Of a stretch of DNA of 64,000 nucleotides, positions 1 to 64,000 are shown piece by piece. The notes under the pieces were generated by a model. That model worked only from the letters and a program-made list of their open reading frames with translations. It ran no database searches and was not told the DNA's origin. Within the stretch, counting starts at the first letter, position 1. Every line of letters begins with the position of its first letter. The DNA is from Candidatus Saccharimonadales bacterium (GTDB taxonomy: Bacteria; Patescibacteriota; Saccharimonadia; Saccharimonadales; EFPC-124): contig DATEFB010000025.1 of the NCBI GenBank assembly GCA_035280845.1, positions 740 through 64,739 on the forward strand. Direction: 5' to 3'. Both the position numbers and the translations under genes were made by a program.

Positions 1-1137
1 GTGTTTGCAGAGGCTCCAATCATGATCGCTATTCTTACCGGGCCCGAGCACAAACTGAGTTTTGCGAACTCGCTTTTTTTGCAGACAATTGGCACCACCA
101 AGCGTAAAGTTATTGGCACGCGCCTTGGTGACGCGCTGCCCGAATTAAAAGACCTCGAAATGCACTGGGACACCGTGTACCGCACCGGCGTGCCGCATCT
201 CGACCACGAACGCCACCTGCGCCTGGACTACGGTAATGGCGAGGGTGAAGACGTGTATTTTAACTTTGTCTATCAGCCCATTAAAGACCGTAAAGGTCGC
301 ACCGAGGCGATTTGCGTGTACGCCATGGAAGTCACCACTCAGGTGCGCGCCCGCAAGCGCTACAGTCGGCAGCGACAACGGCTGCTGAACCAGCAGACGG
401 CCCAGCTAAAATCGCAGAACACCGAGCTGAAAGAGCTCAACAAATCGAAAGATGAATTCATTGCGCTGGCATCGCACCAACTCCGCACACCTGCCACCGG
501 CGTCAAGCAGTACCTTGGCATGATTTTAGAGGGGTATGTGGGCCCTATGCTCCCTGCTCAGGAAGAGTTTATCGTGCAGGCCTACGAGAGCAACGAGAGG
601 CAGCTCAGTACCATTAACGACCTGTTGCAGATTGCGCAAATTGATGCGAATAAAATTGTGCTGGATGCCGTGGCCTGCGACGTAACATCGTTGGTAAAAG
701 CTGTTGCTAAAGAACAGCGCGGTAACATTGAGCGCCGCCGCCAGGCGATTGCCATGCATCAGGAAGGCCGCGAAAAAGTAACGGCCTGGGCGGACCCGCT
801 TCGCCTGCGGATGGTGCTCGATAATCTGGTCGACAACGCCAGCAAATACTCGCGCGAAAACACCACCATCACTATTACTGTGCACGCCACCGAAAAAGAA
901 GCAGTTATTCAGGTGACCGACCAGGGTATTGGCATCGCCGAGCGCGATTTTGCCCGGCTCTTCCAAAAGTTTTCGCGCATAGACAATCCGCTCTCGATCG
1001 TTGTGGGGGGTAACGGCCTTGGGCTGTACCTGGCTAAAAAGATTATCGACGCCCACAAGGGTAAGATTGACGTATCGTCTGTGCTGCACCAAGGCACGAC
1101 GTTTACCATCCGGCTGCCTCGCCCCAAAGAAGTATAA
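1..1137 (+). CDS. Sensor histidine kinase, 5'-truncated at window edge (PAS-like part, HisKA, HATPase_c)
   Basis: ORF is open to position 1. H-box FIALASHQLRTP, N-box DNLVDNASKYS, G-boxes DQGIGI and GGNGLGLYLAKKII. A receiver gene follows 67 nt downstream. Confidence 0.9.
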   Translation: MFAEAPIMIAILTGPEHKLSFANSLFLQTIGTTKRKVIGTRLGDALPELKDLEMHWDTVYRTGVPHLDHERHLRLDYGNGEGEDVYFNFVYQPIKDRKGRTEAICVYAMEVTTQVRARKRYSRQRQRLLNQQTAQLKSQNTELKELNKSKDEFIALASHQLRTPATGVKQYLGMILEGYVGPMLPAQEEFIVQAYESNERQLSTINDLLQIAQIDANKIVLDAVACDVTSLVKAVAKEQRGNIERRRQAIAMHQEGREKVTAWADPLRLRMVLDNLVDNASKYSRENTTITITVHATEKEAVIQVTDQGIGIAERDFARLFQKFSRIDNPLSIVVGGNGLGLYLAKKIIDAHKGKIDVSSVLHQGTTFTIRLPRPKEV

Positions 1138-1204
1138 GAATTCTTACTGAATTCGCACCTCCGTCATTTATAATGAGGTCAATTAACAAACCCACTAACC
1201 CAGA

Positions 1205-1603
1205 ATGACTATGGCAAAAGACCCCCAGACAGTCCTGATTGTGGAGGACGAGCAGGCCCTCAATAATGCGTACCAAATAATTCTTCGTACAGCCGGATAC
1301 GACGTCCAGGTTGCATATAACGGACAAGAGGCGTTGGACTCGGCCGCCCAGATTGAGCCGACACTCATTCTACTCGACCTGCGCATGCCCCACATGGACG
1401 GCATTGAGTTTTTGCGCAACTATAAGTTGCAGCAGGAACATCCGAACGTACGTGTGGTTATATTTAGTAACTACGACATGCAAAAAGAGATTGACGACGC
1501 CTACAAACTGGGCGCAGACCGCTACATCTTAAAGGCCCTGGCGTCTCCAAAAGAGCTGATCAAAATCGTTGACGACACTATTGCCGCGCCAAAAACGGCT
1601 TAA
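1205..1603 (+). CDS. Receiver-only (CheY-like) response regulator
   Basis: VLIVEDEQ...LILLDLRMPHMDG...VVIFSN...K motif series. At 132 aa there is no output domain. Confidence 0.9.
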   Translation: MTMAKDPQTVLIVEDEQALNNAYQIILRTAGYDVQVAYNGQEALDSAAQIEPTLILLDLRMPHMDGIEFLRNYKLQQEHPNVRVVIFSNYDMQKEIDDAYKLGADRYILKALASPKELIKIVDDTIAAPKTA

Positions 1604-2259
1604 AGCGACACGTCTTTAAAGCTGTCTTCGCCGAGCGAGCGCTCGAGGCGGGCTTTATCGATGGTCATTGTCTTGCGGTCGTAACTGACTACCTTCTCTT
1701 TTTTGAGTTTGTTCAGTTCGGTTGTGGTTGTTTCGCGCGTCAGACCAACAAGGCTGGCCATGGCGCTGTGAGTAAGTGGCAGGTCAACCTCGTATATGCC
1801 CACCTTAATTTGGCGTCCGTAGCGGTGTAGTAAGTAGTACAGGGTGAACATTATTTTCTCGCGGGCCCGCGCCTGCTCCAGCGCCGTAACGCGCATAAGC
1901 ATGCCCGTGTAGTTTTTAACATAATAGTCGGTGGTTTCGCGGATGTGCTCGGGTTTGTACAGGTGCTCAAGCAACAGCTCGCGGGGCACCGTCAGTAGCT
2001 CGGCGTTGCTGAACGTCTCGTAGTAATACATGGTGGTTTGAGCGTTGCCAAACAGCCATGGGGTCGGGAAGACGTCTCCTGCACCGTGGAAGGTTGCTAT
2101 CTGCTCTTCTCCGGCATCGTTAATTGTGTACACCTTAACATCGCCAGATTTAATAACATACGCCATACGCGGCGCCTCGCCTTGGTATAGAAGGATCGAA
2201 CCTTTTTTATAGGTCCGCAGTGTGGCTTGACTACTGATTGCTGAAATAACTTCGTGCAC
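1600..2259 (-). CDS. Crp/Fnr-family transcription regulator (cNMP-binding domain plus C-terminal HTH)
   Basis: Cyclic-nucleotide-binding beta-roll pattern (YKKGSILLYQGEAP...YVIKSGDVKVY). HTH: LPLTHSAMASLVGLTRETTTTELNKLKKEKVV. Its stop overlaps the convergent RR stop by 4 nt. Confidence 0.8.
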   Translation of the reverse strand: MHEVISAISSQATLRTYKKGSILLYQGEAPRMAYVIKSGDVKVYTINDAGEEQIATFHGAGDVFPTPWLFGNAQTTMYYYETFSNAELLTVPRELLLEHLYKPEHIRETTDYYVKNYTGMLMRVTALEQARAREKIMFTLYYLLHRYGRQIKVGIYEVDLPLTHSAMASLVGLTRETTTTELNKLKKEKVVSYDRKTMTIDKARLERSLGEDSFKDVSL

Positions 2260-2581
2260 TGGTTTCTCCTGGCGTCATTGTACCACCCGCAAACCCTCAT
2301 GTATGTGTGTGAATTCTCACATTCGGGGCGTATTTTTGATTACTGTTTTTGGTTTTGTTCCCGAGTATGCTTTGAATATCCACCGCAGGCCCTTAACAAT
2401 CCGTCGAGCTCGGCAACACTAACACTTAAATTCCATGAAGTAATGAAAGGATTTAAGCTATGCGACAACTAAAAGGTTCAGAGTTACGTACACGGATTCA
2501 CCAGTTTTTAAACAAGAAATTTACCCAGTACCCCGAGTTACGCGGCGAGCTGTGACCTGGGATACCCAAAAGGAGACACAC

Positions 2582-3073
2582 ATGGCTACCGATAAACGTG
2601 CTGCACGCCAGCGATATTATTTAAGCCCCGATGGCACCCAGCGCCTTCGCAGCCAACTGGCCGGGCTTCAGTCTGAATATGCGGAGCTGCGCTCGAAATT
2701 AACCGAGCTACGCCAAATAAAGGACGCCGATGATTTTGACATGGTAGAAGACACGATGCGGCTTGAGTTCCTCGAGAAAGAAACCGCACGGGTCGCCCAC
2801 ATTCTGGCAAACAGCGAAGAATTGCGCGCTAACCCAACCGAAACAAGCACGGTACAGCTTGGCACGCGTGTCAGATTGGAGCAGGACGGCAAGCACCTGG
2901 AGTGCATGGTCGTGAGTGCCTTTGAGGCCGACCCGAGCGAAGGAAAAATATCAGACCAAAGCCCATTGGGCCGTGCGTTGCTTGGCAAAATGATCAACGC
3001 CTTGGTAGAGGTAGTGGCGCCGCGGGCGAGGGTCATGTACAAGATCATCGGGATCGGGCCAGCTGGCCGCTGA
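2582..3073 (+). CDS. greA: GreA/GreB-family transcript cleavage factor
   Basis: N-terminal coiled coil (LRSQLAGLQSEYAELRSKLTELRQ) and a C-terminal FKBP-like domain with the typical ISDQSPLGRALLGK motif. I prefer the ATG at 2582, preceded by AGGAG at 2571-2575, over the GTG at 2552 in the ORF track. Confidence 0.8.
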   Translation: MATDKRAARQRYYLSPDGTQRLRSQLAGLQSEYAELRSKLTELRQIKDADDFDMVEDTMRLEFLEKETARVAHILANSEELRANPTETSTVQLGTRVRLEQDGKHLECMVVSAFEADPSEGKISDQSPLGRALLGKMINALVEVVAPRARVMYKIIGIGPAGR

Positions 3074-3097
3074 TCTGTTATACTAAATGGCGTCATT

Positions 3098-3925
3098 ATG
3101 TCAGACGCCACCTCGCGCACCACTGCAGAAATGTTTTCGTTGGACGATTTTGTCCACGGCCGCCCCGAGCGCATTATTCATGCTGCCAAATCGCCAAAAA
3201 TATTGATTGTGTGGCACCACGGCAACGAGGAGCTTGGTCCCCGGGCGGCCCGCCACATTTTTACCCAGCGCCCGGATTTGGCGCCGCATGTCGATTATTT
3301 GTGTGGTGACCCACAGGGCGCCGCAACGCAGTCGCCCGCTGCCGTGCTTGGCTACGACGTGAACCGTAGCTATTTGCCAGCCGATGGCCCGGCCTCGTAC
3401 GCACAGCAACGCGCCCAAGAGATTCTGGCTGTTATTCGCGCTGGTAACTACGATTTTGTGCTGGATCTTCATACCGCAGTTGGCGAACAAGAGCAGTTTT
3501 TTATCGTCACGCAAGAGCTGACACCGCTTATTAAAAAGGCGGTGGGCGCATCGCCTATTACAAAAGTTGTGGCTATGCCCGATTTTGTGACGCGCAAGAC
3601 GCTCATCGGGTACGCTCCAAATGCTGTGGCATTCGAGGTAAACGAGAAGTTCTCGCAAACGCCCCAGGCTGTGCAAGAAGTTGCTAGTATTATAGAAGTA
3701 CTTGTCGGCAAGGCTGCACCCACTCCCCTGTCGCGCGACATTTTTTATGTGGATACGCTTGTACCCAAAGACCAAGACCCTGGCGAGGATGCCGAGAACT
3801 TTAAGCTCTGCCGCGACGGCTACTACCCAATTATTTTGGGCACGGGCAGGCATGCGTACCGCAACGACCCAACAAAAGACTACGCCTGTTTTGGGGCGAA
3901 GCGCAAAGAGACGCTGGTTTTGTAG
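3098..3925 (+). CDS. Succinylglutamate desuccinylase/aspartoacylase (AstE/AspA)-like zinc hydrolase
   Basis: HHGNEELG (H-x-x-E zinc motif) and a later VLDLHT motif typical of the family. No signal peptide. Confidence 0.5.
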   Translation: MSDATSRTTAEMFSLDDFVHGRPERIIHAAKSPKILIVWHHGNEELGPRAARHIFTQRPDLAPHVDYLCGDPQGAATQSPAAVLGYDVNRSYLPADGPASYAQQRAQEILAVIRAGNYDFVLDLHTAVGEQEQFFIVTQELTPLIKKAVGASPITKVVAMPDFVTRKTLIGYAPNAVAFEVNEKFSQTPQAVQEVASIIEVLVGKAAPTPLSRDIFYVDTLVPKDQDPGEDAENFKLCRDGYYPIILGTGRHAYRNDPTKDYACFGAKRKETLVL

Positions 3926-5854
3926 CTACGTCACTTGGTCGTACGTTAGTGGGTCCACGCTGCTGCCGTCATATTCGCCCTCTAGGGTAAGCGGTGTTTC
4001 ATCTGTGCCATTGTATTCGAACCAACCCGGCAGGTTCCAGGTTGTCGTCATGCTGGCGCGGTCTATATTGTTGAGTGCATCGCGGCCGGTATATGCCAGG
4101 CTGATGCTCGAACCTGTGTCAGTGATTGTGCATCGCCCAAACGCCCGTGACTGCGTGGCACCGCTTGGTGTGTAGAGCTGCTGGTATGGGCCGCCGCGGA
4201 AGCCGCCGACGTTTGCCAGTGGTCCAGCGCCAATAATCGGGAAGCTCCCCCATTGGTTGTTGGTGCCGTCGTCGGCGTACACCGAATGCAGGTCGCCACT
4301 GATCATGAGCGCTCGCACGCTGTTGGTGGTTATAAACGTGCCAATCTCGGTCCGCTCGTTGTCGTATGCCCACCATTTATCTAACCCGTCTGCCAGGCTG
4401 GCTGCGCCAATCCACGGCGAGTCCGTTAGGATAATCTTTACCGGTTCGGCGTCGAGCAGCCGGTCTTTTAACCACTGCTTTTGTGTTGCGCCGAGCATTG
4501 TTTTGCCAGCGGTCTGTGCGTCGGCGCCCGGCGAGCGGTAGGCGTTTCGTATGTCGAGTGCAATGAATCGTATCCGCCCGACCACCCAGCTAAAGTACAG
4601 TGCGTCAGTTGGTTGGTTGGCAAGAGCCGGGAATGGCGCTACTTGTTTTGCGGCCGTTTGGTTGGCAGCATAATAGCCGCCAGCGTCGGAGTTGTCCGTG
4701 CCGCCGCCGTCGTGGTCGGAGCGCATATAATACGTGGGCACATTCTGAATAAGTGTCCGTAGACCCGATATGCTGTTGATTTGGTTCTCGAGGTTGAACC
4801 TGTGGTCTGCGGGGTCGGTTGATAAGCTGTTTTCGTAGTGAAAGTCTCCAAGGTGGAAGAAAAACAGAGGGTCGTCGGCCAGGATCTCGTCGTATGCTTC
4901 CATGCCCTGGTTGGCGTTTGTGGTGCAGTTGCCAAAATCGAAGGTGTACGTTGTGCGGCCGCTCACTAATGTACGCGAACTGCCAATTGGCCCAATGCGC
5001 GTGGCGCTGCCGCCGCTTGGCGTGTCTTCGAGCTGGTAGTAATACTTGGTGTTAGCGGTAAGTCCAGTGGCCGTAAGCGGCACGTAGCCTTGGGCGTCGG
5101 GTACGGCTGGTCCAAAGGACTGTAGGTTTTGAGTAACGCTCGCATCGGTACCCACAACTAGCCGTACCGATGTTGCGGCAGCGGTTTTGGAATGCACCTT
5201 AAAGCCAGTCGAAGTCGGTGCGCCCGTCCAGTGGTGCACAACGGTACCTGGGTTGTTAACGGGTGTGCCAAACGGGCCAATCCATGACAGGCCGGATACG
5301 GCCGAGAGGGTGTCGAGTTGCAGCGTGGTGCCTGCGCCGCTCGAAATACCACCAAGCATCCATTTTGCGGGCGTAATGGCATTTGTGGTGAACGCGAACG
5401 AGATTTCGTCGTCGTGCATGGTTGCTTCGGGTGTCAGGAAAATACGCACAGTAAACAGTTTGGTAGCTTGCACATACTGCCAATCTACCCGGTGCCAGGT
5501 GTCGACGGTCCAGTTGACGATCGAGGTCGCACGTACAGATGAGTCAAAAAGGTCAATCTTACCGCTGCTGTTAATGCCTATGCAGGCCACAATCCCGTTC
5601 CCGCTCGAGGCAATGGTCATGGCACGCATGCGCGAACTGGGCACAGTGCCGCATCGGAAATACAGTGATCCTGAGTGCTCTACAGTAGTCGTAAGGTTGG
5701 CGCGAATGTACTGCGCATTGCCCGTGGTCTCCATGGCAACGCCGCCGTGCATGGCCGTGGCGGTATATACTGCGCCGTTTACTTCTTGGATGACGCCGCC
5801 GGTGGGGATCGCCTGGCCGGGGGTGCCTCCGTTAAAATCGAGTACAACTGCCAC
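3926..5854 (-). CDS. Multidomain protein: N-terminal LamG/concanavalin-like region, FN3-like (PhoD_N-like) domain, PhoD-like metallophosphatase/phosphodiesterase
   Basis: PhoD-type motif series: FDFGNC...FFFHLGDFHYEN, MRSDHDGGGTDNS, FIALDIRN.YRS, MLGATQKQWL, ISGDLHS. No signal peptide. It starts 4 nt after the stop of the tail-fibre-like gene upstream. Confidence 0.75.
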   Translation of the reverse strand: MAVVLDFNGGTPGQAIPTGGVIQEVNGAVYTATAMHGGVAMETTGNAQYIRANLTTTVEHSGSLYFRCGTVPSSRMRAMTIASSGNGIVACIGINSSGKIDLFDSSVRATSIVNWTVDTWHRVDWQYVQATKLFTVRIFLTPEATMHDDEISFAFTTNAITPAKWMLGGISSGAGTTLQLDTLSAVSGLSWIGPFGTPVNNPGTVVHHWTGAPTSTGFKVHSKTAAATSVRLVVGTDASVTQNLQSFGPAVPDAQGYVPLTATGLTANTKYYYQLEDTPSGGSATRIGPIGSSRTLVSGRTTYTFDFGNCTTNANQGMEAYDEILADDPLFFFHLGDFHYENSLSTDPADHRFNLENQINSISGLRTLIQNVPTYYMRSDHDGGGTDNSDAGGYYAANQTAAKQVAPFPALANQPTDALYFSWVVGRIRFIALDIRNAYRSPGADAQTAGKTMLGATQKQWLKDRLLDAEPVKIILTDSPWIGAASLADGLDKWWAYDNERTEIGTFITTNSVRALMISGDLHSVYADDGTNNQWGSFPIIGAGPLANVGGFRGGPYQQLYTPSGATQSRAFGRCTITDTGSSISLAYTGRDALNNIDRASMTTTWNLPGWFEYNGTDETPLTLEGEYDGSSVDPLTYDQVT

Positions 5855-5857
5855 GTA

Positions 5858-6886
5858 TTACCTCCGCAAAATAACTGTTCCGGTTGGAGTGCCGCCCGGG
5901 ATTGGGTCGCCGACATTTAAGACCAGTACCTTAGCGCCAATGTTGGGTGCGGTAATATTGCCCGTGCTACTAACGGGCACTGTGAATGCGGCCGCCGTTT
6001 GCGACACGCCAAAATACGTGGCGCTTTGGCCGCTGTTTGTAACCTGCAGGATGTCGGTAGATGATCCGCCCGACACACCCATTGCCCTAAAAGCCACGGT
6101 ACTTGTTTTAGCAGGCCGGGCGCGCATCTCGCCATATTCATTGAAGTAACCGGTGCGTGTGCCGTTAAAGTAATTTACGTAGCGGTCAGGCCAGCCGCCT
6201 GTTGGCGAGCCGTCGTCGGGAATATTCACCCTGATGTATTGCACTGACGAATCAGGCAGCGTTACTATGTTCGCACTGTTGTTTGTAACGTACTGGGTGT
6301 GGGTGTGTACTGTGGCGGCTTTGCCGTCCAGCGCAGTTTGGGTGGCGGTGCTGACTGGCTTGCTTGCGTCAGCTGTGTTGTCGACGCTGCCAAGCCCAAC
6401 ATCGGCTTTTACCAGGGCAAGGTCAGTTTTAAACTGGGCAGGTGTGCGGTTGGTCCAGGCGCCGGATTTGTATTGCAACACGTTGTCGGCCGCCGGACTT
6501 AACCCCGAGATGGCCGTTAAGTGGGCGCTCACTGCCTGTTTGGTGGTCAGGCCAGGCACGGTTGGGCTGGTGGCAGTTCCGCCAAGGTCACCCGCAAGCT
6601 GCACCAGGCCTTTGGTGCTGGCGGTCGCGTCTGGCGCGCCACTGCTGGCGACGCTGTCAACGTAAGCTTTATTCGCGGCGTGAGTGTTGTTGGTAGGGGT
6701 TGGCACGACGGGCGGGTCGGTAAAGGTTTTGGTACCACTAAGTGATTGGTCGCCTGAGGCGTCGACCATTGTGCCATCGGTGCGTACTTTTAACGATCCG
6801 TCCGTATTGTGCTCGGCCGAAAGGAAATCGTTTAAAACATCACCCCAAGTACCGTCATCTGACCCCGGAGTAGGGAGCCTAGCCAT
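5858..6886 (-). CDS. Phage-tail-fibre-like protein (conserved N-terminal MARLP..WGD.LNDFL..EHNTDG.LK module)
   Basis: Tail-fibre style motifs: GTKTF..PVVPTPT..HAANKAYVD, KGLVQLAGDLGG, DVGLGSVDNTADASKPVSTATQTALDGKA. The first 33 aa are 25/33 identical (hand count) to the ORF at 32985. Confidence 0.65.
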   Translation of the reverse strand: MARLPTPGSDDGTWGDVLNDFLSAEHNTDGSLKVRTDGTMVDASGDQSLSGTKTFTDPPVVPTPTNNTHAANKAYVDSVASSGAPDATASTKGLVQLAGDLGGTATSPTVPGLTTKQAVSAHLTAISGLSPAADNVLQYKSGAWTNRTPAQFKTDLALVKADVGLGSVDNTADASKPVSTATQTALDGKAATVHTHTQYVTNNSANIVTLPDSSVQYIRVNIPDDGSPTGGWPDRYVNYFNGTRTGYFNEYGEMRARPAKTSTVAFRAMGVSGGSSTDILQVTNSGQSATYFGVSQTAAAFTVPVSSTGNITAPNIGAKVLVLNVGDPIPGGTPTGTVILRR

Positions 6887-6937
6887 AAAGTTTCACCCTT
6901 TTGTTGTGCTTCCAGTTTACTATGAGACAATTGAACC

Positions 6938-8416
6938 ATGCAAAAAATTCTTTTATATCTTCGTTCGCACTTGGGGTCATACGAACTTATTGCCTTTGCC
7001 TCGGGCTTTGTTTTAATGGCGTACGAAATGGTCGCCTCGCGCATTTTGGCGCCAAGCATCGGCAGCTCAATGTATGTCTGGACAAGTGTTATTGGTACTA
7101 TGATTGCCGCCCTTGCTATTGGTTATGCCGTTGGCGGCTGGCTGGCCGACAAGCGCGTGGCCGCCCAGGACGTAGCGTGGTTGCTACTGCTAAGCGCAAT
7201 CGCCGTTGGTGGCACGCTGTTATTTTATGAACCCATCCTCTTTATAATTAGCGAAGGGGTGACCGACCAGCGTTTACAGGGCATCCTTGCTGCGGTACTG
7301 CTGTTTTTGCCCGCCAGCTTTTTGCTGGGTATGATCAGCCCGTATTTGGCGCGGTTGCGGGTAAAATCCGTGGTCACAACGGGACGGTCGGTGGCTATGC
7401 TGAGTGCCCTCAACTCTATTGGCGGCATTAGCGGGACATTTTTTGCCGGGTTTGTATTCTTTAGCCTTATTGGCTCGCGAGAAACGCTGGCGCTGTTGGT
7501 GATTGCCCTGGTTGCCTGTAGCTGGCTGGTTATGCCCCGCCACCGCCGCACATGGCGGATGGTCGCCACGTTTTGCCTGGCGCTTTTGTTGGTGCTGCAA
7601 TTTGCCGGAAGAGCGCAGGCAGCGGGACTGGTTGCGAACATCGACACGCCAACATCACACTATAGTGTGGTAGAGCTGGGCTACCGCGGGCACAACACCC
7701 GCTTGCTTGTGACTGATCCGCGAGGGTTCCAATCTGGCATTCGAACCGACGGCAATAAGGACCTGGTGTTCGATTACACCCAGCGTTTGGCCGAGGCCGT
7801 GGCACAGGCACCCAAAAAAGACCGTATTGTCATTCTGGGCGGTGGCGTGTTTACACTTCCCGAGTATCTGGCGGTTACATACCCCCAGTCACAAATTGAT
7901 GTAGTCGAGATTGACCCGCAGCTCGAACAGATCGCCAAAGAGTATTTTTACTACCGGCCACAGCCTAACATCCGCGTATTCGCCCAGGATGCCCGGGCGT
8001 TTTTGCATGATACAAAAGACAGCCAGTACGATTTGGTGCTGGTTGATGCCTATAATAATGACTCGGCGATTCCCTTTTCGCTCTCGACACGGGAGTTTAC
8101 TGAAGGGCTTAAGCGCATCCTCACTCCAGACGGCGCGGTACTCGCGAACATTATCGGCAGCGCCAGCGCACCCTGCCTGCCTGCGCTTTCCAGTCTGCAC
8201 GGTTCGTACTTGAGCGCTTTTGCCGAATCGTTTGTGGCGCCGGTTGCCCCACGCATTAATCCGGACATCCGCCAGAATTTGATCGCTGTGTATGCCAATA
8301 ATTCGGTTGACTGGGCAAGGCCGCTTGGCTCCGAACTATACATTCACGCTGGAGCTGCCCAGAAGCTGACCGACAATTACGCGCCGGTCGAATCGCTATG
8401 GCAAACGTGCCACTAG
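6938..8416 (+). CDS. Membrane-fused spermidine-synthase-like methyltransferase-fold protein
   Basis: About 200 aa of predicted TM helices are followed by the SpeE-like motifs IVILGGGVFTLPEYL, VDVVEIDP and DLVLVDAYNN. Confidence 0.7.
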   Translation: MQKILLYLRSHLGSYELIAFASGFVLMAYEMVASRILAPSIGSSMYVWTSVIGTMIAALAIGYAVGGWLADKRVAAQDVAWLLLLSAIAVGGTLLFYEPILFIISEGVTDQRLQGILAAVLLFLPASFLLGMISPYLARLRVKSVVTTGRSVAMLSALNSIGGISGTFFAGFVFFSLIGSRETLALLVIALVACSWLVMPRHRRTWRMVATFCLALLLVLQFAGRAQAAGLVANIDTPTSHYSVVELGYRGHNTRLLVTDPRGFQSGIRTDGNKDLVFDYTQRLAEAVAQAPKKDRIVILGGGVFTLPEYLAVTYPQSQIDVVEIDPQLEQIAKEYFYYRPQPNIRVFAQDARAFLHDTKDSQYDLVLVDAYNNDSAIPFSLSTREFTEGLKRILTPDGAVLANIIGSASAPCLPALSSLHGSYLSAFAESFVAPVAPRINPDIRQNLIAVYANNSVDWARPLGSELYIHAGAAQKLTDNYAPVESLWQTCH

Positions 8417-10137
8417 GCAGCGGCTTGTTGCAGTGCGGTGTAAATCTGGGTGGGCTGTAGTTTTTCGTCCCAGGCCGTGCGTGTTTTAAACGTCGGGTTG
8501 GTGAGGTTGGCGTTGTGCACGTATGGGCCGCCAATTCCCCACATGGTGTAGCCAGAAATGTTTGGGTGCCGGATCGCAAAGCGCAGCATATCGCCAAATT
8601 GCCTGGCTTGTTCGGCGCGGCCTGCGTTTGCGGTAACGTCCATTTCCGAGATGCGCACCTTTACGCCAATCGCTGCCAATTCGTTAACGCGACGTTCCAG
8701 CACCTCGAGGTTGGCACGGTCGCGGGGGCTCTCGAGCACGTGAGCCTGTAAGCCAATGCCATCGAGCCTGATGCCGCGGGATTTAACGTCTTTGGCAATG
8801 GCAAGCAGGGCCTGGAAGCGTTCTTCGTCGGCGGTATTGGCTTTGTCCCAGCCGTATTCGTTCATCCATAGCTCGGCTTGCGGGTCGGTTTGGTGAGCGG
8901 TTTGCAGTGCGATTGGGATATATTCTTTTCCCATGCCGGTGAGCCACGGGCTCAGGCGCATCTGGCCGGAGTAGTTGGCGAGAGGCTCGTTAATAACATC
9001 AACGCCTTTTACGCGGCCTTTGGTGTGGCCCATAACTGCTTTGATGTGGTCGGTCATCACCTGTTTGGCGCGGTCGGCTGGCAATTCCTTTGCCCAGTCA
9101 GGAAGCTCGTTGTGCCAGACCATGGTGTGTAGCCAGACGTCTTTTTTGTGGCGGCCTGCAAAGTCCATAAGCGCATCAAGCTCGCCAAACTCAAACTGGC
9201 CGGGCGCGGGCTGCACAAAGCGCATTTTGCCGGCGTTTTCTGTGGTGAAGTTATCAAATTCGCCCGCCAACAACGATGCGAAGCGGCGGTCGGCCGCAAT
9301 TGGGGCGAGTTTTGTAGCGGTGCCGAAGCCAAATTCTTTAGCACCGGCGACTTTGCGCTCAATGCGGCCAGCCAGGCCGTCGGCGCAGGGCTCGACTTCG
9401 AGGGTCGTGGTGTCGACCACCTCAACAGTGCCGCCATTTAATTCGCGCGCAGTCAGGCTGCCAACGTGCGCTGGTTTTTCTTTGGCGCCAAGTCCCAGCC
9501 ACACTTCGCCGCTGGCAAATACGTCGTCAAAATCATCGCCAACTGCTTGGTCGCCAATGTGTACAGATACGCGCCCATTCAGACGTTGAATAACCAGCTG
9601 CTTTTGGTGGTCACGGTCTGCTAAAGTAAACGGCCGCACAGCAGGCTTGTCGTGCTCGTTGCGCCAAAAGGTAACTTCGCCACCTGTTTCGGTAAGAGTC
9701 ACCCGTACGCCCGACGGAGATTGTACGAACCCATCGTACGAAAGGGTGACACCCTCTTTGGCGTGTAGTGAGAATTCGCCTCCAGCATCCAGCGTTACGT
9801 CTGCGCCCAGTGCAAAATCGCCCTGCACACCAAGCCGTGCGCCATAGACATTCATGGGCACGCCGTCTGTTTCGATTGGGCTTACGGTAAGGTGGCCGCC
9901 TTGCTTGCGCTCAACACCAGGGGTGTGCCAGTTGTAGTTTGTCAGTTCAGCTTCGGGAGAGGCTTCGTGGCGTTCAACGCCTGCCTTGGTGTCGCCGCAA
10001 CCGTCAATTGGCGAGGGGCGTTCGTCTGTATCGCAGCCGGTTGCATAGGCTAGGACGCCAGCGCCAAAACCGGCAAGTGCGGTGCGGCGACGTAGAGGGC
10101 GGTCCCAGAATGAAGGTCGTTCGGTCGGTTCGGTCAT
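8413..10137 (-). CDS. Glycoside hydrolase family 10 (xylanase-type) lipoprotein with an unknown beta-rich N-terminal domain
   Basis: Tat-like RRRTALAGFGAGVLAYATGC signal/lipobox. GH10 motifs TTENAGKMRF, WLHTMVWHNELPDW, VDVINEPL (acid/base), IGLQAHV, ISEMDV (nucleophile). Confidence 0.8.
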   Translation of the reverse strand: MTEPTERPSFWDRPLRRRTALAGFGAGVLAYATGCDTDERPSPIDGCGDTKAGVERHEASPEAELTNYNWHTPGVERKQGGHLTVSPIETDGVPMNVYGARLGVQGDFALGADVTLDAGGEFSLHAKEGVTLSYDGFVQSPSGVRVTLTETGGEVTFWRNEHDKPAVRPFTLADRDHQKQLVIQRLNGRVSVHIGDQAVGDDFDDVFASGEVWLGLGAKEKPAHVGSLTARELNGGTVEVVDTTTLEVEPCADGLAGRIERKVAGAKEFGFGTATKLAPIAADRRFASLLAGEFDNFTTENAGKMRFVQPAPGQFEFGELDALMDFAGRHKKDVWLHTMVWHNELPDWAKELPADRAKQVMTDHIKAVMGHTKGRVKGVDVINEPLANYSGQMRLSPWLTGMGKEYIPIALQTAHQTDPQAELWMNEYGWDKANTADEERFQALLAIAKDVKSRGIRLDGIGLQAHVLESPRDRANLEVLERRVNELAAIGVKVRISEMDVTANAGRAEQARQFGDMLRFAIRHPNISGYTMWGIGGPYVHNANLTNPTFKTRTAWDEKLQPTQIYTALQQAAA

Positions 10138-10297
10138 TGGTTCTCCTCGTGGTGTTTGTAAGTCTTACAACCTTATTATAATTATAGCAAAATTATGTTG
10201 GAGATACAGGTTTACAGGAGGACGTCGGCAAGGTTAAATAGTACTAATGGTTAACGTGCCGCCCGCAACACGGGGCGGCTAATAATATGGAGCCCGT

Positions 10298-11323
10298 ATG
10301 GAAGCCGAACCCACCACAGCAGCATTAACAGATCAACCTCAACCCGAAACCGCCTCCCCCGCTCCTGCCAAGCAAGAAGAAACAGACGTTTTTGCTTGGG
10401 CCAACAACCTGTTTTTGTACAAAGATAAACTTGATGTTGAATTGTTTTTGCTCAATAAGAACAATATTTTGTACCGCAGTAAATATGCCGAGACCCTAAA
10501 CCGTCAGCTTCATCCTTTATTTATTGACAGCATTTTGGAATACGTTATTACCGGCGCAGGCCAGGGCCTTGTTGTACGCGGGTTCGAAGCCGCCGAAAGC
10601 GAAGAAAACGTACTGCAAGTGACCGATGTTGCGAACGTCGAAAAGCTTGTAGAAGCTATGAGCTGGCTGGGCTCACAAGAAAAAGAAATGGAAACCTTCA
10701 ACGAAGAAGACCACGACTTAAAGCGCATGAAGGCAGTTGTTGCCCGCTGCACCCACCCGGACATGCCCGAGCCTTTTTACGTTATTAAGGCACTGTCACA
10801 GGCGACTGTCCTTAAGAATGTTGGCGCGTGGATGATTACTGGCAGTAAGTTCGAGGCCCTTGATGACGGCGCTGCCCTGCGCATCCCTGCCGATAACCAG
10901 CTGCTTGTTATCGGCGGCCAGCTATTTGTGTTTAATCAGAGCAAGCTTGAGCGGCTTTTTGGCTACAACGCAAAAAAGAACGCCATCGCCGAAAAGAAAG
11001 TCAGGCAGATTGAGGCTAACTTCCAGCTGAGCTTCGCCGACGAGCAAACCCTACAGAGCATGGTCAAAGAAAGCAAATCGGTAATTACTAAACTGCAAAA
11101 GCTTGATCCAAGCCAGGTAAAGCAGGAAGATTTGTTGAATCATGCTGAAGAAATGGGTATCGAGCTCATGCAAGACGAAGCAGGCGCCATTATTATTATG
11201 AATGCCGCCGACCTGAGCAAATTTGTGAATCTGTTAAATGACGATTATGTTGAGTCTAACCTGACTGGTCTGCGGTACGAGATTAAGAGCAAGAAGCTCC
11301 TTAAGCCGTCTGAGGAGGATTAG
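10298..11323 (+). CDS. DUF4868/KwaB-like protein (Kiwa defence component B-like), with no KwaA partner
   Basis: Size (341 aa) and remembered family features: LLVIGGQLFVFNQSKLERLFGY and the C-terminal FVNLLNDDYVESNLTGLRYEI. GGAG lies 5 nt upstream of the ATG. The call is from memory only, not from an HMM. Confidence 0.5.
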   Translation: MEAEPTTAALTDQPQPETASPAPAKQEETDVFAWANNLFLYKDKLDVELFLLNKNNILYRSKYAETLNRQLHPLFIDSILEYVITGAGQGLVVRGFEAAESEENVLQVTDVANVEKLVEAMSWLGSQEKEMETFNEEDHDLKRMKAVVARCTHPDMPEPFYVIKALSQATVLKNVGAWMITGSKFEALDDGAALRIPADNQLLVIGGQLFVFNQSKLERLFGYNAKKNAIAEKKVRQIEANFQLSFADEQTLQSMVKESKSVITKLQKLDPSQVKQEDLLNHAEEMGIELMQDEAGAIIIMNAADLSKFVNLLNDDYVESNLTGLRYEIKSKKLLKPSEED

Positions 11324-11756
11324 GCGATTGACCCTCGGTTTGTGCCGGGGCCGTCGGATTTGGCGCAGAGTCATCACTAATAAAATCACGAATCATGCCA
11401 ATGATTTCGTCTAAGCGATATTCGGCCTTCAGAATATATTTTTTAGCGCCTAAGCCAAGCATATTATGAACTTTCTCGGGGCTGGCAGAATTGCTCACAA
11501 CCAACACGGGGATTTTCTCCCACTTCGGATTGTTTTTAATCTCTTGCATGAAGGCTAGGCCATTCATGTCTTTAAGATAATAATCTAGCCAGATCGCGTC
11601 GGGCAGTTCGTCAATATTGTTCAGATAGTCTACTGCCTGTTGCCCGCTCGAACACGATAGAACGTCCATCTCGGAGATTTTCAGTTTTTTTGTAATGGCT
11701 TGAAGCAATAAGACTTCATCTTCTACGACCATGATTGTTGGGTTTTGCTTTGACAT
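11301..11756 (-). CDS. Receiver-only response regulator with a low-complexity Pro/Gln-rich tail
   Basis: IMVVEDEVLL...IWLDYYLKDMNG...VLVVSN...K. The convergent 23-nt overlap with the DUF4868-like gene falls in its low-complexity tail. Confidence 0.85.
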   Translation of the reverse strand: MSKQNPTIMVVEDEVLLLQAITKKLKISEMDVLSCSSGQQAVDYLNNIDELPDAIWLDYYLKDMNGLAFMQEIKNNPKWEKIPVLVVSNSASPEKVHNMLGLGAKKYILKAEYRLDEIIGMIRDFISDDSAPNPTAPAQTEGQSPNPPQTA

Positions 11757-11775
11757 ATATTTAGTGTAGCATCCT

Positions 11776-12135
11776 CTATGCTTTAGTGTTGACCGTCTGT
11801 TGGTTGGCTTCGTGACGTATAAGTTCTGTAAGAAGTGACTCGGAGATACGCTTGCGCAATTCTTCTTTGGTGAAGGTGCGAAGAGGTTCTTTGGTCGTCA
11901 GGTACTGCTCCAGTTGCAAGTAAACGCCTAGTAAGCGTTTGTCGTCCTGTGGTGATGGCCGTTCGCTGGGCTTGAGGGTTGCGGTGATCTCGCGGACGGT
12001 ATCGAGGATTGGCCCGATCTCGAGCTGGTTTGAAGCAAGTCCGGATGCATACGTTACAAGGTCGAGTGGCGTGTTGGCGCCACTTTCTGCGGAATGCTGC
12101 TGTTTACTGCCTAGGAGTGAGCTAAAGAAAGACAT
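11776..12135 (-). CDS. Hypothetical protein
   Basis: ORF in an operon with neighbours. I chose the ATG at 12135 (AGGAG 10 nt upstream) because the longer ORF-track start would overlap the upstream gene. Confidence 0.5.
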   Translation of the reverse strand: MSFFSSLLGSKQQHSAESGANTPLDLVTYASGLASNQLEIGPILDTVREITATLKPSERPSPQDDKRLLGVYLQLEQYLTTKEPLRTFTKEELRKRISESLLTELIRHEANQQTVNTKA

Positions 12136-12139
12136 TGGC

Positions 12140-12940
12140 CTAATACTCCTTCGTTTTGTAAAACATATAGCCTGCTTTAACGTAAATCGAGGCAGTAGCA
12201 AGGGTGAGGATATCGGTAGTGATGTCTAGCCTGTTGCCGTCGCCAAGGAAAAAAATACCAAACAGGACCGTGCCGATAATAGTTGCACTTCCGCTCAGCC
12301 CAAGTGCCAGCCATGCTGCAGCGTGGACATAGTGCGCACCGAGCTGGCGGCGAGCTTTGAGCATGATGAGCGCGGCGGTTAGGTAGAAGAAGCCCGTCCA
12401 AAGCAGAACGCTGTTTGAGACGTCAAAAGCGACTTCGGTCTGACTAATCGCTGCATGCGGCAGGAACGACGAAAGTGTAATGAGTACCACTACGGCTGGC
12501 AGTACCACAGAAGCTTTGGCCAGGATTGTTTGTACACCGACGAGCTTTGCAAAGCCGCGGGCGCCAATGTAAACTCCTAGGCCTGCAACAAGGAACGGTA
12601 GCGTAATAAGGCCGCTGACGGCCCATGCAGAATTCATGAGGCCCAACGCGTCGAGTAGCGGTAATTGCAGTGTGCCAAGCGCGGTTAGTACGATAGAAAA
12701 CGCGATTATGCCATACGCGAATCGTAGCTCTGCCTTGTAGGCCCCTAAGCTCATGACAAACAACACAGCTGCGCTCATATGGAGCACTGCCGCTACGGTG
12801 GATCCGGCAAGTGCTAGGTGAAAGTCGACTGCCGCACCTTGCCAAGTGGAGGGTAGCGGCAACATAAGCGCGCCTATTATTGCTGCGGTCGACACAATAA
12901 TTGTCCCTAAGAGTACTTTGATTGCCGGACTCATATCCAT
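12140..12940 (-). CDS. Polytopic membrane protein (about 8 predicted TM helices), unknown function
   Basis: Continuous run of hydrophobic segments, sitting between the HK and a hypothetical gene in the same strand cluster. Confidence 0.6.
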   Translation of the reverse strand: MDMSPAIKVLLGTIIVSTAAIIGALMLPLPSTWQGAAVDFHLALAGSTVAAVLHMSAAVLFVMSLGAYKAELRFAYGIIAFSIVLTALGTLQLPLLDALGLMNSAWAVSGLITLPFLVAGLGVYIGARGFAKLVGVQTILAKASVVLPAVVVLITLSSFLPHAAISQTEVAFDVSNSVLLWTGFFYLTAALIMLKARRQLGAHYVHAAAWLALGLSGSATIIGTVLFGIFFLGDGNRLDITTDILTLATASIYVKAGYMFYKTKEY

Positions 12941-12976
12941 CCCTCATTTACTAGTTGCGTTTCATCCAATGTGATT

Positions 12977-14896
12977 TTAGGCATCGAGTGTCACCTCTCC
13001 TTCTTTGGGTTTCATGCCACTCAGGGGGATGGTGAACCAGAAGCTGGTACCCTTGTTTTCTTCGCTTTCGAACCATATCTTGCCACCAGAAGATTCCACA
13101 ATGGCCTTAATAAGGTAGAGACCGAGTCCGGTGCCGTCGGTTTCGACTTTCGCAACATTTTCGGCGCGGAAAAACTTCTGGAAGATTCGTGCTTGCTGCG
13201 CTTTCGGAATACCATATCCGTTGTCGGTGACCTGAGAAATCACGTCATCTCCCTTTTTGGAGACAAATACCGATATCTCACCCTTTTTCGGCGTATACTT
13301 TACAGCGTTTGTCAGCAGGTTCAAATATACTTGACCAATCAGTCGTGGGTCGAGGTTTATTTTTGGCATGTCCGGGTGCACGCTAATAACTAGTGTTTGC
13401 TCACGTTCTTCGGTTTTAGCTTTCAGGTCGTTCACAATGCCAGTAATGAGTTCTTGAAGGTCGGTCGGGTGTGGGTCAACGATGATGCGACCTGACTCAA
13501 TGCGCGAGATGTTAAGGAGCGAGTTTACCAAATCAACCATGCGGTCGGTCGAATCTGCAATATTTTTTGTAAAATCCATCTGTTCCGGCGTGAGTTTGCC
13601 GGCGTCGCCGTTCATCAGCATTTCGCTGAACCATTTAATAGCCGAAAGTGGCGTGCGTAATTGGTGCGAAGCCAGCGAGATGAACTCGGTCTTCATGCGG
13701 TCCACCTCCTTTTCTTTAGTGACATCTCGGAGAATCAGGATGGCGCCGCCTACTTTGTTCTCCAACTTAACTGGGCTGGAAGCGATGTTAAGAAGCACTG
13801 TGCGCTTATCGGATGTGTGGTATCCGTACGCCTGATTGATTGCTTCGCCGCTCTGCAAGGTGAGGCTGCTTGGTAGCTCGCCTGGGGCAAGTAGCTTTCC
13901 TCCCTGACTGAACAGCGTGATAGCGCCAGCGAGGCTTTTGCCGGTGACAGCTTGTTTGTTTTCAATATGTAACATTTCTGCGGCAACTGAGTTTATGAGC
14001 ACAATATTGCCCTTGGCATCCAGTGCGACCATGCCTTCGTTCATGCTTTCAAGCAGGATCTCGTCGCGCTCTTTTTCGAGAGCCAGACGTGAGTACGACG
14101 CCCGCAAGCTGGCAGACATTTGGTTGAACGAGCGGGCTAAATCGCCCAACTCATCTTGTGATTTAATTTCTATCTGGCTGCTAAAATCGCCGCCAGCAAT
14201 CCGTGCCGAACCTACTCTCAGCTTTTTAATGTTGCGAGCGACGCCAATAGAAATTACTAAACCTACGCCGATCGCGAAAATGCTGCCCGCACTTGCCGTA
14301 AGGAGTGCCGCAAGAGCGATCTGATCGACTTGCGCGTCTGCCCTAGCGTCATCGGTGCGTATGGTTTGCAGGTCCTGCTCGATATTTTCGGTAAGTGTTG
14401 CTTGGAGCGTGGTCTCTGCCGTGTGAAGCTCTGCCTCTTTTGCTGCTATCTGGCTGGCCTGCGCCTGTTGCTCCTTAAGGGCGATGAGTTCGAAAACGGC
14501 ATTGACCGTACGTTCCTTCGCCGCGCTAATCGTTTTGAATCCTGCCAATATTTCATTTTTTTCATGACCACGGCCTCGATTGACGAGGATAACGTAGTCT
14601 TTCTCTTGATCGGTCAATTTATCCAGATGAGCAAGCAACGCATTCTTGCGTGTTTCTGCTTCGGCTCCTCTGGTAAGGCCTTGGTAGGCAGTGGTTTCTT
14701 TATCAATCCTAACGGCCGTGACGCGCATTGACTGCAATGTAACAAGACGTGGTAAATGATCATCCATAATATCCGAGAATGAATCGTGAATGCGGCCTAT
14801 GGCCTGTACGTTAAAATAGCTCAGCATAATAACCAGTATCGCGGTTATAGCGAAGGCGCCAATAAGTTTTATTTTTATTGATTTGTTCTTGAACAC
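12977..14896 (-). CDS. Sensor histidine kinase (TM, extracytoplasmic helical region, HAMP, PAS, HisKA, HATPase_c)
   Basis: HAMP-like RIAGGDFSSQIEIKSQDELGDLARSFNQM. H-box FISLASHQLRTP, N-box LLTNAVKYT, G-boxes DNGYGI and GTGLGLYLIKAIV. Confidence 0.9.
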   Translation of the reverse strand: MFKNKSIKIKLIGAFAITAILVIMLSYFNVQAIGRIHDSFSDIMDDHLPRLVTLQSMRVTAVRIDKETTAYQGLTRGAEAETRKNALLAHLDKLTDQEKDYVILVNRGRGHEKNEILAGFKTISAAKERTVNAVFELIALKEQQAQASQIAAKEAELHTAETTLQATLTENIEQDLQTIRTDDARADAQVDQIALAALLTASAGSIFAIGVGLVISIGVARNIKKLRVGSARIAGGDFSSQIEIKSQDELGDLARSFNQMSASLRASYSRLALEKERDEILLESMNEGMVALDAKGNIVLINSVAAEMLHIENKQAVTGKSLAGAITLFSQGGKLLAPGELPSSLTLQSGEAINQAYGYHTSDKRTVLLNIASSPVKLENKVGGAILILRDVTKEKEVDRMKTEFISLASHQLRTPLSAIKWFSEMLMNGDAGKLTPEQMDFTKNIADSTDRMVDLVNSLLNISRIESGRIIVDPHPTDLQELITGIVNDLKAKTEEREQTLVISVHPDMPKINLDPRLIGQVYLNLLTNAVKYTPKKGEISVFVSKKGDDVISQVTDNGYGIPKAQQARIFQKFFRAENVAKVETDGTGLGLYLIKAIVESSGGKIWFESEENKGTSFWFTIPLSGMKPKEGEVTLDA

Positions 14897-14899
14897 TTT

Positions 14900-16135
14900 T
14901 TACTCCTGCCAGACTTTCAAAACTTGATTGCCCACAGCAGATCCGAGTGTCGCACCTGCGGCGTTATCTGTCGGAAAATGAATGCCCCCAGCTGAACGCG
15001 AGTCGCTCGCTTCTGTGGCGAGCCGGCTCCACTCCTGCTGGTTGTCGGGTAAGTATTTATTTAGTACGGTCGCTGCGGCCCACGATATGCTAGCGTGACC
15101 GGCGGGATAGCTGGGGTGGTTGGGGGTAGGCATAATCGTCACAATAGAACTGTCGAGCATATTCGGGCGCTTGTATTGGTAGAAATATTTAGAATCAAAC
15201 ACAGCAATGACAGCGTCGGCCATTGAGATTGTAGTGAGCGCCCTGACTTCGAGGTACGTATCAAGAGGTACTGACTTTTCTTGCATGTAGTCGGTGGCTA
15301 AGGCTAGCCAAATGCCGGGTGGCGTGCGCGTGCCGGGCCCGCCTGCCCACTTAATAACAATGGCCTTTTGGTCATTCGTGGCGCTGGCGACCCTTTGTTT
15401 AAGCGCTGTTAATTGCTGCTGTAGTTCGGCAGAGTTTGCAGCAATCGGTGGTGCTGACCTAAACTGGCTGGCCGAGGTCAGGAACCATGGCTTAAATGAT
15501 GGCGCGCTCAACCCGACTTGCATTGCCGGTCCGTTCCAATACTGAGCCCCAGGCTTAAGCGCTGTTGGCTTGGTTTGGGCGTTGTCTTCTGTGATGCGCG
15601 CTTTAACCTTCGCCATAACGGCATCGGATAGGGCTGTGGCATAGGCATCATTGTTGGTTGTGACTAGGCTACCGCAGCTGTCAGGGTAAAATTCGCATAA
15701 CACATTTTTAGAGATTAGTTCTACGCTTCCGGCAAATGTTTTGTGCGCCTTATAAGAAAGTGCTGCGGCGTCCAGTTGTGCGACACTCAGATAGGCGTAG
15801 ACCTTAGAGGCATCAACATCGATGGTGCCGTGATGGCCAATGAGCTCGTAGGTCTTGTCTTCCCATTTTTGTACTTCGCTTATAGTAATCTCCCCAGTTG
15901 GCGTCAGGCCACGCAGCGTATCGGCCACCTGTTGGTCGTAGGTAAAGAAGGTGCGTATCGATGACTGCACCTCTTTTGGCTTAAAAAAGAGCAAGTACAC
16001 GGCAACGCTTGCTGCCAGCGTGATACCGGCAGCAACGGCCAGCAACGCAATCGTCCGGCCTGTAGGTTTTTTGTGTTCTGGCTGAGTGACGTCTGGTGGT
16101 GGGCCAGGTTGGGTAATAATATTGTCTGGTTGCAT
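14900..16135 (-). CDS. Membrane-anchored PAP2-superfamily protein (acid phosphatase / vanadium-haloperoxidase-like)
   Basis: N-terminal TM anchor. PAP2 signature K-x6-RP (KYFYQYKRP), P(A/S)GH (YPAGHAS), SR-x5-H-x3-D (SRSAGGIHFPTD). Confidence 0.75.
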   Translation of the reverse strand: MQPDNIITQPGPPPDVTQPEHKKPTGRTIALLAVAAGITLAASVAVYLLFFKPKEVQSSIRTFFTYDQQVADTLRGLTPTGEITISEVQKWEDKTYELIGHHGTIDVDASKVYAYLSVAQLDAAALSYKAHKTFAGSVELISKNVLCEFYPDSCGSLVTTNNDAYATALSDAVMAKVKARITEDNAQTKPTALKPGAQYWNGPAMQVGLSAPSFKPWFLTSASQFRSAPPIAANSAELQQQLTALKQRVASATNDQKAIVIKWAGGPGTRTPPGIWLALATDYMQEKSVPLDTYLEVRALTTISMADAVIAVFDSKYFYQYKRPNMLDSSIVTIMPTPNHPSYPAGHASISWAAATVLNKYLPDNQQEWSRLATEASDSRSAGGIHFPTDNAAGATLGSAVGNQVLKVWQE

Positions 16136-17811
16136 TATGCCACCTCCTCTTTTTTTGACATGATGGCTAGGGGCAAGAGTACAGAAAACGTACTTCCCTT
16201 GCCCTCTTCAGATTCGAAACGTATTCTGCCGCCAACATATTCGGTGATTGTCTTTACGATATACAGCCCGAGCCCGGTGCCGTCGGTGTCCTGGTGCTTG
16301 ACGTTTGTGGCGCGGAATAACTTGGTGAATATTTTTGATTGCTCATCAATTGGTACGCCCATGCCGGTATCGGCTACTTCTATAAGCAGATTGTCTCCAG
16401 ACGAGTCGTTAAGCTTCTCGCCACTCTTTTTAATGGTAATTGTCACTGTGCCGTTTTTGGGCGTGTATTTAAATGCATTTGTAATCAAATTCTGCAGGAT
16501 TGTCTTCATGACGTTCGGATCCAACGATTCGGTGGGCAATGCGGGGTCGTAGTGCTCTTTGATATGCAGAATCTTGTCAGCCGGAAGTGTATCTAGTAGT
16601 TGCTCGAGTATTTGCCGGCATAATCTTGGCAAGTCCACAGGCTCAGGGTGTATCGGAAGGCTGCCAAGTTCCAGGCTTGAGGTTGTCAGCATTGCGTCTA
16701 CTAATGCCGCCATGCGCTTGTTGCTGTGATAGATTTGTTGGATATAATCGGCCTGCTCGGTTTTTAGCTTGCCGGCATCACCATGCATAAGTAACTCGCT
16801 CATCCAGGCAATTGCCGAGATTGGCGTGCGCAGTTGGTGTGACGCCAGCGTGACAAACTCGCTTTTGGCCCTGTCGATGGCACTTTCTTCGGTTATGTCA
16901 CGGAACGTGCCAATAGCTCCGCGCACTTTGCCGTCAACTACAATTGCTTTAGACGTAATATCGACAGCCAAGGCACTTTTATCATGACGCAAGTAGGTAG
17001 CTGGCCGTTTTGTGGATCTTTTCTCGTTTAGGGCGAGCCACATTGGGCGTTTGGTGTTTTTAACAGGCTTTCCCGCCGCATCAACCATTGGTATCGCATC
17101 AAAAAAGTTTTTACCAACGAGTTGGCCAGATTTCCAGCCGAGCAGATTTTCTCCGGCATGGCTAGCTAGGACGATCTTGCCACTGGCACTAAGTGCTACG
17201 ACCCCTTCGTCGATATTTTCGATAATCATCTCTGCCTTCAGTTTTTCTTCTACGGAAGCTTCCTGGCTTTTTAAGGTCTCGACGGCCATATTCTCGCGTG
17301 ACTGTTGGTAAGCGTAGATGCCAATAGTCACCACTAATAAGGTAATGAGCATTTGGCGGAGAGTAATAAACGAATAAGGAAGGGCCACGAGCGAGCGTTC
17401 TTGTAGCACCATGAAGATGAGGACGGCGCCAAGCAGGGCCGCCATCCACAGCAAGCCACCTTTTTTGCCTGCCAGGAAAAAGGCACTCACAGGGAACAGG
17501 AACAGCCAAAAGATACCCGTTCCTGCAGTTCCTCCAGTGGCGATCATGACGATTAGAAATGTCAGGATGCAAAGCAGTAACATATTGCGAGCAATCGCGA
17601 CATTATGGGTCACGTACAGCCCCACCATGATAAGGACTGCCACGAGTCCACCTATCACCTCGAGGATGCCAAGCCATGCATTGCCCTCGAGGATTTGTAG
17701 CGATCCAAAGCCAACCAGTGACAAGAAGGATAGAAGCGAGTAAATGTAGATGACGCGCGTTTGTTCAGTAACAAGTCTGTCGCCGGATGTGTGTTTAGGC
17801 ATACCGAACAT
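16135..17811 (-). CDS. Sensor histidine kinase (5-6 N-terminal TM helices, PAS, HisKA, HATPase_c)
   Basis: H-box FVTLASHQLRTP, N-box LITNAFKYT, G-boxes DTGMGV and GTGLGLYIVKTI. There is a 1-nt overlap with the PAP2 gene start. Confidence 0.9.
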   Translation of the reverse strand: MFGMPKHTSGDRLVTEQTRVIYIYSLLSFLSLVGFGSLQILEGNAWLGILEVIGGLVAVLIMVGLYVTHNVAIARNMLLLCILTFLIVMIATGGTAGTGIFWLFLFPVSAFFLAGKKGGLLWMAALLGAVLIFMVLQERSLVALPYSFITLRQMLITLLVVTIGIYAYQQSRENMAVETLKSQEASVEEKLKAEMIIENIDEGVVALSASGKIVLASHAGENLLGWKSGQLVGKNFFDAIPMVDAAGKPVKNTKRPMWLALNEKRSTKRPATYLRHDKSALAVDITSKAIVVDGKVRGAIGTFRDITEESAIDRAKSEFVTLASHQLRTPISAIAWMSELLMHGDAGKLKTEQADYIQQIYHSNKRMAALVDAMLTTSSLELGSLPIHPEPVDLPRLCRQILEQLLDTLPADKILHIKEHYDPALPTESLDPNVMKTILQNLITNAFKYTPKNGTVTITIKKSGEKLNDSSGDNLLIEVADTGMGVPIDEQSKIFTKLFRATNVKHQDTDGTGLGLYIVKTITEYVGGRIRFESEEGKGSTFSVLLPLAIMSKKEEVA

Positions 17812-25801: not shown

Positions 25802-26902
25802 TTAGCGTTGTGCGCGTGCCTTCTCGGGAACGAACGCCGGGCTGTTCAGTGCCGCAGCGAGGATCTGGTGGTGGTCTGTGGTGACGATGCCGTCCGCCCA
25901 AAACCGCGACGGAGCAGCGTTGAGCACCGGTTCGCAGAGGTCGATCTCGCCCCAGCGCCCGATGTCCGCGGGCAGGTACGGGACGGCCTCGATGCCGGTG
26001 TGGGCGATCGCATACCGCCCAACGTGGTCGCGCGGAACAAAACTCAGGTGGTGAGTCCGCTCGCCCGCTTGTGCCTTCAGGAGCAGGGACATGAGTTCGG
26101 CCGGGTGGAAGTCGTGGACATGCGCGGGCATGTTGCGCGGGCCCCACATGTGGGGCCACGCTGCTTCGTACATGTCAGCGATTTCTTCGAACGTCGAGGT
26201 TGTGGCTAGCGCGCGCAGCTCGTCTGCCGAATTGAACGCGAATGCCGGCAGCTTGGTGATGTCCGTCGGGACCATGTATACCGGTCCCGGGTAGTCGAAC
26301 AGCACACTGTGCGCTGCGCCCGCATCGCAGGTGGCGTTGAACTGGCGCCGTCCGCCAGCCAACACGTTGACGCCATTGGTGCCGAACATGCCGAGCTGTG
26401 CCGTGAGGATGCCGAACTTGCCATGCAGCAGAGGCTGCCGCATGAAGTACGCGACATCGGTCAAAGGCCCACCGCACACGAAGTGCAACGTGCCCGGGAT
26501 CTTCGAGAGCATGATGACAGCATCGTCGATCCCCCCTGCCAGCTGGTGGCCGGCGTGGGCGTCGTCGTAGATGTCAGTGACACGCTCATGGATATGCATG
26601 TAGTGCGGCACCGTGGTGTACGGTGCCCGGTTCCCCATGAAGACCGGGATGGTCTCGCGGTCGTGCCGTACCAGAATTCCCTTCGCGTGGAGGGCGTTGT
26701 CTCTGGTGACGGCCGACGTGGCGTATGGGTTGAATGCAAAGCTGGACACGCCACGTTCGGCACTGACGGGCCGGCCGGTCATGATGACTGCGACCACATT
26801 CATGCCGAAGTGCGCGCTCGTCGCCGCCAGGATGGCAGCGAAGTTGTCGGGGTCAGGGCCGTCAACGACGACCACAACATTGTGAGGTGCAGAAAACTCC
26901 AC
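25802..26902 (-). CDS. Nucleoside hydrolase (IUNH-fold)-like protein, GC-rich
   Basis: N-terminal acidic cluster VVVVDGPDPDNFAAILAA, GGPLTDVAYF (compare GPLTN), and GGRRQFNATCDAGAAHSVLF (compare GN..AEFN...DPEAA..VF). GTG start with GGAGG 7 nt upstream. Confidence 0.6.
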   Translation of the reverse strand: MEFSAPHNVVVVVDGPDPDNFAAILAATSAHFGMNVVAVIMTGRPVSAERGVSSFAFNPYATSAVTRDNALHAKGILVRHDRETIPVFMGNRAPYTTVPHYMHIHERVTDIYDDAHAGHQLAGGIDDAVIMLSKIPGTLHFVCGGPLTDVAYFMRQPLLHGKFGILTAQLGMFGTNGVNVLAGGRRQFNATCDAGAAHSVLFDYPGPVYMVPTDITKLPAFAFNSADELRALATTSTFEEIADMYEAAWPHMWGPRNMPAHVHDFHPAELMSLLLKAQAGERTHHLSFVPRDHVGRYAIAHTGIEAVPYLPADIGRWGEIDLCEPVLNAAPSRFWADGIVTTDHHQILAAALNSPAFVPEKARAQR

Positions 26903-26963
26903 TTGTGAGCCTCCAAAATTACGCCGGCCCCACAGCCAGCGATAATACTATAAACTAAAGATG

Positions 26964-27698
26964 TTATTTTCGCAACGACTCTTCAAGATGTGAAAGAGGG
27001 TCATACCATCCCTGCTCGAGCACGAATGCCTGGAACTTTTTGTCGAACCCGGTAACGATCATCAGACCAACCACAATAAACACGACAGCCATGGTTTTGT
27101 GGAACCAGCCTTTAGGGTTTGCAAGCCAGCCCAGCGCCTTGGTGATACGTTGCCCGGCAAAGGCAATCGCTAATAAAACAACCGTCAGCCCAAGCGTGTA
27201 AGCAACAAGGTACGTGAACCCCTCGCCAAACGTAACAGGCAAAATGCTGGCAACAATTAGCGCGTAGGTGGGGCTGCAACTGTTAAAAATCGGTCCCAGT
27301 GCCAGTCCAATTAATGCCGAGCCCGCAAGGCTTTTCTTTTTGTAGCCGGTGCCGGCAAGCTCGCTGGCTTTTTGGAACACGGGGATGTGGGCCGTGACCC
27401 GCGCCCAGACTTCTGGAAAAAGGAGTATCAGGCCAAACGCAACCACAATCCCGCCCGAGATGTATTGCCATATTTCTTGGGGCACGCCAAGCAGTGCGGT
27501 TGAAGCTTTAAGGAGTAGCGAGAAGATAATGACCGAGACCGCCAACGACCCAACAACTACCACCGGGTGTAGCCAGGCGGGGCGTGCGTCTTCGGCCGAT
27601 GCCGAGCTCCTGACTAAAATGACAGGCAGAATAGGGAGAATGCACGGCGCAAGAACCGTAAGCGCTCCGGCAACAAACGAAATTGGCAGAAGTTCCAT
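26964..27698 (-). CDS. ccdA: Cytochrome c biogenesis/thiol-disulfide transporter CcdA (DsbD TM domain family)
   Basis: LTVLAPCILPILP and a second Cys in NSCSPT. Six TM helices. Confidence 0.8.
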   Translation of the reverse strand: MELLPISFVAGALTVLAPCILPILPVILVRSSASAEDARPAWLHPVVVVGSLAVSVIIFSLLLKASTALLGVPQEIWQYISGGIVVAFGLILLFPEVWARVTAHIPVFQKASELAGTGYKKKSLAGSALIGLALGPIFNSCSPTYALIVASILPVTFGEGFTYLVAYTLGLTVVLLAIAFAGQRITKALGWLANPKGWFHKTMAVVFIVVGLMIVTGFDKKFQAFVLEQGWYDPLSHLEESLRK

Positions 27699-28177
27699 TA
27701 CAGCAGGTTCTCGATCAGCGCTTGCAGGTCTGGCTTGTTGTACGCGACATATTTTTTAACCAGTGCGCCGGTGTCATCTACTTTTACGAGCGTTGTTTGT
27801 ATGGTTACGCCATATTTTTTGCGCAGGGCCTGGTTGGAATCGTAGTCTACTTTAAAAATGGTTACGTCGGGTGGGATAGAACCGACTTTAATGCTTTTGT
27901 CGAGCTCGCGGCATTGCGGGCACCATGGCGCATGGAAAAAGATAACCTTGGTGCCACTTGTGGTTTTGAGCGCCTCATCGGAGTAATCGGCATAGACGCC
28001 CGGGGCTGGTTTGGATTCTTCGGTGGCAGGAGGCTGCTGCTGTGGTGTTGGCTGCGCCGCTATGGGCGCTGCCGAGGGCTGTTGCTCGGAAGGTTTCATT
28101 ATCATACTGCTCACTACGATTGCCGCAATGGCAACCACGACACCTGCGGCAATTGTTCCCACGAGCTTTTTGTTCAT
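27698..28177 (-). CDS. Membrane-anchored thioredoxin-fold protein
   Basis: WCPQC active site and an N-terminal TM anchor MNKKLVGTIAAGVVVAIAAIVV. I chose the ATG at 28177 because the longer track ORF overlaps the divergent MFS gene. Confidence 0.8.
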   Translation of the reverse strand: MNKKLVGTIAAGVVVAIAAIVVSSMIMKPSEQQPSAAPIAAQPTPQQQPPATEESKPAPGVYADYSDEALKTTSGTKVIFFHAPWCPQCRELDKSIKVGSIPPDVTIFKVDYDSNQALRKKYGVTIQTTLVKVDDTGALVKKYVAYNKPDLQALIENLL

Positions 28178-28219
28178 GCTTTCATTGTAACAAAACCCTG
28201 CAGAAGCTAGACTGACAGT

Positions 28220-29563
28220 ATGACGCGAAAGCCGTTTTTGACTTTGTTGGTGACTATTATTGGAAGCGGTGTCGTTTTGCTTGATGGCACGGTGGTAAAC
28301 CTGGCGTTGCCTGCACTCACAAAAGAGCTCGGCGCATCTTTTAGCCAATTGCAGTGGATTGTTGATGGGTTCCTATTATCACTCTCGGCCCTTATTTTGC
28401 TGGGCGGTTCGCTGGGCGACATTTTTGGCCGCAAAAAAGTGTATATGTTTGGGCTGGTCGGGTTTGGGCTGGCGTCGATCGCCTGTGGCCTTGCCCCTAC
28501 CCCAGAGTTTCTTATTGCGATGCGGGTGTTGCAGGGTGTGTTTGGCGCTTTGGTTGTTCCAGGCGGATTGGCAATTATTAACACAAACTTTACGGCATCT
28601 GACCGCAGTCGTGCCATTGGTCGCTGGGCGGCATGGTCCGGCATTGCCGCGGCGCTTGGGCCTCTGGTCGGCGGGTATCTTATTGATGCATTGTCATGGC
28701 GCTGGATATTCTTTATTAACGTGCCGTTCATTGTTGTGTGCCTGGTACTGGCCGCTGGCAACGTGCAGGAATCTGTGCGTGCAACTGGGCGCCGTGTAGA
28801 TATTGTGGGAGCTTCCCTGGCTATGGCCTTTCTGGCAGGGATTACCTACGGGTTAATCGAAGGCCCAGCAAGCGGCTGGGACGGATGGAGTGTGGGCGCG
28901 CTTGTTGCCGGTTTTGTATTGCTGGCCGCATTTGTGGTGGTCGAGCTAAAACGGCGCGATCCCATGGTTGACTTGCGCCTGTTTAAATCACGGAATTTTT
29001 CGGGCGCCAACATTATGACGTTTGCTATGTACGGCGCGCTGAGCGGTTTCTTTTTTGCCTTGGTGCTGTATTTGCAGAATGTACTCGGCTATACCAGTAC
29101 GATGGCCGGGTTGGTATTGCTGCCCGTAACGCTCTTCCTACTGTTCTTTTCGGGTAAGATGGGCGGCCTGACGGACACATTTGGTCCACGAATTTTTATG
29201 ACCATTGGCCCTGCGCTGGCTGGCCTGGGTATGTTGTTGCTGCTGCCGTTGGGGCCGGGCGCGAACATCTTTTTGCATGTTTTGCCGGGCATCGTGCTGT
29301 TTGGCATTGGCCTGGTGCTGCTGGTTGCACCGTTGACAGTAACTGTTATGTCGTCGGTCGACGACGCGCACTCTGGCATTGCATCGGGCATAAACAATGC
29401 TGTTTCCCGCGCTGCCGGGTTGATTGTCATTGCATTGTTGGGGCTGCTCGGGAGTGGCTCCTACCAGTTTAGTGTTGGACTATGTGCGGCTCTGGCGTTC
29501 TTTGCTGCTGCCGTTTCATTTTTGAGCATAAGGAATCCAAAAAAGCGTCCGCAAAAGGTATAA
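28220..29563 (+). CDS. MFS transporter, DHA2 (EmrB/QacA)-like
   Basis: LDGTVVNLALPAL, GGSLGDIFGRKKV (motif A), and about 13-14 hydrophobic segments. Confidence 0.8.
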   Translation: MTRKPFLTLLVTIIGSGVVLLDGTVVNLALPALTKELGASFSQLQWIVDGFLLSLSALILLGGSLGDIFGRKKVYMFGLVGFGLASIACGLAPTPEFLIAMRVLQGVFGALVVPGGLAIINTNFTASDRSRAIGRWAAWSGIAAALGPLVGGYLIDALSWRWIFFINVPFIVVCLVLAAGNVQESVRATGRRVDIVGASLAMAFLAGITYGLIEGPASGWDGWSVGALVAGFVLLAAFVVVELKRRDPMVDLRLFKSRNFSGANIMTFAMYGALSGFFFALVLYLQNVLGYTSTMAGLVLLPVTLFLLFFSGKMGGLTDTFGPRIFMTIGPALAGLGMLLLLPLGPGANIFLHVLPGIVLFGIGLVLLVAPLTVTVMSSVDDAHSGIASGINNAVSRAAGLIVIALLGLLGSGSYQFSVGLCAALAFFAAAVSFLSIRNPKKRPQKV

Positions 29564-29573
29564 TAAGAGCATT

Positions 29574-30359
29574 ATGATGACAGGCAAAAAAACAGTTATT
29601 TTCAGCATTGTAATGTTTTTGGCGGCGCTCGCCCTACTTGTTGCATATATGCGGGTAGTTACTCCATCGGGCATACAAAACCCGCGGCTCGAGCACGCGC
29701 ATGTTCGCATGCAATTATTTGTTGATGGCCAATCGGTTGATTTTGCTGACGAAAAGTTCCAGCGGCCAACACCTGCCGGCTGCACGGATGCACTGCCAGA
29801 AGAACCAATTCACTTCCATGACCGCAAGAACCAGTTTGTACACCTGCACTGGAAGGGCATGAGCGGCGGCCTAGTACTTAAGAATTACGGCTGGAACCTT
29901 ATTGGCGGCAAAACTGGCTTGTTGGGGTACCGCATGGACCGTTTGCCACTTATTCAGAACCGCGTGCCCATTTACGGAGATGTCCTTCCGAAGCTTTCCG
30001 AAGACGCCGAACTTTGGGTATACAGTGGCGATAAAAATGGGTTTGTCCGCCGGGAAGCGCATGATTTCCTGTTCAAGGATTTCGAGACATTCTTTAATGC
30101 AAAAAGCGCAGTCGGCACAACCGAACCCGACTTTTGGCGTGACATGCTGTTCGCCCGCGGTGCTGCTCACGAAGGCCATGACCACGCGGCAGAAGGCGCT
30201 ACGCAGCCCAAAACAAAGACCGAAGCCGAACTGAGCCGCATTAACAATTTGCTTGGTAACGTGGTTGTGTTCGCCCAAAAGAACAAGCCGGCCGACGTGC
30301 AGGTTAAAGACGCGTTTAACCGGCTCGAACCACTTAGCGAAAGCACCTGCGGCGGCTAG
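29574..30359 (+). CDS. Membrane-anchored hypothetical protein with His-rich motifs
   Basis: N-terminal TM anchor. Motifs IHFHDRKNQFVHLHW and AAHEGHDHAAEG. Family not recognised. Confidence 0.55.
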   Translation: MMTGKKTVIFSIVMFLAALALLVAYMRVVTPSGIQNPRLEHAHVRMQLFVDGQSVDFADEKFQRPTPAGCTDALPEEPIHFHDRKNQFVHLHWKGMSGGLVLKNYGWNLIGGKTGLLGYRMDRLPLIQNRVPIYGDVLPKLSEDAELWVYSGDKNGFVRREAHDFLFKDFETFFNAKSAVGTTEPDFWRDMLFARGAAHEGHDHAAEGATQPKTKTEAELSRINNLLGNVVVFAQKNKPADVQVKDAFNRLEPLSESTCGG

Positions 30360-30407
30360 CCATAAAAGCTGGTAAAAAATCCGGCCAGCCGTGTACAATG
30401 ACAGCAG

Positions 30408-31733
30408 ATGACGACACTCACCCAACCAACAATCCTTGTAATCGTCGGCATTTCCGGTGACCTTGCAAAGCGCAAGTTGCTTCCTGCCCTTAGCCAAATT
30501 GCCAGCTATCAAGCATTCCCCAAGAAGTTTAAGATCGTTGGATTGGTGCGCCGCAAGTTAACCGTTGAGGACGTTTTGCCTGATGGTGACCAGGAGTTCC
30601 TGCGTAAACACCTCGAACTGTACGAACTCGACATGACCGATACTGCACAGTATGTGCAGTTCGCTGAACGCCTAAAAGCTATCGAAAAAGAATTTGGCGA
30701 GACCGCGCAACGTTTATTTTACCTGGCAGTGCCACCACAGGTTTCGCAACCGCTTGTTGATTGCCTTGGCGAGTCTGGCTTGGCGCAGGTGCCTGACACA
30801 AAGTTGTTGCTCGAAAAGCCATTCGGCACCGACCTTGTGTCTGCTCAAGAACTTATTGAGGGTATTAAAAAGCACTTTACCGAAGAGCAAGTCTACCGCA
30901 TTGACCACTACCTCGCCAAAGAAACTGCCCAGAACCTGGTTGTGTTCCGCAGCGGCAATGCCCTGTTTAAGCGCAGCTGGAACAATAATTTTATTGAGCG
31001 CATCGATATTATTGCTGCCGAAAAAATCAGCGTTGAAGGCCGCGCTGGTTTTTATGAGCAAACAGGCGCCCTGCGCGATTTTGTGCAAAGCCACTTGTTG
31101 CAGCTGGCCGCGCTTACCTTAATGGAGCTGCCAAAGGCTGGCGCGTGGGACACGATTCCTCAAAAACGCCTGCATGCACTAAGCCAACTCAATATGCCCA
31201 CCAACGTGGTGCGCGGGCAATACGACGGCTACCGTAGCGAAGTCGGCAGCCCAAAGAGCCTGGTCGAGACATTCGTTTCGCTCACCCTGACTTCTAAGGA
31301 TCCGCGTTGGTGGGGTGTGCCAATTACGCTGACAACGGGCAAGTCGCTCAACGATAAAGCGTCCGAAATTCGAATTACATTCAAGCGCGAAGACCTGGGT
31401 GAGGCCAACCAGCTTGTATTGCGGCTTCAACCGAACGAAGGAATTGAATTATATCTGTGGGCAAAACGCCCTGGTTACGAACGCGAACTGCAACATGTCA
31501 CGCTCGATTTTTCGTATCAGCAACATTTTGCTGGTGCCGCCCTACCCGATGCGTATGAACGGGTGTTTATGGATGCCATGCGTTCCGACCGCAGCTTGTT
31601 CACAACAAGTGACGAAGTTCTCGAAACTTGGCGCGTGCTTGACCCAATCCAGCACTCATGGGAGATGCACACCGACGACCTTATTATGTACAAGCCGGGC
31701 AGCACTATTGAAGATGTCATGGGGAAGGCCTGA
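30408..31733 (+). CDS. zwf: Glucose-6-phosphate 1-dehydrogenase (short form)
   Basis: GISGDLAKRKLLPAL dinucleotide motif and the RIDHYLAKE active-site motif. Confidence 0.9.
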   Translation: MTTLTQPTILVIVGISGDLAKRKLLPALSQIASYQAFPKKFKIVGLVRRKLTVEDVLPDGDQEFLRKHLELYELDMTDTAQYVQFAERLKAIEKEFGETAQRLFYLAVPPQVSQPLVDCLGESGLAQVPDTKLLLEKPFGTDLVSAQELIEGIKKHFTEEQVYRIDHYLAKETAQNLVVFRSGNALFKRSWNNNFIERIDIIAAEKISVEGRAGFYEQTGALRDFVQSHLLQLAALTLMELPKAGAWDTIPQKRLHALSQLNMPTNVVRGQYDGYRSEVGSPKSLVETFVSLTLTSKDPRWWGVPITLTTGKSLNDKASEIRITFKREDLGEANQLVLRLQPNEGIELYLWAKRPGYERELQHVTLDFSYQQHFAGAALPDAYERVFMDAMRSDRSLFTTSDEVLETWRVLDPIQHSWEMHTDDLIMYKPGSTIEDVMGKA

Positions 31734-32480
31734 ATGGTCAAACTTGTTGGTATTTTGAATATTACGCCGGACAGTTTTAGTGACGGTGGTAAATTCGTAG
31801 ACCCAGCAGCGGCACTTGCCCAGGCAGAGCAGCTTTTTAAAGATGGAGCCAGCCTGGTAGATGTTGGCGCAGAAAGCACCCGTCCAGGTGCGACTCCGCT
31901 TACCGCTGACGAAGAGTGGGCGCGGCTCGAGCCAGTACTAGGCGAGCTGGTGCGGCGCTATCCTGGAAAGATTTCACTCGATACGTACCATCCCGAAACC
32001 GCCGAACGGGCATTGGCTCTCGGCGACGTTATCATAAATGACGTCACCGGCATGAACAACCCGGCGATGGTAGATGTTGTAGCGCGGCACCGAGCCCGAT
32101 GTATCGTGAGTCATCTGCCGAGCACCGATGTGCAGGCCGCACACTACCAACAACTCATCGATGATATAGAGATTGTTAAGAACGACCTGCTGGCCAAGCT
32201 TGCCTTACTTGGCGACAGGGGCCTACCGCCCGAAAACATTATCCTCGACCCAGGTATTGGCTTTGGCAAGACGTCGGGCCTCAATGGTGCACTTCTCTCG
32301 TTTGCCCGGCTTGTCCCGGGGCACGATGTTATGGTCGGATATTCGCGAAAGCGGTTTTTGGGTGAGGACCGTATGTTGCTCGGCCCTAACCTTAAAGCGG
32401 GCCGCACAGCCATTGCTTCGGGCGCCGCCTACATACGCGTCCATGATGTCGCCGGACATAACCAACTTTTGTTAAGTTGA
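31734..32480 (+). CDS. folP: Dihydropteroate synthase
   Basis: GILNITPDSFSDGG, VDVGAESTRPGA and DPGIGFGK motifs. The start abuts the zwf stop. Confidence 0.85.
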   Translation: MVKLVGILNITPDSFSDGGKFVDPAAALAQAEQLFKDGASLVDVGAESTRPGATPLTADEEWARLEPVLGELVRRYPGKISLDTYHPETAERALALGDVIINDVTGMNNPAMVDVVARHRARCIVSHLPSTDVQAAHYQQLIDDIEIVKNDLLAKLALLGDRGLPPENIILDPGIGFGKTSGLNGALLSFARLVPGHDVMVGYSRKRFLGEDRMLLGPNLKAGRTAIASGAAYIRVHDVAGHNQLLLS

Positions 32481-32538
32481 CATTTCTACTACAAGGCGTA
32501 TATTCAATTGAGTCGATTGAGCCTTAGGAAGGTGTGAC

Positions 32539-32805
32539 ATGTACGATCCTGCATCAGGCAGGCAAGTTGATCATGTCCCGAGTACCAACGGCGACATCTC
32601 CGATCCTGATAGGCGCTTCAAGCGCGGGTTCGGCGTGTTTGCCATCGTGGTCCTGCTGGTAGTCAGTGTGGCGAGCAGATTCAATCCCGCTGCAATGCTC
32701 GTCGCCACAGCGGGAGTCGTCGCGATCTTGGCGGGGATCTTCTCGTTGTCGATCTACGACGACCGCCGCATGCTGCGCAGGCATGCGGATCGCTACCGGC
32801 GCTGA
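32539..32805 (+). CDS. Small two-TM membrane protein, GC-rich
   Basis: AGGAAGG Shine-Dalgarno 7 nt upstream. Two hydrophobic helices, an Arg-rich C-terminus and strong GC3 bias. Confidence 0.5.
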   Translation: MYDPASGRQVDHVPSTNGDISDPDRRFKRGFGVFAIVVLLVVSVASRFNPAAMLVATAGVVAILAGIFSLSIYDDRRMLRRHADRYRR

Positions 32806-32813
32806 TCGATCGC

Positions 32814-32842
32814 GGCCGGGGGTACGTACTGTGCCCCCGGCC
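32814..32842 (+). terminator. GC-rich terminator-like hairpin
   Basis: GGCCGGGGG - 11 nt - CCCCCGGCC, a perfect 9-bp stem, 9 nt after the stop. Confidence 0.5.
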
Positions 32843-32984
32843 CACCCTTTTATATGCTATGTCGAAATATGACTGGCGTTTTTGGAGCGAATGCCCTAAA
32901 ATATCATGTTCACGTTCAAACGAGCTCATGCTATTATTGAGCCTATACAATAAGCGTAACCAACAATAGTAGACCTCAAAGAAC

Positions 32985-33527
32985 ATGGCTCGTTTACCGC
33001 AACCTGGTGGTGATAATGGTGCATGGGGAGATATCCTCAATGATTTTTTGGGTGTCGAACACAATACTGACGGTACGCTAAAAGACACGGGTAGTCTCTC
33101 TGCAAAAGCCGACGATGCCGATGTTGTGCATAATTCTGGCGCAGAAGCTATTACTGGCACCAAATCATTCAGCGCCTCCCCTGTTGTTCCAACCCCGACT
33201 GCCAGTGGACATGCTGCTACTAAGCAGTATGTTGACACGGCCGCAGGTACGCACAGCGTTGCAGTGAAGACATCGGCATACATTGTTACTCCGGCCGATG
33301 AAGTTATTTTGGCTAACGCGAGCGGAGGAAGTTTTGCGGTGACGCTCCCGACGGCGATTGGCAGTGCACGTGCTTTTAGTGTCAAAAAGACAGACGCCTC
33401 GGCCAGCACAGTGACTGTTAATACGACACTGGGGCAAACAATCGATGGCGGCACTACTGCAGTGCTGCGAGTTCAATACGAAAGCATAACGGTTGTCTCT
33501 GACGGGGCGAACTGGTTTATAATCTAG
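32985..33527 (+). CDS. Short phage-tail-fibre-like protein, paralogous N-terminus to 5858-6886
   Basis: MARLPQPGGDNGAWGDILNDFLGVEHNTDGTLK, then GTKSF..PVVPTPT..HAATKQYVD. Confidence 0.65.
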   Translation: MARLPQPGGDNGAWGDILNDFLGVEHNTDGTLKDTGSLSAKADDADVVHNSGAEAITGTKSFSASPVVPTPTASGHAATKQYVDTAAGTHSVAVKTSAYIVTPADEVILANASGGSFAVTLPTAIGSARAFSVKKTDASASTVTVNTTLGQTIDGGTTAVLRVQYESITVVSDGANWFII

Positions 33528-33536
33528 GGGGAAATC

Positions 33537-33992
33537 ATGAGTTACCATCCGAACAATCCAAACGGCCAGGCAACATCGGCGAACTCTGCACCAGTCGTTC
33601 TTGCCAGCGACCAGTCGGCCATACCGGTGGCGGCGAGCAACCTGACACTCGGAGCCAATACTGCCTCTGGCTGGTCGGCCAATTCGCAGACAGCACTCTC
33701 GAACACAAAGGTGGCCGTAAAAGCGTCAGCCGGTAATTTTGGTGGGTACATGGTATACAATCCTAATCCTGCCGCCACCTATATTCAGGTGTTCGACGTC
33801 GCTAGCGGCAGCGTAACCCTTGGCGTGACTGCTCCAACGTACGTTATTACAATCCCTCCAGCATCTGGCGCAAATGTTGAATTTACCCTTGGTATTACCC
33901 ACGCCACAGCGATTACCCTTGCCGCAACAACAACAGCCACGGGCAGCGCGGCGCCGGCATCGGCATTAACCGGCTTCTTCTTGTACAAGTAG
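33537..33992 (+). CDS. Hypothetical beta-rich protein (151 aa)
   Basis: Starts 9 nt after the preceding stop. Ala/Thr/Ser-rich with no signal peptide. Family not recognised. Confidence 0.55.
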   Translation: MSYHPNNPNGQATSANSAPVVLASDQSAIPVAASNLTLGANTASGWSANSQTALSNTKVAVKASAGNFGGYMVYNPNPAATYIQVFDVASGSVTLGVTAPTYVITIPPASGANVEFTLGITHATAITLAATTTATGSAAPASALTGFFLYK

Positions 33993-33995
33993 CGT

Positions 33996-35330
33996 ATGGC
34001 TGTTGCTTATCGGTCATCAGTATCCACGAACACCGGGGCGGCTGCGGCTGCCAGCTTGCAGTTGAACTTACCTGCGGGCATTCAGGTGAACGACATTCTT
34101 ATTGCAGCGTTCTCGGTTGATGGCGGCACCGCGTCTACAATAACTCCACCGTCGGGCTGGACGATCTTGCAAAGCGTTACTCAGGGCACGAACACCCGCT
34201 TGTCTGTGTATTACCGTATTGTTACGGGGTACGATGCGGCCAACTACACCTGGACGTTCGATGTGGCGCGATTTGCGTCGGGATCGATCGTGGCGTATTC
34301 AGGAGCCAGCATTTATGCGCCAGCTGCCTTTGCAAACGCCCTTACGGCAAGTGCAAGTACTACCGTTACTGGCGCAGGCCCCAATAGCACATACGAAACT
34401 GGCCGGGGGCTGCAGATTTGCGCCACTCGCAACACAACCGCCGTAACAACGCTTACTTCAACCGGCAGTTTTGCGAAGCGCGAAGAAACATCTACCACTG
34501 CTACGACATTCATGGGGGTTATGGTGCAAGACACCGGCAAGGGTTTGCCGATTGGCGGTTTAGCCAATAATAACTGCACCTCTACCCAGAGCGTGACGGG
34601 CCTCTGCTGGTCGGTATTTATAGAAGAGGCGCGCCCAGGTTTTGCGATTCTTGGCGAGGACGAATTTATTTGTGGCAGTCAGACTACGCCAGTTACTACC
34701 ACTAACACAGCACTTTTACAGACCAATGTGCCAAACTGCCTGATCCTTGCCTTTATTATGATCAACAAAGACGTCGCAACGGTTTCGAGCATTACTGGTG
34801 GCGGTCTAACCTGGGCGCTTGTAGGCCGTTCCAACGCGAACGCCGGATCTACCGAGATCTGGCGGGCGTTTGCAGCCGCACCGCTTCCACCCACGTCACT
34901 GCTTATTACCTATTCGCAGAGTGTCACGAGCCTGAACCAGATATTTGCAGCGATTCAGGGCGCAGACATGACTGGTGCAAATGGGTTGGGCGCTATTGGT
35001 TCGTTTGTTACGGGTTCTACCACGGCTGCCGCGGCCAGTATTGGCGTTACGACTACTCGCGACAACTCTTGGGTGTGGGCTGCTGCCAGCATGGGCAACG
35101 CCGCACCAGGCACTATAACCCCAGGTAGCAACCAGACAATCTTGCGAAGCCAGACTGATTCGGCAAACGCTGCAGGCAGCTGGGTGTGGCGGCAAAACGC
35201 CCTGACACCAACCAATGGCACAGTTGTTACAATGAACTGCTCGGCGCCTGCCAATGGCAACTGCAATATTGCAGCTGTCGAAATTCTACCCGCCATCCGG
35301 AAGCCTAACGCAAGTCTGGGTGTTGGCTAG
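33996..35330 (+). CDS. Hypothetical protein with an internally duplicated beta-rich domain (444 aa)
   Basis: Starts 3 nt after the preceding stop. The two halves share a pattern: NDILIAAFSVDGG..ITPPSGWTIL versus NCLILAFIMINKD..ITGGGLTWALV. Confidence 0.55.
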   Translation: MAVAYRSSVSTNTGAAAAASLQLNLPAGIQVNDILIAAFSVDGGTASTITPPSGWTILQSVTQGTNTRLSVYYRIVTGYDAANYTWTFDVARFASGSIVAYSGASIYAPAAFANALTASASTTVTGAGPNSTYETGRGLQICATRNTTAVTTLTSTGSFAKREETSTTATTFMGVMVQDTGKGLPIGGLANNNCTSTQSVTGLCWSVFIEEARPGFAILGEDEFICGSQTTPVTTTNTALLQTNVPNCLILAFIMINKDVATVSSITGGGLTWALVGRSNANAGSTEIWRAFAAAPLPPTSLLITYSQSVTSLNQIFAAIQGADMTGANGLGAIGSFVTGSTTAAAASIGVTTTRDNSWVWAAASMGNAAPGTITPGSNQTILRSQTDSANAAGSWVWRQNALTPTNGTVVTMNCSAPANGNCNIAAVEILPAIRKPNASLGVG

Positions 35331-35721
35331 GGGCTGCGGGCTTTTTTTGCACGCTGCTCTTGCACAAAAGCGGCAGTACGGCTCATGGAGTCTTTGACTG
35401 TGTCGCCAGTGATGCGGCCGTATAGGTCACAGTAGTAATTCCGTCCTGGCCGAGCGTAACAACAGCATACCCACCGTTTTTGGTATAGTAATTTTGACTG
35501 CGAGAAATTGCACTGCAGATGCCTGGCTATTTTTCTACAGTGTCCATGGGCACGCACGCTGGTGCTGAATCAATAAGGAGGATACACGACGCCGATTCGC
35601 CTGTACTGCAGCATACGCTGTTAACACGAGCAAAGACCAGAGCCGCCAATCCCACCTGGCGGTTTTTGGTTTACGTTATTATGTTCTTGGCAGCCGAACG
35701 CGCTTACGCTACACTACGCTT

Positions 35722-36474
35722 ATGGAACAACTACCTGTTACGCCAGCGCCGGTAAAGCATAAGAATGCGGTGCCGCTGATTGTTATCTTGCTCATTATAA
35801 TAGCGGCACTCGTTGGGGTGCTGATCTGGTGCCTTTTTTATAAGCCACATTCAGGCAGCTCGGGTAGCGGCGGCTCTGGCGGCGGTATTTCTACCACTGG
35901 TGGTGCAAGCGGCCCATGCACGGGCGGCATAGAGAACACATTGCCGGCTGGGTTTTCATTCTACGAGAGCTCAGAGCATAAGTTTAAGTTTGCTTACCCA
36001 AGCGCCTGGGGCTCAGTTGCAATCACGACAACCCCAATGGGAGGTGTCGGCGGTCACTACATGCAGGGTAGTTTCTCGGCCAACACAGCTGTCACGTTTG
36101 GGGGCAATGCTACCGATTATATTGTGCAGGGGCGCGATGGTACCCCAACTGACAACCCAGGTTTCCTGCAAGCCGGAAACAAGTTTTATACCGTCCAAAT
36201 CTGGACCTACCGTGCTGGCCCACCGCCACCCGACGAAGTACAAAACGACCTCTTTTTGCTGGAGGACGTGACCTTGAAGAATGGCTGCAACACCAAAGCG
36301 CTTGTATCGCAGTTCCCGGCAGATATTCTTAACGATGTACCATACGACGTTGCCCGTATTAACCTGCAACCAACCAATCCGTATTATGGCGTTAACTTTG
36401 TCCTTCGGGGGCCAGACGCTACAAACCGTGCTGACTTAGACAAGCTCATTACATCGTTCCAACTTTTGCCGTAA
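35722..36474 (+). CDS. Membrane-anchored extracytoplasmic hypothetical protein with a Gly/Ser linker
   Basis: TM anchor PLIVILLIIIAALVGVLIWCLF followed by SGSSGSGGSGGG and then a globular domain. Confidence 0.55.
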   Translation: MEQLPVTPAPVKHKNAVPLIVILLIIIAALVGVLIWCLFYKPHSGSSGSGGSGGGISTTGGASGPCTGGIENTLPAGFSFYESSEHKFKFAYPSAWGSVAITTTPMGGVGGHYMQGSFSANTAVTFGGNATDYIVQGRDGTPTDNPGFLQAGNKFYTVQIWTYRAGPPPPDEVQNDLFLLEDVTLKNGCNTKALVSQFPADILNDVPYDVARINLQPTNPYYGVNFVLRGPDATNRADLDKLITSFQLLP

Positions 36475-36480
36475 TATGCG

Positions 36481-36499
36481 AAGCCCTCGATCGGGGCTT
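36481..36499. terminator. Short hairpin between convergent genes
   Basis: AAGCCC-TCGATCG-GGGCTT. Confidence 0.3.
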
Positions 36500-36528
36500 G
36501 CATGCAAGGCTCCTTTCGAGGGGAAAAA

Positions 36529-37320
36529 CTACAGGACACCGTGGCGCTTGAGGGCGGCAGCGGTCTGCGCGGGTACGAACTGGGCGTCGTGTCCGATGCC
36601 TTCCAGCAGGAACACCCGGCCTTCGGGCAGGTTGACGAGCGCACTTGCCACGCAGTCGGCCGTAAAGAGCAGGTCGAGCTCGGCGTGCGCCACGTACACC
36701 GGGATGCGCTTTTGCTCCAGGCGTGGCAGCGTTTGTGTGAACAACGGGATGCGGCTGATTGCCAGCCCTTCGGCTGTCGCCCGCACCAGGTTGGTCATGT
36801 AAAACGCTGCACCTCTCCGGCTGTCGCGCATGATACGGCGGACGGCCTCGTCTGGGTGATAACGCAGGTTGTGCATGTCGGCCTGGGCTTTGCGGATCAC
36901 CCGCCTGCCAAGCGGCATGACACCATCGATGTGCACGCATGCCGGGTTGATGAGCACCACTTGTTCTGTGGTGAACACCCGGCCAAATGCCTCGGCCATG
37001 ATCATGACGATTGGCGCGCCCATTGACATGCCGTACAGCCTGACACGACGTACGCCCAGGGCCCGAAGTTCCAGCGCTGCGTGTAACGCCTGCCGGAAGA
37101 ACGCCCGTGGGTATGCCGGATGGTTCCAGAAAATGGTCCTGCCCCACCTGACGGGTTCCACAAAGATGGTGCGGTTGCCGCTTGCGTCTTCCATTGCGGC
37201 GCGCAATCCCTCGAAGCCCCGTCGGCTGGCAAGATACCCGCCAAGAAGGACATCTACGACTGGACCCGGGGCGTTAACCGCTTCTTCGGCGGCCAACGAA
37301 CTCACCTCCTCTAGGTTCAA
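36529..37320 (-). CDS. Alpha/beta-fold hydrolase, GC-rich
   Basis: Nucleophile elbow LYGMSMGA (G-x-S-x-G) and a late GIGHD (His) motif. GC3 bias marks the correct frame. Confidence 0.6.
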   Translation of the reverse strand: MNLEEVSSLAAEEAVNAPGPVVDVLLGGYLASRRGFEGLRAAMEDASGNRTIFVEPVRWGRTIFWNHPAYPRAFFRQALHAALELRALGVRRVRLYGMSMGAPIVMIMAEAFGRVFTTEQVVLINPACVHIDGVMPLGRRVIRKAQADMHNLRYHPDEAVRRIMRDSRRGAAFYMTNLVRATAEGLAISRIPLFTQTLPRLEQKRIPVYVAHAELDLLFTADCVASALVNLPEGRVFLLEGIGHDAQFVPAQTAAALKRHGVL

Positions 37321-37364
37321 ACCACAATCTGTAGTTCAAGGAGGCAATTATACAACTTTTTGTA

Positions 37365-37402
37365 ATAAAAAATAGCCCCGGTTGCAAAAGGGCTATTTTT
37401 TA
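37365..37402 (-). terminator. Rho-independent (sequence-symmetric) terminator
   Basis: ATAGCCC - 11 nt - GGGCTAT, flanked by an A-run and a T-run, directly downstream of the 37412 gene. Confidence 0.65.
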
Positions 37403-37411
37403 ATGCTGGGC

Positions 37412-37681
37412 TTAGGCGCGTTCGGTAATAGCTACCAGCGTCCAGCTGCTTTGTGCGTCGTCGCACTTAAGGCGGTAGTCGGTGTTACCGTCAGTCATAT
37501 CGAAGATACGAGTGATTTCTCCGCCTTTTTTAATAAGGTACTGCAACCCATTTAAGAAGGTGTAAGCTTGGCCGCGGTATTCCATTCGCTTTGGGAACGT
37601 TGTAAAGTCCCGTGTGCTGCGGAATGACAGCGAAGTTATGTTTACGCCTTCGTTAATAGTTCGTCGGTTCATTGCTTTCAT
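37412..37681 (-). CDS. Small hypothetical protein (86-89 aa)
   Basis: ORF between a promoter/long leader and a clean terminator. The start is ambiguous: the ATG at 37681 or at 37672, the latter with AGGA 8 nt upstream. Confidence 0.45.
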   Translation of the reverse strand: MKAMNRRTINEGVNITSLSFRSTRDFTTFPKRMEYRGQAYTFLNGLQYLIKKGGEITRIFDMTDGNTDYRLKCDDAQSSWTLVAITERA

Positions 37682-37922
37682 CCTGTCGAGATTTATCGCT
37701 GTTATTAGCGAACGGGTTTTAAACAGTGACTCTACTTGGCAAGGGATTCATCCAACCGCTCCGAGATGAATCTGGCCCAGGTAAGCCTATGTAGCTTGTC
37801 GGCGCGTCAGCTAACCGTACAAGCGCGAAAGCACCGCCCGGAAGAGGCGGCCTAAGAACTTTTGAGAAAGTTGTTAAAGTCTGAGTGTAAGAAGGTGGCT
37901 CCCACCAGCACACGCATGACTA
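37682..37922 (-). ncRNA. Unclassified structured 5' leader or small RNA candidate (~240 nt)
   Basis: Non-coding stretch downstream of a good promoter. It has at least five local stems: 37745-52/37765-72 (8 bp), 37794-99/37819-24, 37834-38/37846-50, 37857-62/37867-72, 37894-98/37902-06. Confidence 0.3.
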
Positions 37923-37928
37923 ATACCT

Positions 37929-37956
37929 AGTATAAGCAAGATGGCGGGCGGTGCAA
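37929..37956 (-). promoter_or_regulatory. Candidate sigma70-type promoter
   Basis: Minus strand TTGCAC - 16 nt - TATACT. Confidence 0.45.
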
Positions 37957-38069
37957 AGACTTGTTTTTGTGCCAATCTGTGTCGGGCTACCTGTGCATAA
38001 AAAAGCGAACAAACGTTCTGCTTGCATCCGGCTCCAACTAAGCTTTAATTAAGTTTAGAAAGGTGGGAT

Positions 38070-40514
38070 ATGAAAAAATTATCATTTAAAAGGGCTGCCT
38101 TCGGGCACAGAACAACAATTAGTAGAGTGGGTAAGCAAATAGGCGCCGTCATGGGCGTTTTTGTTTTGCTTTTGCAGTACATGGTGCTGCTGGCGCCAGC
38201 GCAGCAGGCGGGGGCAACACCAGTTACCTCGCCGCTGCACGTAAGCACCGACAATAGCCGGTACTTTGCAGATAGCAGTAACAATCCGGTGTACCTGACC
38301 GGGTCGCACACATGGTTAAACCTGGTGGACGCAGGCAACGGCACGCCACCACCGCAAACTGACTACGATGACTACCTGGACTTCGTAGAGAATCACGACG
38401 GTAACTTTTTTAGGCTCTGGACTTGGGAGCAGGCTCGTTGGTCGAACGAGACAACAGACGCAGATTACTGGTTCGACCCACTCCCCTATAATCGGGTGAG
38501 CGGACACGGCACGGCAAACGATGGCGAAAATAAGTTTGACCTGACAAGCTTGAACCAGGATTACTTCGACCGGCTGCGTGAGCGCGTAGAAGACGCTGGC
38601 GACCGCGGTATGTACGTGGCGGTCATGCTGTTCCAGGGGTGGAGTACAGAATGCAAAGGGAGCGGCGGTAGCTGTGGCATTTACTACCAGCCCTTCGACG
38701 GCCACCCTTACAACGCGGCTAACAACATAAATAGCATCGATGGCGACATAGACAACGATGGGGATGGCGAAGAAACGCACCATCTCGCCGATCAGGATGT
38801 AACAGATTTGCAGGAAGCGTACGTGCAGAAGGTTGTCGACACCGTGGGCGACCTCGACAACGTGCTTTACGAAATCTGCAATGAATGTGGCGGCGGTTCC
38901 GACAACCGTGACTGGCAGTACCACATGGTTGACTTCGTGCACAGTTACGAAGACCAGGAATTCAGCATCAACCACCCAGTCGGCATGACTATGCAGTGGC
39001 CAAACGCAAACGTTACTTCGCTTACTAATTCGAACGCCGAGTGGATTTCGTTCGGTGGCAACATTAGCGCCCCTCCAGTAAACGATGGCACCAAAGTGGT
39101 GATTGGCGACACCGACCATGTATGCGGTGTATGTGTTAATAACGAGTGGCCTTGGAAAGCCTTGTTGCGCGGCCAAAACACCACGCACATGGATGTGTAC
39201 GATGGCGCGGGCTATGGCACTGGCGCAGGAAGCATTGGCGACAAACGAAGCGACGCCAGCTGGAATAACATGCGCGACAACATGGGCAAGTCCAAAGAAT
39301 GGGCCAGCCGCATGAACCTGAAATTGGCAGTGCCCTCCACCACCATCTCCTCGACTCAGTTCGCCCTCGTGAATAATGGCACGGCAGCCAGCGACGAATA
39401 CCTTGTATTTGCGCCGAGCGGCGGGAGCAGCTTCACGGTTGACCTTAGTAGTACGTCGGGCAATCTGGACGTTGAATGGCTGAATATCGAAACGCTCACC
39501 ACAAGCGGCGCAAGCCCAGTGGCCGGTGGCAGCAGCTCGCAGTCGTTCACACCCCCAAGTAGCGACACGCATATTTTGTCACTAAGGCAGGATGGCACTG
39601 CTCCGGCAGTGAGCATAACCGCGCCGGGCAATAGCGCCACGGTTTCGGGCAGCTCTGTATCCGTAACTGCGACCGCCAGCGACAATGTGGGCGTGGTCGG
39701 CGTGCAGTTTAAGCTCGATGGTAATAACCTGGGTGCCGAAGACACCTCTTCGCCATATGCGATTACCTGGGATAGCACGGCAGCAAGCGAAGGCGCTCAC
39801 ACCCTGACCGCAGTCGCCCGCGATGCCGCGACGAACCAAACAACAAGCACGACGGTAAACGTCACAGTCGATAACTACCAGGGGCTTGTAGCGGCCTACG
39901 GCTTCAACAATGCCACGACGCCGCGCGCCGATGCGTCGGGCAACGCCTATACGCTGGATTGCGGCACGAATTGCCCAACTCACACTACAACTGGTGGCCA
40001 CAGCAGCTCTGGAGCATACGACTTCTCTGGTACCAATAACTGGCTCGAGATTCCTACCGAATCGCCATTTGACTTTACGACTAACATGACTGTTGAGTTC
40101 TGGTTTAAGAGCCCGGGCTGGACAAAGTCCTGGGAGCAGTTGGTCGCCAAGGGTGATTCCGCCTGGAGCGTCAGCCGGTACGTTTCGTATGACACCATAG
40201 ATTTTAGTACGTTCAATGGTTCTACCTACATCGACAACCACGCCGGTCTTACCGAAACCTACGACGACAACGCCTGGCACCACGCGGCAATGACCTATGA
40301 CGGCACAAACAAAAAAGTCTACGTTGATGGCACGCTCAAAACGACGTATGGGTATTCCCAAACGCTCAATAACAATAGCTATAAAGTGAGCTTGGGGCAC
40401 AACCTCGAATTTACGACCGCGGAGTTTGGCGGTCTGATCGATGACGTGCGTATTTATAACCGTGCGCTTAATTCGACAGAGATTGCCAGCGATATGGCGA
40501 CGCCTGTTAATTAA
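38070..40514 (+). CDS. Secreted multidomain protein: clan GH-A-like TIM-barrel glycosidase-like domain, Ig-like domains, C-terminal LamG (Laminin_G_3-like) domain
   Basis: Signal peptide. N-terminal region resembles DUF4038/GH5-like proteins (YLTGSHTW.., FFRLWTWE). Ig-like repeat ITAPGNSATVSGSSVSVTATASDNVGVVGVQFKLDG. LamG tail WHHAAMTYDG..VYVDG...IDDVRIYNRAL. Confidence 0.6.
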   Translation: MKKLSFKRAAFGHRTTISRVGKQIGAVMGVFVLLLQYMVLLAPAQQAGATPVTSPLHVSTDNSRYFADSSNNPVYLTGSHTWLNLVDAGNGTPPPQTDYDDYLDFVENHDGNFFRLWTWEQARWSNETTDADYWFDPLPYNRVSGHGTANDGENKFDLTSLNQDYFDRLRERVEDAGDRGMYVAVMLFQGWSTECKGSGGSCGIYYQPFDGHPYNAANNINSIDGDIDNDGDGEETHHLADQDVTDLQEAYVQKVVDTVGDLDNVLYEICNECGGGSDNRDWQYHMVDFVHSYEDQEFSINHPVGMTMQWPNANVTSLTNSNAEWISFGGNISAPPVNDGTKVVIGDTDHVCGVCVNNEWPWKALLRGQNTTHMDVYDGAGYGTGAGSIGDKRSDASWNNMRDNMGKSKEWASRMNLKLAVPSTTISSTQFALVNNGTAASDEYLVFAPSGGSSFTVDLSSTSGNLDVEWLNIETLTTSGASPVAGGSSSQSFTPPSSDTHILSLRQDGTAPAVSITAPGNSATVSGSSVSVTATASDNVGVVGVQFKLDGNNLGAEDTSSPYAITWDSTAASEGAHTLTAVARDAATNQTTSTTVNVTVDNYQGLVAAYGFNNATTPRADASGNAYTLDCGTNCPTHTTTGGHSSSGAYDFSGTNNWLEIPTESPFDFTTNMTVEFWFKSPGWTKSWEQLVAKGDSAWSVSRYVSYDTIDFSTFNGSTYIDNHAGLTETYDDNAWHHAAMTYDGTNKKVYVDGTLKTTYGYSQTLNNNSYKVSLGHNLEFTTAEFGGLIDDVRIYNRALNSTEIASDMATPVN

Positions 40515-40542
40515 CGTCTTCTAATAATTCTAATGCTTTTTT

Positions 40543-40576
40543 GCAGGGCTGGCCGCGACCATACGGCCAGCCCTGC
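40543..40576. terminator. Perfect 13-bp GC-rich hairpin between convergent genes (no U-tail)
   Basis: GCAGGGCTGGCCG - 8 nt - CGGCCAGCCCTGC. Confidence 0.45.
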
Positions 40577-40583
40577 ATAATCC

Positions 40584-41243
40584 TTATCCCGTCTGGGAAT
40601 TGGCCTCGCCGTCAGTGTTCGCCAGCTCCGGATGGAGGTTGACCAGCGCCAGGAACGACGTCAGGGGGTCGGCAGCGGCGTCGGGCGTAAGCCTGACGTA
40701 GAAGTGCGCGTTGAATCCCTTGGCCTCATAGAACACGCTGTCCGGTATGCATAGCTCGCTCTGGCGCAGCGCCGCCACGAAGGCGTCGTACTCTGGCTCA
40801 GGGTTCTCCCGGTCCAGGGTGCGCCACGTGGTGCACTCCAGCACGATGGTGGTGTGCGTGTCAGGGGCGCTGTCCTCCAGACGGAACTCAATCCCCGACG
40901 CATCGTCTTCTGGCGTGTTGTACCAGAACTCCGGCGGGTCGAATTCGTACAGACCGTGGAGCGCTTCCAGCACCAGGCCGATCGCGACCATCAGGTGCTT
41001 GCTGCGGACCCAGAAGTACGACAGGTCGTCGCCCTCGTGGATGACGGGCATCCGGAAGGACGACAGGCGACCCTCGATTGTCTCCAGCTCTCCGGCTGGC
41101 CACTCGACCACTGAGCACTTGAACCTTTTGCGGCCCCGTCGTTCTTCGGGCTTGGGTTCGAACGACAGGGTGAAATGACCCTTGTCGTATCCCAGGTCAG
41201 TGAACAGCGACACGGAGCTCAGACTCGCAACATGGCGTGCCAT
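40584..41243 (-). CDS. Hypothetical protein A of the SPFH island (219 aa), paralogous C-terminal domain with 42292-42867
   Basis: ATG at 41243 with GAGGAAGG 5 nt upstream. GC3-saturated. The C-terminal ~90 aa align by eye with the other flanking gene. Confidence 0.6.
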   Translation of the reverse strand: MARHVASLSSVSLFTDLGYDKGHFTLSFEPKPEERRGRKRFKCSVVEWPAGELETIEGRLSSFRMPVIHEGDDLSYFWVRSKHLMVAIGLVLEALHGLYEFDPPEFWYNTPEDDASGIEFRLEDSAPDTHTTIVLECTTWRTLDRENPEPEYDAFVAALRQSELCIPDSVFYEAKGFNAHFYVRLTPDAAADPLTSFLALVNLHPELANTDGEANSQTG

Positions 41244-41378
41244 AACAACCTTCCTCGGTAGGATATGGTAATTATACAGAAATAGTTTATGAAACAATGA
41301 TTATCCTATTTATTGTGGTTGGCCAAACATTCTGTTTTAATTAATATCCGTCATGCCGTCTACACAAGGAAGGTTGGC

Positions 41379-42155
41379 ATGGGATTTCTTCCCGAGCTCC
41401 TGAGCACGATCCTGGTGCCCGTCCTGGGCGCTCTGGTGAGTGTGGCCAAGGGCATCAAGTTCGTGCCCGAGGGCCAGCGCGGTATCAAACTGCGCTTCGG
41501 CAAGGCTGTGCGCCACAAGACGGGACCGCTCAAGGGCCAGCCGAAGGTGATCGAGCCGGGTCTCCGGCTGCTGATTCCCTTCGTCGACACCCTCGTGCGG
41601 CGCCACGTCCGTCAGCAGACCATCCGGTCCGAGGACCAGGAAATCATGCTGAAGGACCGTTCCGTCTTCCGCATCAGTGCGGTCACCATCTTCAGGGTGA
41701 CCGACGTCTACCGCGCGCTGTTCGAGATCGACGACCTGGACGACTCCGTCGACGACTTCTGCATGGCGGTGCTCCGCGATTTTCTCTCCGTGAAGGACGC
41801 GGACGGCATCGCCGACACCCAGCAGATCTCTAAGGAGCTGCTCCAACTCCTGGTCGCCAAGGCCGAGGAGTGGGGCGTCGAGTTCATCTCGTTCCGCCTG
41901 ACGGACTGCTCGCCGACCAGCCAAACGGCTGAGCTGCTGCTCACCAAGACGCTGGCGTCGCGCAAGATGGAGGCGCTCAACGCGGCCGCGAAAGAAGCGG
42001 GCACAACCCTGAACGACCTGGATCCCACCCTCGCAGCTGCCATCATCGGTGTGCCGGTGGCGGCCAGCATCGGCGCCCGACGCGGGCGCAGGCGTACGGT
42101 GGATGCCACGGGGAAGGTGATCTCTTCCGACGAGTACGACGAATTCGACGACTGA
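41379..42155 (+). CDS. SPFH/Band-7 (stomatin/prohibitin-like) domain membrane protein
   Basis: N-terminal TM LLSTILVPVLGALVSV. SPFH pattern VPEGQRGIKLRFGK...VIEPGLRLLIPFVDT..., followed by a coiled-coil and an acidic tail. AAGGAAGG lies 5 nt upstream of the ATG at 41379. Confidence 0.75.
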   Translation: MGFLPELLSTILVPVLGALVSVAKGIKFVPEGQRGIKLRFGKAVRHKTGPLKGQPKVIEPGLRLLIPFVDTLVRRHVRQQTIRSEDQEIMLKDRSVFRISAVTIFRVTDVYRALFEIDDLDDSVDDFCMAVLRDFLSVKDADGIADTQQISKELLQLLVAKAEEWGVEFISFRLTDCSPTSQTAELLLTKTLASRKMEALNAAAKEAGTTLNDLDPTLAAAIIGVPVAASIGARRGRRRTVDATGKVISSDEYDEFDD

Positions 42156-42174
42156 CCGTCGTCGGCTGACAAAA

Positions 42175-42215
42175 GACCGTTCCGGGCGCGCGCACTGTGC
42201 TCGCCCGGAACGGTC
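42175..42215 (+). terminator. Perfect 14-bp GC-rich hairpin after the SPFH gene
   Basis: GACCGTTCCGGGCG - 13 nt - CGCCCGGAACGGTC. Confidence 0.55.
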
Positions 42216-42250
42216 CCACTTTCCACGTTATTATTTTCGAGTGTAGATCA

Positions 42251-42279
42251 GGGGTGCGGCCAGTATTGCACCGCACCCC
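42251..42279 (-). terminator. 9-bp GC-rich hairpin after the 42867 gene
   Basis: GGGGTGCGG - 11 nt - CCGCACCCC. Confidence 0.45.
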
Positions 42280-42291
42280 CAGTTGTTTCCG

Positions 42292-42867
42292 TCACCCACC
42301 GGCTTTCACCTGCACGAACAGGTCTGCCAGCGCCAGGAAGGTCGCTTCCCGCTGTTCGGCCGCCTGTGCAGTGAGCGTGACGTCCACGTCTCCGAACCTC
42401 AGGGGTTGGGCATGTTCGCACAGGTCTGATGCCCTGAGCGCGGCCAGGTAGGCCAGTTGCACAGGACCTTCGCGGTTGTACCCGGGCAGCACCGTGAGAC
42501 TGGTTGAACCGTGGTCGTCCTCCAGGATCGTGAACGGGTCGCAACGAGGCCCATTCCAGGTTTCGTAGACGTGCATAATGTGCGCCCTGTGTTTGCGGCG
42601 GAACAGCGACTCAAAAAGTTCTGCCGCTGCAAACTGGGTTTCTACACGAAGCGCGAAAACGAACTCGCTAGACTCCCCTTCTGTCTTTGTGCGTTCTGCG
42701 TTGTCGGGCAGAAGCTTCAAGACCCTGTCGTAAGAGGCTTGTGGCACGGTTATGGTGCATTCGAACGTGCCCGACTTGGGTTTGATGACGCACGAGGCGA
42801 CTTCCTCGCCGTCGCTGTCCGACATCGAGATGTCTACGGACCGCAAGTGCGCCTTGGTTGTACTCAA
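42292..42867 (-). CDS. Hypothetical protein C of the SPFH island (191 aa), paralog of 40584-41243
   Basis: Shared segments: FTILEDDHGSTSLTVL / FRLEDSAPDTHTTIVL; QLAYLAALRASDLC / YDAFVAALRQSELC; ATFLALADL / TSFLALVNL. Confidence 0.6.
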   Translation of the reverse strand: MSTTKAHLRSVDISMSDSDGEEVASCVIKPKSGTFECTITVPQASYDRVLKLLPDNAERTKTEGESSEFVFALRVETQFAAAELFESLFRRKHRAHIMHVYETWNGPRCDPFTILEDDHGSTSLTVLPGYNREGPVQLAYLAALRASDLCEHAQPLRFGDVDVTLTAQAAEQREATFLALADLFVQVKAGG

Positions 42868-42984
42868 TGTCCCTCCGTTGGTAGACGTATGGAAATTATA
42901 ACAAATTGTTGTGTAGCATATAAGACGTCATTGTGCTAAAATACAGATAAGAAGGCTGCGCGTATAAGCGCTTTTATTTTACCC

Positions 42985-44820
42985 ATGGCTCAAGACCAAT
43001 CCAAAATTCGAAATATTGCAATTATTGCCCACGTCGACCACGGCAAGACGACTCTTGTTGACGGTCTTTTAAAGCAATCCAAGACATTCCGCGACAACCA
43101 GGCCGAAATGAGCCAGGAGCTCATTATGGACTCTGGCGACCAAGAGCGTGAACGTGGCATTACCATTACCGCCAAAGTAACGGCCGTGCAACATGGCGAC
43201 TACCGTATTAACATTATTGACACCCCTGGCCACGCCGACTTTTCTGGCGAAGTAGAGCGCACCCTTAACATGGCCGACGGCTGCCTGTTAATTGTAGATG
43301 CCCAGGAAGGCCCAATGCCTCAGACCAAGTTCGTGCTTGGTAAGGCGCTCGCCAGCGAGCTGAAGCCAATCGTCGTCATTAACAAGATCGACAAGCCTGG
43401 CAGCCGCGTTCAGGAAGTCGAAGACGAACTTGCCGACCTCTTTTTGGAGCTTGCCGTCCACGAAGACCAGCTCCACTACCCCATTTATTACGCCATCGGC
43501 CGCGAAGGTAAAGCATGGAAAGAAATGCCTGCCGACCCAGGCGCAGACGCCGACCTTGACCCTATTTTTGATGCAATCATGAGCCACATCCCTGCGCCAA
43601 GCGTAGAGGTGGACAAGCCATTCCAGATGCTTGCCACTGCCCTTGCCTGGGACAACTACAAAGGTAAGTACGCCATTGGCCGCATTACCCGTGGCCGCAT
43701 TAAGGGCGGTGACCCAGTTGTTATTTGCAAAAAAGACGGCACCCAAACAAAGGGCAAAGTCGAGCTTGTATTTATGAGCCACGGCCTAGCCAAGTTTGAA
43801 GTTCCAGAAGGCATCGCTGGCGACATTGTGCAGCTCACTGGCATTGCCGACGTGCAGATTGGCGAAACAATCGCCGACCCTGAATTTCCAGAGGCCCTGC
43901 CGATTATTGAGGTGGAAGCTCCAACACTCGAAGTATTCCTGGGGCCTAACACCAGTCCTTTTAAGGGTTTAGAGGGCGAATTTAACACTGGCCGCCAAAT
44001 CGGTGACCGCCTTAAGAAAGAGCTCGAGACTAACGTTGGTTTGCGTGTGCAAGAAGACGGCATCGGTTACAAAGTAGCTGGCCGAGGCGAATTGCACGTG
44101 AGCGTGCTTATTGAAACCATGCGCCGCGAGGGCTACGAGTTCGAAGTTGGCCGTCCGCAGGTCGTCCTGAAAGAAGAAGACGGCAAAAAGATGGAGCCAA
44201 TCGAAGAGCTGATCATTGAAGTTCCTGCTGAACACGTTGGTACCGTACAGATGGAGCTCGGCCAGCGCCGCGCTGCCCTGAAAGAACAGTTTGCCAGCCC
44301 CAAAGGCGTGACCAAACTGGTCTACGAGCTGCCAACCCGCGCACTACTTGGACTCCGCAACATCCTGATGACCCAAACCAAGGGGACGATTGTTATGAAC
44401 AGCCTGCTTGTTGGCTACCAGCCGCTTGGCTCTGCCTTGCAACAGCTGCGTAACGGCGTGCTGATTTCGTTCGAGACCGGTGTTACAACGCCCTATGCCC
44501 TCGAAACTGCTGAACAGCGTGGCACGGTATTCGTAAACCCTGGCGAGAAAGTCTACGCCGGCCAGGTAATCGGCCTTAACCGTCGCCAGGAAGACCTCGA
44601 GATTAACGTATGTAAGGCAAAACACCTCACCAACATGCGCAGTAGCTCGAGCGATGGCGTGATCCAGCTGACCCCTCCGACTATATTTAGCCTGGAGCAG
44701 TGCCTGGACTTCATCGAGAATGATGAACTCTTGGAAGTGACGCCTAAAAACCTGCGTTTGCGCAAACGCGAGCTGAACCCAACAATGCGCAAGCGTCAGA
44801 ACTATAACGCCCGCGCCTAG
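42985..44820 (+). CDS. typA: Translational GTPase TypA/BipA
   Basis: [25 protein letters not shown] and NKID GTPase motifs. EF-G-like domain order and a BipA-type C-terminus. Confidence 0.95.
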
Positions 44821-44927
44821 CCCGTATATCACCAGCAGCCATGCAGCTGGCGTCAATGCAGCATTTGGTAGGGTGGGACGTTGTATTCCCTCCAAACCTT
44901 CAATCAGCTTGAAGACTTAGAGGGAAC

Positions 44928-44955
44928 GGCGCTCTTGTATGGTACCAAGAGCGCC
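44928..44955 (-). terminator. GC-rich hairpin downstream of the 45400 gene
   Basis: GGCGCTCTTG - 8 nt - CAAGAGCGCC, 10 nt past the stop. Confidence 0.45.
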
Positions 44956-44965
44956 ACGATGCTGG

Positions 44966-45400
44966 TCACGCCAGCACCTCCCGGAGGATCGTGATCGTGC
45001 GGTTGAGGCAGTAGCGCCTGCCCTCAACGTTGTACGCGTACTTCTCGTGGCAGCACTCGCGGCAGGACGCCGTGGTGTCCCAGTCGACCTGGTCAGGCGT
45101 CAGCTCGACGACAGACAGCCCCTCGGCGCGGGCACGCTCGGCCAACGCTTTGGCGTCGGCGATGAGCTGCTGGCGCTCGGCGTGGGCCTTGCGGGCCTCC
45201 ACGATGAGCCTGCTCAGGTGGTTCGAGAAGTGCTCGAAGCAGTAGGTGTCACCCTCGATGCACCACAGCGACTGCTCGACATAACATTCGGTGCAGTAGA
45301 TGTGGCTCAGGGGCTCGAACGGGCCCAGGTCGAGAGGGCCGTTCAGTGCCTTGAACTCGGCCACGAGGGCCGCGATCTGCTCGGTTGCGAGCACGGTCAT
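44966..45400 (-). CDS. Cys-rich putative double zinc-ribbon protein with a central coiled coil (144 aa), GC-rich
   Basis: CTEC-x15-CFEH and CREC-x14-C motifs flank the helical stretch EARKAHAERQQLIADAKALAERARAEG. AAGGAG lies upstream of the ATG at 45400. Confidence 0.5.
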   Translation of the reverse strand: MTVLATEQIAALVAEFKALNGPLDLGPFEPLSHIYCTECYVEQSLWCIEGDTYCFEHFSNHLSRLIVEARKAHAERQQLIADAKALAERARAEGLSVVELTPDQVDWDTTASCRECCHEKYAYNVEGRRYCLNRTITILREVLA

Positions 45401-45489
45401 ATAAACGCTCCTTAGGAGGACAACCAGGGTTGGTCTAAGAGAAGATAATAACATTTTTTATGCCTTTTGTCAATAAAAAACATAAGCGT

Positions 45490-46152
45490 CTAATCTGGCA
45501 GGCGACCTGTGAACCAATCGCGAACCAGCTGCGAATCTAAAACGCCGTGTGCCTGCAGCGCGGCGGAGATGTCATCTACCATGAGGCTGGGGCCCGAAAC
45601 GTAGAATAAGCTTTTATTGGGCTCTGTTGCGGCAAGGACATGCCCAAAGTTTAAACGCTCCCCCACGATGTAGTGCAGGGAGAATTCGGGATACGCCGTT
45701 GCCCACTGGTCGAGCTCTGATTTAAAAATGCTATCACCAGTAGCGGATGCATATATAAGAGTGATTGGCAGGCGTTCGCCGGTAAGTACCCGCTGTTTAA
45801 GCATGGCGCGGAATGGCGTTATGCCAATGCCTGACGCCAGGAATACAGGCTGGAGGGTCGTTTCGCGCCACGTAAATGTACCACCAAATGCGTTTCCCTC
45901 CACGTTTTCACCCGACTGCAGGCCAAATAAACTGCGTTTATAGGGGCTGTCGCTTGGGCGCGTGGTAATTGCGATCACTCCCTCGGCGGGCGCCGACGAA
46001 ATAGTGAAGGTGTGTTCGATTGGAGCGTAATCCCCAGGCACTTCTAGATGGAACGAATGACCCGCCTGCCATTCAAGTGGTTCAGCAAGGTGAAAGACAA
46101 AAGTTGCGGCGTTGCCGCCTTCCGCCCGAATGTGGTTCAGGGTTAATTTCAT
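45490..46152 (-). CDS. Ferredoxin-NADP reductase-like FAD/NAD(P)-binding oxidoreductase
   Basis: FAD-binding R-x-(Y/F)-(S/T)-like EHTFTISS and the NAD-binding FLASGIGITPFRAML. Confidence 0.7.
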   Translation of the reverse strand: MKLTLNHIRAEGGNAATFVFHLAEPLEWQAGHSFHLEVPGDYAPIEHTFTISSAPAEGVIAITTRPSDSPYKRSLFGLQSGENVEGNAFGGTFTWRETTLQPVFLASGIGITPFRAMLKQRVLTGERLPITLIYASATGDSIFKSELDQWATAYPEFSLHYIVGERLNFGHVLAATEPNKSLFYVSGPSLMVDDISAALQAHGVLDSQLVRDWFTGRLPD

Positions 46153-46196
46153 GTGTCCCTATTGTACCCCAGACGACATCGACGAGAGTACTGCTA

Positions 46197-46225
46197 TAGA
46201 CAAAAATTAAAGCTTATGTTACTAT
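46197..46225 (+). promoter_or_regulatory. Candidate promoter for the DEAD-box helicase gene
   Basis: TAGACA - 17 nt - TACTAT, about 90 nt upstream of the ATG. Confidence 0.3.
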
Positions 46226-46317
46226 GTACGTACCTATTGATGGATACGAGTGTTACACCCAGTTCTCGCCGTTCATCTACGTGAGAATAGGCATATAACA
46301 CTAACCGAAAGGTATTC

Positions 46318-47535
46318 ATGAACAATTCTAATTTTAAGCCGCGCCGTCGGCCTGTTGGCGGTAGCCGTTTTGGTGGCCAGAGCCGTCCTCGTTACGGTAA
46401 CTCTGCCCCACGTAAGGGTATTGGTAAATACATCCACCCGGACAAGTTTGTAAACAAGGCCAAGCCTGCTGCTGACGTTATTCCTTACGAATCAACCCAC
46501 ACATTTGCTGACTTTGGTTTTGCCCCTGCCCTGCAGCGCAACATTGACGCTAAAGGCTATGTGCATCCTACTCCAATCCAGGACGAAGCTATTAAGCCAG
46601 TCATGGAAGGGAAAGACCTTATTGGCCTTGCCAACACCGGTACTGGTAAGACGGCTGCATTCTTGCTGCCGATTCTGTCGCGCATCGTGAACGACCCAGA
46701 CAGCGCTCGTGTGCTTGTTATGGCTCCAACCCGCGAACTTGCTGTACAGATTGACGAAGAATTCCGTGCCTTTGCCAAAGGCCTTAACCTGTACAGTGCC
46801 CTTTGTGTAGGCGGTGTAAACATTGGCCCACAGATTAAGCAAATTAAGCGCGGCCCGCACCTTGTTATTGGTACGCCCGGCCGTCTTAAAGACCTGGTTC
46901 AGCAGAAGGCTTTGCGCCTTGGTGCTGCCAACGTGCTTGTTTTGGACGAAGCCGACCGCATGCTCGACATGGGCTTCATTAAGGACATTCAGTTCTTGAT
47001 TGGCCAGCTCGACACCAACCGCCAGTCTTTGTGCTTTAGCGCAACGATTACTCCCGAAATCCGTACTCTTATTGATGGCATGCTGAAAGAGCCTGTAACT
47101 GTTTCTGTCCGCACGAGCGAGACCAGCGAGCATGTCGAACAGGACGTGATTCACGCTACCTCAAAAGAACACAAGATTGAAATCCTTGAAGACTTGCTGA
47201 AGAAGCCTGACTTCGAGAAGGTCATTGTGTTCGGCCAAACTAAACACGGCGTACAGCGCCTGGCAGAAAAGCTTAGCAGCGCTGGTATTCCTAGCGAAGC
47301 TATTCATGGCAACAAGAGCCAGGGCCAACGCCAACGTGCCTTGAACGACTTTAAGACGAACCGTGTCCGCGTACTGGTTGCTACCGATGTTGCAGCACGC
47401 GGTTTGGACATTCCAAACGTTAGCCACGTGATTAACTTTGACCAACCTGCAACCTACGAAGAATACGTGCACCGCATTGGCCGTACTGGCCGTGCCGGTA
47501 AGCGCGGCAGCGCCCTGACCTTTATTTCAAAATAA
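46318..47535 (+). CDS. DEAD-box ATP-dependent RNA helicase
   Basis: Q motif, ANTGTGKT, PTRELA, VLDEADRMLDMGF, SAT, HRIGRTGRAG. N-terminal Arg/Gly-rich extension. Confidence 0.95.
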   Translation: MNNSNFKPRRRPVGGSRFGGQSRPRYGNSAPRKGIGKYIHPDKFVNKAKPAADVIPYESTHTFADFGFAPALQRNIDAKGYVHPTPIQDEAIKPVMEGKDLIGLANTGTGKTAAFLLPILSRIVNDPDSARVLVMAPTRELAVQIDEEFRAFAKGLNLYSALCVGGVNIGPQIKQIKRGPHLVIGTPGRLKDLVQQKALRLGAANVLVLDEADRMLDMGFIKDIQFLIGQLDTNRQSLCFSATITPEIRTLIDGMLKEPVTVSVRTSETSEHVEQDVIHATSKEHKIEILEDLLKKPDFEKVIVFGQTKHGVQRLAEKLSSAGIPSEAIHGNKSQGQRQRALNDFKTNRVRVLVATDVAARGLDIPNVSHVINFDQPATYEEYVHRIGRTGRAGKRGSALTFISK

Positions 47536-48481
47536 TAGGTGACGCGATTGCATCCAACAGGCTCAGCGGTATTATACTGCTGGCCTGTTTTGGATTTTGG
47601 ATGAACGTTGGCGCGTGGCTGGCGTTCGTTAATTCTGCCAACAGGTGGAATGTTATAAAGATTTTCTCGAAGTGCTTTTGCACGCTGGCATTATCGAAAT
47701 AGCGGTCGGCAGCCACTGCGACGTGGTGCACTGGCAGGCCAACGTGCACCGTTGTGTTGTCGAGCGTTAAGAATTCTGAGCCCGTCTTCATGTACGTGCG
47801 CAGGTCGCTTTCCTGCCATAGTTTAATCTCGAAGGCCATGTTGGCCTGTTGCTGCTCGGGAGTCGCGTTTTTAAATTTTTCGCGGGCATTCGGTGTTTTG
47901 TGGTATGCCCGACTCAATACAAATGAGTTTAAGAACAGGCTGCGGTAGATATCTGACAGCACGGGCAGCGCAAACACCCTCGAGCCCCACAAAAAGAAAT
48001 TGCGGCGGTTTGGCGGCAGAATAAAATCGCTGCTATGGGCAAATCCAAACAGGCTAATGAGCTTGCTCACGTTGCGCACAAGGTCGGGGTGGCGCTGCAG
48101 CATGCGCGTTACAATAACAAACCCAAGGCTCATGCCAATAACCACTACGCGTTCGCCGTTTTTGTATCGATCGCGCATAAAATTTGCAAGGTAGTCGGCC
48201 AAGTTGTCGATTGTGGCGGGCTTGCCGATGGTGTATAGGCTATCCATGCCGCCAAAACCTGGCAAATCGGGCATAGTGACTGCGCAGCGTTGGTTCAGGA
48301 GCTGCATAATTCCCTGCCAGCGCTCCAAGTTAGAATGATGGCCATAAATAAACAGGGCTTCGGGAGCGCCTTTTTTAGGAGCTGGCATATGTAAAACGCG
48401 CCCATGCAGGCCGTTGACTGTCAGCGGTGATATGAATTGGTCCATAGCTGCCACTTTAGGGCACGTTGTGAAGTAGCGCAA
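47522..48481 (-). CDS. Alpha/beta-fold hydrolase
   Basis: HG-like oxyanion region (FIYGHHSN) and nucleophile elbow VIGMSLGF. Confidence 0.65.
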   Translation of the reverse strand: MRYFTTCPKVAAMDQFISPLTVNGLHGRVLHMPAPKKGAPEALFIYGHHSNLERWQGIMQLLNQRCAVTMPDLPGFGGMDSLYTIGKPATIDNLADYLANFMRDRYKNGERVVVIGMSLGFVIVTRMLQRHPDLVRNVSKLISLFGFAHSSDFILPPNRRNFFLWGSRVFALPVLSDIYRSLFLNSFVLSRAYHKTPNAREKFKNATPEQQQANMAFEIKLWQESDLRTYMKTGSEFLTLDNTTVHVGLPVHHVAVAADRYFDNASVQKHFEKIFITFHLLAELTNASHAPTFIQNPKQASSIIPLSLLDAIASPIILK

Positions 48482-48595
48482 TAATGTGAGTTTTTAAGCA
48501 GACAACTTTAGTAACTTATGCTTTTATTCCCGTAACGGATATGGTATATATGAAGGTGAATGTTCGGGAGAGTCCCGTTATTTGGAATGTAAACC

Positions 48596-49066
48596 GTGAC
48601 CGAAAGGTTTGGAGTGCGCACAGGCAAATCCAGAGTATTAAAATGGTCTGCCGTCGTCGCGGTAGTACTATTTGCTATCGCGGGGGCGTTTTATATAGAC
48701 ACTCATGGTCAGGAAATCAGGCACCAGCTTACGCTTGCGACAACACGCCAGCCCGAGCAGTTTACTGAACTCTATCTTCTGGACACCAATACATTGCCAG
48801 CAACTGTAACGCCGGGCCAAACGGTCCCGTTGCATTTTGCTATTAAAAACCTCGAACAAAAACCTATGGATTACCAGTACGTCATTACCTTTACTGACGC
48901 TGCCGGCCAAACAGAATTGCACACTGCAAACGTGCACCTTGCAAACAGCCAATCACAAATGATTACCCAGAATGTCGTGGTGCCCAAGGGCGAAGGCCGC
49001 GGCAAGCTGGTTGTGCAATTAACACATAAGAACCAGTCAGTACACTACTGGTTAGAGAGGTCATAG
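48596..49066 (+). CDS. Membrane-anchored hypothetical protein, first gene of the glycan locus
   Basis: N-terminal TM WSAVVAVVLFAIAGAFY followed by a small beta-rich domain. GTG start. Confidence 0.5.
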   Translation: MTERFGVRTGKSRVLKWSAVVAVVLFAIAGAFYIDTHGQEIRHQLTLATTRQPEQFTELYLLDTNTLPATVTPGQTVPLHFAIKNLEQKPMDYQYVITFTDAAGQTELHTANVHLANSQSQMITQNVVVPKGEGRGKLVVQLTHKNQSVHYWLERS

Positions 49067-49074
49067 GAACCTGC

Positions 49075-49788
49075 ATGAAAGTTAGCATTGTGATTCCAGC
49101 CCTGAACGAAGAAGCGGGCATTGGTAAAGTACTTAAAGAAATTCCGCACGAACAGCTGAACGCTGATGGATACGAAGTGGAGGTGCTTGTTATAGACAAC
49201 GGCTCCACCGACCGCACTGCCGAGATTGCGCGCGAGCATGGCGCACGGGTGATTATTCAGCCTATCCGTGGTTACGGCAATGCTTACAAAGCTGGTTTTG
49301 CAAACGCGACCGGTGACTTTATTGCCACTGGTGACGCCGACCTTACCTATCCGTTCGACGAACTGCCTGGTATTTTGGCAAACATGCGCGCCCAAGACCT
49401 GGACTTTGTTACCACGGACCGTCTGACTACACTCGATCCAAACGCAATGACCCGTTCCCACGTATGGGGCAACTGGTTGTTCAGTACAACGACCAAGGTT
49501 CTGTTCCGCTTGCCATTTAATGACTCCCAGTCTGGCATGTGGATCTTTAAGCGAGAAATCTGGCCTCACCTGAACGTGAACGCTGCCGGCATGCCATTCT
49601 CGCAAGAGCTGAAGATCGAAGCGCACATGAAGGGCTTCCGCTGCGCCGAAGTGCCAATCACCTACCGCGCACGCGTCGGTGCCGTTAAACTGAGCACCTA
49701 CAAAGACGGTATCGGTAACGCTGTGCATCTTGCTAAAAAACGCATCTCAACCCGTAAACGACGCACTGCTGCTGCCGTATCTAAGTAG
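49075..49788 (+). CDS. Family 2 glycosyltransferase (polyprenyl-phosphate glycosyltransferase-like)
   Basis: VSIVIPALNEE, VIDNGSTD and GDADLTYP (DxD) motifs. Confidence 0.85.
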   Translation: MKVSIVIPALNEEAGIGKVLKEIPHEQLNADGYEVEVLVIDNGSTDRTAEIAREHGARVIIQPIRGYGNAYKAGFANATGDFIATGDADLTYPFDELPGILANMRAQDLDFVTTDRLTTLDPNAMTRSHVWGNWLFSTTTKVLFRLPFNDSQSGMWIFKREIWPHLNVNAAGMPFSQELKIEAHMKGFRCAEVPITYRARVGAVKLSTYKDGIGNAVHLAKKRISTRKRRTAAAVSK

Positions 49789-49801
49789 GTACGCCCCAGC
49801 C

Positions 49802-50947
49802 ATGACCGCACCTAAAAAGCGCATCGTTATTGTGAGCCACTACTACCCGCCACACACTGGGGGTATTGAAATGGTGGCCAAAAACCAGGCCGAACGGTTG
49901 GCTGCGCTGGGTCATACGGTCACGGTTGTAACAAGCGGCACGAGCCTTAAAGAACCTGCAGGCATGATAAACGGCGTGCGTGTTTTGCGCATACCTGCCC
50001 TTAACGCTTTCGAGAAAAAAGGTGTGCCATTTCCACTGACAGCGCCAATTATGCTTATCTCGACACTGGTAAGCGTCATTCGCAAAGCAGATGTCGTGCA
50101 TATTCATGACGCAATTTACGTGCCATGCTTTACGGCCGCAATTGTTGCCAAGGTGCTGCGGCGGCCCGTTGTTTTAACGCAGCACGTGGGTATTGTGCCA
50201 CACAAACCGTTGGTGGTTGCCATGCAAAAGGTCATGCACAGCACTGCTGGCGCAATCGTGTATAAAACCAGCAAAGTAGTGTGTACGCTGAACGACAGTG
50301 TTGAGCAACACGTTCGTGGCCGTGGCGTTAAACCAGAAAGCCTGAAGGCATTGGCGAACGGCGTCGACACCACGCTATTCCGCCCGGCAAGCCAGTACGA
50401 AAAAAACGCCGCCCGCGAAGAGTTTGGCCTAAGCCACGACAAGCCAGTCGTGCTTTTTGTTGGCCGCGCAGTTCCTAAAAAAGGATACGACAAAGTGCTG
50501 GCCGCGTGTTCATCTGATTACCAATTAGTATTTGCGGGTGGCGAGCCGAGCACTGGTGACGAGCCGCACGTCGTGCACCTGGGCAAGCTCAGCCAGGACA
50601 AGCTGGCGCGCGTGTACCGTGCTGCCGATATTTTTGTGCTGCCGTCTGAAGGCGAAGGCTTCCCAATGTCGGTGCAAGAAGCAATGGCGAGCGGTTTGCC
50701 TGTTATAACTACCGACGACCCGGGCTATGCGCGGTATAAACTCAACAAGAAGCGCACAGTTCTGCTTAAAGAGCCGACCGCAAAATCTGTACGCACGGCA
50801 ATTGTAGACCTGCTGGCCGACAAAAAACGCCGTACCGATATGGCGCTATATTCACGCTCGTATGCCGAGGAACACTTTAGCTGGGACACAATTGTCGCCG
50901 ACTTGAACGATATATATGATGGTTTGCTGCCAAGGACTCAGGCATGA
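49802..50947 (+). CDS. Family 4 (GT-B) glycosyltransferase
   Basis: IVIVSHYYPPHTGGIE N-terminus and the E-x7-E region LPSEGEGFPMSVQEAMASGLPVI. I prefer the start at 49802 over the overlapping 49730. Confidence 0.85.
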   Translation: MTAPKKRIVIVSHYYPPHTGGIEMVAKNQAERLAALGHTVTVVTSGTSLKEPAGMINGVRVLRIPALNAFEKKGVPFPLTAPIMLISTLVSVIRKADVVHIHDAIYVPCFTAAIVAKVLRRPVVLTQHVGIVPHKPLVVAMQKVMHSTAGAIVYKTSKVVCTLNDSVEQHVRGRGVKPESLKALANGVDTTLFRPASQYEKNAAREEFGLSHDKPVVLFVGRAVPKKGYDKVLAACSSDYQLVFAGGEPSTGDEPHVVHLGKLSQDKLARVYRAADIFVLPSEGEGFPMSVQEAMASGLPVITTDDPGYARYKLNKKRTVLLKEPTAKSVRTAIVDLLADKKRRTDMALYSRSYAEEHFSWDTIVADLNDIYDGLLPRTQA

Positions 50948-53820
50948 GACGAGCAATTATAACAACCAGCTGGGATGACGGCCATAAGCTCGATATGCGG
51001 CTGGTTGCGTTACTGCGCAAATACAACATCAAGGCCACGATTTACGTGTCGCCGAATGACCGTGAGTTCCCAAAGAAAGATATGCTGACAGACGCTCAAA
51101 TTAAAGCTATCAGCAATGATTTCGAGATTGGCGCCCACACCATGACACATCCGCGCCTCACAGAAGTGGACGACGAGCGTGCCCTAAAAGAAATGGTCGA
51201 CTCCAAGGACTACTTGGAGCGCGTCACTAAAAAACCAGTCACAACGTTTTGCTACCCAGGCGGCAATTATTTTAAGAAGCATGTCGAAATGGCGCGCCGG
51301 GCTGGCTTTGCCTATGCCCGCACCGTAAAACGCCATTTTTATAATCTTCGGGGCTCTTTGCAGGAATCCCACACTACCGTAAATGCGTACGACCACTACC
51401 AGGATTTATGGAAGATTTTTAAGTTTGCTGGCTACAACCCGTTTAAAGTCCCTTATTATTTTAGGTGGCAAAATCTGGCCATGGCCATGTTCGATAAGGT
51501 GCAGAAAGACGGCGGTATCTTCCATCTGTGGGGTCATTCGTGGGAAATAGATAAGCATGGTGACTGGGAGAAACTCGAAGAAGTTCTTGCCCACATTTCT
51601 GGGCACGACAACGTAACGTATGCAACGAACGGCGAACTTCCGGCACTTGCTAAGCCAAGCGTGCTTATTGCAACGCCGTACTATCCACCATTGGTTGGCG
51701 GGGTAGAGCATTACGCGCACCACATGGCTCGCGGCGCGCACGATGACGGCTATGACGTGACGGTTGTTACCTCGACAAATGAAAAAACGATGAGTATGCG
51801 AGACGAAGACGGCGTTCGCGTGTACAGACTGCCCACACAATTTACCCTTATGAACACGCCAATCGGCCTGGCCTGGTATTCGCAAATCAAGCAGATTATC
51901 CGCCGTGAAGACCCTGACGTTATAAACGCCCACGGCCCTGTGCCGTTTTTGCCAGATATCGCAATTGCGGCAGCACGCGGCCGCCGTCGCATTGTCACGT
52001 ACCATTCCGGCACTATGCGCAAAGGCTGGCCAGTTGTCGACTGGATGATCGGACTATACGAGAATGTGTGGCTGCCAAGTATGCTGGTGCGGGCTGACCG
52101 TATTTTATGCAGCTCCGACTTTGTGCGCGACGGGTTTTTAAAGCACTACAAAACCAAGTCCGAGACCGTAACGCCGGGTGTAGACACGACTGTTTTTACC
52201 AAGCGCGCTTCCGCTCCGCATGGCAAGCGAGTACTTTTCGTAGGTAACTTTCGAAACGGCATTAAAGGGCTTCAGTTTTTACAGCAGGCCGTAGAAATGC
52301 TTCCAGGTGTCGAGCTGCACGTGGTTGGCGAGGGCGAGCGTACGCCATCTGAACGCACTGTGTACCACGGTGCATTACGCGGGCAGGAGCTGGTAGACCA
52401 ATACCACGCAGCCGATGTAATGGTCTTGCCCAGTATTGGTTCAACCGAGAGCTTTGGCATGGTTCTTATTGAAGCCATGGCTTGCGGTGTGCCGGTTATT
52501 GGCAGTGATGTTGGCGGTATACCCACTGTTATCTCGGATGGCATCGACGGCCTGATCGTACCGCCTTCGAATGCCGAAGCCTTGGCGGCTGCAATTCAAA
52601 ACCTGCTTGAAAATACCGAAAAAGCAGACCAATTAGCTGACCAGGCATACCACAAAGTCCAGCGCAAATTTACGTGGGAGAAAAGCGTGCGTAAATACCT
52701 GAGCGCGCTGAACCGGGTACGCGCGCATGCCCCAACAATTGTGCATGTTGCCGGGTATTACCCTCCTCACCTTGGCGGCATGGAAAAGGTCGCGCAGTCG
52801 GTTGCCGAGGGTATTGCTGACCGCGACTACTCGGTGCGCGTACTAACGTCTGACTTTCCGCACGACACGTCCACGCCAGCAAACCAGAACCTGACCGTTA
52901 AGCGTCATCACGGATTTGAGTTCGCCCACACACCGTTTGCCTACGGTTTTATTGGCTCGTTGTTTGGCGTGCCAAAAAACAGTGTCGTGCACCTTCACCT
53001 TGCGCAGGCATTTTATCCTGAATGGGTATGGCTGGTATGTAAGGTTCGCCGGATACCGTATATTGTGCACTTCCATTTAGATTTGCAGCCGTCTGGGCCA
53101 CTTGGCCGGATTTTTGTAGTGTATAAGGCGACAATTCTTAAAATGGTCATCCGCAGCGCCAATAAAGTAACTGTGTTCTCTAAGGAGCAAAAAAAGTTCA
53201 TCCAGGATACTTACCAGTTACCCTCGCGTGATATTGTGATTATCCCCAACGGTGTTGGCGAAGAGTACTTTGCAAAGCCGCGCACCTACAAGAGCGGTGC
53301 GCGTACACTGCTTTTTGTTGGTCGGCTTGCCCCTCAAAAACGCGTTGACCGGATTATCGGCGCGATGGCTCAGCTAAAAACGGATGCTCGGTTGGTTATT
53401 GTCGGCGATGGCGAAGACCGCGCAAAACTTGAGCAGCAGGTGCAGGACCTGAAACTTGGCAACGTGGAATTTGTTGGCCAGAAGAATGCCGCCGAGACGC
53501 GCGACTATTACGCCCAGGCAGACGTATTGGTGCAGCCATCTGACCGCGAAGGCATGTCACTTGTAACGCTCGAAGCCATGGCTAGCGCGCTGCCAATTGT
53601 GGCGTCTCATGCCGAAGGGCTGGCCGAACTGCTAAAAGGTGTTGGCGTGTTGGTTAAGAAGCCTTCGCCCGCAACCTTTGCCAAGGCGCTGAACGACGTG
53701 CTTCCTAAACCGGCCGAGCTCGCTAAGCTTTCGCGCCAAAGTGTCGAAGCCGCAAAACCCTATGCCTGGCCTACGGTAACTGATATGTTTGAAGAGCTGT
53801 ACAAGGAAGTAAAACCGTGA
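50944..53820 (+). CDS. Triple-fusion enzyme: NodB-type polysaccharide deacetylase plus two GT4 glycosyltransferase modules (958 aa)
   Basis: Deacetylase motifs TTSWDDGH and GAHTMTHP. GT4 module 1: ATPYYPPLVGGVEHY...LPSIGSTESFGMVLIEAMACGVPVI. GT4 module 2: VAGYYPPHLGGMEKV...QPSDREGMSLVTLEAMASALPIV. Confidence 0.85.
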   Translation: MRRAIITTSWDDGHKLDMRLVALLRKYNIKATIYVSPNDREFPKKDMLTDAQIKAISNDFEIGAHTMTHPRLTEVDDERALKEMVDSKDYLERVTKKPVTTFCYPGGNYFKKHVEMARRAGFAYARTVKRHFYNLRGSLQESHTTVNAYDHYQDLWKIFKFAGYNPFKVPYYFRWQNLAMAMFDKVQKDGGIFHLWGHSWEIDKHGDWEKLEEVLAHISGHDNVTYATNGELPALAKPSVLIATPYYPPLVGGVEHYAHHMARGAHDDGYDVTVVTSTNEKTMSMRDEDGVRVYRLPTQFTLMNTPIGLAWYSQIKQIIRREDPDVINAHGPVPFLPDIAIAAARGRRRIVTYHSGTMRKGWPVVDWMIGLYENVWLPSMLVRADRILCSSDFVRDGFLKHYKTKSETVTPGVDTTVFTKRASAPHGKRVLFVGNFRNGIKGLQFLQQAVEMLPGVELHVVGEGERTPSERTVYHGALRGQELVDQYHAADVMVLPSIGSTESFGMVLIEAMACGVPVIGSDVGGIPTVISDGIDGLIVPPSNAEALAAAIQNLLENTEKADQLADQAYHKVQRKFTWEKSVRKYLSALNRVRAHAPTIVHVAGYYPPHLGGMEKVAQSVAEGIADRDYSVRVLTSDFPHDTSTPANQNLTVKRHHGFEFAHTPFAYGFIGSLFGVPKNSVVHLHLAQAFYPEWVWLVCKVRRIPYIVHFHLDLQPSGPLGRIFVVYKATILKMVIRSANKVTVFSKEQKKFIQDTYQLPSRDIVIIPNGVGEEYFAKPRTYKSGARTLLFVGRLAPQKRVDRIIGAMAQLKTDARLVIVGDGEDRAKLEQQVQDLKLGNVEFVGQKNAAETRDYYAQADVLVQPSDREGMSLVTLEAMASALPIVASHAEGLAELLKGVGVLVKKPSPATFAKALNDVLPKPAELAKLSRQSVEAAKPYAWPTVTDMFEELYKEVKP

Positions 53821-56216
53821 AGATAACTATTAACCGGCTTGCTTTGGGCGTAGCCGCATGGGGCGCTGTATTCGCAGGCCTTAGCATCACAAAGACCAAT
53901 CCGCTTGGCCTGATGACACTGGTTGGTTTTTCATTCCTACTTTTTGTACCGGGTTACCTGACCGTTTTGCTGCTTCGCATTGGCCAGGTGCATGTGCTTG
54001 CCAAAGTGCTATTTGCAGTCGGCTTTAGCCTTATTGAGCTTATGATGGTACCGGCACTTGGCAACCTGATACTCCCCTATCTTGGCATTGCGCGGCCGCT
54101 TGATTACCCGGTGCTCATGGCCGAGGTGGGCCTGCTTGTGTTTGTGCAACTTGGGCTTTTGGCCTTCAGAACAAGCAAGCATAGTCGGCAAGTTGTCGAT
54201 AACGTGCTGCGCCGACGTTGGATTATCCCCGACAAATTAAATGCCGCCTTTGCCCTGTTGCCTGTCACATTTGTCGTTGGCGCAGTGGGCGGGGCTATGA
54301 TCCAGAACAACGATGGTGGTAATTACATTACGCTTATTATGCTTCTTTGTATGGCGACATACCTGGCTTTCATGTTCTATTTCCTGAAGCGCCTGAACGA
54401 GTCAACGCTGCTTATTAGCCTGACGCTTATGGGCCTGGCCTTGCTGCTTATGACCTCGTTGCGAGGCTGGTATACAACCGGGCACGATGTGCAGCGTGAA
54501 TACCATGTCATGCTGTTAACGCAGACTGCAGGGCTGTGGAGCATGGAGCATTTGCGCGACGCCTATAATGCCTGCCTAAGCATTACAATTTTGCCAACTG
54601 TCTTTAGCAACCTGCTCCAAATGGGCGGCGAATATGTATATAAAACACTCTTCCAGGTGATCTTTGCTCTCACGCCTGCAATTGTTTTTCTGATTGCCAG
54701 CCGTTTTACCACCAAGCTTGTTGCAACGCTGGCAGCAGTGTTCTTTATAAGCTTCCCGACATTTTTTGGCGACATGCCAATGCTCAACCGTCAGGAAATT
54801 GCCTTTGTGTTCATTGGACTGGCACTTTTGGCATTGTTCGACAAAACACTTGCCCTGCGCCACAAAAAGATCATCTTTTACTGCATGAGCCTTGCGGTCA
54901 TTGTGTCACACTATTCTACCAACTACACTCTTATCGGTATTCTATGCCTATTCCTGGCTGCGCAATTTGTGCTGCGGTTTATGGCTAAGCGGCTGACATG
55001 GAAGAAGCTGGCCAAGCTCAGGAACGCGCTCAATCTTGACATCTGGCTCAAAAAAGAAAAAGGCGTCGTTACTATTACGACCGTCGTTGTGTTAGTTGCC
55101 GCCAGCTTTTTGTGGAGCGTGCAGTTAACCCGTACTGCGGGTGATAGCCTTGGGCGCGTTGGCACCGAGACGGTTCACAACATTGTGCTGGCACTTAAGA
55201 ATGACAATGCGCAGAAACGCGATGAAGACCAGTATAGCTACGTTGAACTTAAAAAACTTACGCCTCAAGAGAAGGTCGAAAAGTACTTTGAGCAGAACGT
55301 GCTCTATAGCCGTCAAAAGCACGACCCCGCACTGTTTTACAATGAAAACCTCTACAATGTTTACGATTACAAAGTGGTAAAAGAGCCCGAAGTTGCCTTA
55401 ACGCCGCTGGGCGCCATGCTTGCGAGCGCCGGTGTGCCCGTAGAGACGGTTGCCGAGGGCTTGCGCCAGGGTAACGCGGACTTGCGTGCCAGTCTGGCTC
55501 GGTTCATGCAGCTTACGATTATTGTGGGTGTGCTGGTTATCTTCTTTGCCAAGCGGTATCGCGACTCAATGACAAACGAATACCGACTGCTGCAATTCGC
55601 TTCTATTTTCATGCTGGTGGCAATGATTGCGCTGCCAGTACTTTCTGCTGCATATGGTTTGAGCCGCGCGTTCCAACAGGTACTTATGCTGGCCGCCGTG
55701 CCAATGGTACTGGGCTTTTTGGCGGTTTTTCCAAAAGCACTGCAAAAGCTTGGTGAGCGTATTATTATTGTCATCGCACTGGTGTTCTTTGTATCGCTTT
55801 CCGGCATTCCTACGGCATTGTTTGGCGGCTACACGCCTCAGTTGCACTTGTTCAATGGTGGCAAGTACTACGACCTGTACTACACGCACCAACAAGAAGT
55901 CACGGCTACCAAATGGCTGGCTGGACTTATTGGCCCGCAAAAAGAAGGTGAACAGCTGCAGATTGACCAGGTGTTCATTGACCGCTACACCGATTTTAAG
56001 GTGCCAAACATTGGCGAGCTGAATACGTTAGACGACGTGTATCCTGGCTTGATCCGTAAAGATTCGTATGTCTTTTTGGGCTACACAGCAGCCACAAAGC
56101 ATCAGGTCACTATTTTTTACAATGGCGACACAATTACCTACGAATACCCTGTAGAATTTTTAGATAACAACAAAAACCTGATATACAGTAACGGTGGTTC
56201 AAAGGTGTATAAATAA
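53817..56216 (+). CDS. Large polytopic membrane protein (DUF2206-like / GT-C-like polymerase or glycosyltransferase candidate)
   Basis: More than 15 hydrophobic segments plus a C-terminal soluble domain. Its position in a glycan locus and the 4-nt overlaps with neighbours support the call. Confidence 0.6.
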   Translation: MKITINRLALGVAAWGAVFAGLSITKTNPLGLMTLVGFSFLLFVPGYLTVLLLRIGQVHVLAKVLFAVGFSLIELMMVPALGNLILPYLGIARPLDYPVLMAEVGLLVFVQLGLLAFRTSKHSRQVVDNVLRRRWIIPDKLNAAFALLPVTFVVGAVGGAMIQNNDGGNYITLIMLLCMATYLAFMFYFLKRLNESTLLISLTLMGLALLLMTSLRGWYTTGHDVQREYHVMLLTQTAGLWSMEHLRDAYNACLSITILPTVFSNLLQMGGEYVYKTLFQVIFALTPAIVFLIASRFTTKLVATLAAVFFISFPTFFGDMPMLNRQEIAFVFIGLALLALFDKTLALRHKKIIFYCMSLAVIVSHYSTNYTLIGILCLFLAAQFVLRFMAKRLTWKKLAKLRNALNLDIWLKKEKGVVTITTVVVLVAASFLWSVQLTRTAGDSLGRVGTETVHNIVLALKNDNAQKRDEDQYSYVELKKLTPQEKVEKYFEQNVLYSRQKHDPALFYNENLYNVYDYKVVKEPEVALTPLGAMLASAGVPVETVAEGLRQGNADLRASLARFMQLTIIVGVLVIFFAKRYRDSMTNEYRLLQFASIFMLVAMIALPVLSAAYGLSRAFQQVLMLAAVPMVLGFLAVFPKALQKLGERIIIVIALVFFVSLSGIPTALFGGYTPQLHLFNGGKYYDLYYTHQQEVTATKWLAGLIGPQKEGEQLQIDQVFIDRYTDFKVPNIGELNTLDDVYPGLIRKDSYVFLGYTAATKHQVTIFYNGDTITYEYPVEFLDNNKNLIYSNGGSKVYK

Positions 56217-57376
56217 TGAAAATCCTTCATGTCATTAGCATGGGATACATATGTGGCGGTGCCGAAAAAAGCGTCATAATGTTGCGCGATGGCTTGCTCG
56301 ACCGTGGCCACGAAGTAAAAATTATGAGCAGCGATCGTGATGCCGATGTTCCCCATTTTAGCGACTATGAATGCCGCCATATTTCCGGCCCGCTTGGCCT
56401 GATTCGCCATTTATGGAGCGGCAGTGCTTACCGCACACTTAAGCGCGCTATCCGCGAATTTAAGCCCGATGTCGTGCATTTTCATACTATGGGCGAGCTT
56501 TCGCCATCGGTGCTGTTTGCGCTTGGCGGCACTCCTGCCCTTTTAACTGTGCACGGTCCCGAAGAATACACCGAAACGATGCTGGAATGGTACCTGCCAC
56601 CCACAGCCTTTAATGGCGATGTCAGCCGCAAAAACCTAACGCCTATTGGCAGGCTGCACTTCACGTTTTTTAAGTACGTGCAGCGCCCGCTGTATAAGCT
56701 TGGCTTTGGGCGGTTACGGCTTATGGTGTCTCCTAGTAAGTATTTAGCCCAAAAACTTGCACTGGAGGGCTTTGACGTCCCTGTAGGGCATGTATACAAT
56801 GGCATTGCCTTGCCCAACGAGCAGCCGTTGCCTGCCGAGCCCAACCTTTTGTACGTTGGCCGTCTGGAACACGTAAAAGGCGTGGATGTGCTGCTGCGGG
56901 CATTGCCCGGCATAGTTACCGCTGTGCCTGGTGCGCACCTGCGCATCGTTGGCGATGGGCCAGAACGCGCGCGGCTGGAGCAGTTGGCCGAAGAGCTGGG
57001 CGTAACCAATGCCGTGACGTTCTGCGGCTGGCTTAAGGGCGATGCTGTGCTTGCGGAATATGCCAAGGCAAAGCTGCACATCATTCCATCGGTCTGGCCC
57101 GAGAACCTGCCGACCGTTGCCATTGAAGCGCTAGCTGTGGGCCGCCCAATCGTGGGCAGCCGTGTCGGGGGTATCCCCGAGCTCATTGAAGATGGCGTCA
57201 CGGGAGAAATCGTCACTCCTGGCGACCACCAGGAACTGGCAACGGCCATAACCGGCCTACTCACCGATAAACAGCTGGCAGCAAAAGCAACAGCTGCCAG
57301 GGTGAGCGCCGATCGTTTTGCCCTTTCTACCTTTATTACGAATATCGAAAAAATATACGGAGACCTGCAAGCGTGA
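56216..57376 (+). CDS. Family 4 (GT-B) glycosyltransferase
   Basis: E-x7-E region IPSVWPENLPTVAIEALAVGRPIV and a GT4-type N-terminal domain. Confidence 0.85.
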   Translation: MKILHVISMGYICGGAEKSVIMLRDGLLDRGHEVKIMSSDRDADVPHFSDYECRHISGPLGLIRHLWSGSAYRTLKRAIREFKPDVVHFHTMGELSPSVLFALGGTPALLTVHGPEEYTETMLEWYLPPTAFNGDVSRKNLTPIGRLHFTFFKYVQRPLYKLGFGRLRLMVSPSKYLAQKLALEGFDVPVGHVYNGIALPNEQPLPAEPNLLYVGRLEHVKGVDVLLRALPGIVTAVPGAHLRIVGDGPERARLEQLAEELGVTNAVTFCGWLKGDAVLAEYAKAKLHIIPSVWPENLPTVAIEALAVGRPIVGSRVGGIPELIEDGVTGEIVTPGDHQELATAITGLLTDKQLAAKATAARVSADRFALSTFITNIEKIYGDLQA

Positions 57377-58668
57377 AATTACTTGTTGTAAATGCCTATG
57401 TCCGCGAAAATGGTGGCGATGCCGCCCTGTTAAGCGTGCTCTTAAGCCAACTTAAGCGAGCCTATCCTCAGGCGGAATTGTCGATTGCTGGCATGGAGGG
57501 GCCGGCGGACAGGCCGGAGTTCGAGGGCGTTCCAAATATCGGTTCAATCCGCCATTACACTAGTATTGAATCGCTGAGCCTGCCTCATCGCATTATGCGT
57601 AAGGTGCTGAGCCTATTTGTTGGTGAAGCCTGGTTTGTTGGACCAAAAGGCCTGTGGTTTGCTTTGCAGCCATTACTTCCCCGGGAAATCCGCGCCGAAG
57701 TTGCTGCTATTCGCGAAGCCGACGCAGTTGTTGCGTTGGGCGGCGGGTATTTGAATGGCAAGAACAACGCTGGTGGCGACTTGAATGTGTACTATTTGCT
57801 ACTGCCTGCCCGCCTGGCAGAACGTTTGGGCAAGCCTGTGGTGTTTGCGCCTCAGTCATATGGGCCGTTTGGTAACGCCAAGCAGGAGCGCTGGGCGCGG
57901 AACGTGCTCAACAAAACAGACTTTATTATGGTCCGCGAGCAGACAAGCATGGAAATCCTGGCTAAACTGGGCGTTAAGGCAGAGCTGCTGCACAAAACTG
58001 TGGACTCCGGTTTTGCGTTCACGGTTCCGCCCCAGCCAGACGTGTTGGCGCAGTATGGCGTGAAGACAGGCGAGAAAGTGGTGGGTATGACCGCTCGCAA
58101 CTGGTTGGCTCCAGAGGCGCAGGCGGCGTACGAGAAGGCTCTTGCCCAAACAATCGATTATATTTACAAAAAATATAGCATGCGCGTGCTTTTAATTCCC
58201 CAGGTGACTTCGGCGTTTCAGGCCGATGACGACCGCATTGTAGAAAAGCGGATTGCAGGTTACTGCGACCCCGAGAGTAACCCAATTGTTGTGGACGAAA
58301 TGGTAGACCACAAAACGCTCAAAGCCATGTACGGCTCGCTGGATTACCTTATTGGCACCCGCTTCCATTCGGTTATCTTTGGGCTGACCAGCTGGGTCCC
58401 CGCCATTGCTATTGAGTACGAACACAAGACAGGCGGCATTATGCATGACCTTGGCCTCGATGAATGGGTGTTAAAAATCGCCAGCGTAAATGCCGACGAT
58501 TTAAACGCGCTGATCGATAAGCTTGTTGCTGGCCGCGAAGGCTACTTGCAACATCTGCAAGACAGGCTTCCTACGTACATTGAACAGGCCAACGAAGCCC
58601 CAAGCCTTATTAAACGAGTGCTTGAGAATCGCGGCGTAGCTTCCAACCAAGAAAACCAAGCGCAGTAG
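57373..58668 (+). CDS. Polysaccharide pyruvyl transferase family protein
   Basis: LGGGYLNG and IGTRFHSVIFGL motifs typical of the CsaB/WcaK-type family. Confidence 0.75.
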   Translation: MKLLVVNAYVRENGGDAALLSVLLSQLKRAYPQAELSIAGMEGPADRPEFEGVPNIGSIRHYTSIESLSLPHRIMRKVLSLFVGEAWFVGPKGLWFALQPLLPREIRAEVAAIREADAVVALGGGYLNGKNNAGGDLNVYYLLLPARLAERLGKPVVFAPQSYGPFGNAKQERWARNVLNKTDFIMVREQTSMEILAKLGVKAELLHKTVDSGFAFTVPPQPDVLAQYGVKTGEKVVGMTARNWLAPEAQAAYEKALAQTIDYIYKKYSMRVLLIPQVTSAFQADDDRIVEKRIAGYCDPESNPIVVDEMVDHKTLKAMYGSLDYLIGTRFHSVIFGLTSWVPAIAIEYEHKTGGIMHDLGLDEWVLKIASVNADDLNALIDKLVAGREGYLQHLQDRLPTYIEQANEAPSLIKRVLENRGVASNQENQAQ

Positions 58669-59872
58669 CGCTGGCCAAAATGTGGCCAACCAGCCACGCG
58701 TACCCGATCCATACAAGGCCGTTGCCTGCCCATAACTCTGCAAAACCGCCGATAGAAACCATGTACACAACGTTTACGATAATAATTGCCCAGGTCTGTT
58801 TTGTGATGCGCAGCAAGACGTTTGCAATGGTGTATACGGCCACAAGCGGACCGGCAAGCGCGAAGATTTGCAGAAGCGGTGCTGCTTCTACGGCATAACT
58901 CCCGCCATACACGCTCAGCAGTAGCGTAGCGCCAAAGTAAATTGCCGCTGCACCAGGAATCATGATTGCGGCAATAACGACGCTGCCTCGTTTCATAAGT
59001 TCACGGAGGCCGCGGTCGGCATATGAGCCCTCTGCAAATAGTGATTGGGACACGGCATACACAACTGTGTAGAGGAGGTTTGCAACCATAAAGCCCAGGT
59101 AATAGTACCCGGCATTGGCTGGTCCAAGGTGGTTAATAATAACCAATGGCAAAATAAGAGTCGGTGCAATGTTAAGCAAGTTGGCGACATAATTTGCCAG
59201 CGAGTACTTTACGACGCCGTTCAATGTTGATTTGTCGAGGTTAAGCCGTGGGCGGTATTCGAAGTTTTTAATCAGGAAGAACAGGCTCAGCACGAGTGCG
59301 CTAACCGCAGCTGCGCCCGATGCTGCAAACAAACCATACGCGCCAAGGCCGACAAAAGCAAACGGCAACGCCAGCTTTACTAGGCTCATGACAATGCCAT
59401 CTATGAACAGGTTGTATTTTGCGGCCCGGAACGCAATAAAGATACTGTCAGTCAGCAGGTTGACCGACGCCATGGCAGTCATGGCAATAAAGCCGATTGC
59501 GTATAGCGGGTTGTCGTGCACCAGACTTAGCGCTGGAGCGATTGTTGGCACCAACAGAATGTATGCTGTGGCTGCCGCAATTGCCGCACCAGTTCCTAGA
59601 ATAAGCCCGGTGTTCATTTCGGAACTACGGTTTTTACTGGTTGGCAGCATACGAATAAATGTACTGTTGAATCCAAGCAGGCCAATGTAGCTAATAAGGT
59701 TCATGGCCGAAATAAGCGTGGTTGCAATGCCAATGTCGGCTGGGCTGAACATACGCGCGGCAATAAACCAAAAAACAAACCCCAAAACAGCCATAATGCC
59801 TGTTGAGAGCATGAGGTAAAACGAGTTGCGAACAAGTGAGTCGCTATGAAGTTGCCTGATTTTTTCTTTCAC
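58610..59872 (-). CDS. Polysaccharide flippase (Wzx-like, MOP superfamily)
   Basis: About 12-14 TM helices with the typical N-terminal NSFYLMLSTGIMAVLGFVFW pattern. Convergent 59-nt overlap with the pyruvyl transferase gene. Confidence 0.75.
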   Translation of the reverse strand: MKEKIRQLHSDSLVRNSFYLMLSTGIMAVLGFVFWFIAARMFSPADIGIATTLISAMNLISYIGLLGFNSTFIRMLPTSKNRSSEMNTGLILGTGAAIAAATAYILLVPTIAPALSLVHDNPLYAIGFIAMTAMASVNLLTDSIFIAFRAAKYNLFIDGIVMSLVKLALPFAFVGLGAYGLFAASGAAAVSALVLSLFFLIKNFEYRPRLNLDKSTLNGVVKYSLANYVANLLNIAPTLILPLVIINHLGPANAGYYYLGFMVANLLYTVVYAVSQSLFAEGSYADRGLRELMKRGSVVIAAIMIPGAAAIYFGATLLLSVYGGSYAVEAAPLLQIFALAGPLVAVYTIANVLLRITKQTWAIIIVNVVYMVSIGGFAELWAGNGLVWIGYAWLVGHILASATALGFLGWKLRRDSQALV

Positions 59873-59942
59873 AGATGTGGCCTACGTTCCCGGTTATTAT
59901 ACACACTTCTCATCCAAGCGGCCAACCCCTATAATAAAGGTA

Positions 59943-61148
59943 ATGTCAAAACGCCTGCCAAAAAAAGTGGGGGTGCTCGTGCACGAGATTTTCATTGTGT
60001 GCTGTGCGCTTTTTGTGGTCGGCTATATGATGGTGTCTTTTTTAATAACCACCGCCCAAACAGGCAAAGACGTCATTGCGCCTGTTGTCGTGCGCCCTCA
60101 GGTGACAACGCCAAGCCTGCCGCCGCTCCAGCCAAACAGTTTCGGCATGTCTATGGGCGATGTCTTGCGTACGCTGCCCCAAGAGGAACTCTCGGCGCAG
60201 CTAAAAGACATTAAGAGTTTGGGGTTCAACTGGGTTCGCACCGATATAGACTGGTCGGCTGTGCAGCGCCAGAACGCTACAAACTACGATTGGTCGGCAT
60301 ATGACCGTGTTGTCGAGACCGCGCATGCGAATGGCCTGGGCATTTTGGGCGTCATTGCCTATGCGCCCGCTTGGGCCCGCCTGCCCGAATGTGTAGGCAG
60401 CGACAAGTGCCGTCCTGCCAGCAACACGGCCTACGCTGCATTTGCCAAGGCAGTCGTGCAGCGCTATTCGGCTAAAGGCGTAAAAACATGGGAAATCTGG
60501 AACGAGCCTAACATTCAGGGCTTTTGGCGTCCTGCGCCTAATGCTCAGATATACACTGCCATGCTTAAGGCGGCGTATACGGCCATCAAATCGGTAGATC
60601 CAACAGCAACAGTACTCAGCGGCGGACTCTCGCCGGCCGAAGACCAGCCGCCAGGCCACATTGCGCCACGTGACTTCTTAAAAGCCATGTACGCGAATGG
60701 TGCGCAAGGTTCGTTCGATGCGTTTGCGCATCACCCTTATAGCTATCCTGCACCGCCAAACGTTACCTACTCGTGGAGCTCATGGTCGCAAATGGCGTCG
60801 CTTAGCCCCAGCTTGCGCAGCATTATGGACGCAAACGGCGATGGCAACAAACAGATTTGGATAACAGAAGTAGGTTCGCCTACAGGTGGCGCAGGCGCAA
60901 CGGCGACCCCTGCCAATTTTCGCCTGAACCTAAGCGCCACGCACGGCAGCGAGGATTTGCAGTCGGTCTTTGTTGAGCAGACTGTCGCGGCAGTTAATAG
61001 TTACCCATGGGCTGGCCCAATGTTTTGGTACAGCTATAAAGATCTTGGATCAGCTCGCGGTGACAACGAAAACTTCTTTGGTATTATCCGTTCTAACGGT
61101 ACAAAAAAGCCCGCTTATGAGACGTTTAAGCGGGTGTTGGCTAAATAG
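59943..61148 (+). CDS. Membrane-anchored clan GH-A glycoside hydrolase (GH5/GH39-like)
   Basis: TM anchor. FNWVRTDIDWS, WEIWNEPN (acid/base) and IWITEVGSP (nucleophile). The start at 59943 was chosen over the upstream extension at 59877. Confidence 0.7.
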   Translation: MSKRLPKKVGVLVHEIFIVCCALFVVGYMMVSFLITTAQTGKDVIAPVVVRPQVTTPSLPPLQPNSFGMSMGDVLRTLPQEELSAQLKDIKSLGFNWVRTDIDWSAVQRQNATNYDWSAYDRVVETAHANGLGILGVIAYAPAWARLPECVGSDKCRPASNTAYAAFAKAVVQRYSAKGVKTWEIWNEPNIQGFWRPAPNAQIYTAMLKAAYTAIKSVDPTATVLSGGLSPAEDQPPGHIAPRDFLKAMYANGAQGSFDAFAHHPYSYPAPPNVTYSWSSWSQMASLSPSLRSIMDANGDGNKQIWITEVGSPTGGAGATATPANFRLNLSATHGSEDLQSVFVEQTVAAVNSYPWAGPMFWYSYKDLGSARGDNENFFGIIRSNGTKKPAYETFKRVLAK

Positions 61149-61149
61149 C

Positions 61150-62226
61150 CTACTTCTTTTTGCGGCTGAGCTTAGACTTGCCGTCAGCACTGCTGAACGT
61201 CTTACTGCCCCCTGCCCTGCCAATAATATGCTGGTTGTAACGGCGGATTCCGACGCGGAGTAAGAAGAACAGCGCTGTACCGATAACCACTACTAAGATG
61301 ATTAGCTTGTACGGAATGACCCAGAAGTTAATGGTCTGCGTCAGCTGTTTCTGGCCTTGACCATAACTTACGTTAACCTTTGCGGTGTAATAGCCAAATA
61401 AGAATCCAGCGTCGCTTACGGTCTCGCCAAAGCGCCGTGTGCTTTGCGGCAGCACGCTCTTAGGCGGGTCTTTAGGATTTGTAGGGTCACCATTCACGCG
61501 AACGGTAGACACTTTACTGCCAAACGCATTAAAAATCTCTACAGTACCAGTCGGTTTGACGTGTACGTTGCCGGAGTTTTTTATGCGCTGCACAAAGCCA
61601 AGCGGGCCCGTTTCAAAGAAGCTGGTGTTTGTATATTCAGGGTCGCCATTTTGCTTCGTGTGCACGGTTGCCGGCGCAAACTCAATCATTTCGGCGTCCT
61701 CTTTAATGTCGCCAGCTACCTGCAGAAGCACCAGGCTGCCAATGCTTCCGGTGAGTGAAACGCCACTTTGCTCGAGGTCTGGCGCAGTTCCCGTAAAGCG
61801 GATAACGGCATAGTGACCACCTGGTTCTGCATCGTTAGGAACGGTAATGGGGAACGTCAGTGTTTTAGTTTCTTTGCTGGCGATCTTAAAAGGTTGGGGC
61901 GAAGCGATCCAATTCCTTAGCGAGTATGTAACGCTCTGTGTGTCATCGAAAATAATATTTGGGTCACCCGATTCATCTTTGGCGCCGAAATCATTGAACT
62001 GCGTTTTAATGAGCAGCTCGCCGCCCGATACGTTTGTAAATTTAATGGTGGCATTCACAGTCTGGCCGGGGTCAGCTTTAAGCTCAATGAGCGGCGGAGA
62101 AATAGAGAACGCCTGCCCTGCTTCAGCTTTTACACCAGCGACAGGCAAGGCAGTAGCAAACACGACTGCCGCTGCGAACAGACAGACTACCCTGACGACA
62201 CCGTGGTGCAAGTGACGTAACTTCAT
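61150..62226 (-). CDS. DUF916/DUF3324-like (CscA-like) cell-surface protein with signal peptide and C-terminal TM anchor
   Basis: FSISPPLIELKADPGQTVNATIKFTNVSGGEL resembles the DUF916 N-terminus. C-terminal anchor LIILVVVIGTALFFLL followed by RVGIRRY. Confidence 0.45.
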   Translation of the reverse strand: MKLRHLHHGVVRVVCLFAAAVVFATALPVAGVKAEAGQAFSISPPLIELKADPGQTVNATIKFTNVSGGELLIKTQFNDFGAKDESGDPNIIFDDTQSVTYSLRNWIASPQPFKIASKETKTLTFPITVPNDAEPGGHYAVIRFTGTAPDLEQSGVSLTGSIGSLVLLQVAGDIKEDAEMIEFAPATVHTKQNGDPEYTNTSFFETGPLGFVQRIKNSGNVHVKPTGTVEIFNAFGSKVSTVRVNGDPTNPKDPPKSVLPQSTRRFGETVSDAGFLFGYYTAKVNVSYGQGQKQLTQTINFWVIPYKLIILVVVIGTALFFLLRVGIRRYNQHIIGRAGGSKTFSSADGKSKLSRKKK

Positions 62227-62268
62227 TGCTTTGGATTATACAGAAAACTGCCAAGCGTGACTACCACC

Positions 62269-63339
62269 CTAAAAGGTGGCGGTCGCGATGTAAGTCATTG
62301 TTGCTGTATATGTACCTGCTGGCTGGTTGCCTGGAATGTTGGCAATGTATGAGACCGTAAACAGGCGGAAGGCGTCTGACGAGGCCTTGCTTGCAACCTG
62401 GTCGCCGGTGACAAAGCGGTATTGGTCTGCTGTGTTGTAGTTTGCAGTTGGAGTCGCGGTACCCGCGCCTGCTGGCTCAGCGCCTACGTCTGGTGCTGCG
62501 TTATCTTTTAAGTTAAGGCCGAATTGAGCGCTGCCCTGAGCAGAAGCAGTTTGTGTCGCAAGTGCAGTAACCGAGTTTGAAGCAGAAGTTAGTGTTGCGC
62601 CATTGACCGTTACTGCATATCCTGTGGCGGCGTTTGTGGAGATGCCAATTTGAGATGTGCCCGAGCCTGTTGTGCTGGCGGTCAGTGCCCCAAGGTTAAC
62701 TGCGGTGCCTGTTGCGCCTGCGCAGCTGGAGCTTGTGATGCCGGATGTTCCTGTGCAGAATGTCAGCGTCTCGTCGACTGACGCGCTCAGCTGAATTTGG
62801 TTAGCGGTGCTTGATGCAACCGTACCTGTGTCGATGGGAGTAGTAAATGTCGCGTCAGAGTATGTTGTGATGCGCGCGTAGAAGGTTGTGTTGACTGCGT
62901 TTGGGTTTGTGATGTTTGTGAACTGCAGGCTGGCCGTGGTTGGTGCGCCGGTGCTTGAACCGTTTGCAATACGAAGACGACCGTTTGTCGTAAACGTACC
63001 CGTCCAGCTACCGCCGGAGCCAATGCCGCTGATTGTGCCGACTGCTGCTGCCGTTGTTGTAAGCCCGGCAGGAACGTTGGTCGATGGTGGCGTACATGTG
63101 CCAGAAGCAGTCGTACAAATGTCGATGTTGACTGACTTAATGTTAGTAGCTTGTGCAGGCGTGAATGCGAATGTGTACGTTACCCCGGTGCCGCCTGCGT
63201 TCCCTGGAGCTGAATTGCTAATCGTAAGACTTCTTGCAGTCACTTGCAGCGCGCTTGCTGGCGCCGATGGCACAATTGCCGCCGTAACGGCCAGTGCGCT
63301 TACTATATACGCGACTCTCTTTGCTATTTTTTTCAACAT
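62269..63339 (-). CDS. Secreted Thr/Ala/Gly-rich beta-rich surface protein (WxL-like or pilin-like), paralog of the next gene
   Basis: Signal peptide. The C-terminal ~150 aa align with 63420-64000 (VNLGAL.., QFG(L/I)NLK.N.AP..GAEP, TANQY(R/K).V.G, ..G(T/S)Y....). Confidence 0.55.
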   Translation of the reverse strand: MLKKIAKRVAYIVSALAVTAAIVPSAPASALQVTARSLTISNSAPGNAGGTGVTYTFAFTPAQATNIKSVNIDICTTASGTCTPPSTNVPAGLTTTAAAVGTISGIGSGGSWTGTFTTNGRLRIANGSSTGAPTTASLQFTNITNPNAVNTTFYARITTYSDATFTTPIDTGTVASSTANQIQLSASVDETLTFCTGTSGITSSSCAGATGTAVNLGALTASTTGSGTSQIGISTNAATGYAVTVNGATLTSASNSVTALATQTASAQGSAQFGLNLKDNAAPDVGAEPAGAGTATPTANYNTADQYRFVTGDQVASKASSDAFRLFTVSYIANIPGNQPAGTYTATMTYIATATF

Positions 63340-63419
63340 TTACCCGGTACGCCTCCCTAGCGTTATTACTACCAAAGTACCATAAAGCCACTTCGGGATA
63401 CAATGATGCTTATGATAAT

Positions 63420-64000
63420 TTAGTATGTCCCCACGACCACTAATGTTTGCTTGCCTGAATAGCTGCCGCCGGGTGTATTGTTTGAAATATTTACAATGTA
63501 AGAAATGGTGTACGTTGTCTTGCCAGAGCTCTTGGGTGCCGATGCAATAGTGTTCCCGGCAACGTATTTGTATTGGTTTGCTGTGTTGTAGCCTGTTGCC
63601 GCAACGCCAAAAGAGAATGTGTTATCTGGCACCTCTAAGGGCTCTGCGCCAAACGTCGTCGGAGCTGTATTTGCTTTAAGGTTTATGCCAAATTGCTCTG
63701 TATTGGTAGCCGACGCCGCTTGCGACGCAAGTCCTGTTAAAGTGTGCACGCCATTATCGGGAGGATTGCCAATAGTCTGCACAATGTAGCCATAGCTTGT
63801 ATAGTTAAGGACGCTAAATGTCGCCGTTCCCGTTCGGGTGAGCGATGTAGAGAGTGCGCCCAGGTTCACGCTGGCAGTATCGACGCTCATACTTAAGGTT
63901 GGGTCACTTGTGGTCTGGCTGCCAGATTGTGTACGGTACGCCGTACCGCTTCCGTCGCCAGCTGCCGCTCCACCAATTGCGTCCTGCGAAATATAACTAG
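63420..64000 (-). CDS. Secreted beta-rich surface protein, 5' end beyond the window
   Basis: The frame stays open upstream of the track ATG (63890) to position 64000 by hand translation. Paralog of 62269-63339. Confidence 0.55.
   Translation of the reverse strand, partial: SYISQDAIGGAAAGDGSGTAYRTQSGSQTTSDPTLSMSVDTASVNLGALSTSLTRTGTATFSVLNYTSYGYIVQTIGNPPDNGVHTLTGLASQAASATNTEQFGINLKANTAPTTFGAEPLEVPDNTFSFGVAATGYNTANQYKYVAGNTIASAPKSSGKTTYTISYIVNISNNTPGGSYSGKQTLVVVGTY

What the first reader, a model, noticed from the sequence alone, without database searches (positions are those of the whole stretch)
3926..6886. Orphan tail-fibre-like gene coupled to a LamG/FN3/PhoD-type phosphodiesterase
A 342-aa protein with classic phage tail-fibre sequence features is followed 4 nt later by a 642-aa protein.

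- **Tail-fibre features:** the MARLP..WGD.LNDFL..EHNTDG.LK head, GTKTF..PVVPTPT..A.NK.YVD, KGLVQLA and DVGLGSVDNTADASKPVS.
- **Second protein:** it has a LamG-like N-terminus, an FN3-like domain and a complete PhoD-type metallophosphatase motif set.
- **Phage-like traits:** neither protein has a signal peptide, which is what phage structural proteins look like.
- **Missing phage context:** no capsid, terminase, portal, tape-measure or integrase gene is nearby.

Bacillus PhoD is established as a phosphodiesterase that degrades wall teichoic acid. A receptor-binding fibre paired with a teichoicase-like enzyme could be a domesticated phage adsorption/depolymerase pair, reused to attach to or remodel a Gram-positive host cell wall. 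That reuse is inference.
Basis: partly seen in the sequence, partly recalled or inferred. Interest (0 to 1): 0.65.

Follow-up and report, generated by a model that had tools for sequence, protein, structure and literature searches.

The report
Phage tail fibre–phosphodiesterase pair in Saccharimonadales
A soil Saccharimonadales bacterium, from a group whose cultivated members live attached to other bacteria, carries in its ordinary chromosome, with no virus around it, the two genes that some phages of Gram-positive bacteria use at their tail tip to grip and cut the host cell wall; this gives a testable candidate for how such bacteria recognise their hosts.

Summary
Two intact minus-strand ORFs are present: a 342-aa fibre (5858-6886) and a 642-aa enzyme (3926-5854). 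They are 3 nt apart, and a GGAGG ribosome-binding site sits inside the end of the fibre gene.

- **Organism:** the contig is a 113-kb Candidatus Saccharimonadales MAG.
- **Enzyme:** lectin-like domain, then an FN3-like domain, then a PhoD-type phosphodiesterase. The AlphaFold2 (AF2) model has pLDDT 85.5 and its top PDB match is PhoD 2YEQ.
- **Phage origin (strong):** in actinophage-like viral contig L112 the last two tail-module genes are a fibre with the same C-terminal domain and a LamG-PhoD enzyme. The Saccharimonadia enzymes interleave with viral ones in a rough tree. They also share a phage-type active-site change (Asp265 to Ser).
- **No prophage seen:** 71 kb was scanned without a phage hallmark gene, and composition matches the neighbouring genes.
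- **Recurrence:** the pair recurs in at least 7 Saccharimonadia-type contigs, with different flanks wherever flanks are available.
- **Not an orphan:** its 33-aa N-terminal cap heads about 4,900 protein clusters. A second cassette lies at 32985-35330. Related cassettes sit syntenically between truB and rpsO.

Long chromosomal residence is supported. Use on the host cell wall remains inference, and no export route is visible. I found no published description.

The parts
5858..6886 (-). Gene 1: 342-aa modular phage-type tail-fibre protein. It has an N-terminal cap, fibre repeat modules (aa ~36-200) and a C-terminal domain (aa ~201-342).
   Evidence: ORF. DUF5907, BppL_N and 18 PHROG tail families match. 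261 phage records hit. More than 2,859 homologues, many on 0.5-1.2 Mb Saccharimonadales contigs. Modular alignment. C-domain aa 242-316 is 36% identical (E 1e-9) to the fibre gene preceding PhoD in viral contig L112.
6788..6886 (-). N-terminal 33-aa 'cap', MARLPxPGxDxGxWGxxLNDFLxxEHNxDGxLK. It is a strictly N-terminal element with no match in the Pfam-A or NCBIfam copies searched.
   Evidence: Residues R3 L4 P5 G8 D10 W14 G15 L18 N19 G30 are invariant in 29 homologues. It occurs at the N-terminus of tailspike-like proteins in 24 IMG/VR viral contigs of GC 0.34-0.70. In L089 the cap protein directly follows the tape-measure gene. A 37-aa query finds 4,940 cluster representatives at E<=1e-3, nearly all at residues 1-37. 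Attached bodies include beta-helix/K1-lyase_C, GDSL esterase + LamG, and GH26.
5861..5865 (-). Shine-Dalgarno GGAGG for the enzyme gene, inside the last codons of the fibre gene. Translational coupling is inferred.
   Evidence: The sequence reads ...cGGAGGtaaTACgtg.... The same 3-nt spacing is seen in L003 and in the JGI contig of P0002.
3926..5854 (-). Gene 2: 642-aa lectin-like / FN3-like / PhoD-type metallophosphodiesterase of the phage clade.
   Evidence: The closest BFVD structure is a 642-aa viral protein (E 1.8e-38).
5270..5854 (-). Enzyme domain 1 (aa 1-~195): ConA/LamG-type lectin-like jelly roll. It is a shuffled module.
   Evidence: Foldseek hits legume lectins at E ~1e-8. The same domain is fused to a beta-helix/pectate-lyase body in P0078 and duplicated in P0005 and P0033. 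Stand-alone LamG proteins follow cap proteins in viral contigs L095 and L110.
4967..5245 (-). Enzyme domain 2 (aa ~204-296): FN3-like beta-sandwich (PhoD_N).
   Evidence: Pfam PhoD_N E 0.0075. The AF2 model shows strands across 204-294.
4025..4957 (-). Enzyme domain 3 (aa ~300-610): PhoD catalytic domain. Residues C310, D337, Y340, D380, H381, D387/N388, D521 and H523 are present; S379 replaces B. subtilis Asp-265.
   Evidence: Alignments to 2YEQ and 9UYA. Ligand list from PMC4223295. Invariance within the family. Clade distribution of the signature.
6887..6937 (.). 51-bp AT-rich divergent intergenic region between the fibre gene and the MFS/spermidine-synthase gene. It is the only available space for the operon's promoter.
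   Evidence: The sigma-70 consensus scan found nothing above chance.
32985..35330 (+). Paralogous cassette in the same window: a cap-fibre (32985-33527, 180 aa), a 151-aa protein (33537-33992) and a 444-aa 'A-domain' protein (33996-35330). It lies between folP/zwf and a membrane protein gene.
   Evidence: Cap 55% identical to gene 1. ORFs. BppL_N and phage families match. The A-domain is also found in the partner genes of L004/L005 and at the C-terminus of the L112 phage enzyme.

Best explanation
**What it is.** The locus is a translationally coupled two-gene operon of phage-tail origin that has become a resident chromosomal cassette in Saccharimonadia (Patescibacteria/CPR).

**Gene 1: the fibre.** It is a modular fibre of the type phages use as a receptor-binding protein.
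- A conserved 33-aa N-terminal cap, which in phages heads tailspikes and fibres and presumably docks them.
- Shuffled fibre repeats.
- A C-terminal domain.

**Gene 2: the enzyme.** It is a lectin-like carbohydrate-binding domain, an FN3-like domain and a PhoD-type Fe/Ca phosphodiesterase of a phage-specific subclade.

**Proposed mechanism.**
- In actinophage-like viruses the same two genes close the tail module. There the enzyme presumably cuts phosphodiester-linked wall polymers (teichoic-acid-like glycopolymers) while the fibre binds the cell.
- I infer that in this bacterium the two proteins still work together as a binding-plus-cutting unit aimed at the envelope of another, probably Gram-positive actinobacterial, cell. 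That would be the host on which the epibiont lives.
- The purpose could be attachment, local wall remodelling, or harvesting of phosphate and glycerol-phosphate.

**Shown.**
- Gene structure and coupling.
- The fold, and the conservation of the metal ligands.
- Homology of the pair to a phage tail-module pair.
- Conservation of the pair in several Saccharimonadia-type contigs without phage context.

**Inferred.** Complex formation, the substrate, the target cell, and how proteins without signal peptides reach the outside.
For: **Pair-level homology to a phage tail module.** Viral contig L112 has tail assembly chaperone, TMP, Dit, minor tail proteins, a 401-aa fibre sharing the window fibre's C-domain, and an 865-aa LamG-PhoD enzyme that is 37% identical over aa 13-631.

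**Other viral or high-GC pairs.**
- L133 and L187: repeat-fibre plus PhoD.
- L095 and L110: cap protein plus LamG protein.
- L142 and L208: A-domain protein plus PhoD.

**Phage clade and signature.**
- The Saccharimonadia enzymes interleave with viral contigs in an NJ tree, apart from the cellular PhoDs.
- Ser at the Asp-265 position: 5/5 Saccharimonadia, 15/15 viral clade, 6/7 isolated phages. Cellular homologues have Asp in 18/20.
- D478 is invariant only in the Saccharimonadia and viral-clade sequences, and is present in 6 of 7 isolated phages.

**The enzyme is probably active.** The other metal ligands are invariant or nearly invariant across a 20-sequence family that falls to about 31% identity. 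The model is confident and matches 2YEQ.

**Resident, not prophage.**
- No phage genes in the window plus 7 kb.
- GC 0.57 and GC3 0.62-0.65, against 0.533+/-0.04 and 0.596+/-0.07 for the other genes.
- Intergenic spacers of 0 bp and 51 bp to the cellular neighbours.

**The pair is conserved across Saccharimonadia-type contigs**, in the window, L003, the P0002 and P0003 contigs, L007, L008 and L170. Flanks differ in the five where they can be compared.

**Sister cassettes.** They sit in core-gene neighbourhoods and are syntenic across genomes: truB-[fibre+partner]-rpsO-pnp in L004 and L167, and rpmE-[...]-rpsB-tsf in L168.

**Cap bodies.** Cap-headed proteins elsewhere carry depolymerase-type bodies, including single-chain cap-fibre-GDSL-LamG fusions.

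**Background from the literature.**
- B. subtilis PhoD is an endolytic teichoicase (PMC7086022).
- Cultivated Saccharibacteria grow on Actinobacteria (PMC10633639 abstract).
Against: - Neither protein has a visible signal peptide, membrane anchor or wall-binding motif, and no dedicated export gene is adjacent. How they would reach a host cell is unexplained.
- No expression, localisation or activity data exist.
- The host of this MAG is unknown.
- Asp-265, whose Ala mutant is inactive in B. subtilis PhoD (PMC4223295), is Ser here. Metal content and activity could therefore differ.
- PhoD-family enzymes have other substrates, such as phospholipids (S. chromofuscus PLD).
- In Streptomyces BE-cluster phages the homologue is not in the tail module. 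In Microbacterium phage OlinDD it lies between the capsid and connector genes. 'Tail-tip enzyme' is therefore not universal for the phage clade.
- The fibre's trimeric structure could not be modelled (monomer pLDDT 59).
- 41.8 kb of the contig and the rest of the genome were not examined.
- The tree is a simple NJ tree without support values.
Confidence: 0.5

Rival explanations
1. The cassette is a component of a phage-derived particle (defective prophage, tailocin-like or gene-transfer-agent-like) whose other structural genes lie elsewhere in the genome. The cap docks the fibre on that particle's tail tip, and release is by lysis, as for phages. Fibre genes of such particles can lie apart from the main cluster (from my own knowledge of the Rhodobacter gene transfer agent, not checked here).
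For: - It explains the lack of signal peptides.
- It explains the very strong conservation of the cap.
- In real viral contigs the cap heads tailspikes next to tape-measure genes.
- Several cap cassettes occur per genome.
Against: - No tail, baseplate, capsid or lysis genes in the 71 kb examined.
- None in the 14-22 kb neighbourhoods of seven other Saccharimonadia cassettes, whether by Pfam calls or by reading ORFs.
- Cassettes lie in different core-gene neighbourhoods.
- I know of no such particle reported for Patescibacteria, and searches found none.
- No whole genome was scanned.
Confidence: 0.22
2. It is an inert remnant of an old prophage tail module: the last two genes survived deletion and have no present function.
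For: - Both genes are of phage type and lack cellular export signals.
- Phage-derived orphan fibre genes are common in bacterial genomes (general knowledge).
Against: - Both ORFs are intact and coupled.
- Catalytic ligands are invariant or nearly invariant over a family that falls to about 31% identity.
- The same pair is intact in at least 7 contigs.
- Sister cassettes are syntenic between genomes whose fibres are each about 50% identical to the window's.
- Composition is ameliorated.
- CPR genomes are small and tightly packed, which makes long retention of junk unlikely (inference).
Confidence: 0.08
3. The pair acts on the bacterium's own envelope or against its own phages. It could strip or mask a phosphodiester-linked surface polymer that serves as a phage receptor, or act as a decoy for phage-borne cap-binding sites.
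For: - Viral contigs with Saccharimonadia-like GC (0.52-0.56) carry the most similar caps, 70% identity. This suggests the bacterium and its possible phages share a docking element.
- A KwaB-like defence-type gene lies 3.4 kb away.
Against: - The closest enzyme relatives outside Saccharimonadia are in high-GC (0.67-0.72) actinophage-like contigs, not in contigs with Saccharimonadia-like GC.
- No defence-system model was tested; PADLOC was not run.
- The export problem is the same as for the main hypothesis.
Confidence: 0.1
4. It is an ordinary phosphate-scavenging PhoD alkaline phosphatase that happens to lie next to an unrelated surface protein. Alternatively, it is an assembly chimera joining phage and bacterial DNA.
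For: - The source record names the enzyme 'alkaline phosphatase D family protein'.
- The Pfam PhoD hit.
Against: - No Tat or Sec signal.
- NCBIfam PhoD equivalog scores 34 bits against a cut-off of 1000.
- It belongs to the phage clade and carries its signature.
- The 3-nt coupling to the fibre is conserved in distant genomes.
- Against a chimera: two contigs on record carry this exact gene, and one 8-kb stretch of the window (25276-33415) was independently assembled from a sibling sample at 99.99% identity. Composition is uniform.
Confidence: 0.04

Closest known systems
Terminal tail-module gene pair of IMG/VR contig UViG_3300049381_000011 (locus L112; uncultured, GC 0.68, actinophage-like)
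   Same: - Adjacent, same-strand fibre gene followed by a LamG-FN3-PhoD enzyme.
- The enzyme is 37% identical over nearly the full length.
- The fibre C-terminal domain is homologous (36% over 75 aa).
- The same Ser-for-Asp265 signature.
   Different: - It sits behind tape measure, Dit and minor tail genes in a 96-kb viral contig.
- Its fibre lacks the cap and the repeat modules.
- Its enzyme has an extra C-terminal A-domain.
- GC is 0.68 against 0.57 here.
Actinophage 'hydrolase / purple acid phosphatase / phosphoesterase' proteins (phrog_13624; Streptomyces phage Tomas gp123, Microbacterium phage OlinDD gp38)
   Same: - Same family: E 6.5e-95 to the PHROG profile, 34-36% identity to the Streptomyces phages.
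- OlinDD gp38 is also 642 aa, and a 642-aa BFVD model is the best structural match.
   Different: - These are encoded in phage genomes.
- None has a tested function.
- Genome position varies: a tRNA-rich region in BE-cluster phages, and between the capsid and head-tail connector genes in OlinDD.
Bacillus subtilis PhoD (PDB 2YEQ), Tat-exported Fe3+/2Ca2+ phosphodiesterase and endolytic teichoicase
   Same: - Same fold: Foldseek E 9e-24, profile E 1.2e-22.
- The Cys/Asp/Tyr/His iron ligands and most calcium ligands are conserved (PMC4223295, PMC7086022).
   Different: - About 18% identity.
- No Tat signal.
- An extra lectin-like N-terminal domain.
- Asp-265 is replaced by Ser.
- The C-terminal cap helix is not evident.
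- Far below the NCBIfam equivalog cut-off.
Virion-borne teichoic-acid-degrading enzymes: phi29 appendage gp12 and the Lactobacillus phage Ld17 baseplate glycerophosphodiesterase (cited in PMC6116005)
   Same: The concept is the same: a phage adsorption apparatus for Gram-positive hosts that combines receptor binding with cleavage of wall teichoic acid.
   Different: - The catalytic folds are unrelated (beta-helix and GDPD, against PhoD).
- Those activities have been demonstrated; this one has not.
- Those enzymes are in virions; this one is in a cellular chromosome.
Domesticated phage-tail machines (tailocins/pyocins, extracellular contractile injection systems, gene transfer agents)
   Same: Phage tail genes kept by cellular genomes for cell-cell interactions, with fibres setting target specificity.
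   Different: Those keep a full tail or baseplate gene set in one or a few clusters. Here only the fibre and its partner are seen, as many dispersed two-gene cassettes.

Membership tests
PhoD-like phosphatase family (Pfam PF09423) | Profile match above the curated gathering score | tested here: met
   59.1 bits against a cut-off of 27. Profile against 2YEQ gives E 1.2e-22.
PhoD-like phosphatase family (Pfam PF09423) | PhoD / purple-acid-phosphatase-like beta-sandwich fold | tested here: met
   AF2 model pLDDT 85.5. The top PDB hit is 2YEQ (E 9e-24, TM by target 0.61), followed by purple acid phosphatases.
PhoD-like phosphatase family (Pfam PF09423) | Fe3+ ligands Cys-180, Asp-207, Tyr-210 and His-438 (B. 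subtilis numbering) | tested here: met
   C310, D337, Y340 and H523 align and are invariant in 20/20 family members. That Cys-180 and a tyrosine ligate the iron is from PMC4223295. The identification of Asp-207, Tyr-210 and His-438 rests on sequence position and my recollection of the structure.
PhoD-like phosphatase family (Pfam PF09423) | Ca2+ ligands Asp-265, Asp-266, Asn-271, Asn-272 and Asp-436 | tested here: inconclusive
   D380 (=Asp-266) and D521 (=Asp-436) are conserved. D387/N388 align with the 'DN' of 9UYA and so correspond to Asn-271/272. Asp-265 is Ser379 in all Saccharimonadia and viral-clade members. D265A abolishes activity in B. subtilis PhoD (PMC4223295). D478, invariant only in the Saccharimonadia and viral-clade sequences, might compensate (inference).
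Bacterial alkaline phosphatase PhoD proper (NCBIfam NF058638 equivalog; Tat-exported phosphate-starvation enzyme) | Equivalog-level score; twin-arginine signal peptide | tested here: not met
   34 bits against a cut-off of 1000. The N-terminus MAVVLDFNGG has no RR motif or hydrophobic stretch.
PhoD-like phosphatase family | Phosphodiesterase or phosphomonoesterase activity with Fe/Ca cofactors | not testable with these tools
   Requires purified protein.
Phage tail fibre / receptor-binding protein | Sequence modules shared with annotated phage tail fibre or minor tail proteins | tested here: met
   18 PHROG families; 261 phage records; DUF5907 and BppL_N.
Phage tail fibre / receptor-binding protein | Encoded in a phage tail module and incorporated in virions | tested here: not met
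   No phage genes in the 71 kb examined. The homologous pair in L112 does lie in a tail module.
Phage tail fibre / receptor-binding protein | Elongated homotrimer | tested here: inconclusive
   Only a monomer could be predicted, with pLDDT 59.4 and pTM 0.26. There is no solved homologue by sequence.
Prophage or prophage remnant | Integrase, att repeats, a tRNA target, capsid/terminase/portal/tail genes nearby, or atypical composition | tested here: not met
   No tRNA. No hallmark Pfam hits. Spacers of 0 and 51 bp to the cellular neighbours. GC and GC3 within 1 SD. att repeats were not searched for. The remaining 41.8 kb of the contig was not examined.
phrog_13624 (actinophage 'hydrolase') | Profile match over most of the profile | tested here: met
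   E 6.5e-95, aa 165-605 against profile positions 193-638 of 651.

The most novel reading that the evidence does not exclude
Saccharimonadia, and perhaps other epibiotic Patescibacteria, may have captured the host-recognition toolkit of phages, including phages that infect their own actinobacterial hosts. They would maintain it as a large, dispersed and recombining repertoire of two-gene 'cap-fibre + partner' cassettes.

The 33-aa cap would dock these fibres, and enzymes such as this PhoD-type phosphodiesterase, onto a cell-surface structure of the epibiont. The repertoire would then determine which host cells it can attach to and feed on, acting as a cellular analogue of phage host range.
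Probability: 0.3. Interest if true: 0.85.

Novelty: new variant of a known kind. Interest (0 to 1): 0.62.

Why it matters
**The open question.** How ultrasmall epibiotic Patescibacteria choose and grip their host cells is unresolved. Type IV pili are implicated, but no adhesin or receptor pair is known (PMC11665869, PMC12206443).

**What this locus offers.**
- A concrete, widespread, sequence-defined candidate: phage-type receptor-binding fibres with exchangeable tips and partner enzymes, kept in core chromosomal positions.
- Specific reagents for experiments: the cap, the fibre tips and a predicted soluble enzyme. These could be used for binding assays, localisation and genetics in cultivable relatives.

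**If true, it would show three things.**
- A route of gene flow from phages into bacteria that may parasitise the same hosts.
- A new way of domesticating phage parts, in which only the adsorption tip is kept rather than a whole tail.
- A possible handle for predicting the hosts of uncultured Saccharimonadia from fibre-tip similarity to phages of known host.

**Independently of that.**
- The cap heads about 4,900 protein clusters and matches no Pfam-A or NCBIfam model in the copies searched.
- The Ser-for-Asp265 PhoD subclade is an uncharacterised group of phage enzymes.

Tried and rejected
- **Fusion ('Rosetta stone') between the fibre and PhoD homologues.** BLASTP and phmmer of the fibre against 86 enzyme homologues found none. 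The longer homologues instead carry extra LamG or 'A-domain' modules. A cap-fibre-GDSL-LamG single chain (P0250) turned up later.
- **Fibre structure.** The AF2 monomer was too poor (pLDDT 59) for a fold search, so none was run. phmmer against PDB sequences found nothing.
- **Literature.** Searches on Saccharibacteria/Patescibacteria with tail fibre terms, on DUF5907, and on phage PhoD with tail found no description of this.
- **Extending past the window end.** Three look-ups failed because the exact products are not on record. 41.8 kb of the contig remains unseen.
- **Paralogue P0109 from the same MAG.** It could not be located.
- **Metagenome scan.** It added only L170 and L187 as further pairs.
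- **Other shared genes.** I looked for any gene besides the cap shared between Saccharimonadia loci and viral contigs of similar GC. Only the cap matched, so those contigs cannot be assigned to Saccharimonadia hosts.
- **Promoter and terminator scans.** Nothing above chance.
- **Cluster look-up of cap proteins.** It gave almost no names or taxonomy.
- **Diversity-generating retroelement.** Considered as an explanation for fibre variability, but no reverse transcriptase was found among the window ORFs I scanned with Pfam.
- **Holin-like neighbour as a general release route.** An 88-aa two-TM protein precedes cassette 2 only, with no counterpart at cassette 1 or among the annotated genes next to the cassettes in L004, L167 and L168. 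I did not pursue it.

Full report
**1. What is there**

The window carries two intact ORFs on the minus strand: 5858..6886 (342 aa, ATG) and 3926..5854 (642 aa, GTG). They are separated by 3 nt (TAC). A GGAGG lies 6 nt upstream of the GTG, inside the last codons of the first gene, so translational coupling is likely.

The fibre gene starts 51 bp from a divergent MFS/spermidine-synthase gene. The enzyme gene ends flush (0 bp) against a convergent 275-aa gene.

Exact matches to both proteins are recorded from a Candidatus Saccharimonadales MAG, on a contig of 112,960 bp. The window covers about 64 kb of that contig.

**2. The fibre**

Support for a phage-type fibre:
- Pfam gives DUF5907 above threshold and a weak BppL_N hit.
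- PHROGs gives 18 families, mostly minor tail or tail fibre proteins.
- tblastn finds 261 phage records, mainly Gordonia, Arthrobacter, Rhodococcus and Mycobacterium phages. Matches cover short modules at up to 80-90% identity.

An alignment of 29 homologues shows the typical modular build of receptor-binding fibres:
- an almost invariant 33-aa N-terminal cap (MARLPxPGxDxGxWGxxLNDFLxxEHNxDGxLK);
- shuffled repeat modules;
- variable C-terminal domains.

The cap is not covered by any Pfam-A or NCBIfam match in the copies searched.
- A 37-aa query finds 4,940 cluster representatives among 1.84 billion, nearly always at residues 1-37 of proteins 55-1,202 aa long.
- In ten such proteins the attached bodies include beta-helix/pectate-lyase with a K1-lyase C-terminal domain, GDSL esterase plus LamG, GH26 and CBM5/12. 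These are depolymerase-type bodies.
- The cap also heads tailspike-like proteins in 24 IMG/VR viral contigs of GC 0.34-0.70. In L089 the cap protein directly follows the tape-measure gene, in a module with major head and tail proteins.

The cap is therefore a genuine phage fibre/spike N-terminal element.

**3. The enzyme**

- Pfam PhoD scores 59 bits. phrog_13624 'hydrolase' matches at E 6.5e-95.
- An AF2 model built from 20 homologues is confident (pLDDT 85.5).
- Foldseek's best PDB match is B. subtilis PhoD 2YEQ (E 9e-24), followed by purple acid phosphatases. The first ~195 residues match legume-lectin/ConA folds.
- The best viral structure match is a 642-aa protein with the same three-domain layout.

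Alignment to 2YEQ and 9UYA, read against the ligand list in PMC4223295, gives this mapping:

| Window residue | B. subtilis PhoD |
|---|---|
| C310 | Cys-180 |
| D337 | Asp-207 |
| Y340 | Tyr-210 |
| D380 | Asp-266 |
| D387 / N388 | Asn-271 / Asn-272 |
| D521 | Asp-436 |
| H523 | His-438 |

These residues are invariant or nearly invariant in the family.

The exception is Asp-265, which is Ser379.
- This is not a defect of this one gene. Ser is found in 5/5 Saccharimonadia, 15/15 viral-clade and 6/7 isolated-phage sequences. Cellular homologues have Asp in 18/20.
- D478 is invariant only in the Saccharimonadia and viral-clade sequences, and is present in 6 of 7 isolated-phage sequences.

The enzyme is therefore probably functional, but it belongs to a phage-specific PhoD subclade with a modified calcium site.

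**4. Phage origin of the pair**

In viral contig L112 (96 kb, GC 0.68) the gene order is:
- tail assembly chaperone;
- tape measure;
- Dit;
- minor tail protein;
- virion protein;
- a 401-aa fibre;
- an 865-aa LamG-FN3-PhoD enzyme.

Its enzyme is 37% identical to the window's over aa 13-631. Its fibre shares the window fibre's C-terminal domain (36% over 75 aa, E 1e-9).

Other viral or high-GC contigs show related pairs:
- repeat-fibre plus PhoD (L133, L187);
- cap protein plus LamG protein (L095, L110);
- A-domain protein plus PhoD (L142, L208).

A rough NJ tree of the FN3 plus catalytic region places the Saccharimonadia enzymes in two places inside a clade otherwise made of viral contigs. 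That clade is separate from cellular Actinobacteria and other bacteria (no support values).

In cultured phages the homologue's position varies. It lies in a tRNA-rich region in Streptomyces BE phages, between capsid and connector genes in Microbacterium phage OlinDD, and next to a 'capsid fiber' gene in a Dolichospermum phage.

**5. Not a prophage here**

Pfam scans of the window's larger ORFs (about 200 aa or more, plus the ORFs of the two cassettes) found only cellular functions:
- two-component systems;
- a GH10 enzyme;
- a KwaB-like protein;
- PilB and PilC;
- zwf and folP;
- BipA;
- a helicase;
- a polysaccharide-synthesis cluster.

Further points:
- The 7 kb beyond the window start is also cellular.
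- There are no tRNAs.
- The cassette's GC (0.57) and GC3 (0.62-0.65) lie within one SD of the 35 other genes.
- 41.8 kb of the contig could not be examined.

**6. Conservation in Saccharimonadia**

The fibre-plus-PhoD pair recurs in several contigs.
- L003: enzyme 66% identical, on a 309-kb contig.
- The contigs of P0002 and P0003: 78% and 76% identical, with 199-aa fibres.
- L007 and L008: 42-44% identical over the catalytic part, from a Saccharimonadales MAG and a 'Patescibacteria group' MAG.
- L170: taxon unknown, Saccharimonadia-like GC of 0.51.

Wherever flanks are available they are different, non-phage genes. The partners are modular: L003's fibre is only about 30% identical overall, and the L007 and L008 enzymes replace LamG with another N-terminal domain.

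The fibre is not an orphan.
- A second cassette lies at 32985-35330 (cap-fibre 180 aa, a 151-aa protein, a 444-aa A-domain protein) between folP/zwf and a membrane protein gene.
- A third paralogue (P0109) carries the same locus-tag prefix as the window's fibre, so it is from the same MAG.

In other Saccharimonadia, cap-fibre plus a 266-336-aa partner sits between core genes.
- truB-[pair]-rpsO-pnp occurs in both L004 and L167, so it is syntenic.
- rpmE-[pair]-rpsB-tsf occurs in L168.
- A further pair lies in the complete genome CP064993.1.

This pattern argues for long-term vertical retention rather than recent prophage decay.

**7. Interpretation**

Well supported:
- a phage-derived adsorption-tip cassette (fibre plus lectin-PhoD enzyme);
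- fixed in a cellular chromosome and conserved.

Inferred:
- the two proteins act together;
- the enzyme cuts phosphodiester-linked wall polymers, by analogy with PhoD as an endolytic teichoicase (PMC7086022) and with virion teichoic-acid enzymes such as phi29 gp12 and the Ld17 GDPD (cited in PMC6116005);
- the target is the envelope of the epibiont's Gram-positive host.

The main weakness is that no signal peptide, anchor or export system is visible. This keeps alive the rival that the cassettes serve an unseen phage-like particle. Substrate alternatives such as phospholipids and nucleic acids are open.

I found no paper describing tail-fibre-like cassettes in Saccharibacteria or Patescibacteria.

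**8. Verdict**

Origin and chromosomal residence hold up; function is untested.
- It is a new variant of a known kind: phage receptor-binding and depolymerase genes, here as dispersed stand-alone chromosomal cassettes in a lineage known for an epibiotic lifestyle.
- Interest is moderate to high, because it turns the question of host recognition by Saccharimonadia into specific experiments.

Noticed in passing
window 32985-35330 (+): A second phage-type cassette: a cap-fibre (180 aa), a 151-aa protein with no hits, and a 444-aa 'A-domain' protein. The A-domain recurs in fibre partners in other Saccharimonadia (L004, L005) and at the C-terminus of the L112 phage PhoD enzyme.
   Followed up: partly
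window 32539-32805 (+): An 88-aa protein with two predicted hydrophobic helices and a highly charged C-terminus (…DDRRMLRRHADRYRR), 180 nt upstream of the second fibre cassette. The layout is holin-like, but there is no PHROG or Pfam hit and no counterpart at the first cassette.
   Followed up: partly
window 33415 (end of L166): A sibling-sample assembly (ERZ27257108) is 99.99% identical to window 25276-33415 and breaks inside the C-terminal part of the second fibre gene. This may reflect strain variation at the fibre tip.
   Followed up: partly
L004 8001-9824; L167 7001-8851; L168 7001-9515: Cap-fibre plus partner cassettes inserted between core genes. truB-[pair]-rpsO-pnp is syntenic in two genomes, and rpmE-[pair]-rpsB-tsf occurs in a third. 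Partners and the L007/L008 enzyme C-termini share short 'VWNGSxW' repeats.
   Followed up: partly
window 4716-4720 region (enzyme aa 379; codon ~4718-4720) and aa 478: Replacement of the B. subtilis PhoD calcium ligand Asp-265 by Ser, together with an extra Asp at position 478 that is invariant in the Saccharimonadia and viral-clade sequences, marks a phage/Saccharimonadia PhoD subclade and distinguishes it from cellular PhoDs.
   Followed up: yes
window 10298-11323 (+): A KwaB-like protein (Pfam KwaB, E 2.4e-13) with no obvious KwaA partner next to it. It may be part of a Kiwa-type defence system. PADLOC was not run.
   Followed up: no
window 19368-24236 (-): Type IV pilus genes PilB (T2SSE, 22548-24236) and PilC (T2SSF, 21470-22570), followed by a 562-aa protein (19368-21056) with no Pfam or PHROG hit.
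   Followed up: no
window 8413-10137 (-) and 38070-40514 (+): Secreted-type polysaccharide enzymes in a small-genome bacterium: a GH10 xylanase-family protein with an RRR...C leader, and an 814-aa apiosidase-like/Big_7/LamG protein. A 1,254-aa GSDH/PKD/LamG protein lies just beyond the window start (L002 18610-21929).
   Followed up: no
window 5187-6149 (+) and other antisense ORFs inside 3926-6886: Long ORFs (up to 320 aa) run antisense to both cassette genes. They have no support and are most likely by-products of GC-rich coding sequence.
   Followed up: no
L089 10001-11365 (IMG/VR UViG_3300006028_000018) and relatives L090, L091: Viral contigs with Saccharimonadia-like GC (0.56) carry the caps most similar to the window's (70%), on pectate-lyase-type tailspikes placed directly after the tape-measure gene. 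They might be phages of Saccharimonadia, but only the cap is shared with the bacterial loci.
   Followed up: partly

Follow-up and report, generated by a model that had tools for sequence, protein, structure and literature searches.

A stand-alone KwaB-family gene without kwaA in Saccharibacteria: a possible autonomous DNA-binding paralogue

The 64-kb stretch of Candidatus Saccharimonadales DNA analysed here (the window) encodes a true member of the KwaB/DUF4868 family, and the KwaB branch to which this gene belongs is without KwaA in every context that we examined. Our tentative reading, whose probability we place a little short of even, is that the gene is an autonomous, KwaA-independent KwaB paralogue, the product of which binds DNA and acts on incoming or replicating DNA. 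The gene and the parts of its product are located as follows.

10298..11323, plus strand: coding sequence of the KwaB-family protein (341 aa; ATG start; stop codon within the coordinates)
10298..10384, plus strand: acidic, disordered N-terminal tail, aa 1-29, MEAEPTTAALTDQPQPETASPAPAKQEET, net charge -5 (AF2 pLDDT below 50 for residues 1-25)
10385..10936, plus strand: N-terminal alpha/beta domain, aa ~30-213 (strands and helices alternate in the AF2 model)
10937..11320, plus strand: C-terminal DUF4868 domain, aa ~214-341 (Pfam match at aa 169-323)

The initial annotation had likened the 341-aa protein to KwaB, naming two shared motifs and proposing a DUF4868 HMM search as the check, and all of this is borne out. 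The protein matches Pfam PF16162 (KwaB/DUF4868) with 50.9 bits (E 2.4e-13), above the gathering score of 26.3 bits, and it matches eight PADLOC KwaB models, the best of which, PDLC00233 (63.9 bits), is covered near full length, from position 17 to 317 of 320; a genuine KwaA-linked KwaB scores 56.6 bits on the same model. An exact look-up of the window protein gave no record, and a protein 100% identical to it is deposited from a Saccharimonadales MAG. A profile of the family matches E. coli KwaB over residues 20-316 (E 9e-20), and both motifs are present, LLVIGGQLFVFNQSKLERLFGY (aa 202-223) in register with DLFSIGEDFYIKNHKTLETQMKF and NLLNDDYVESNLTGLRY (aa 311-327) in register with KLMSDDYLQSDLTKIIY of the E. 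coli protein.

The protein has the complete two-domain KwaB architecture (AF2 model, pLDDT 74.8). When the model was compared with the PDB by Foldseek, only the KwaB structures 9mtn, 9mrx and 9nyu were matched (E 3e-11 to 8e-10, ~320 columns, probability 1.00), the next match having an E of 0.46; since the TM score to the KwaB structures is only 0.44-0.52 and the rmsd is high, the domain orientation may differ from that in E. coli KwaB. Residues 1-185 of E. coli KwaB form a Rossmann-like domain (PMC11785009), the equivalent of which in the window protein is aa ~30-213; hmmalign places residues 20-186 of the E. coli protein on aa 47-214. The DUF4868 domain carries the conserved NDDYxES..TG.RYE motif and is a putative DNA-binding domain. 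Residues were mapped from E. coli KwaB by hmmalign at ~17% identity, at which the residue-level register is uncertain. With this proviso, R142 and R167 correspond to the conserved basic residues K173 and R195, K187 and R233 map beside the invariant K216 and K265, and N134 and D169 are not conserved; of the six DNA-contact positions that have been published, four lack exact conservation. Of the three residues changed in the published DNA-binding 3-mut, two have conserved basic counterparts and the other lies beside an invariant lysine, from which we infer dimeric, nonspecific DNA binding. The E. coli residues that contact KwaA (R21, R35, Y157 and P100/N101/Q103; mapped residues K62, K184 and E128/K129/M131) are not conserved, but these positions are likewise variable among KwaA-linked KwaBs and are therefore uninformative. 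The folded core of the window protein is acidic overall (pI ~5), and 78 columns are invariant across 18 orthologues.

As the initial annotation had stated, the gene has no KwaA partner, either adjacent to it or within the 64 kb. No KwaA was found with PADLOC at E<=1 among the neighbours or multi-TM ORFs of the window, nor with a home-made HMM among its six-frame ORFs of at least 70 aa; as a positive control, PADLOC finds a real KwaA at 1e-28. The orthologue loci, surveyed over +-6 kb each, gave the same result, with no KwaA among the 78 multi-TM ORFs that lie up to 4 genes to either side of the orthologue at 83 loci and no match of the KwaA HMM in the six-frame ORFs of L001-L123; nor was there any within +-8 kb of the phage-borne copies. 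The arrangement that defines Kiwa, a kwaA of ~180-200 aa with four TM helices adjoining kwaB in one operon, was thus found neither in the window nor at the 83 loci. Canonical KwaA-KwaB operons do occur in Saccharibacteria, in the same syntenic block (response regulator, RecO and class II aaRS), but they are rare, and saccharibacterial KwaA has only 3 relatives among 5.8 billion proteins. At least one genome, L244, carries the KwaA-linked and the KwaA-less forms 5 kb apart, the two being 27% identical.

The KwaA-less gene, on the other hand, is present in at least 475 Saccharibacteria species representatives. Homologous clusters number 2385, of which more than 120 are at >=56% identity, and the window protein is 56-83% identical to the members of its clade. 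In a tree of the KwaB family (neighbour-joining only, 200 bootstraps), the KwaA-less clade of Saccharibacteria was recovered in 200/200 replicates and its split from the KwaA-linked KwaBs in 188/200. These values, together with the two forms of L244 and the rarity of saccharibacterial KwaA, argues for a distinct paralogue. The window protein falls within this monophyletic chromosomal clade, bears the acidic disordered tail and is encoded by a stand-alone gene. Between close genomes the orthologue is more conserved than G6PD, DHPS, MFS and SpeE-like proteins; its core identity of 60-62% compares with 64% for the aaRS, 55% for PIF1 and 76% for RNase H, and its distances correlate with those of the linked genes (Mantel p 0.001). 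Orthologues show dN of 0.10-0.19 with saturated dS, and the single measurable pair gave a dN/dS of 0.07. These alignments indicate a housekeeping-like rate and strong purifying selection for the chromosomal KwaA-less gene. The distribution across 475 species representatives, with conserved synteny, is not the patchy, horizontally transferred and MGE-linked one typical of Kiwa. It had also been suggested at the outset that the gene could be an orphan KwaB working alone: the comparative data favour its working alone, but not its being a sporadic orphan or Kiwa remnant, given the breadth and housekeeping-like rate of the KwaA-less branch and its own upstream element.

The N-terminal tails of the orthologues vary in sequence and length, yet they are net negative in 78/80 cases, and in 45/45, with a median of -7, when conservative start codons are taken. 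Both the phage-type and the KwaA-linked relatives are without such a tail, which is specific to the chromosomal KwaA-less clade of Saccharibacteria. The KwaA-less branch has a second kind of member besides this clade, namely tail-less copies that sit in replication/recombination modules of phages.

The region upstream of the gene has several recognizable elements.

10211..10219, plus strand: TTTACAGGA, degenerate version of the upstream box specific to this gene across the clade (consensus AATTTTACAGCAG; motif comparison)
10236..10254, plus strand: AAATAGTACTAATGGTTAA box, conserved in an alignment of the upstream regions of the window, L003, L006, L007 and L008, and recurring in L011
10258..10279, plus strand: 7-bp G+C-rich hairpin, GCCGCCC / 8-nt loop / GGGCGGC (arms 10258-10264 and 10273-10279)
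10289..10292, plus strand: Shine-Dalgarno-like GGAG, 5 nt before the ATG (read from the sequence)

The motif TTTACAG[CG]A precedes the orthologue at 51/83 loci and has 19 matches elsewhere in 965 kb on both strands; the full bipartite element, with a -10-like TAGAAT 24 nt after TTTACA, precedes the orthologue in 46 instances and has a single match elsewhere. By these motif counts the chromosomal KwaA-less gene has its own conserved upstream element or promoter. The window itself has no strict match to the bipartite TTTACAGCAG-N20-TAGAAT and retains only the degenerate TTTACAGGA; its subclade has the GCTAATG box and the hairpin, and the AAATAGTACTAATGGTTAA box may contain the -10 region. The short GC hairpin that the initial annotation placed just upstream of the RBS is real: its position is kept and its stems are compensatory in L003 (CCGCCC/GGGCGG), L006 (ATCGCC/GGCGAT), L007, L008 and L011, although the folding energy of the 61-nt segment around it is no better than that of shuffled sequences (z -1.16). 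A terminator was considered and rejected, as no T-run follows the hairpin, which is probably a 5'-UTR stem-loop. No regulon of other genes sharing the promoter motif was found; a metagenome scan with the box gave mostly chance matches, with the right -10 spacing in 4/80, and 3/4 of these were KwaB-like genes.

The gene is flanked in the window by two genes on the opposite strand.

8413..10137, minus strand: GH10 gene (ORF list and Pfam)
11301..11756, minus strand: REC-only response regulator gene (ORF list and Pfam)

The ORF coordinates agree with the first description of this arrangement, including the convergent 23-nt overlap with the response regulator gene (11301-11323), and no credible ORF lies in the 160 bp between the GH10 gene and the start codon (10138-10297). 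The operon of the response regulator also encodes a histidine kinase, a 141-aa protein and a 266-aa 7-TM protein. Neither flanking gene is a conserved partner, both being peculiar to this genome: the response regulator/histidine kinase block is missing from the nearest relatives (L003, L006, L007 and L008), which have DsbD, DHPS or MFS downstream instead. Across 84 orthologue loci, a PIF1-like helicase on the same strand recurs in 52 (adjacent in 15), RNase H in 35 and class II aaRS in 36, with RadC and RecO also in the conserved synteny; no recurring neighbour families were found besides these syntenic housekeeping genes. The DUF4868 gene of Southlakia epibionticum, SEML1_0265, has a matching neighbourhood (aaRS, RNase H and PIF1-type synteny). 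The synteny decays, and it is absent in the window and its nearest relatives. PADLOC matches in the window to helicases of defence systems (BrxHI, DpdF and Cas3-like) were rejected as evidence of such a system, all of them being to one generic DEAD-box helicase ORF (46318-47535), and two weak SduA matches were not traced to any of the 44 ORFs scanned individually.

Under the reading that we tentatively favour, the window protein would form a KwaB-like dimer that binds DNA without sequence specificity through its DUF4868 domain, and it would be soluble in the cytoplasm, free of membrane tethering and gating by KwaA. The acidic tail may take the place of KwaA, acting as an intrinsic DNA mimic that curbs binding to host DNA, by analogy with the phage DNA mimic Gam, which inhibits KwaB; E. 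coli KwaB itself binds ssDNA and dsDNA non-specifically (PMC11785009). Published Tn-seq in S. epibionticum found SEML1_0265 non-essential, with stable read counts, which argues for a conditional role. The most likely such job would be to bind foreign DNA that is incoming or replicating (phage, plasmid or, in these naturally competent cells, transforming DNA) and to stall its replication. A defence role is suggested by homology only. Several considerations count against this reading: deletion of kwaA abolishes the defence by E. coli Kiwa, so that KwaB alone does not suffice in general; the inexact conservation at four DNA-contact positions, the acidic core and the possibly different domain orientation also weigh against it; and defence genes are not typically near-universal, inherited vertically and slow to evolve.

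The synteny with RNase H, PIF1, RecO and RadC and the phage neighbours RecT, SSB and initiator would fit a role on the cell's or the phage's own DNA equally well. The protein might accordingly be a housekeeping accessory factor for fork handling, recombination/repair or nucleoid organisation, maybe together with the nearby PIF1-type helicase and RNase HI, the phage copies doing the same job in phage modules. This is possible but, in our judgement, doubtful. The conserved synteny including the class II aaRS, seen in S. epibionticum as well, the housekeeping-like rate and near-universal presence, the conserved gene-specific promoter, and the location of phage copies beside RecT, an FtsK-PDDEXK fusion, SSB, a replication initiator and RusA all speak for it. 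Yet insertions in the S. epibionticum gene carry no fitness cost, and the PIF1-type helicase is likewise non-essential in the same Tn-seq data; linkage is not obligate, the promoter motif has no regulon, and the sole characterised homologue is a defence effector.

Three further explanations were weighed. A non-homologous membrane or signalling partner, such as the adjacent response regulator/histidine kinase/7-TM operon, might replace KwaA as the sensor. The convergent overlap in the window and a histidine kinase directly downstream of the orthologue in L001 would suit such a partner, but we rejected this operon in that capacity because it is not conserved beside the gene in relatives; the convergent orientation excludes an operon with the gene, the 7-TM protein has no Pfam or PADLOC matches, and only syntenic housekeeping families recur across the 84 loci, all of which make a substitute partner improbable. 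More improbable still is a canonical Kiwa system in which the protein serves as effector and kwaA lies elsewhere in the genome, although our scan covered 64 kb of that genome, some Saccharibacteria have genuine KwaA proteins, and the phylogenies of Kiwa suggest that kwaA and kwaB have occasionally been transferred independently of each other. Against it stand the failure to find KwaA in the 64 kb or within +-6 kb at 83 orthologue loci, the 3 relatives of saccharibacterial KwaA set against at least 475 species with the KwaA-less gene, the phage genomes that carry the gene without KwaA in +-8 kb, and L244, where KwaA has its own overlapping kwaB distinct from the KwaA-less copy. If the gene were merely what is left, decaying or without function, of an earlier Kiwa operon, the absence of kwaA would be expected, but the intact frame, strong purifying selection, the 78 invariant columns and the conserved promoter effectively refute this explanation.

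A more far-reaching version of the paralogue reading, which we offer as speculation and think unlikely as a whole, is that kwaB of Saccharibacteria was duplicated in place and so gave rise to the KwaA-less paralogue, which then became independent of the membrane sensor, gained an acidic DNA-mimic tail, and is now a core chromosomal, cytoplasmic DNA gatekeeper in naturally competent, nucleotide-scavenging epibionts, akin to xenogeneic silencers or DNA-end binders, with tail-less copies in the recombination modules of Saccharibacteria phages. If this were true, a whole CPR class would have taken a defence-effector fold into its set of core chromosomal proteins.

Kiwa ranks with the most abundant defence systems. 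In its published mechanism KwaA cannot be dispensed with, either for sensing or for preventing KwaB from engaging host DNA. A large branch without KwaA, strongly conserved, passed on vertically and carried by phages as well, shows that the KwaB fold can function, and be controlled, by other means. A tally that treats KwaB-like genes as orphan defence genes would give a wrong picture of how CPR bacteria are equipped for defence. The occurrence of both forms at one locus in one genome offers a natural comparison of the divergence between a defence effector and a core-like DNA-binding protein. The question is testable, since S. epibionticum is genetically tractable and SEML1_0265 dispensable, and phages acting on cultivated Saccharibacteria have recently been described (PMC13578794).

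Among the closest known systems is the KwaA-linked KwaB of Saccharibacteria (P0138 in L244 and L245; P0179 in L246), which comes from the same lineage and syntenic block and is 33% identical to the window protein; in the tree no KwaA-linked relative lies closer than P0138, which branches basally to the KwaA-less clade. Its gene, unlike ours, is preceded by an overlapping kwaA (179-183 aa), the protein lacks the acidic tail, and this form is very rare. The stand-alone DUF4868 proteins of phages (phrog_11123; P0126, P0136, P0154 and P0183; BFVD A0A8S5QWK1) share with the window protein the same family branch and the lack of KwaA, P0126 being sister to the Saccharibacteria clade in 151/200 neighbour-joining bootstraps and one phage protein fragment being 38% identical to the window protein (TM score 0.81, normalised to the target). 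Their genes adjoin those for RecT, an FtsK-PDDEXK fusion, SSB, a replication initiator, RusA, HNH and terminase, and only ~8 residues precede their conserved DIFxWAN motif, so that they have no acidic tail. IMG/VR and assemblies were the only sources of these relatives; tblastn of the window protein and P0183 against INPHARED phages, and a viral scan with P0126, gave no match. Split KwaB variants (PMC11785009), which show that the two domains are separable modules, are another architectural variant, but they remain in an operon with KwaA, whereas the window protein is unsplit and without KwaA. Finally, KwaB of E. coli O55:H7 (PDB 9MTN, 9NYU and 9MRX; PMC11785009) has the same two-domain architecture and the C-terminal DDYxxSxLT motif in common with the window protein, at only ~17-18% identity, but lacks the acidic disordered tail and is encoded in an operon with kwaA, whereas the window gene has no kwaA and its clade has its own conserved promoter. 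Canonical Kiwa is patchy in distribution, driven by horizontal transfer, with 53% of its loci on MGEs, in contrast to the KwaA-less gene, which is conserved throughout its lineage.

The gene under study, its two neighbours and the elements ahead of it are arranged in the window (53% G+C, with no tRNA or Rfam match in its 64 kb) as follows:

8413..10137, minus strand: GH10 gene, upstream of the KwaB-like gene (Pfam E 4.9e-65)
10211-10219: degenerate box TTTACAGGA, the form found in the window's subclade
10236-10254: GCTAATG-type box, also of the window's subclade
10258-10279: hairpin GCCGCCC-N8-GGGCGGC, upstream of the KwaB-like ATG
5 nt ahead of the KwaB-like ATG, plus strand: GGAG, as read from the sequence
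10298..11323, plus strand: KwaB-like ORF, 341 aa
11301..11756, minus strand: convergent REC-only response regulator gene, downstream, overlapping the KwaB-like gene by 23 nt

The ORF map and Pfam agree with the initial annotation that both neighbours lie on the opposite strand, the response regulator gene with the 23-nt overlap, and that no credible ORF lies in the 160-bp gap upstream. Its likening of the protein to KwaB holds at the family level, and the two motifs it quoted are present, in register with E. coli KwaB in the alignment. The KwaB-like domain call is already in public annotation, a 100% identical protein from a Saccharimonadales MAG being on deposit as "KwaB-like domain-containing"; this match also places the source organism in Saccharibacteria. 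The protein scores 50.9 bits with the DUF4868 model of Pfam (PF16162, gathering score 26.3) and 63.9 bits with the PADLOC KwaB model PDLC00233 (positions 17-317 of 320), compared with 56.6 bits for a bona fide KwaA-linked KwaB. E. coli KwaB is found by the family-wide profile (E 9e-20, residues 20-316) and weakly by a clade-only profile (E 0.12). In the PDB, the AlphaFold2 model of the monomer (pLDDT 74.8, pTM 0.68, residues 1-25 disordered) matches only the KwaB structures 9MTN, 9MRX and 9NYU (E 3e-11 to 8e-10, probability 1.00, ~320 aligned columns), the next match being at E 0.46; since the TM-scores are 0.44-0.52 and the rmsd is high, the domain arrangement may differ from that of KwaB.

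The absence of a KwaA partner was likewise confirmed across the 64 kb. No PADLOC KwaA model matched the neighbours or multi-TM ORFs of the window at E<=1, and an HMM built from three genuine KwaAs found nothing among all six-frame ORFs of at least 70 aa. This negative is meaningful because a real KwaA, from locus L092, is readily picked up by 13 PADLOC KwaA models (down to 1.4e-28). Around the KwaB-like genes of 84 loci, the 78 multi-TM ORFs lying up to ±4 genes away include no KwaA-like one, and no small multi-TM gene recurs beside them.

The protein has 2385 homologous clusters, of which the best 120 all show at least 56% identity, the named ones being almost all from Saccharimonadales/Saccharibacteria. 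Scanning a single genome for each GTDB species gave 475 loci with a KwaB-like gene; the best 80 are all from Saccharibacteria, save a few probably mis-binned labels, and include complete chromosomes of 1.0 and 1.45 Mb. Three contigs (L010, L025 and L029) labelled Magnetospirillaceae, Nevskiaceae and Limnocylindrales carry typical Saccharibacteria orthologues; their labels probably reflect binning errors rather than horizontal transfer. The orthologue data are MAG-derived, with neighbourhoods of ±6 kb; of the 84 loci, 52 have a PIF1-like helicase on the same strand (next to the gene in 15), 36 a class II aaRS and 35 RNase H, while NYN, RadC and RecO also recur. This recurrent neighbourhood is chromosomal housekeeping synteny.

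Against the closest syntenic relative, L003, the KwaB-like protein ranks first in conservation among eight syntenic gene products (82% identity; G6PD 80, DHPS 77, MFS 72, SpeE-like 71, DsbD 70), and against L006 it shows 83%, the compared genes 71 and 62. The gene has a dN of 0.10-0.19 with saturated dS, and dN/dS is 0.07 in the sole measurable pair. Across the clade, mean identity is 60-62% for the folded core, 64% for aaRS, 55% for PIF1 and 76% for RNase H; KwaB-like distances correlate modestly with linked-gene distances (Pearson 0.24-0.53, Mantel p 0.001), which fits, but does not prove, inheritance that is mainly vertical. The conservation data all but rule out reading the gene as a functionless remnant.

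Around the KwaB-like gene, the window has a derived gene order. The SpeE-like gene upstream is common to its nearest relatives, as are DsbD, MFS, G6PD and DHPS downstream; a ~15.6-kb block of response regulator, histidine kinase and pilus genes and the GH10 gene are particular to the window genome. Compared with L003, the window has the GH10 gene (8413-10137) separating the SpeE-like and KwaB-like genes, and the block (11301-26900) separating the KwaB-like gene from DsbD; this block comprises the response regulator, the 141-aa and 7-TM ORFs, histidine kinases and genes for type IV pili. The Pro/Gln-rich low-complexity C-terminal tail of the response regulator is the source of the 23-nt overlap. 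Between this regulator and a histidine kinase, at 11776-12940 (minus strand), lie the ORFs of 141 and 266 aa, overlapping by 62 nt, the larger with seven predicted TM helices, and neither with a Pfam or PADLOC match. Elsewhere in the window, the PADLOC matches to BrxHI, DpdF, Cas3, DrmD and PsyrT all fall on one generic DEAD-box helicase ORF (46318-47535, plus strand); two weak SduA (DUF4263) matches (best E 1.5e-9) were traced to none of the 44 ORFs scanned individually.

Among loci L001-L085, a bipartite element precedes the KwaB-like gene, consisting of AATTTTACAGCAG and, at a constant distance from it, TAGAAT (24 nt past TTTACA). The box TTTACAG[CG]A occurs upstream of the gene in 51 of 83 loci and only 19 times, about chance level, elsewhere in 965 kb (both strands); the full bipartite form is found upstream 46 times and elsewhere once. 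A gap of 24 nt exceeds that of ordinary -35/-10 pairs, so the box may be where a regulator binds; a metagenome scan for it revealed no regulon sharing it. In 15 of 45 loci (L053, L054, L057, L060, L061, L064, L065, L067, L068, L074-L076, L079, L085 and others), the ATG lies at most 12 nt past the -10-like hexamer, which suggests a leaderless mRNA; other subclades, the window's included, have a longer 5' UTR. The previously noted GC hairpin is present, and its position is kept in L003, L006, L007, L008 and L011 with compensatory stem changes. No T-run follows it, and the predicted fold of the surrounding 61-nt segment is no more stable than that of shuffled sequence (z -1.16).

An exhaustive profile search of the KwaB-like family gave 393 representatives (E<=1e-3), whose sampled contexts are of three kinds, namely phage without KwaA, other chromosomal, and canonical with KwaA:

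P0126: phage, KwaA-less, adjoining an FtsK-PDDEXK fusion
P0136: phage, KwaA-less, between RecT and FtsK-PDDEXK, with DnaJ, methyltransferase and endolysins nearby
P0154: phage, KwaA-less, after TerS, TerL and HNH and close to RusA and a portal/adaptor gene
P0183: phage, KwaA-less, with RecT, HNH and MazG
P0124 (338 aa): second chromosomal subtype, followed by Peptidase_S8, GH1 and CofD/YvcK (whole locus, L247:2932-7606)
P0164: canonical operon with overlapping KwaA, adjoining a resolvase
P0138 and P0179: Saccharibacteria operons with overlapping KwaA, in the same RR-RecO-aaRS block, with its aaRS immediately ahead of them

Further phage KwaA-less copies adjoin SSB or a replication initiator. 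The P0154 cluster takes in a Nanosynbacter TM7 genome, a fragment of a phage protein in BFVD shows 38% identity, and the window protein and P0154 both have weak matches to the uncharacterised family phrog_11123. The fusions flanking phage-borne copies (L088:5686-7773 and L090:9369-11516; 695-715 aa) join a PD-(D/E)xK nuclease domain to an FtsK/SpoIIIE translocase, and in L090 the order RecT, KwaB-like, fusion may represent a recombination module. The 90% cluster of the 321-aa P0154 also lists a 109-aa HNH endonuclease (L087:325-654), whose gene is immediately upstream of the KwaB-like gene in phage loci; the cluster probably mixes the two adjacent genes via a fused gene call. As this HNH sequence is found on Saccharibacteria contigs of up to 890 kb (L103-L123), P0154-type phages or prophages appear to infect Saccharibacteria. 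The P0124 locus mirrors SEML1_0265-0267 of the oral species S. epibionticum.

The tree, neighbour-joining only (200 bootstrap replicates), recovers the Saccharibacteria clade in 200/200, phage P0126 as its sister in 151/200, and a split that sets E. coli KwaB, P0164, P0168 and P0179 apart from the KwaA-less set in 188/200; P0138, the KwaA-linked form from Saccharibacteria, branches at the base of the KwaA-less radiation. P0124 falls outside the environmental chromosomal clade, and the chromosomal forms may thus be non-monophyletic relative to phage copies. Locus L244, from a genuine Saccharibacterium as shown by the 84% identity between its aaRS and the L074 one, carries a KwaA-KwaB operon and, 5.3 kb downstream, a KwaA-less orthologue (71-73% identical to clade members, with the TTTACA-N24-TAAAAT geometry ahead of it and an acidic tail); the two KwaB copies are only 27% identical, and the KwaA of this lineage has only three relatives among 5.8 billion proteins. 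Between the copies (L244:6943-11625), a serine hydrolase, peptidase S51, zeta-toxin-like kinase and unknown ORFs may form a small variable island within otherwise conserved synteny. In the simplest history, a resident kwaB would have been duplicated, the duplicate would have shed its dependence on KwaA, and the KwaA-less gene would have been exchanged with phages in either direction.

The initial annotation had proposed a possible orphan KwaB working alone or with an unlinked or different membrane partner, and the data partly support this reading. A real KwaB-family protein without KwaA it is, but not a stray orphan; it belongs to an autonomous, strongly conserved KwaA-less paralogous branch common to Saccharibacteria and phages. 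A different partner in place of KwaA is unlikely, with a very small chance of being correct: the response regulator is not conserved beside the gene in relatives, its block being particular to the window genome. An unlinked KwaA elsewhere is also unlikely, and even slightly less probable. The main rival, a housekeeping role in DNA transactions of the cell itself, seems doubtful, if a serious contender. The one experimental datum for the KwaA-less branch is Tn-seq of S. epibionticum ML1, where SEML1_0265 (DUF4868), adjoining RNase HI and a PIF1-type helicase, proved dispensable, its insertion counts staying stable when the cells were co-cultured free of phage (PMC10633639 supplement). We tentatively favour, at somewhat under an even chance and with every step inferred, a soluble DNA-binding dimer that would act conditionally on incoming or replicating foreign DNA.

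In Kiwa, KwaB dimers are held at the membrane by KwaA tetramers, bind ssDNA and dsDNA non-specifically via a basic channel in DUF4868 and stall phage replication; the DNA mimic Gam inhibits KwaB, and deletion of either gene abolishes defence (PMC11785009). That study dealt with complete Kiwa operons only; an earlier preprint version is cited as evidence of KwaB acting independently of KwaA (PMC11514479), and our literature search found no paper on KwaA-less KwaB clades. In a profile-based mapping at 17% identity, R142 and R167 of E. coli KwaB correspond to K173 and R195, both conserved basic, K187 and R233 map beside the invariant K216 and K265, and N134 and D169 are not conserved. The KwaA-interface positions are not conserved either, but they vary among KwaA-linked KwaBs too. 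Ahead of the conserved D[IV]FxWANN motif, the orthologues carry an N-terminal tail of variable sequence and length, net acidic in 78 of 80; its boundaries depend on uncertain start codons, and with conservative ones it is net acidic in 45 of 45 (median 38 aa, charge -7). Phage-type and KwaA-linked relatives are without it. In KwaA's stead, this tail may safeguard against binding of the cell's own DNA.
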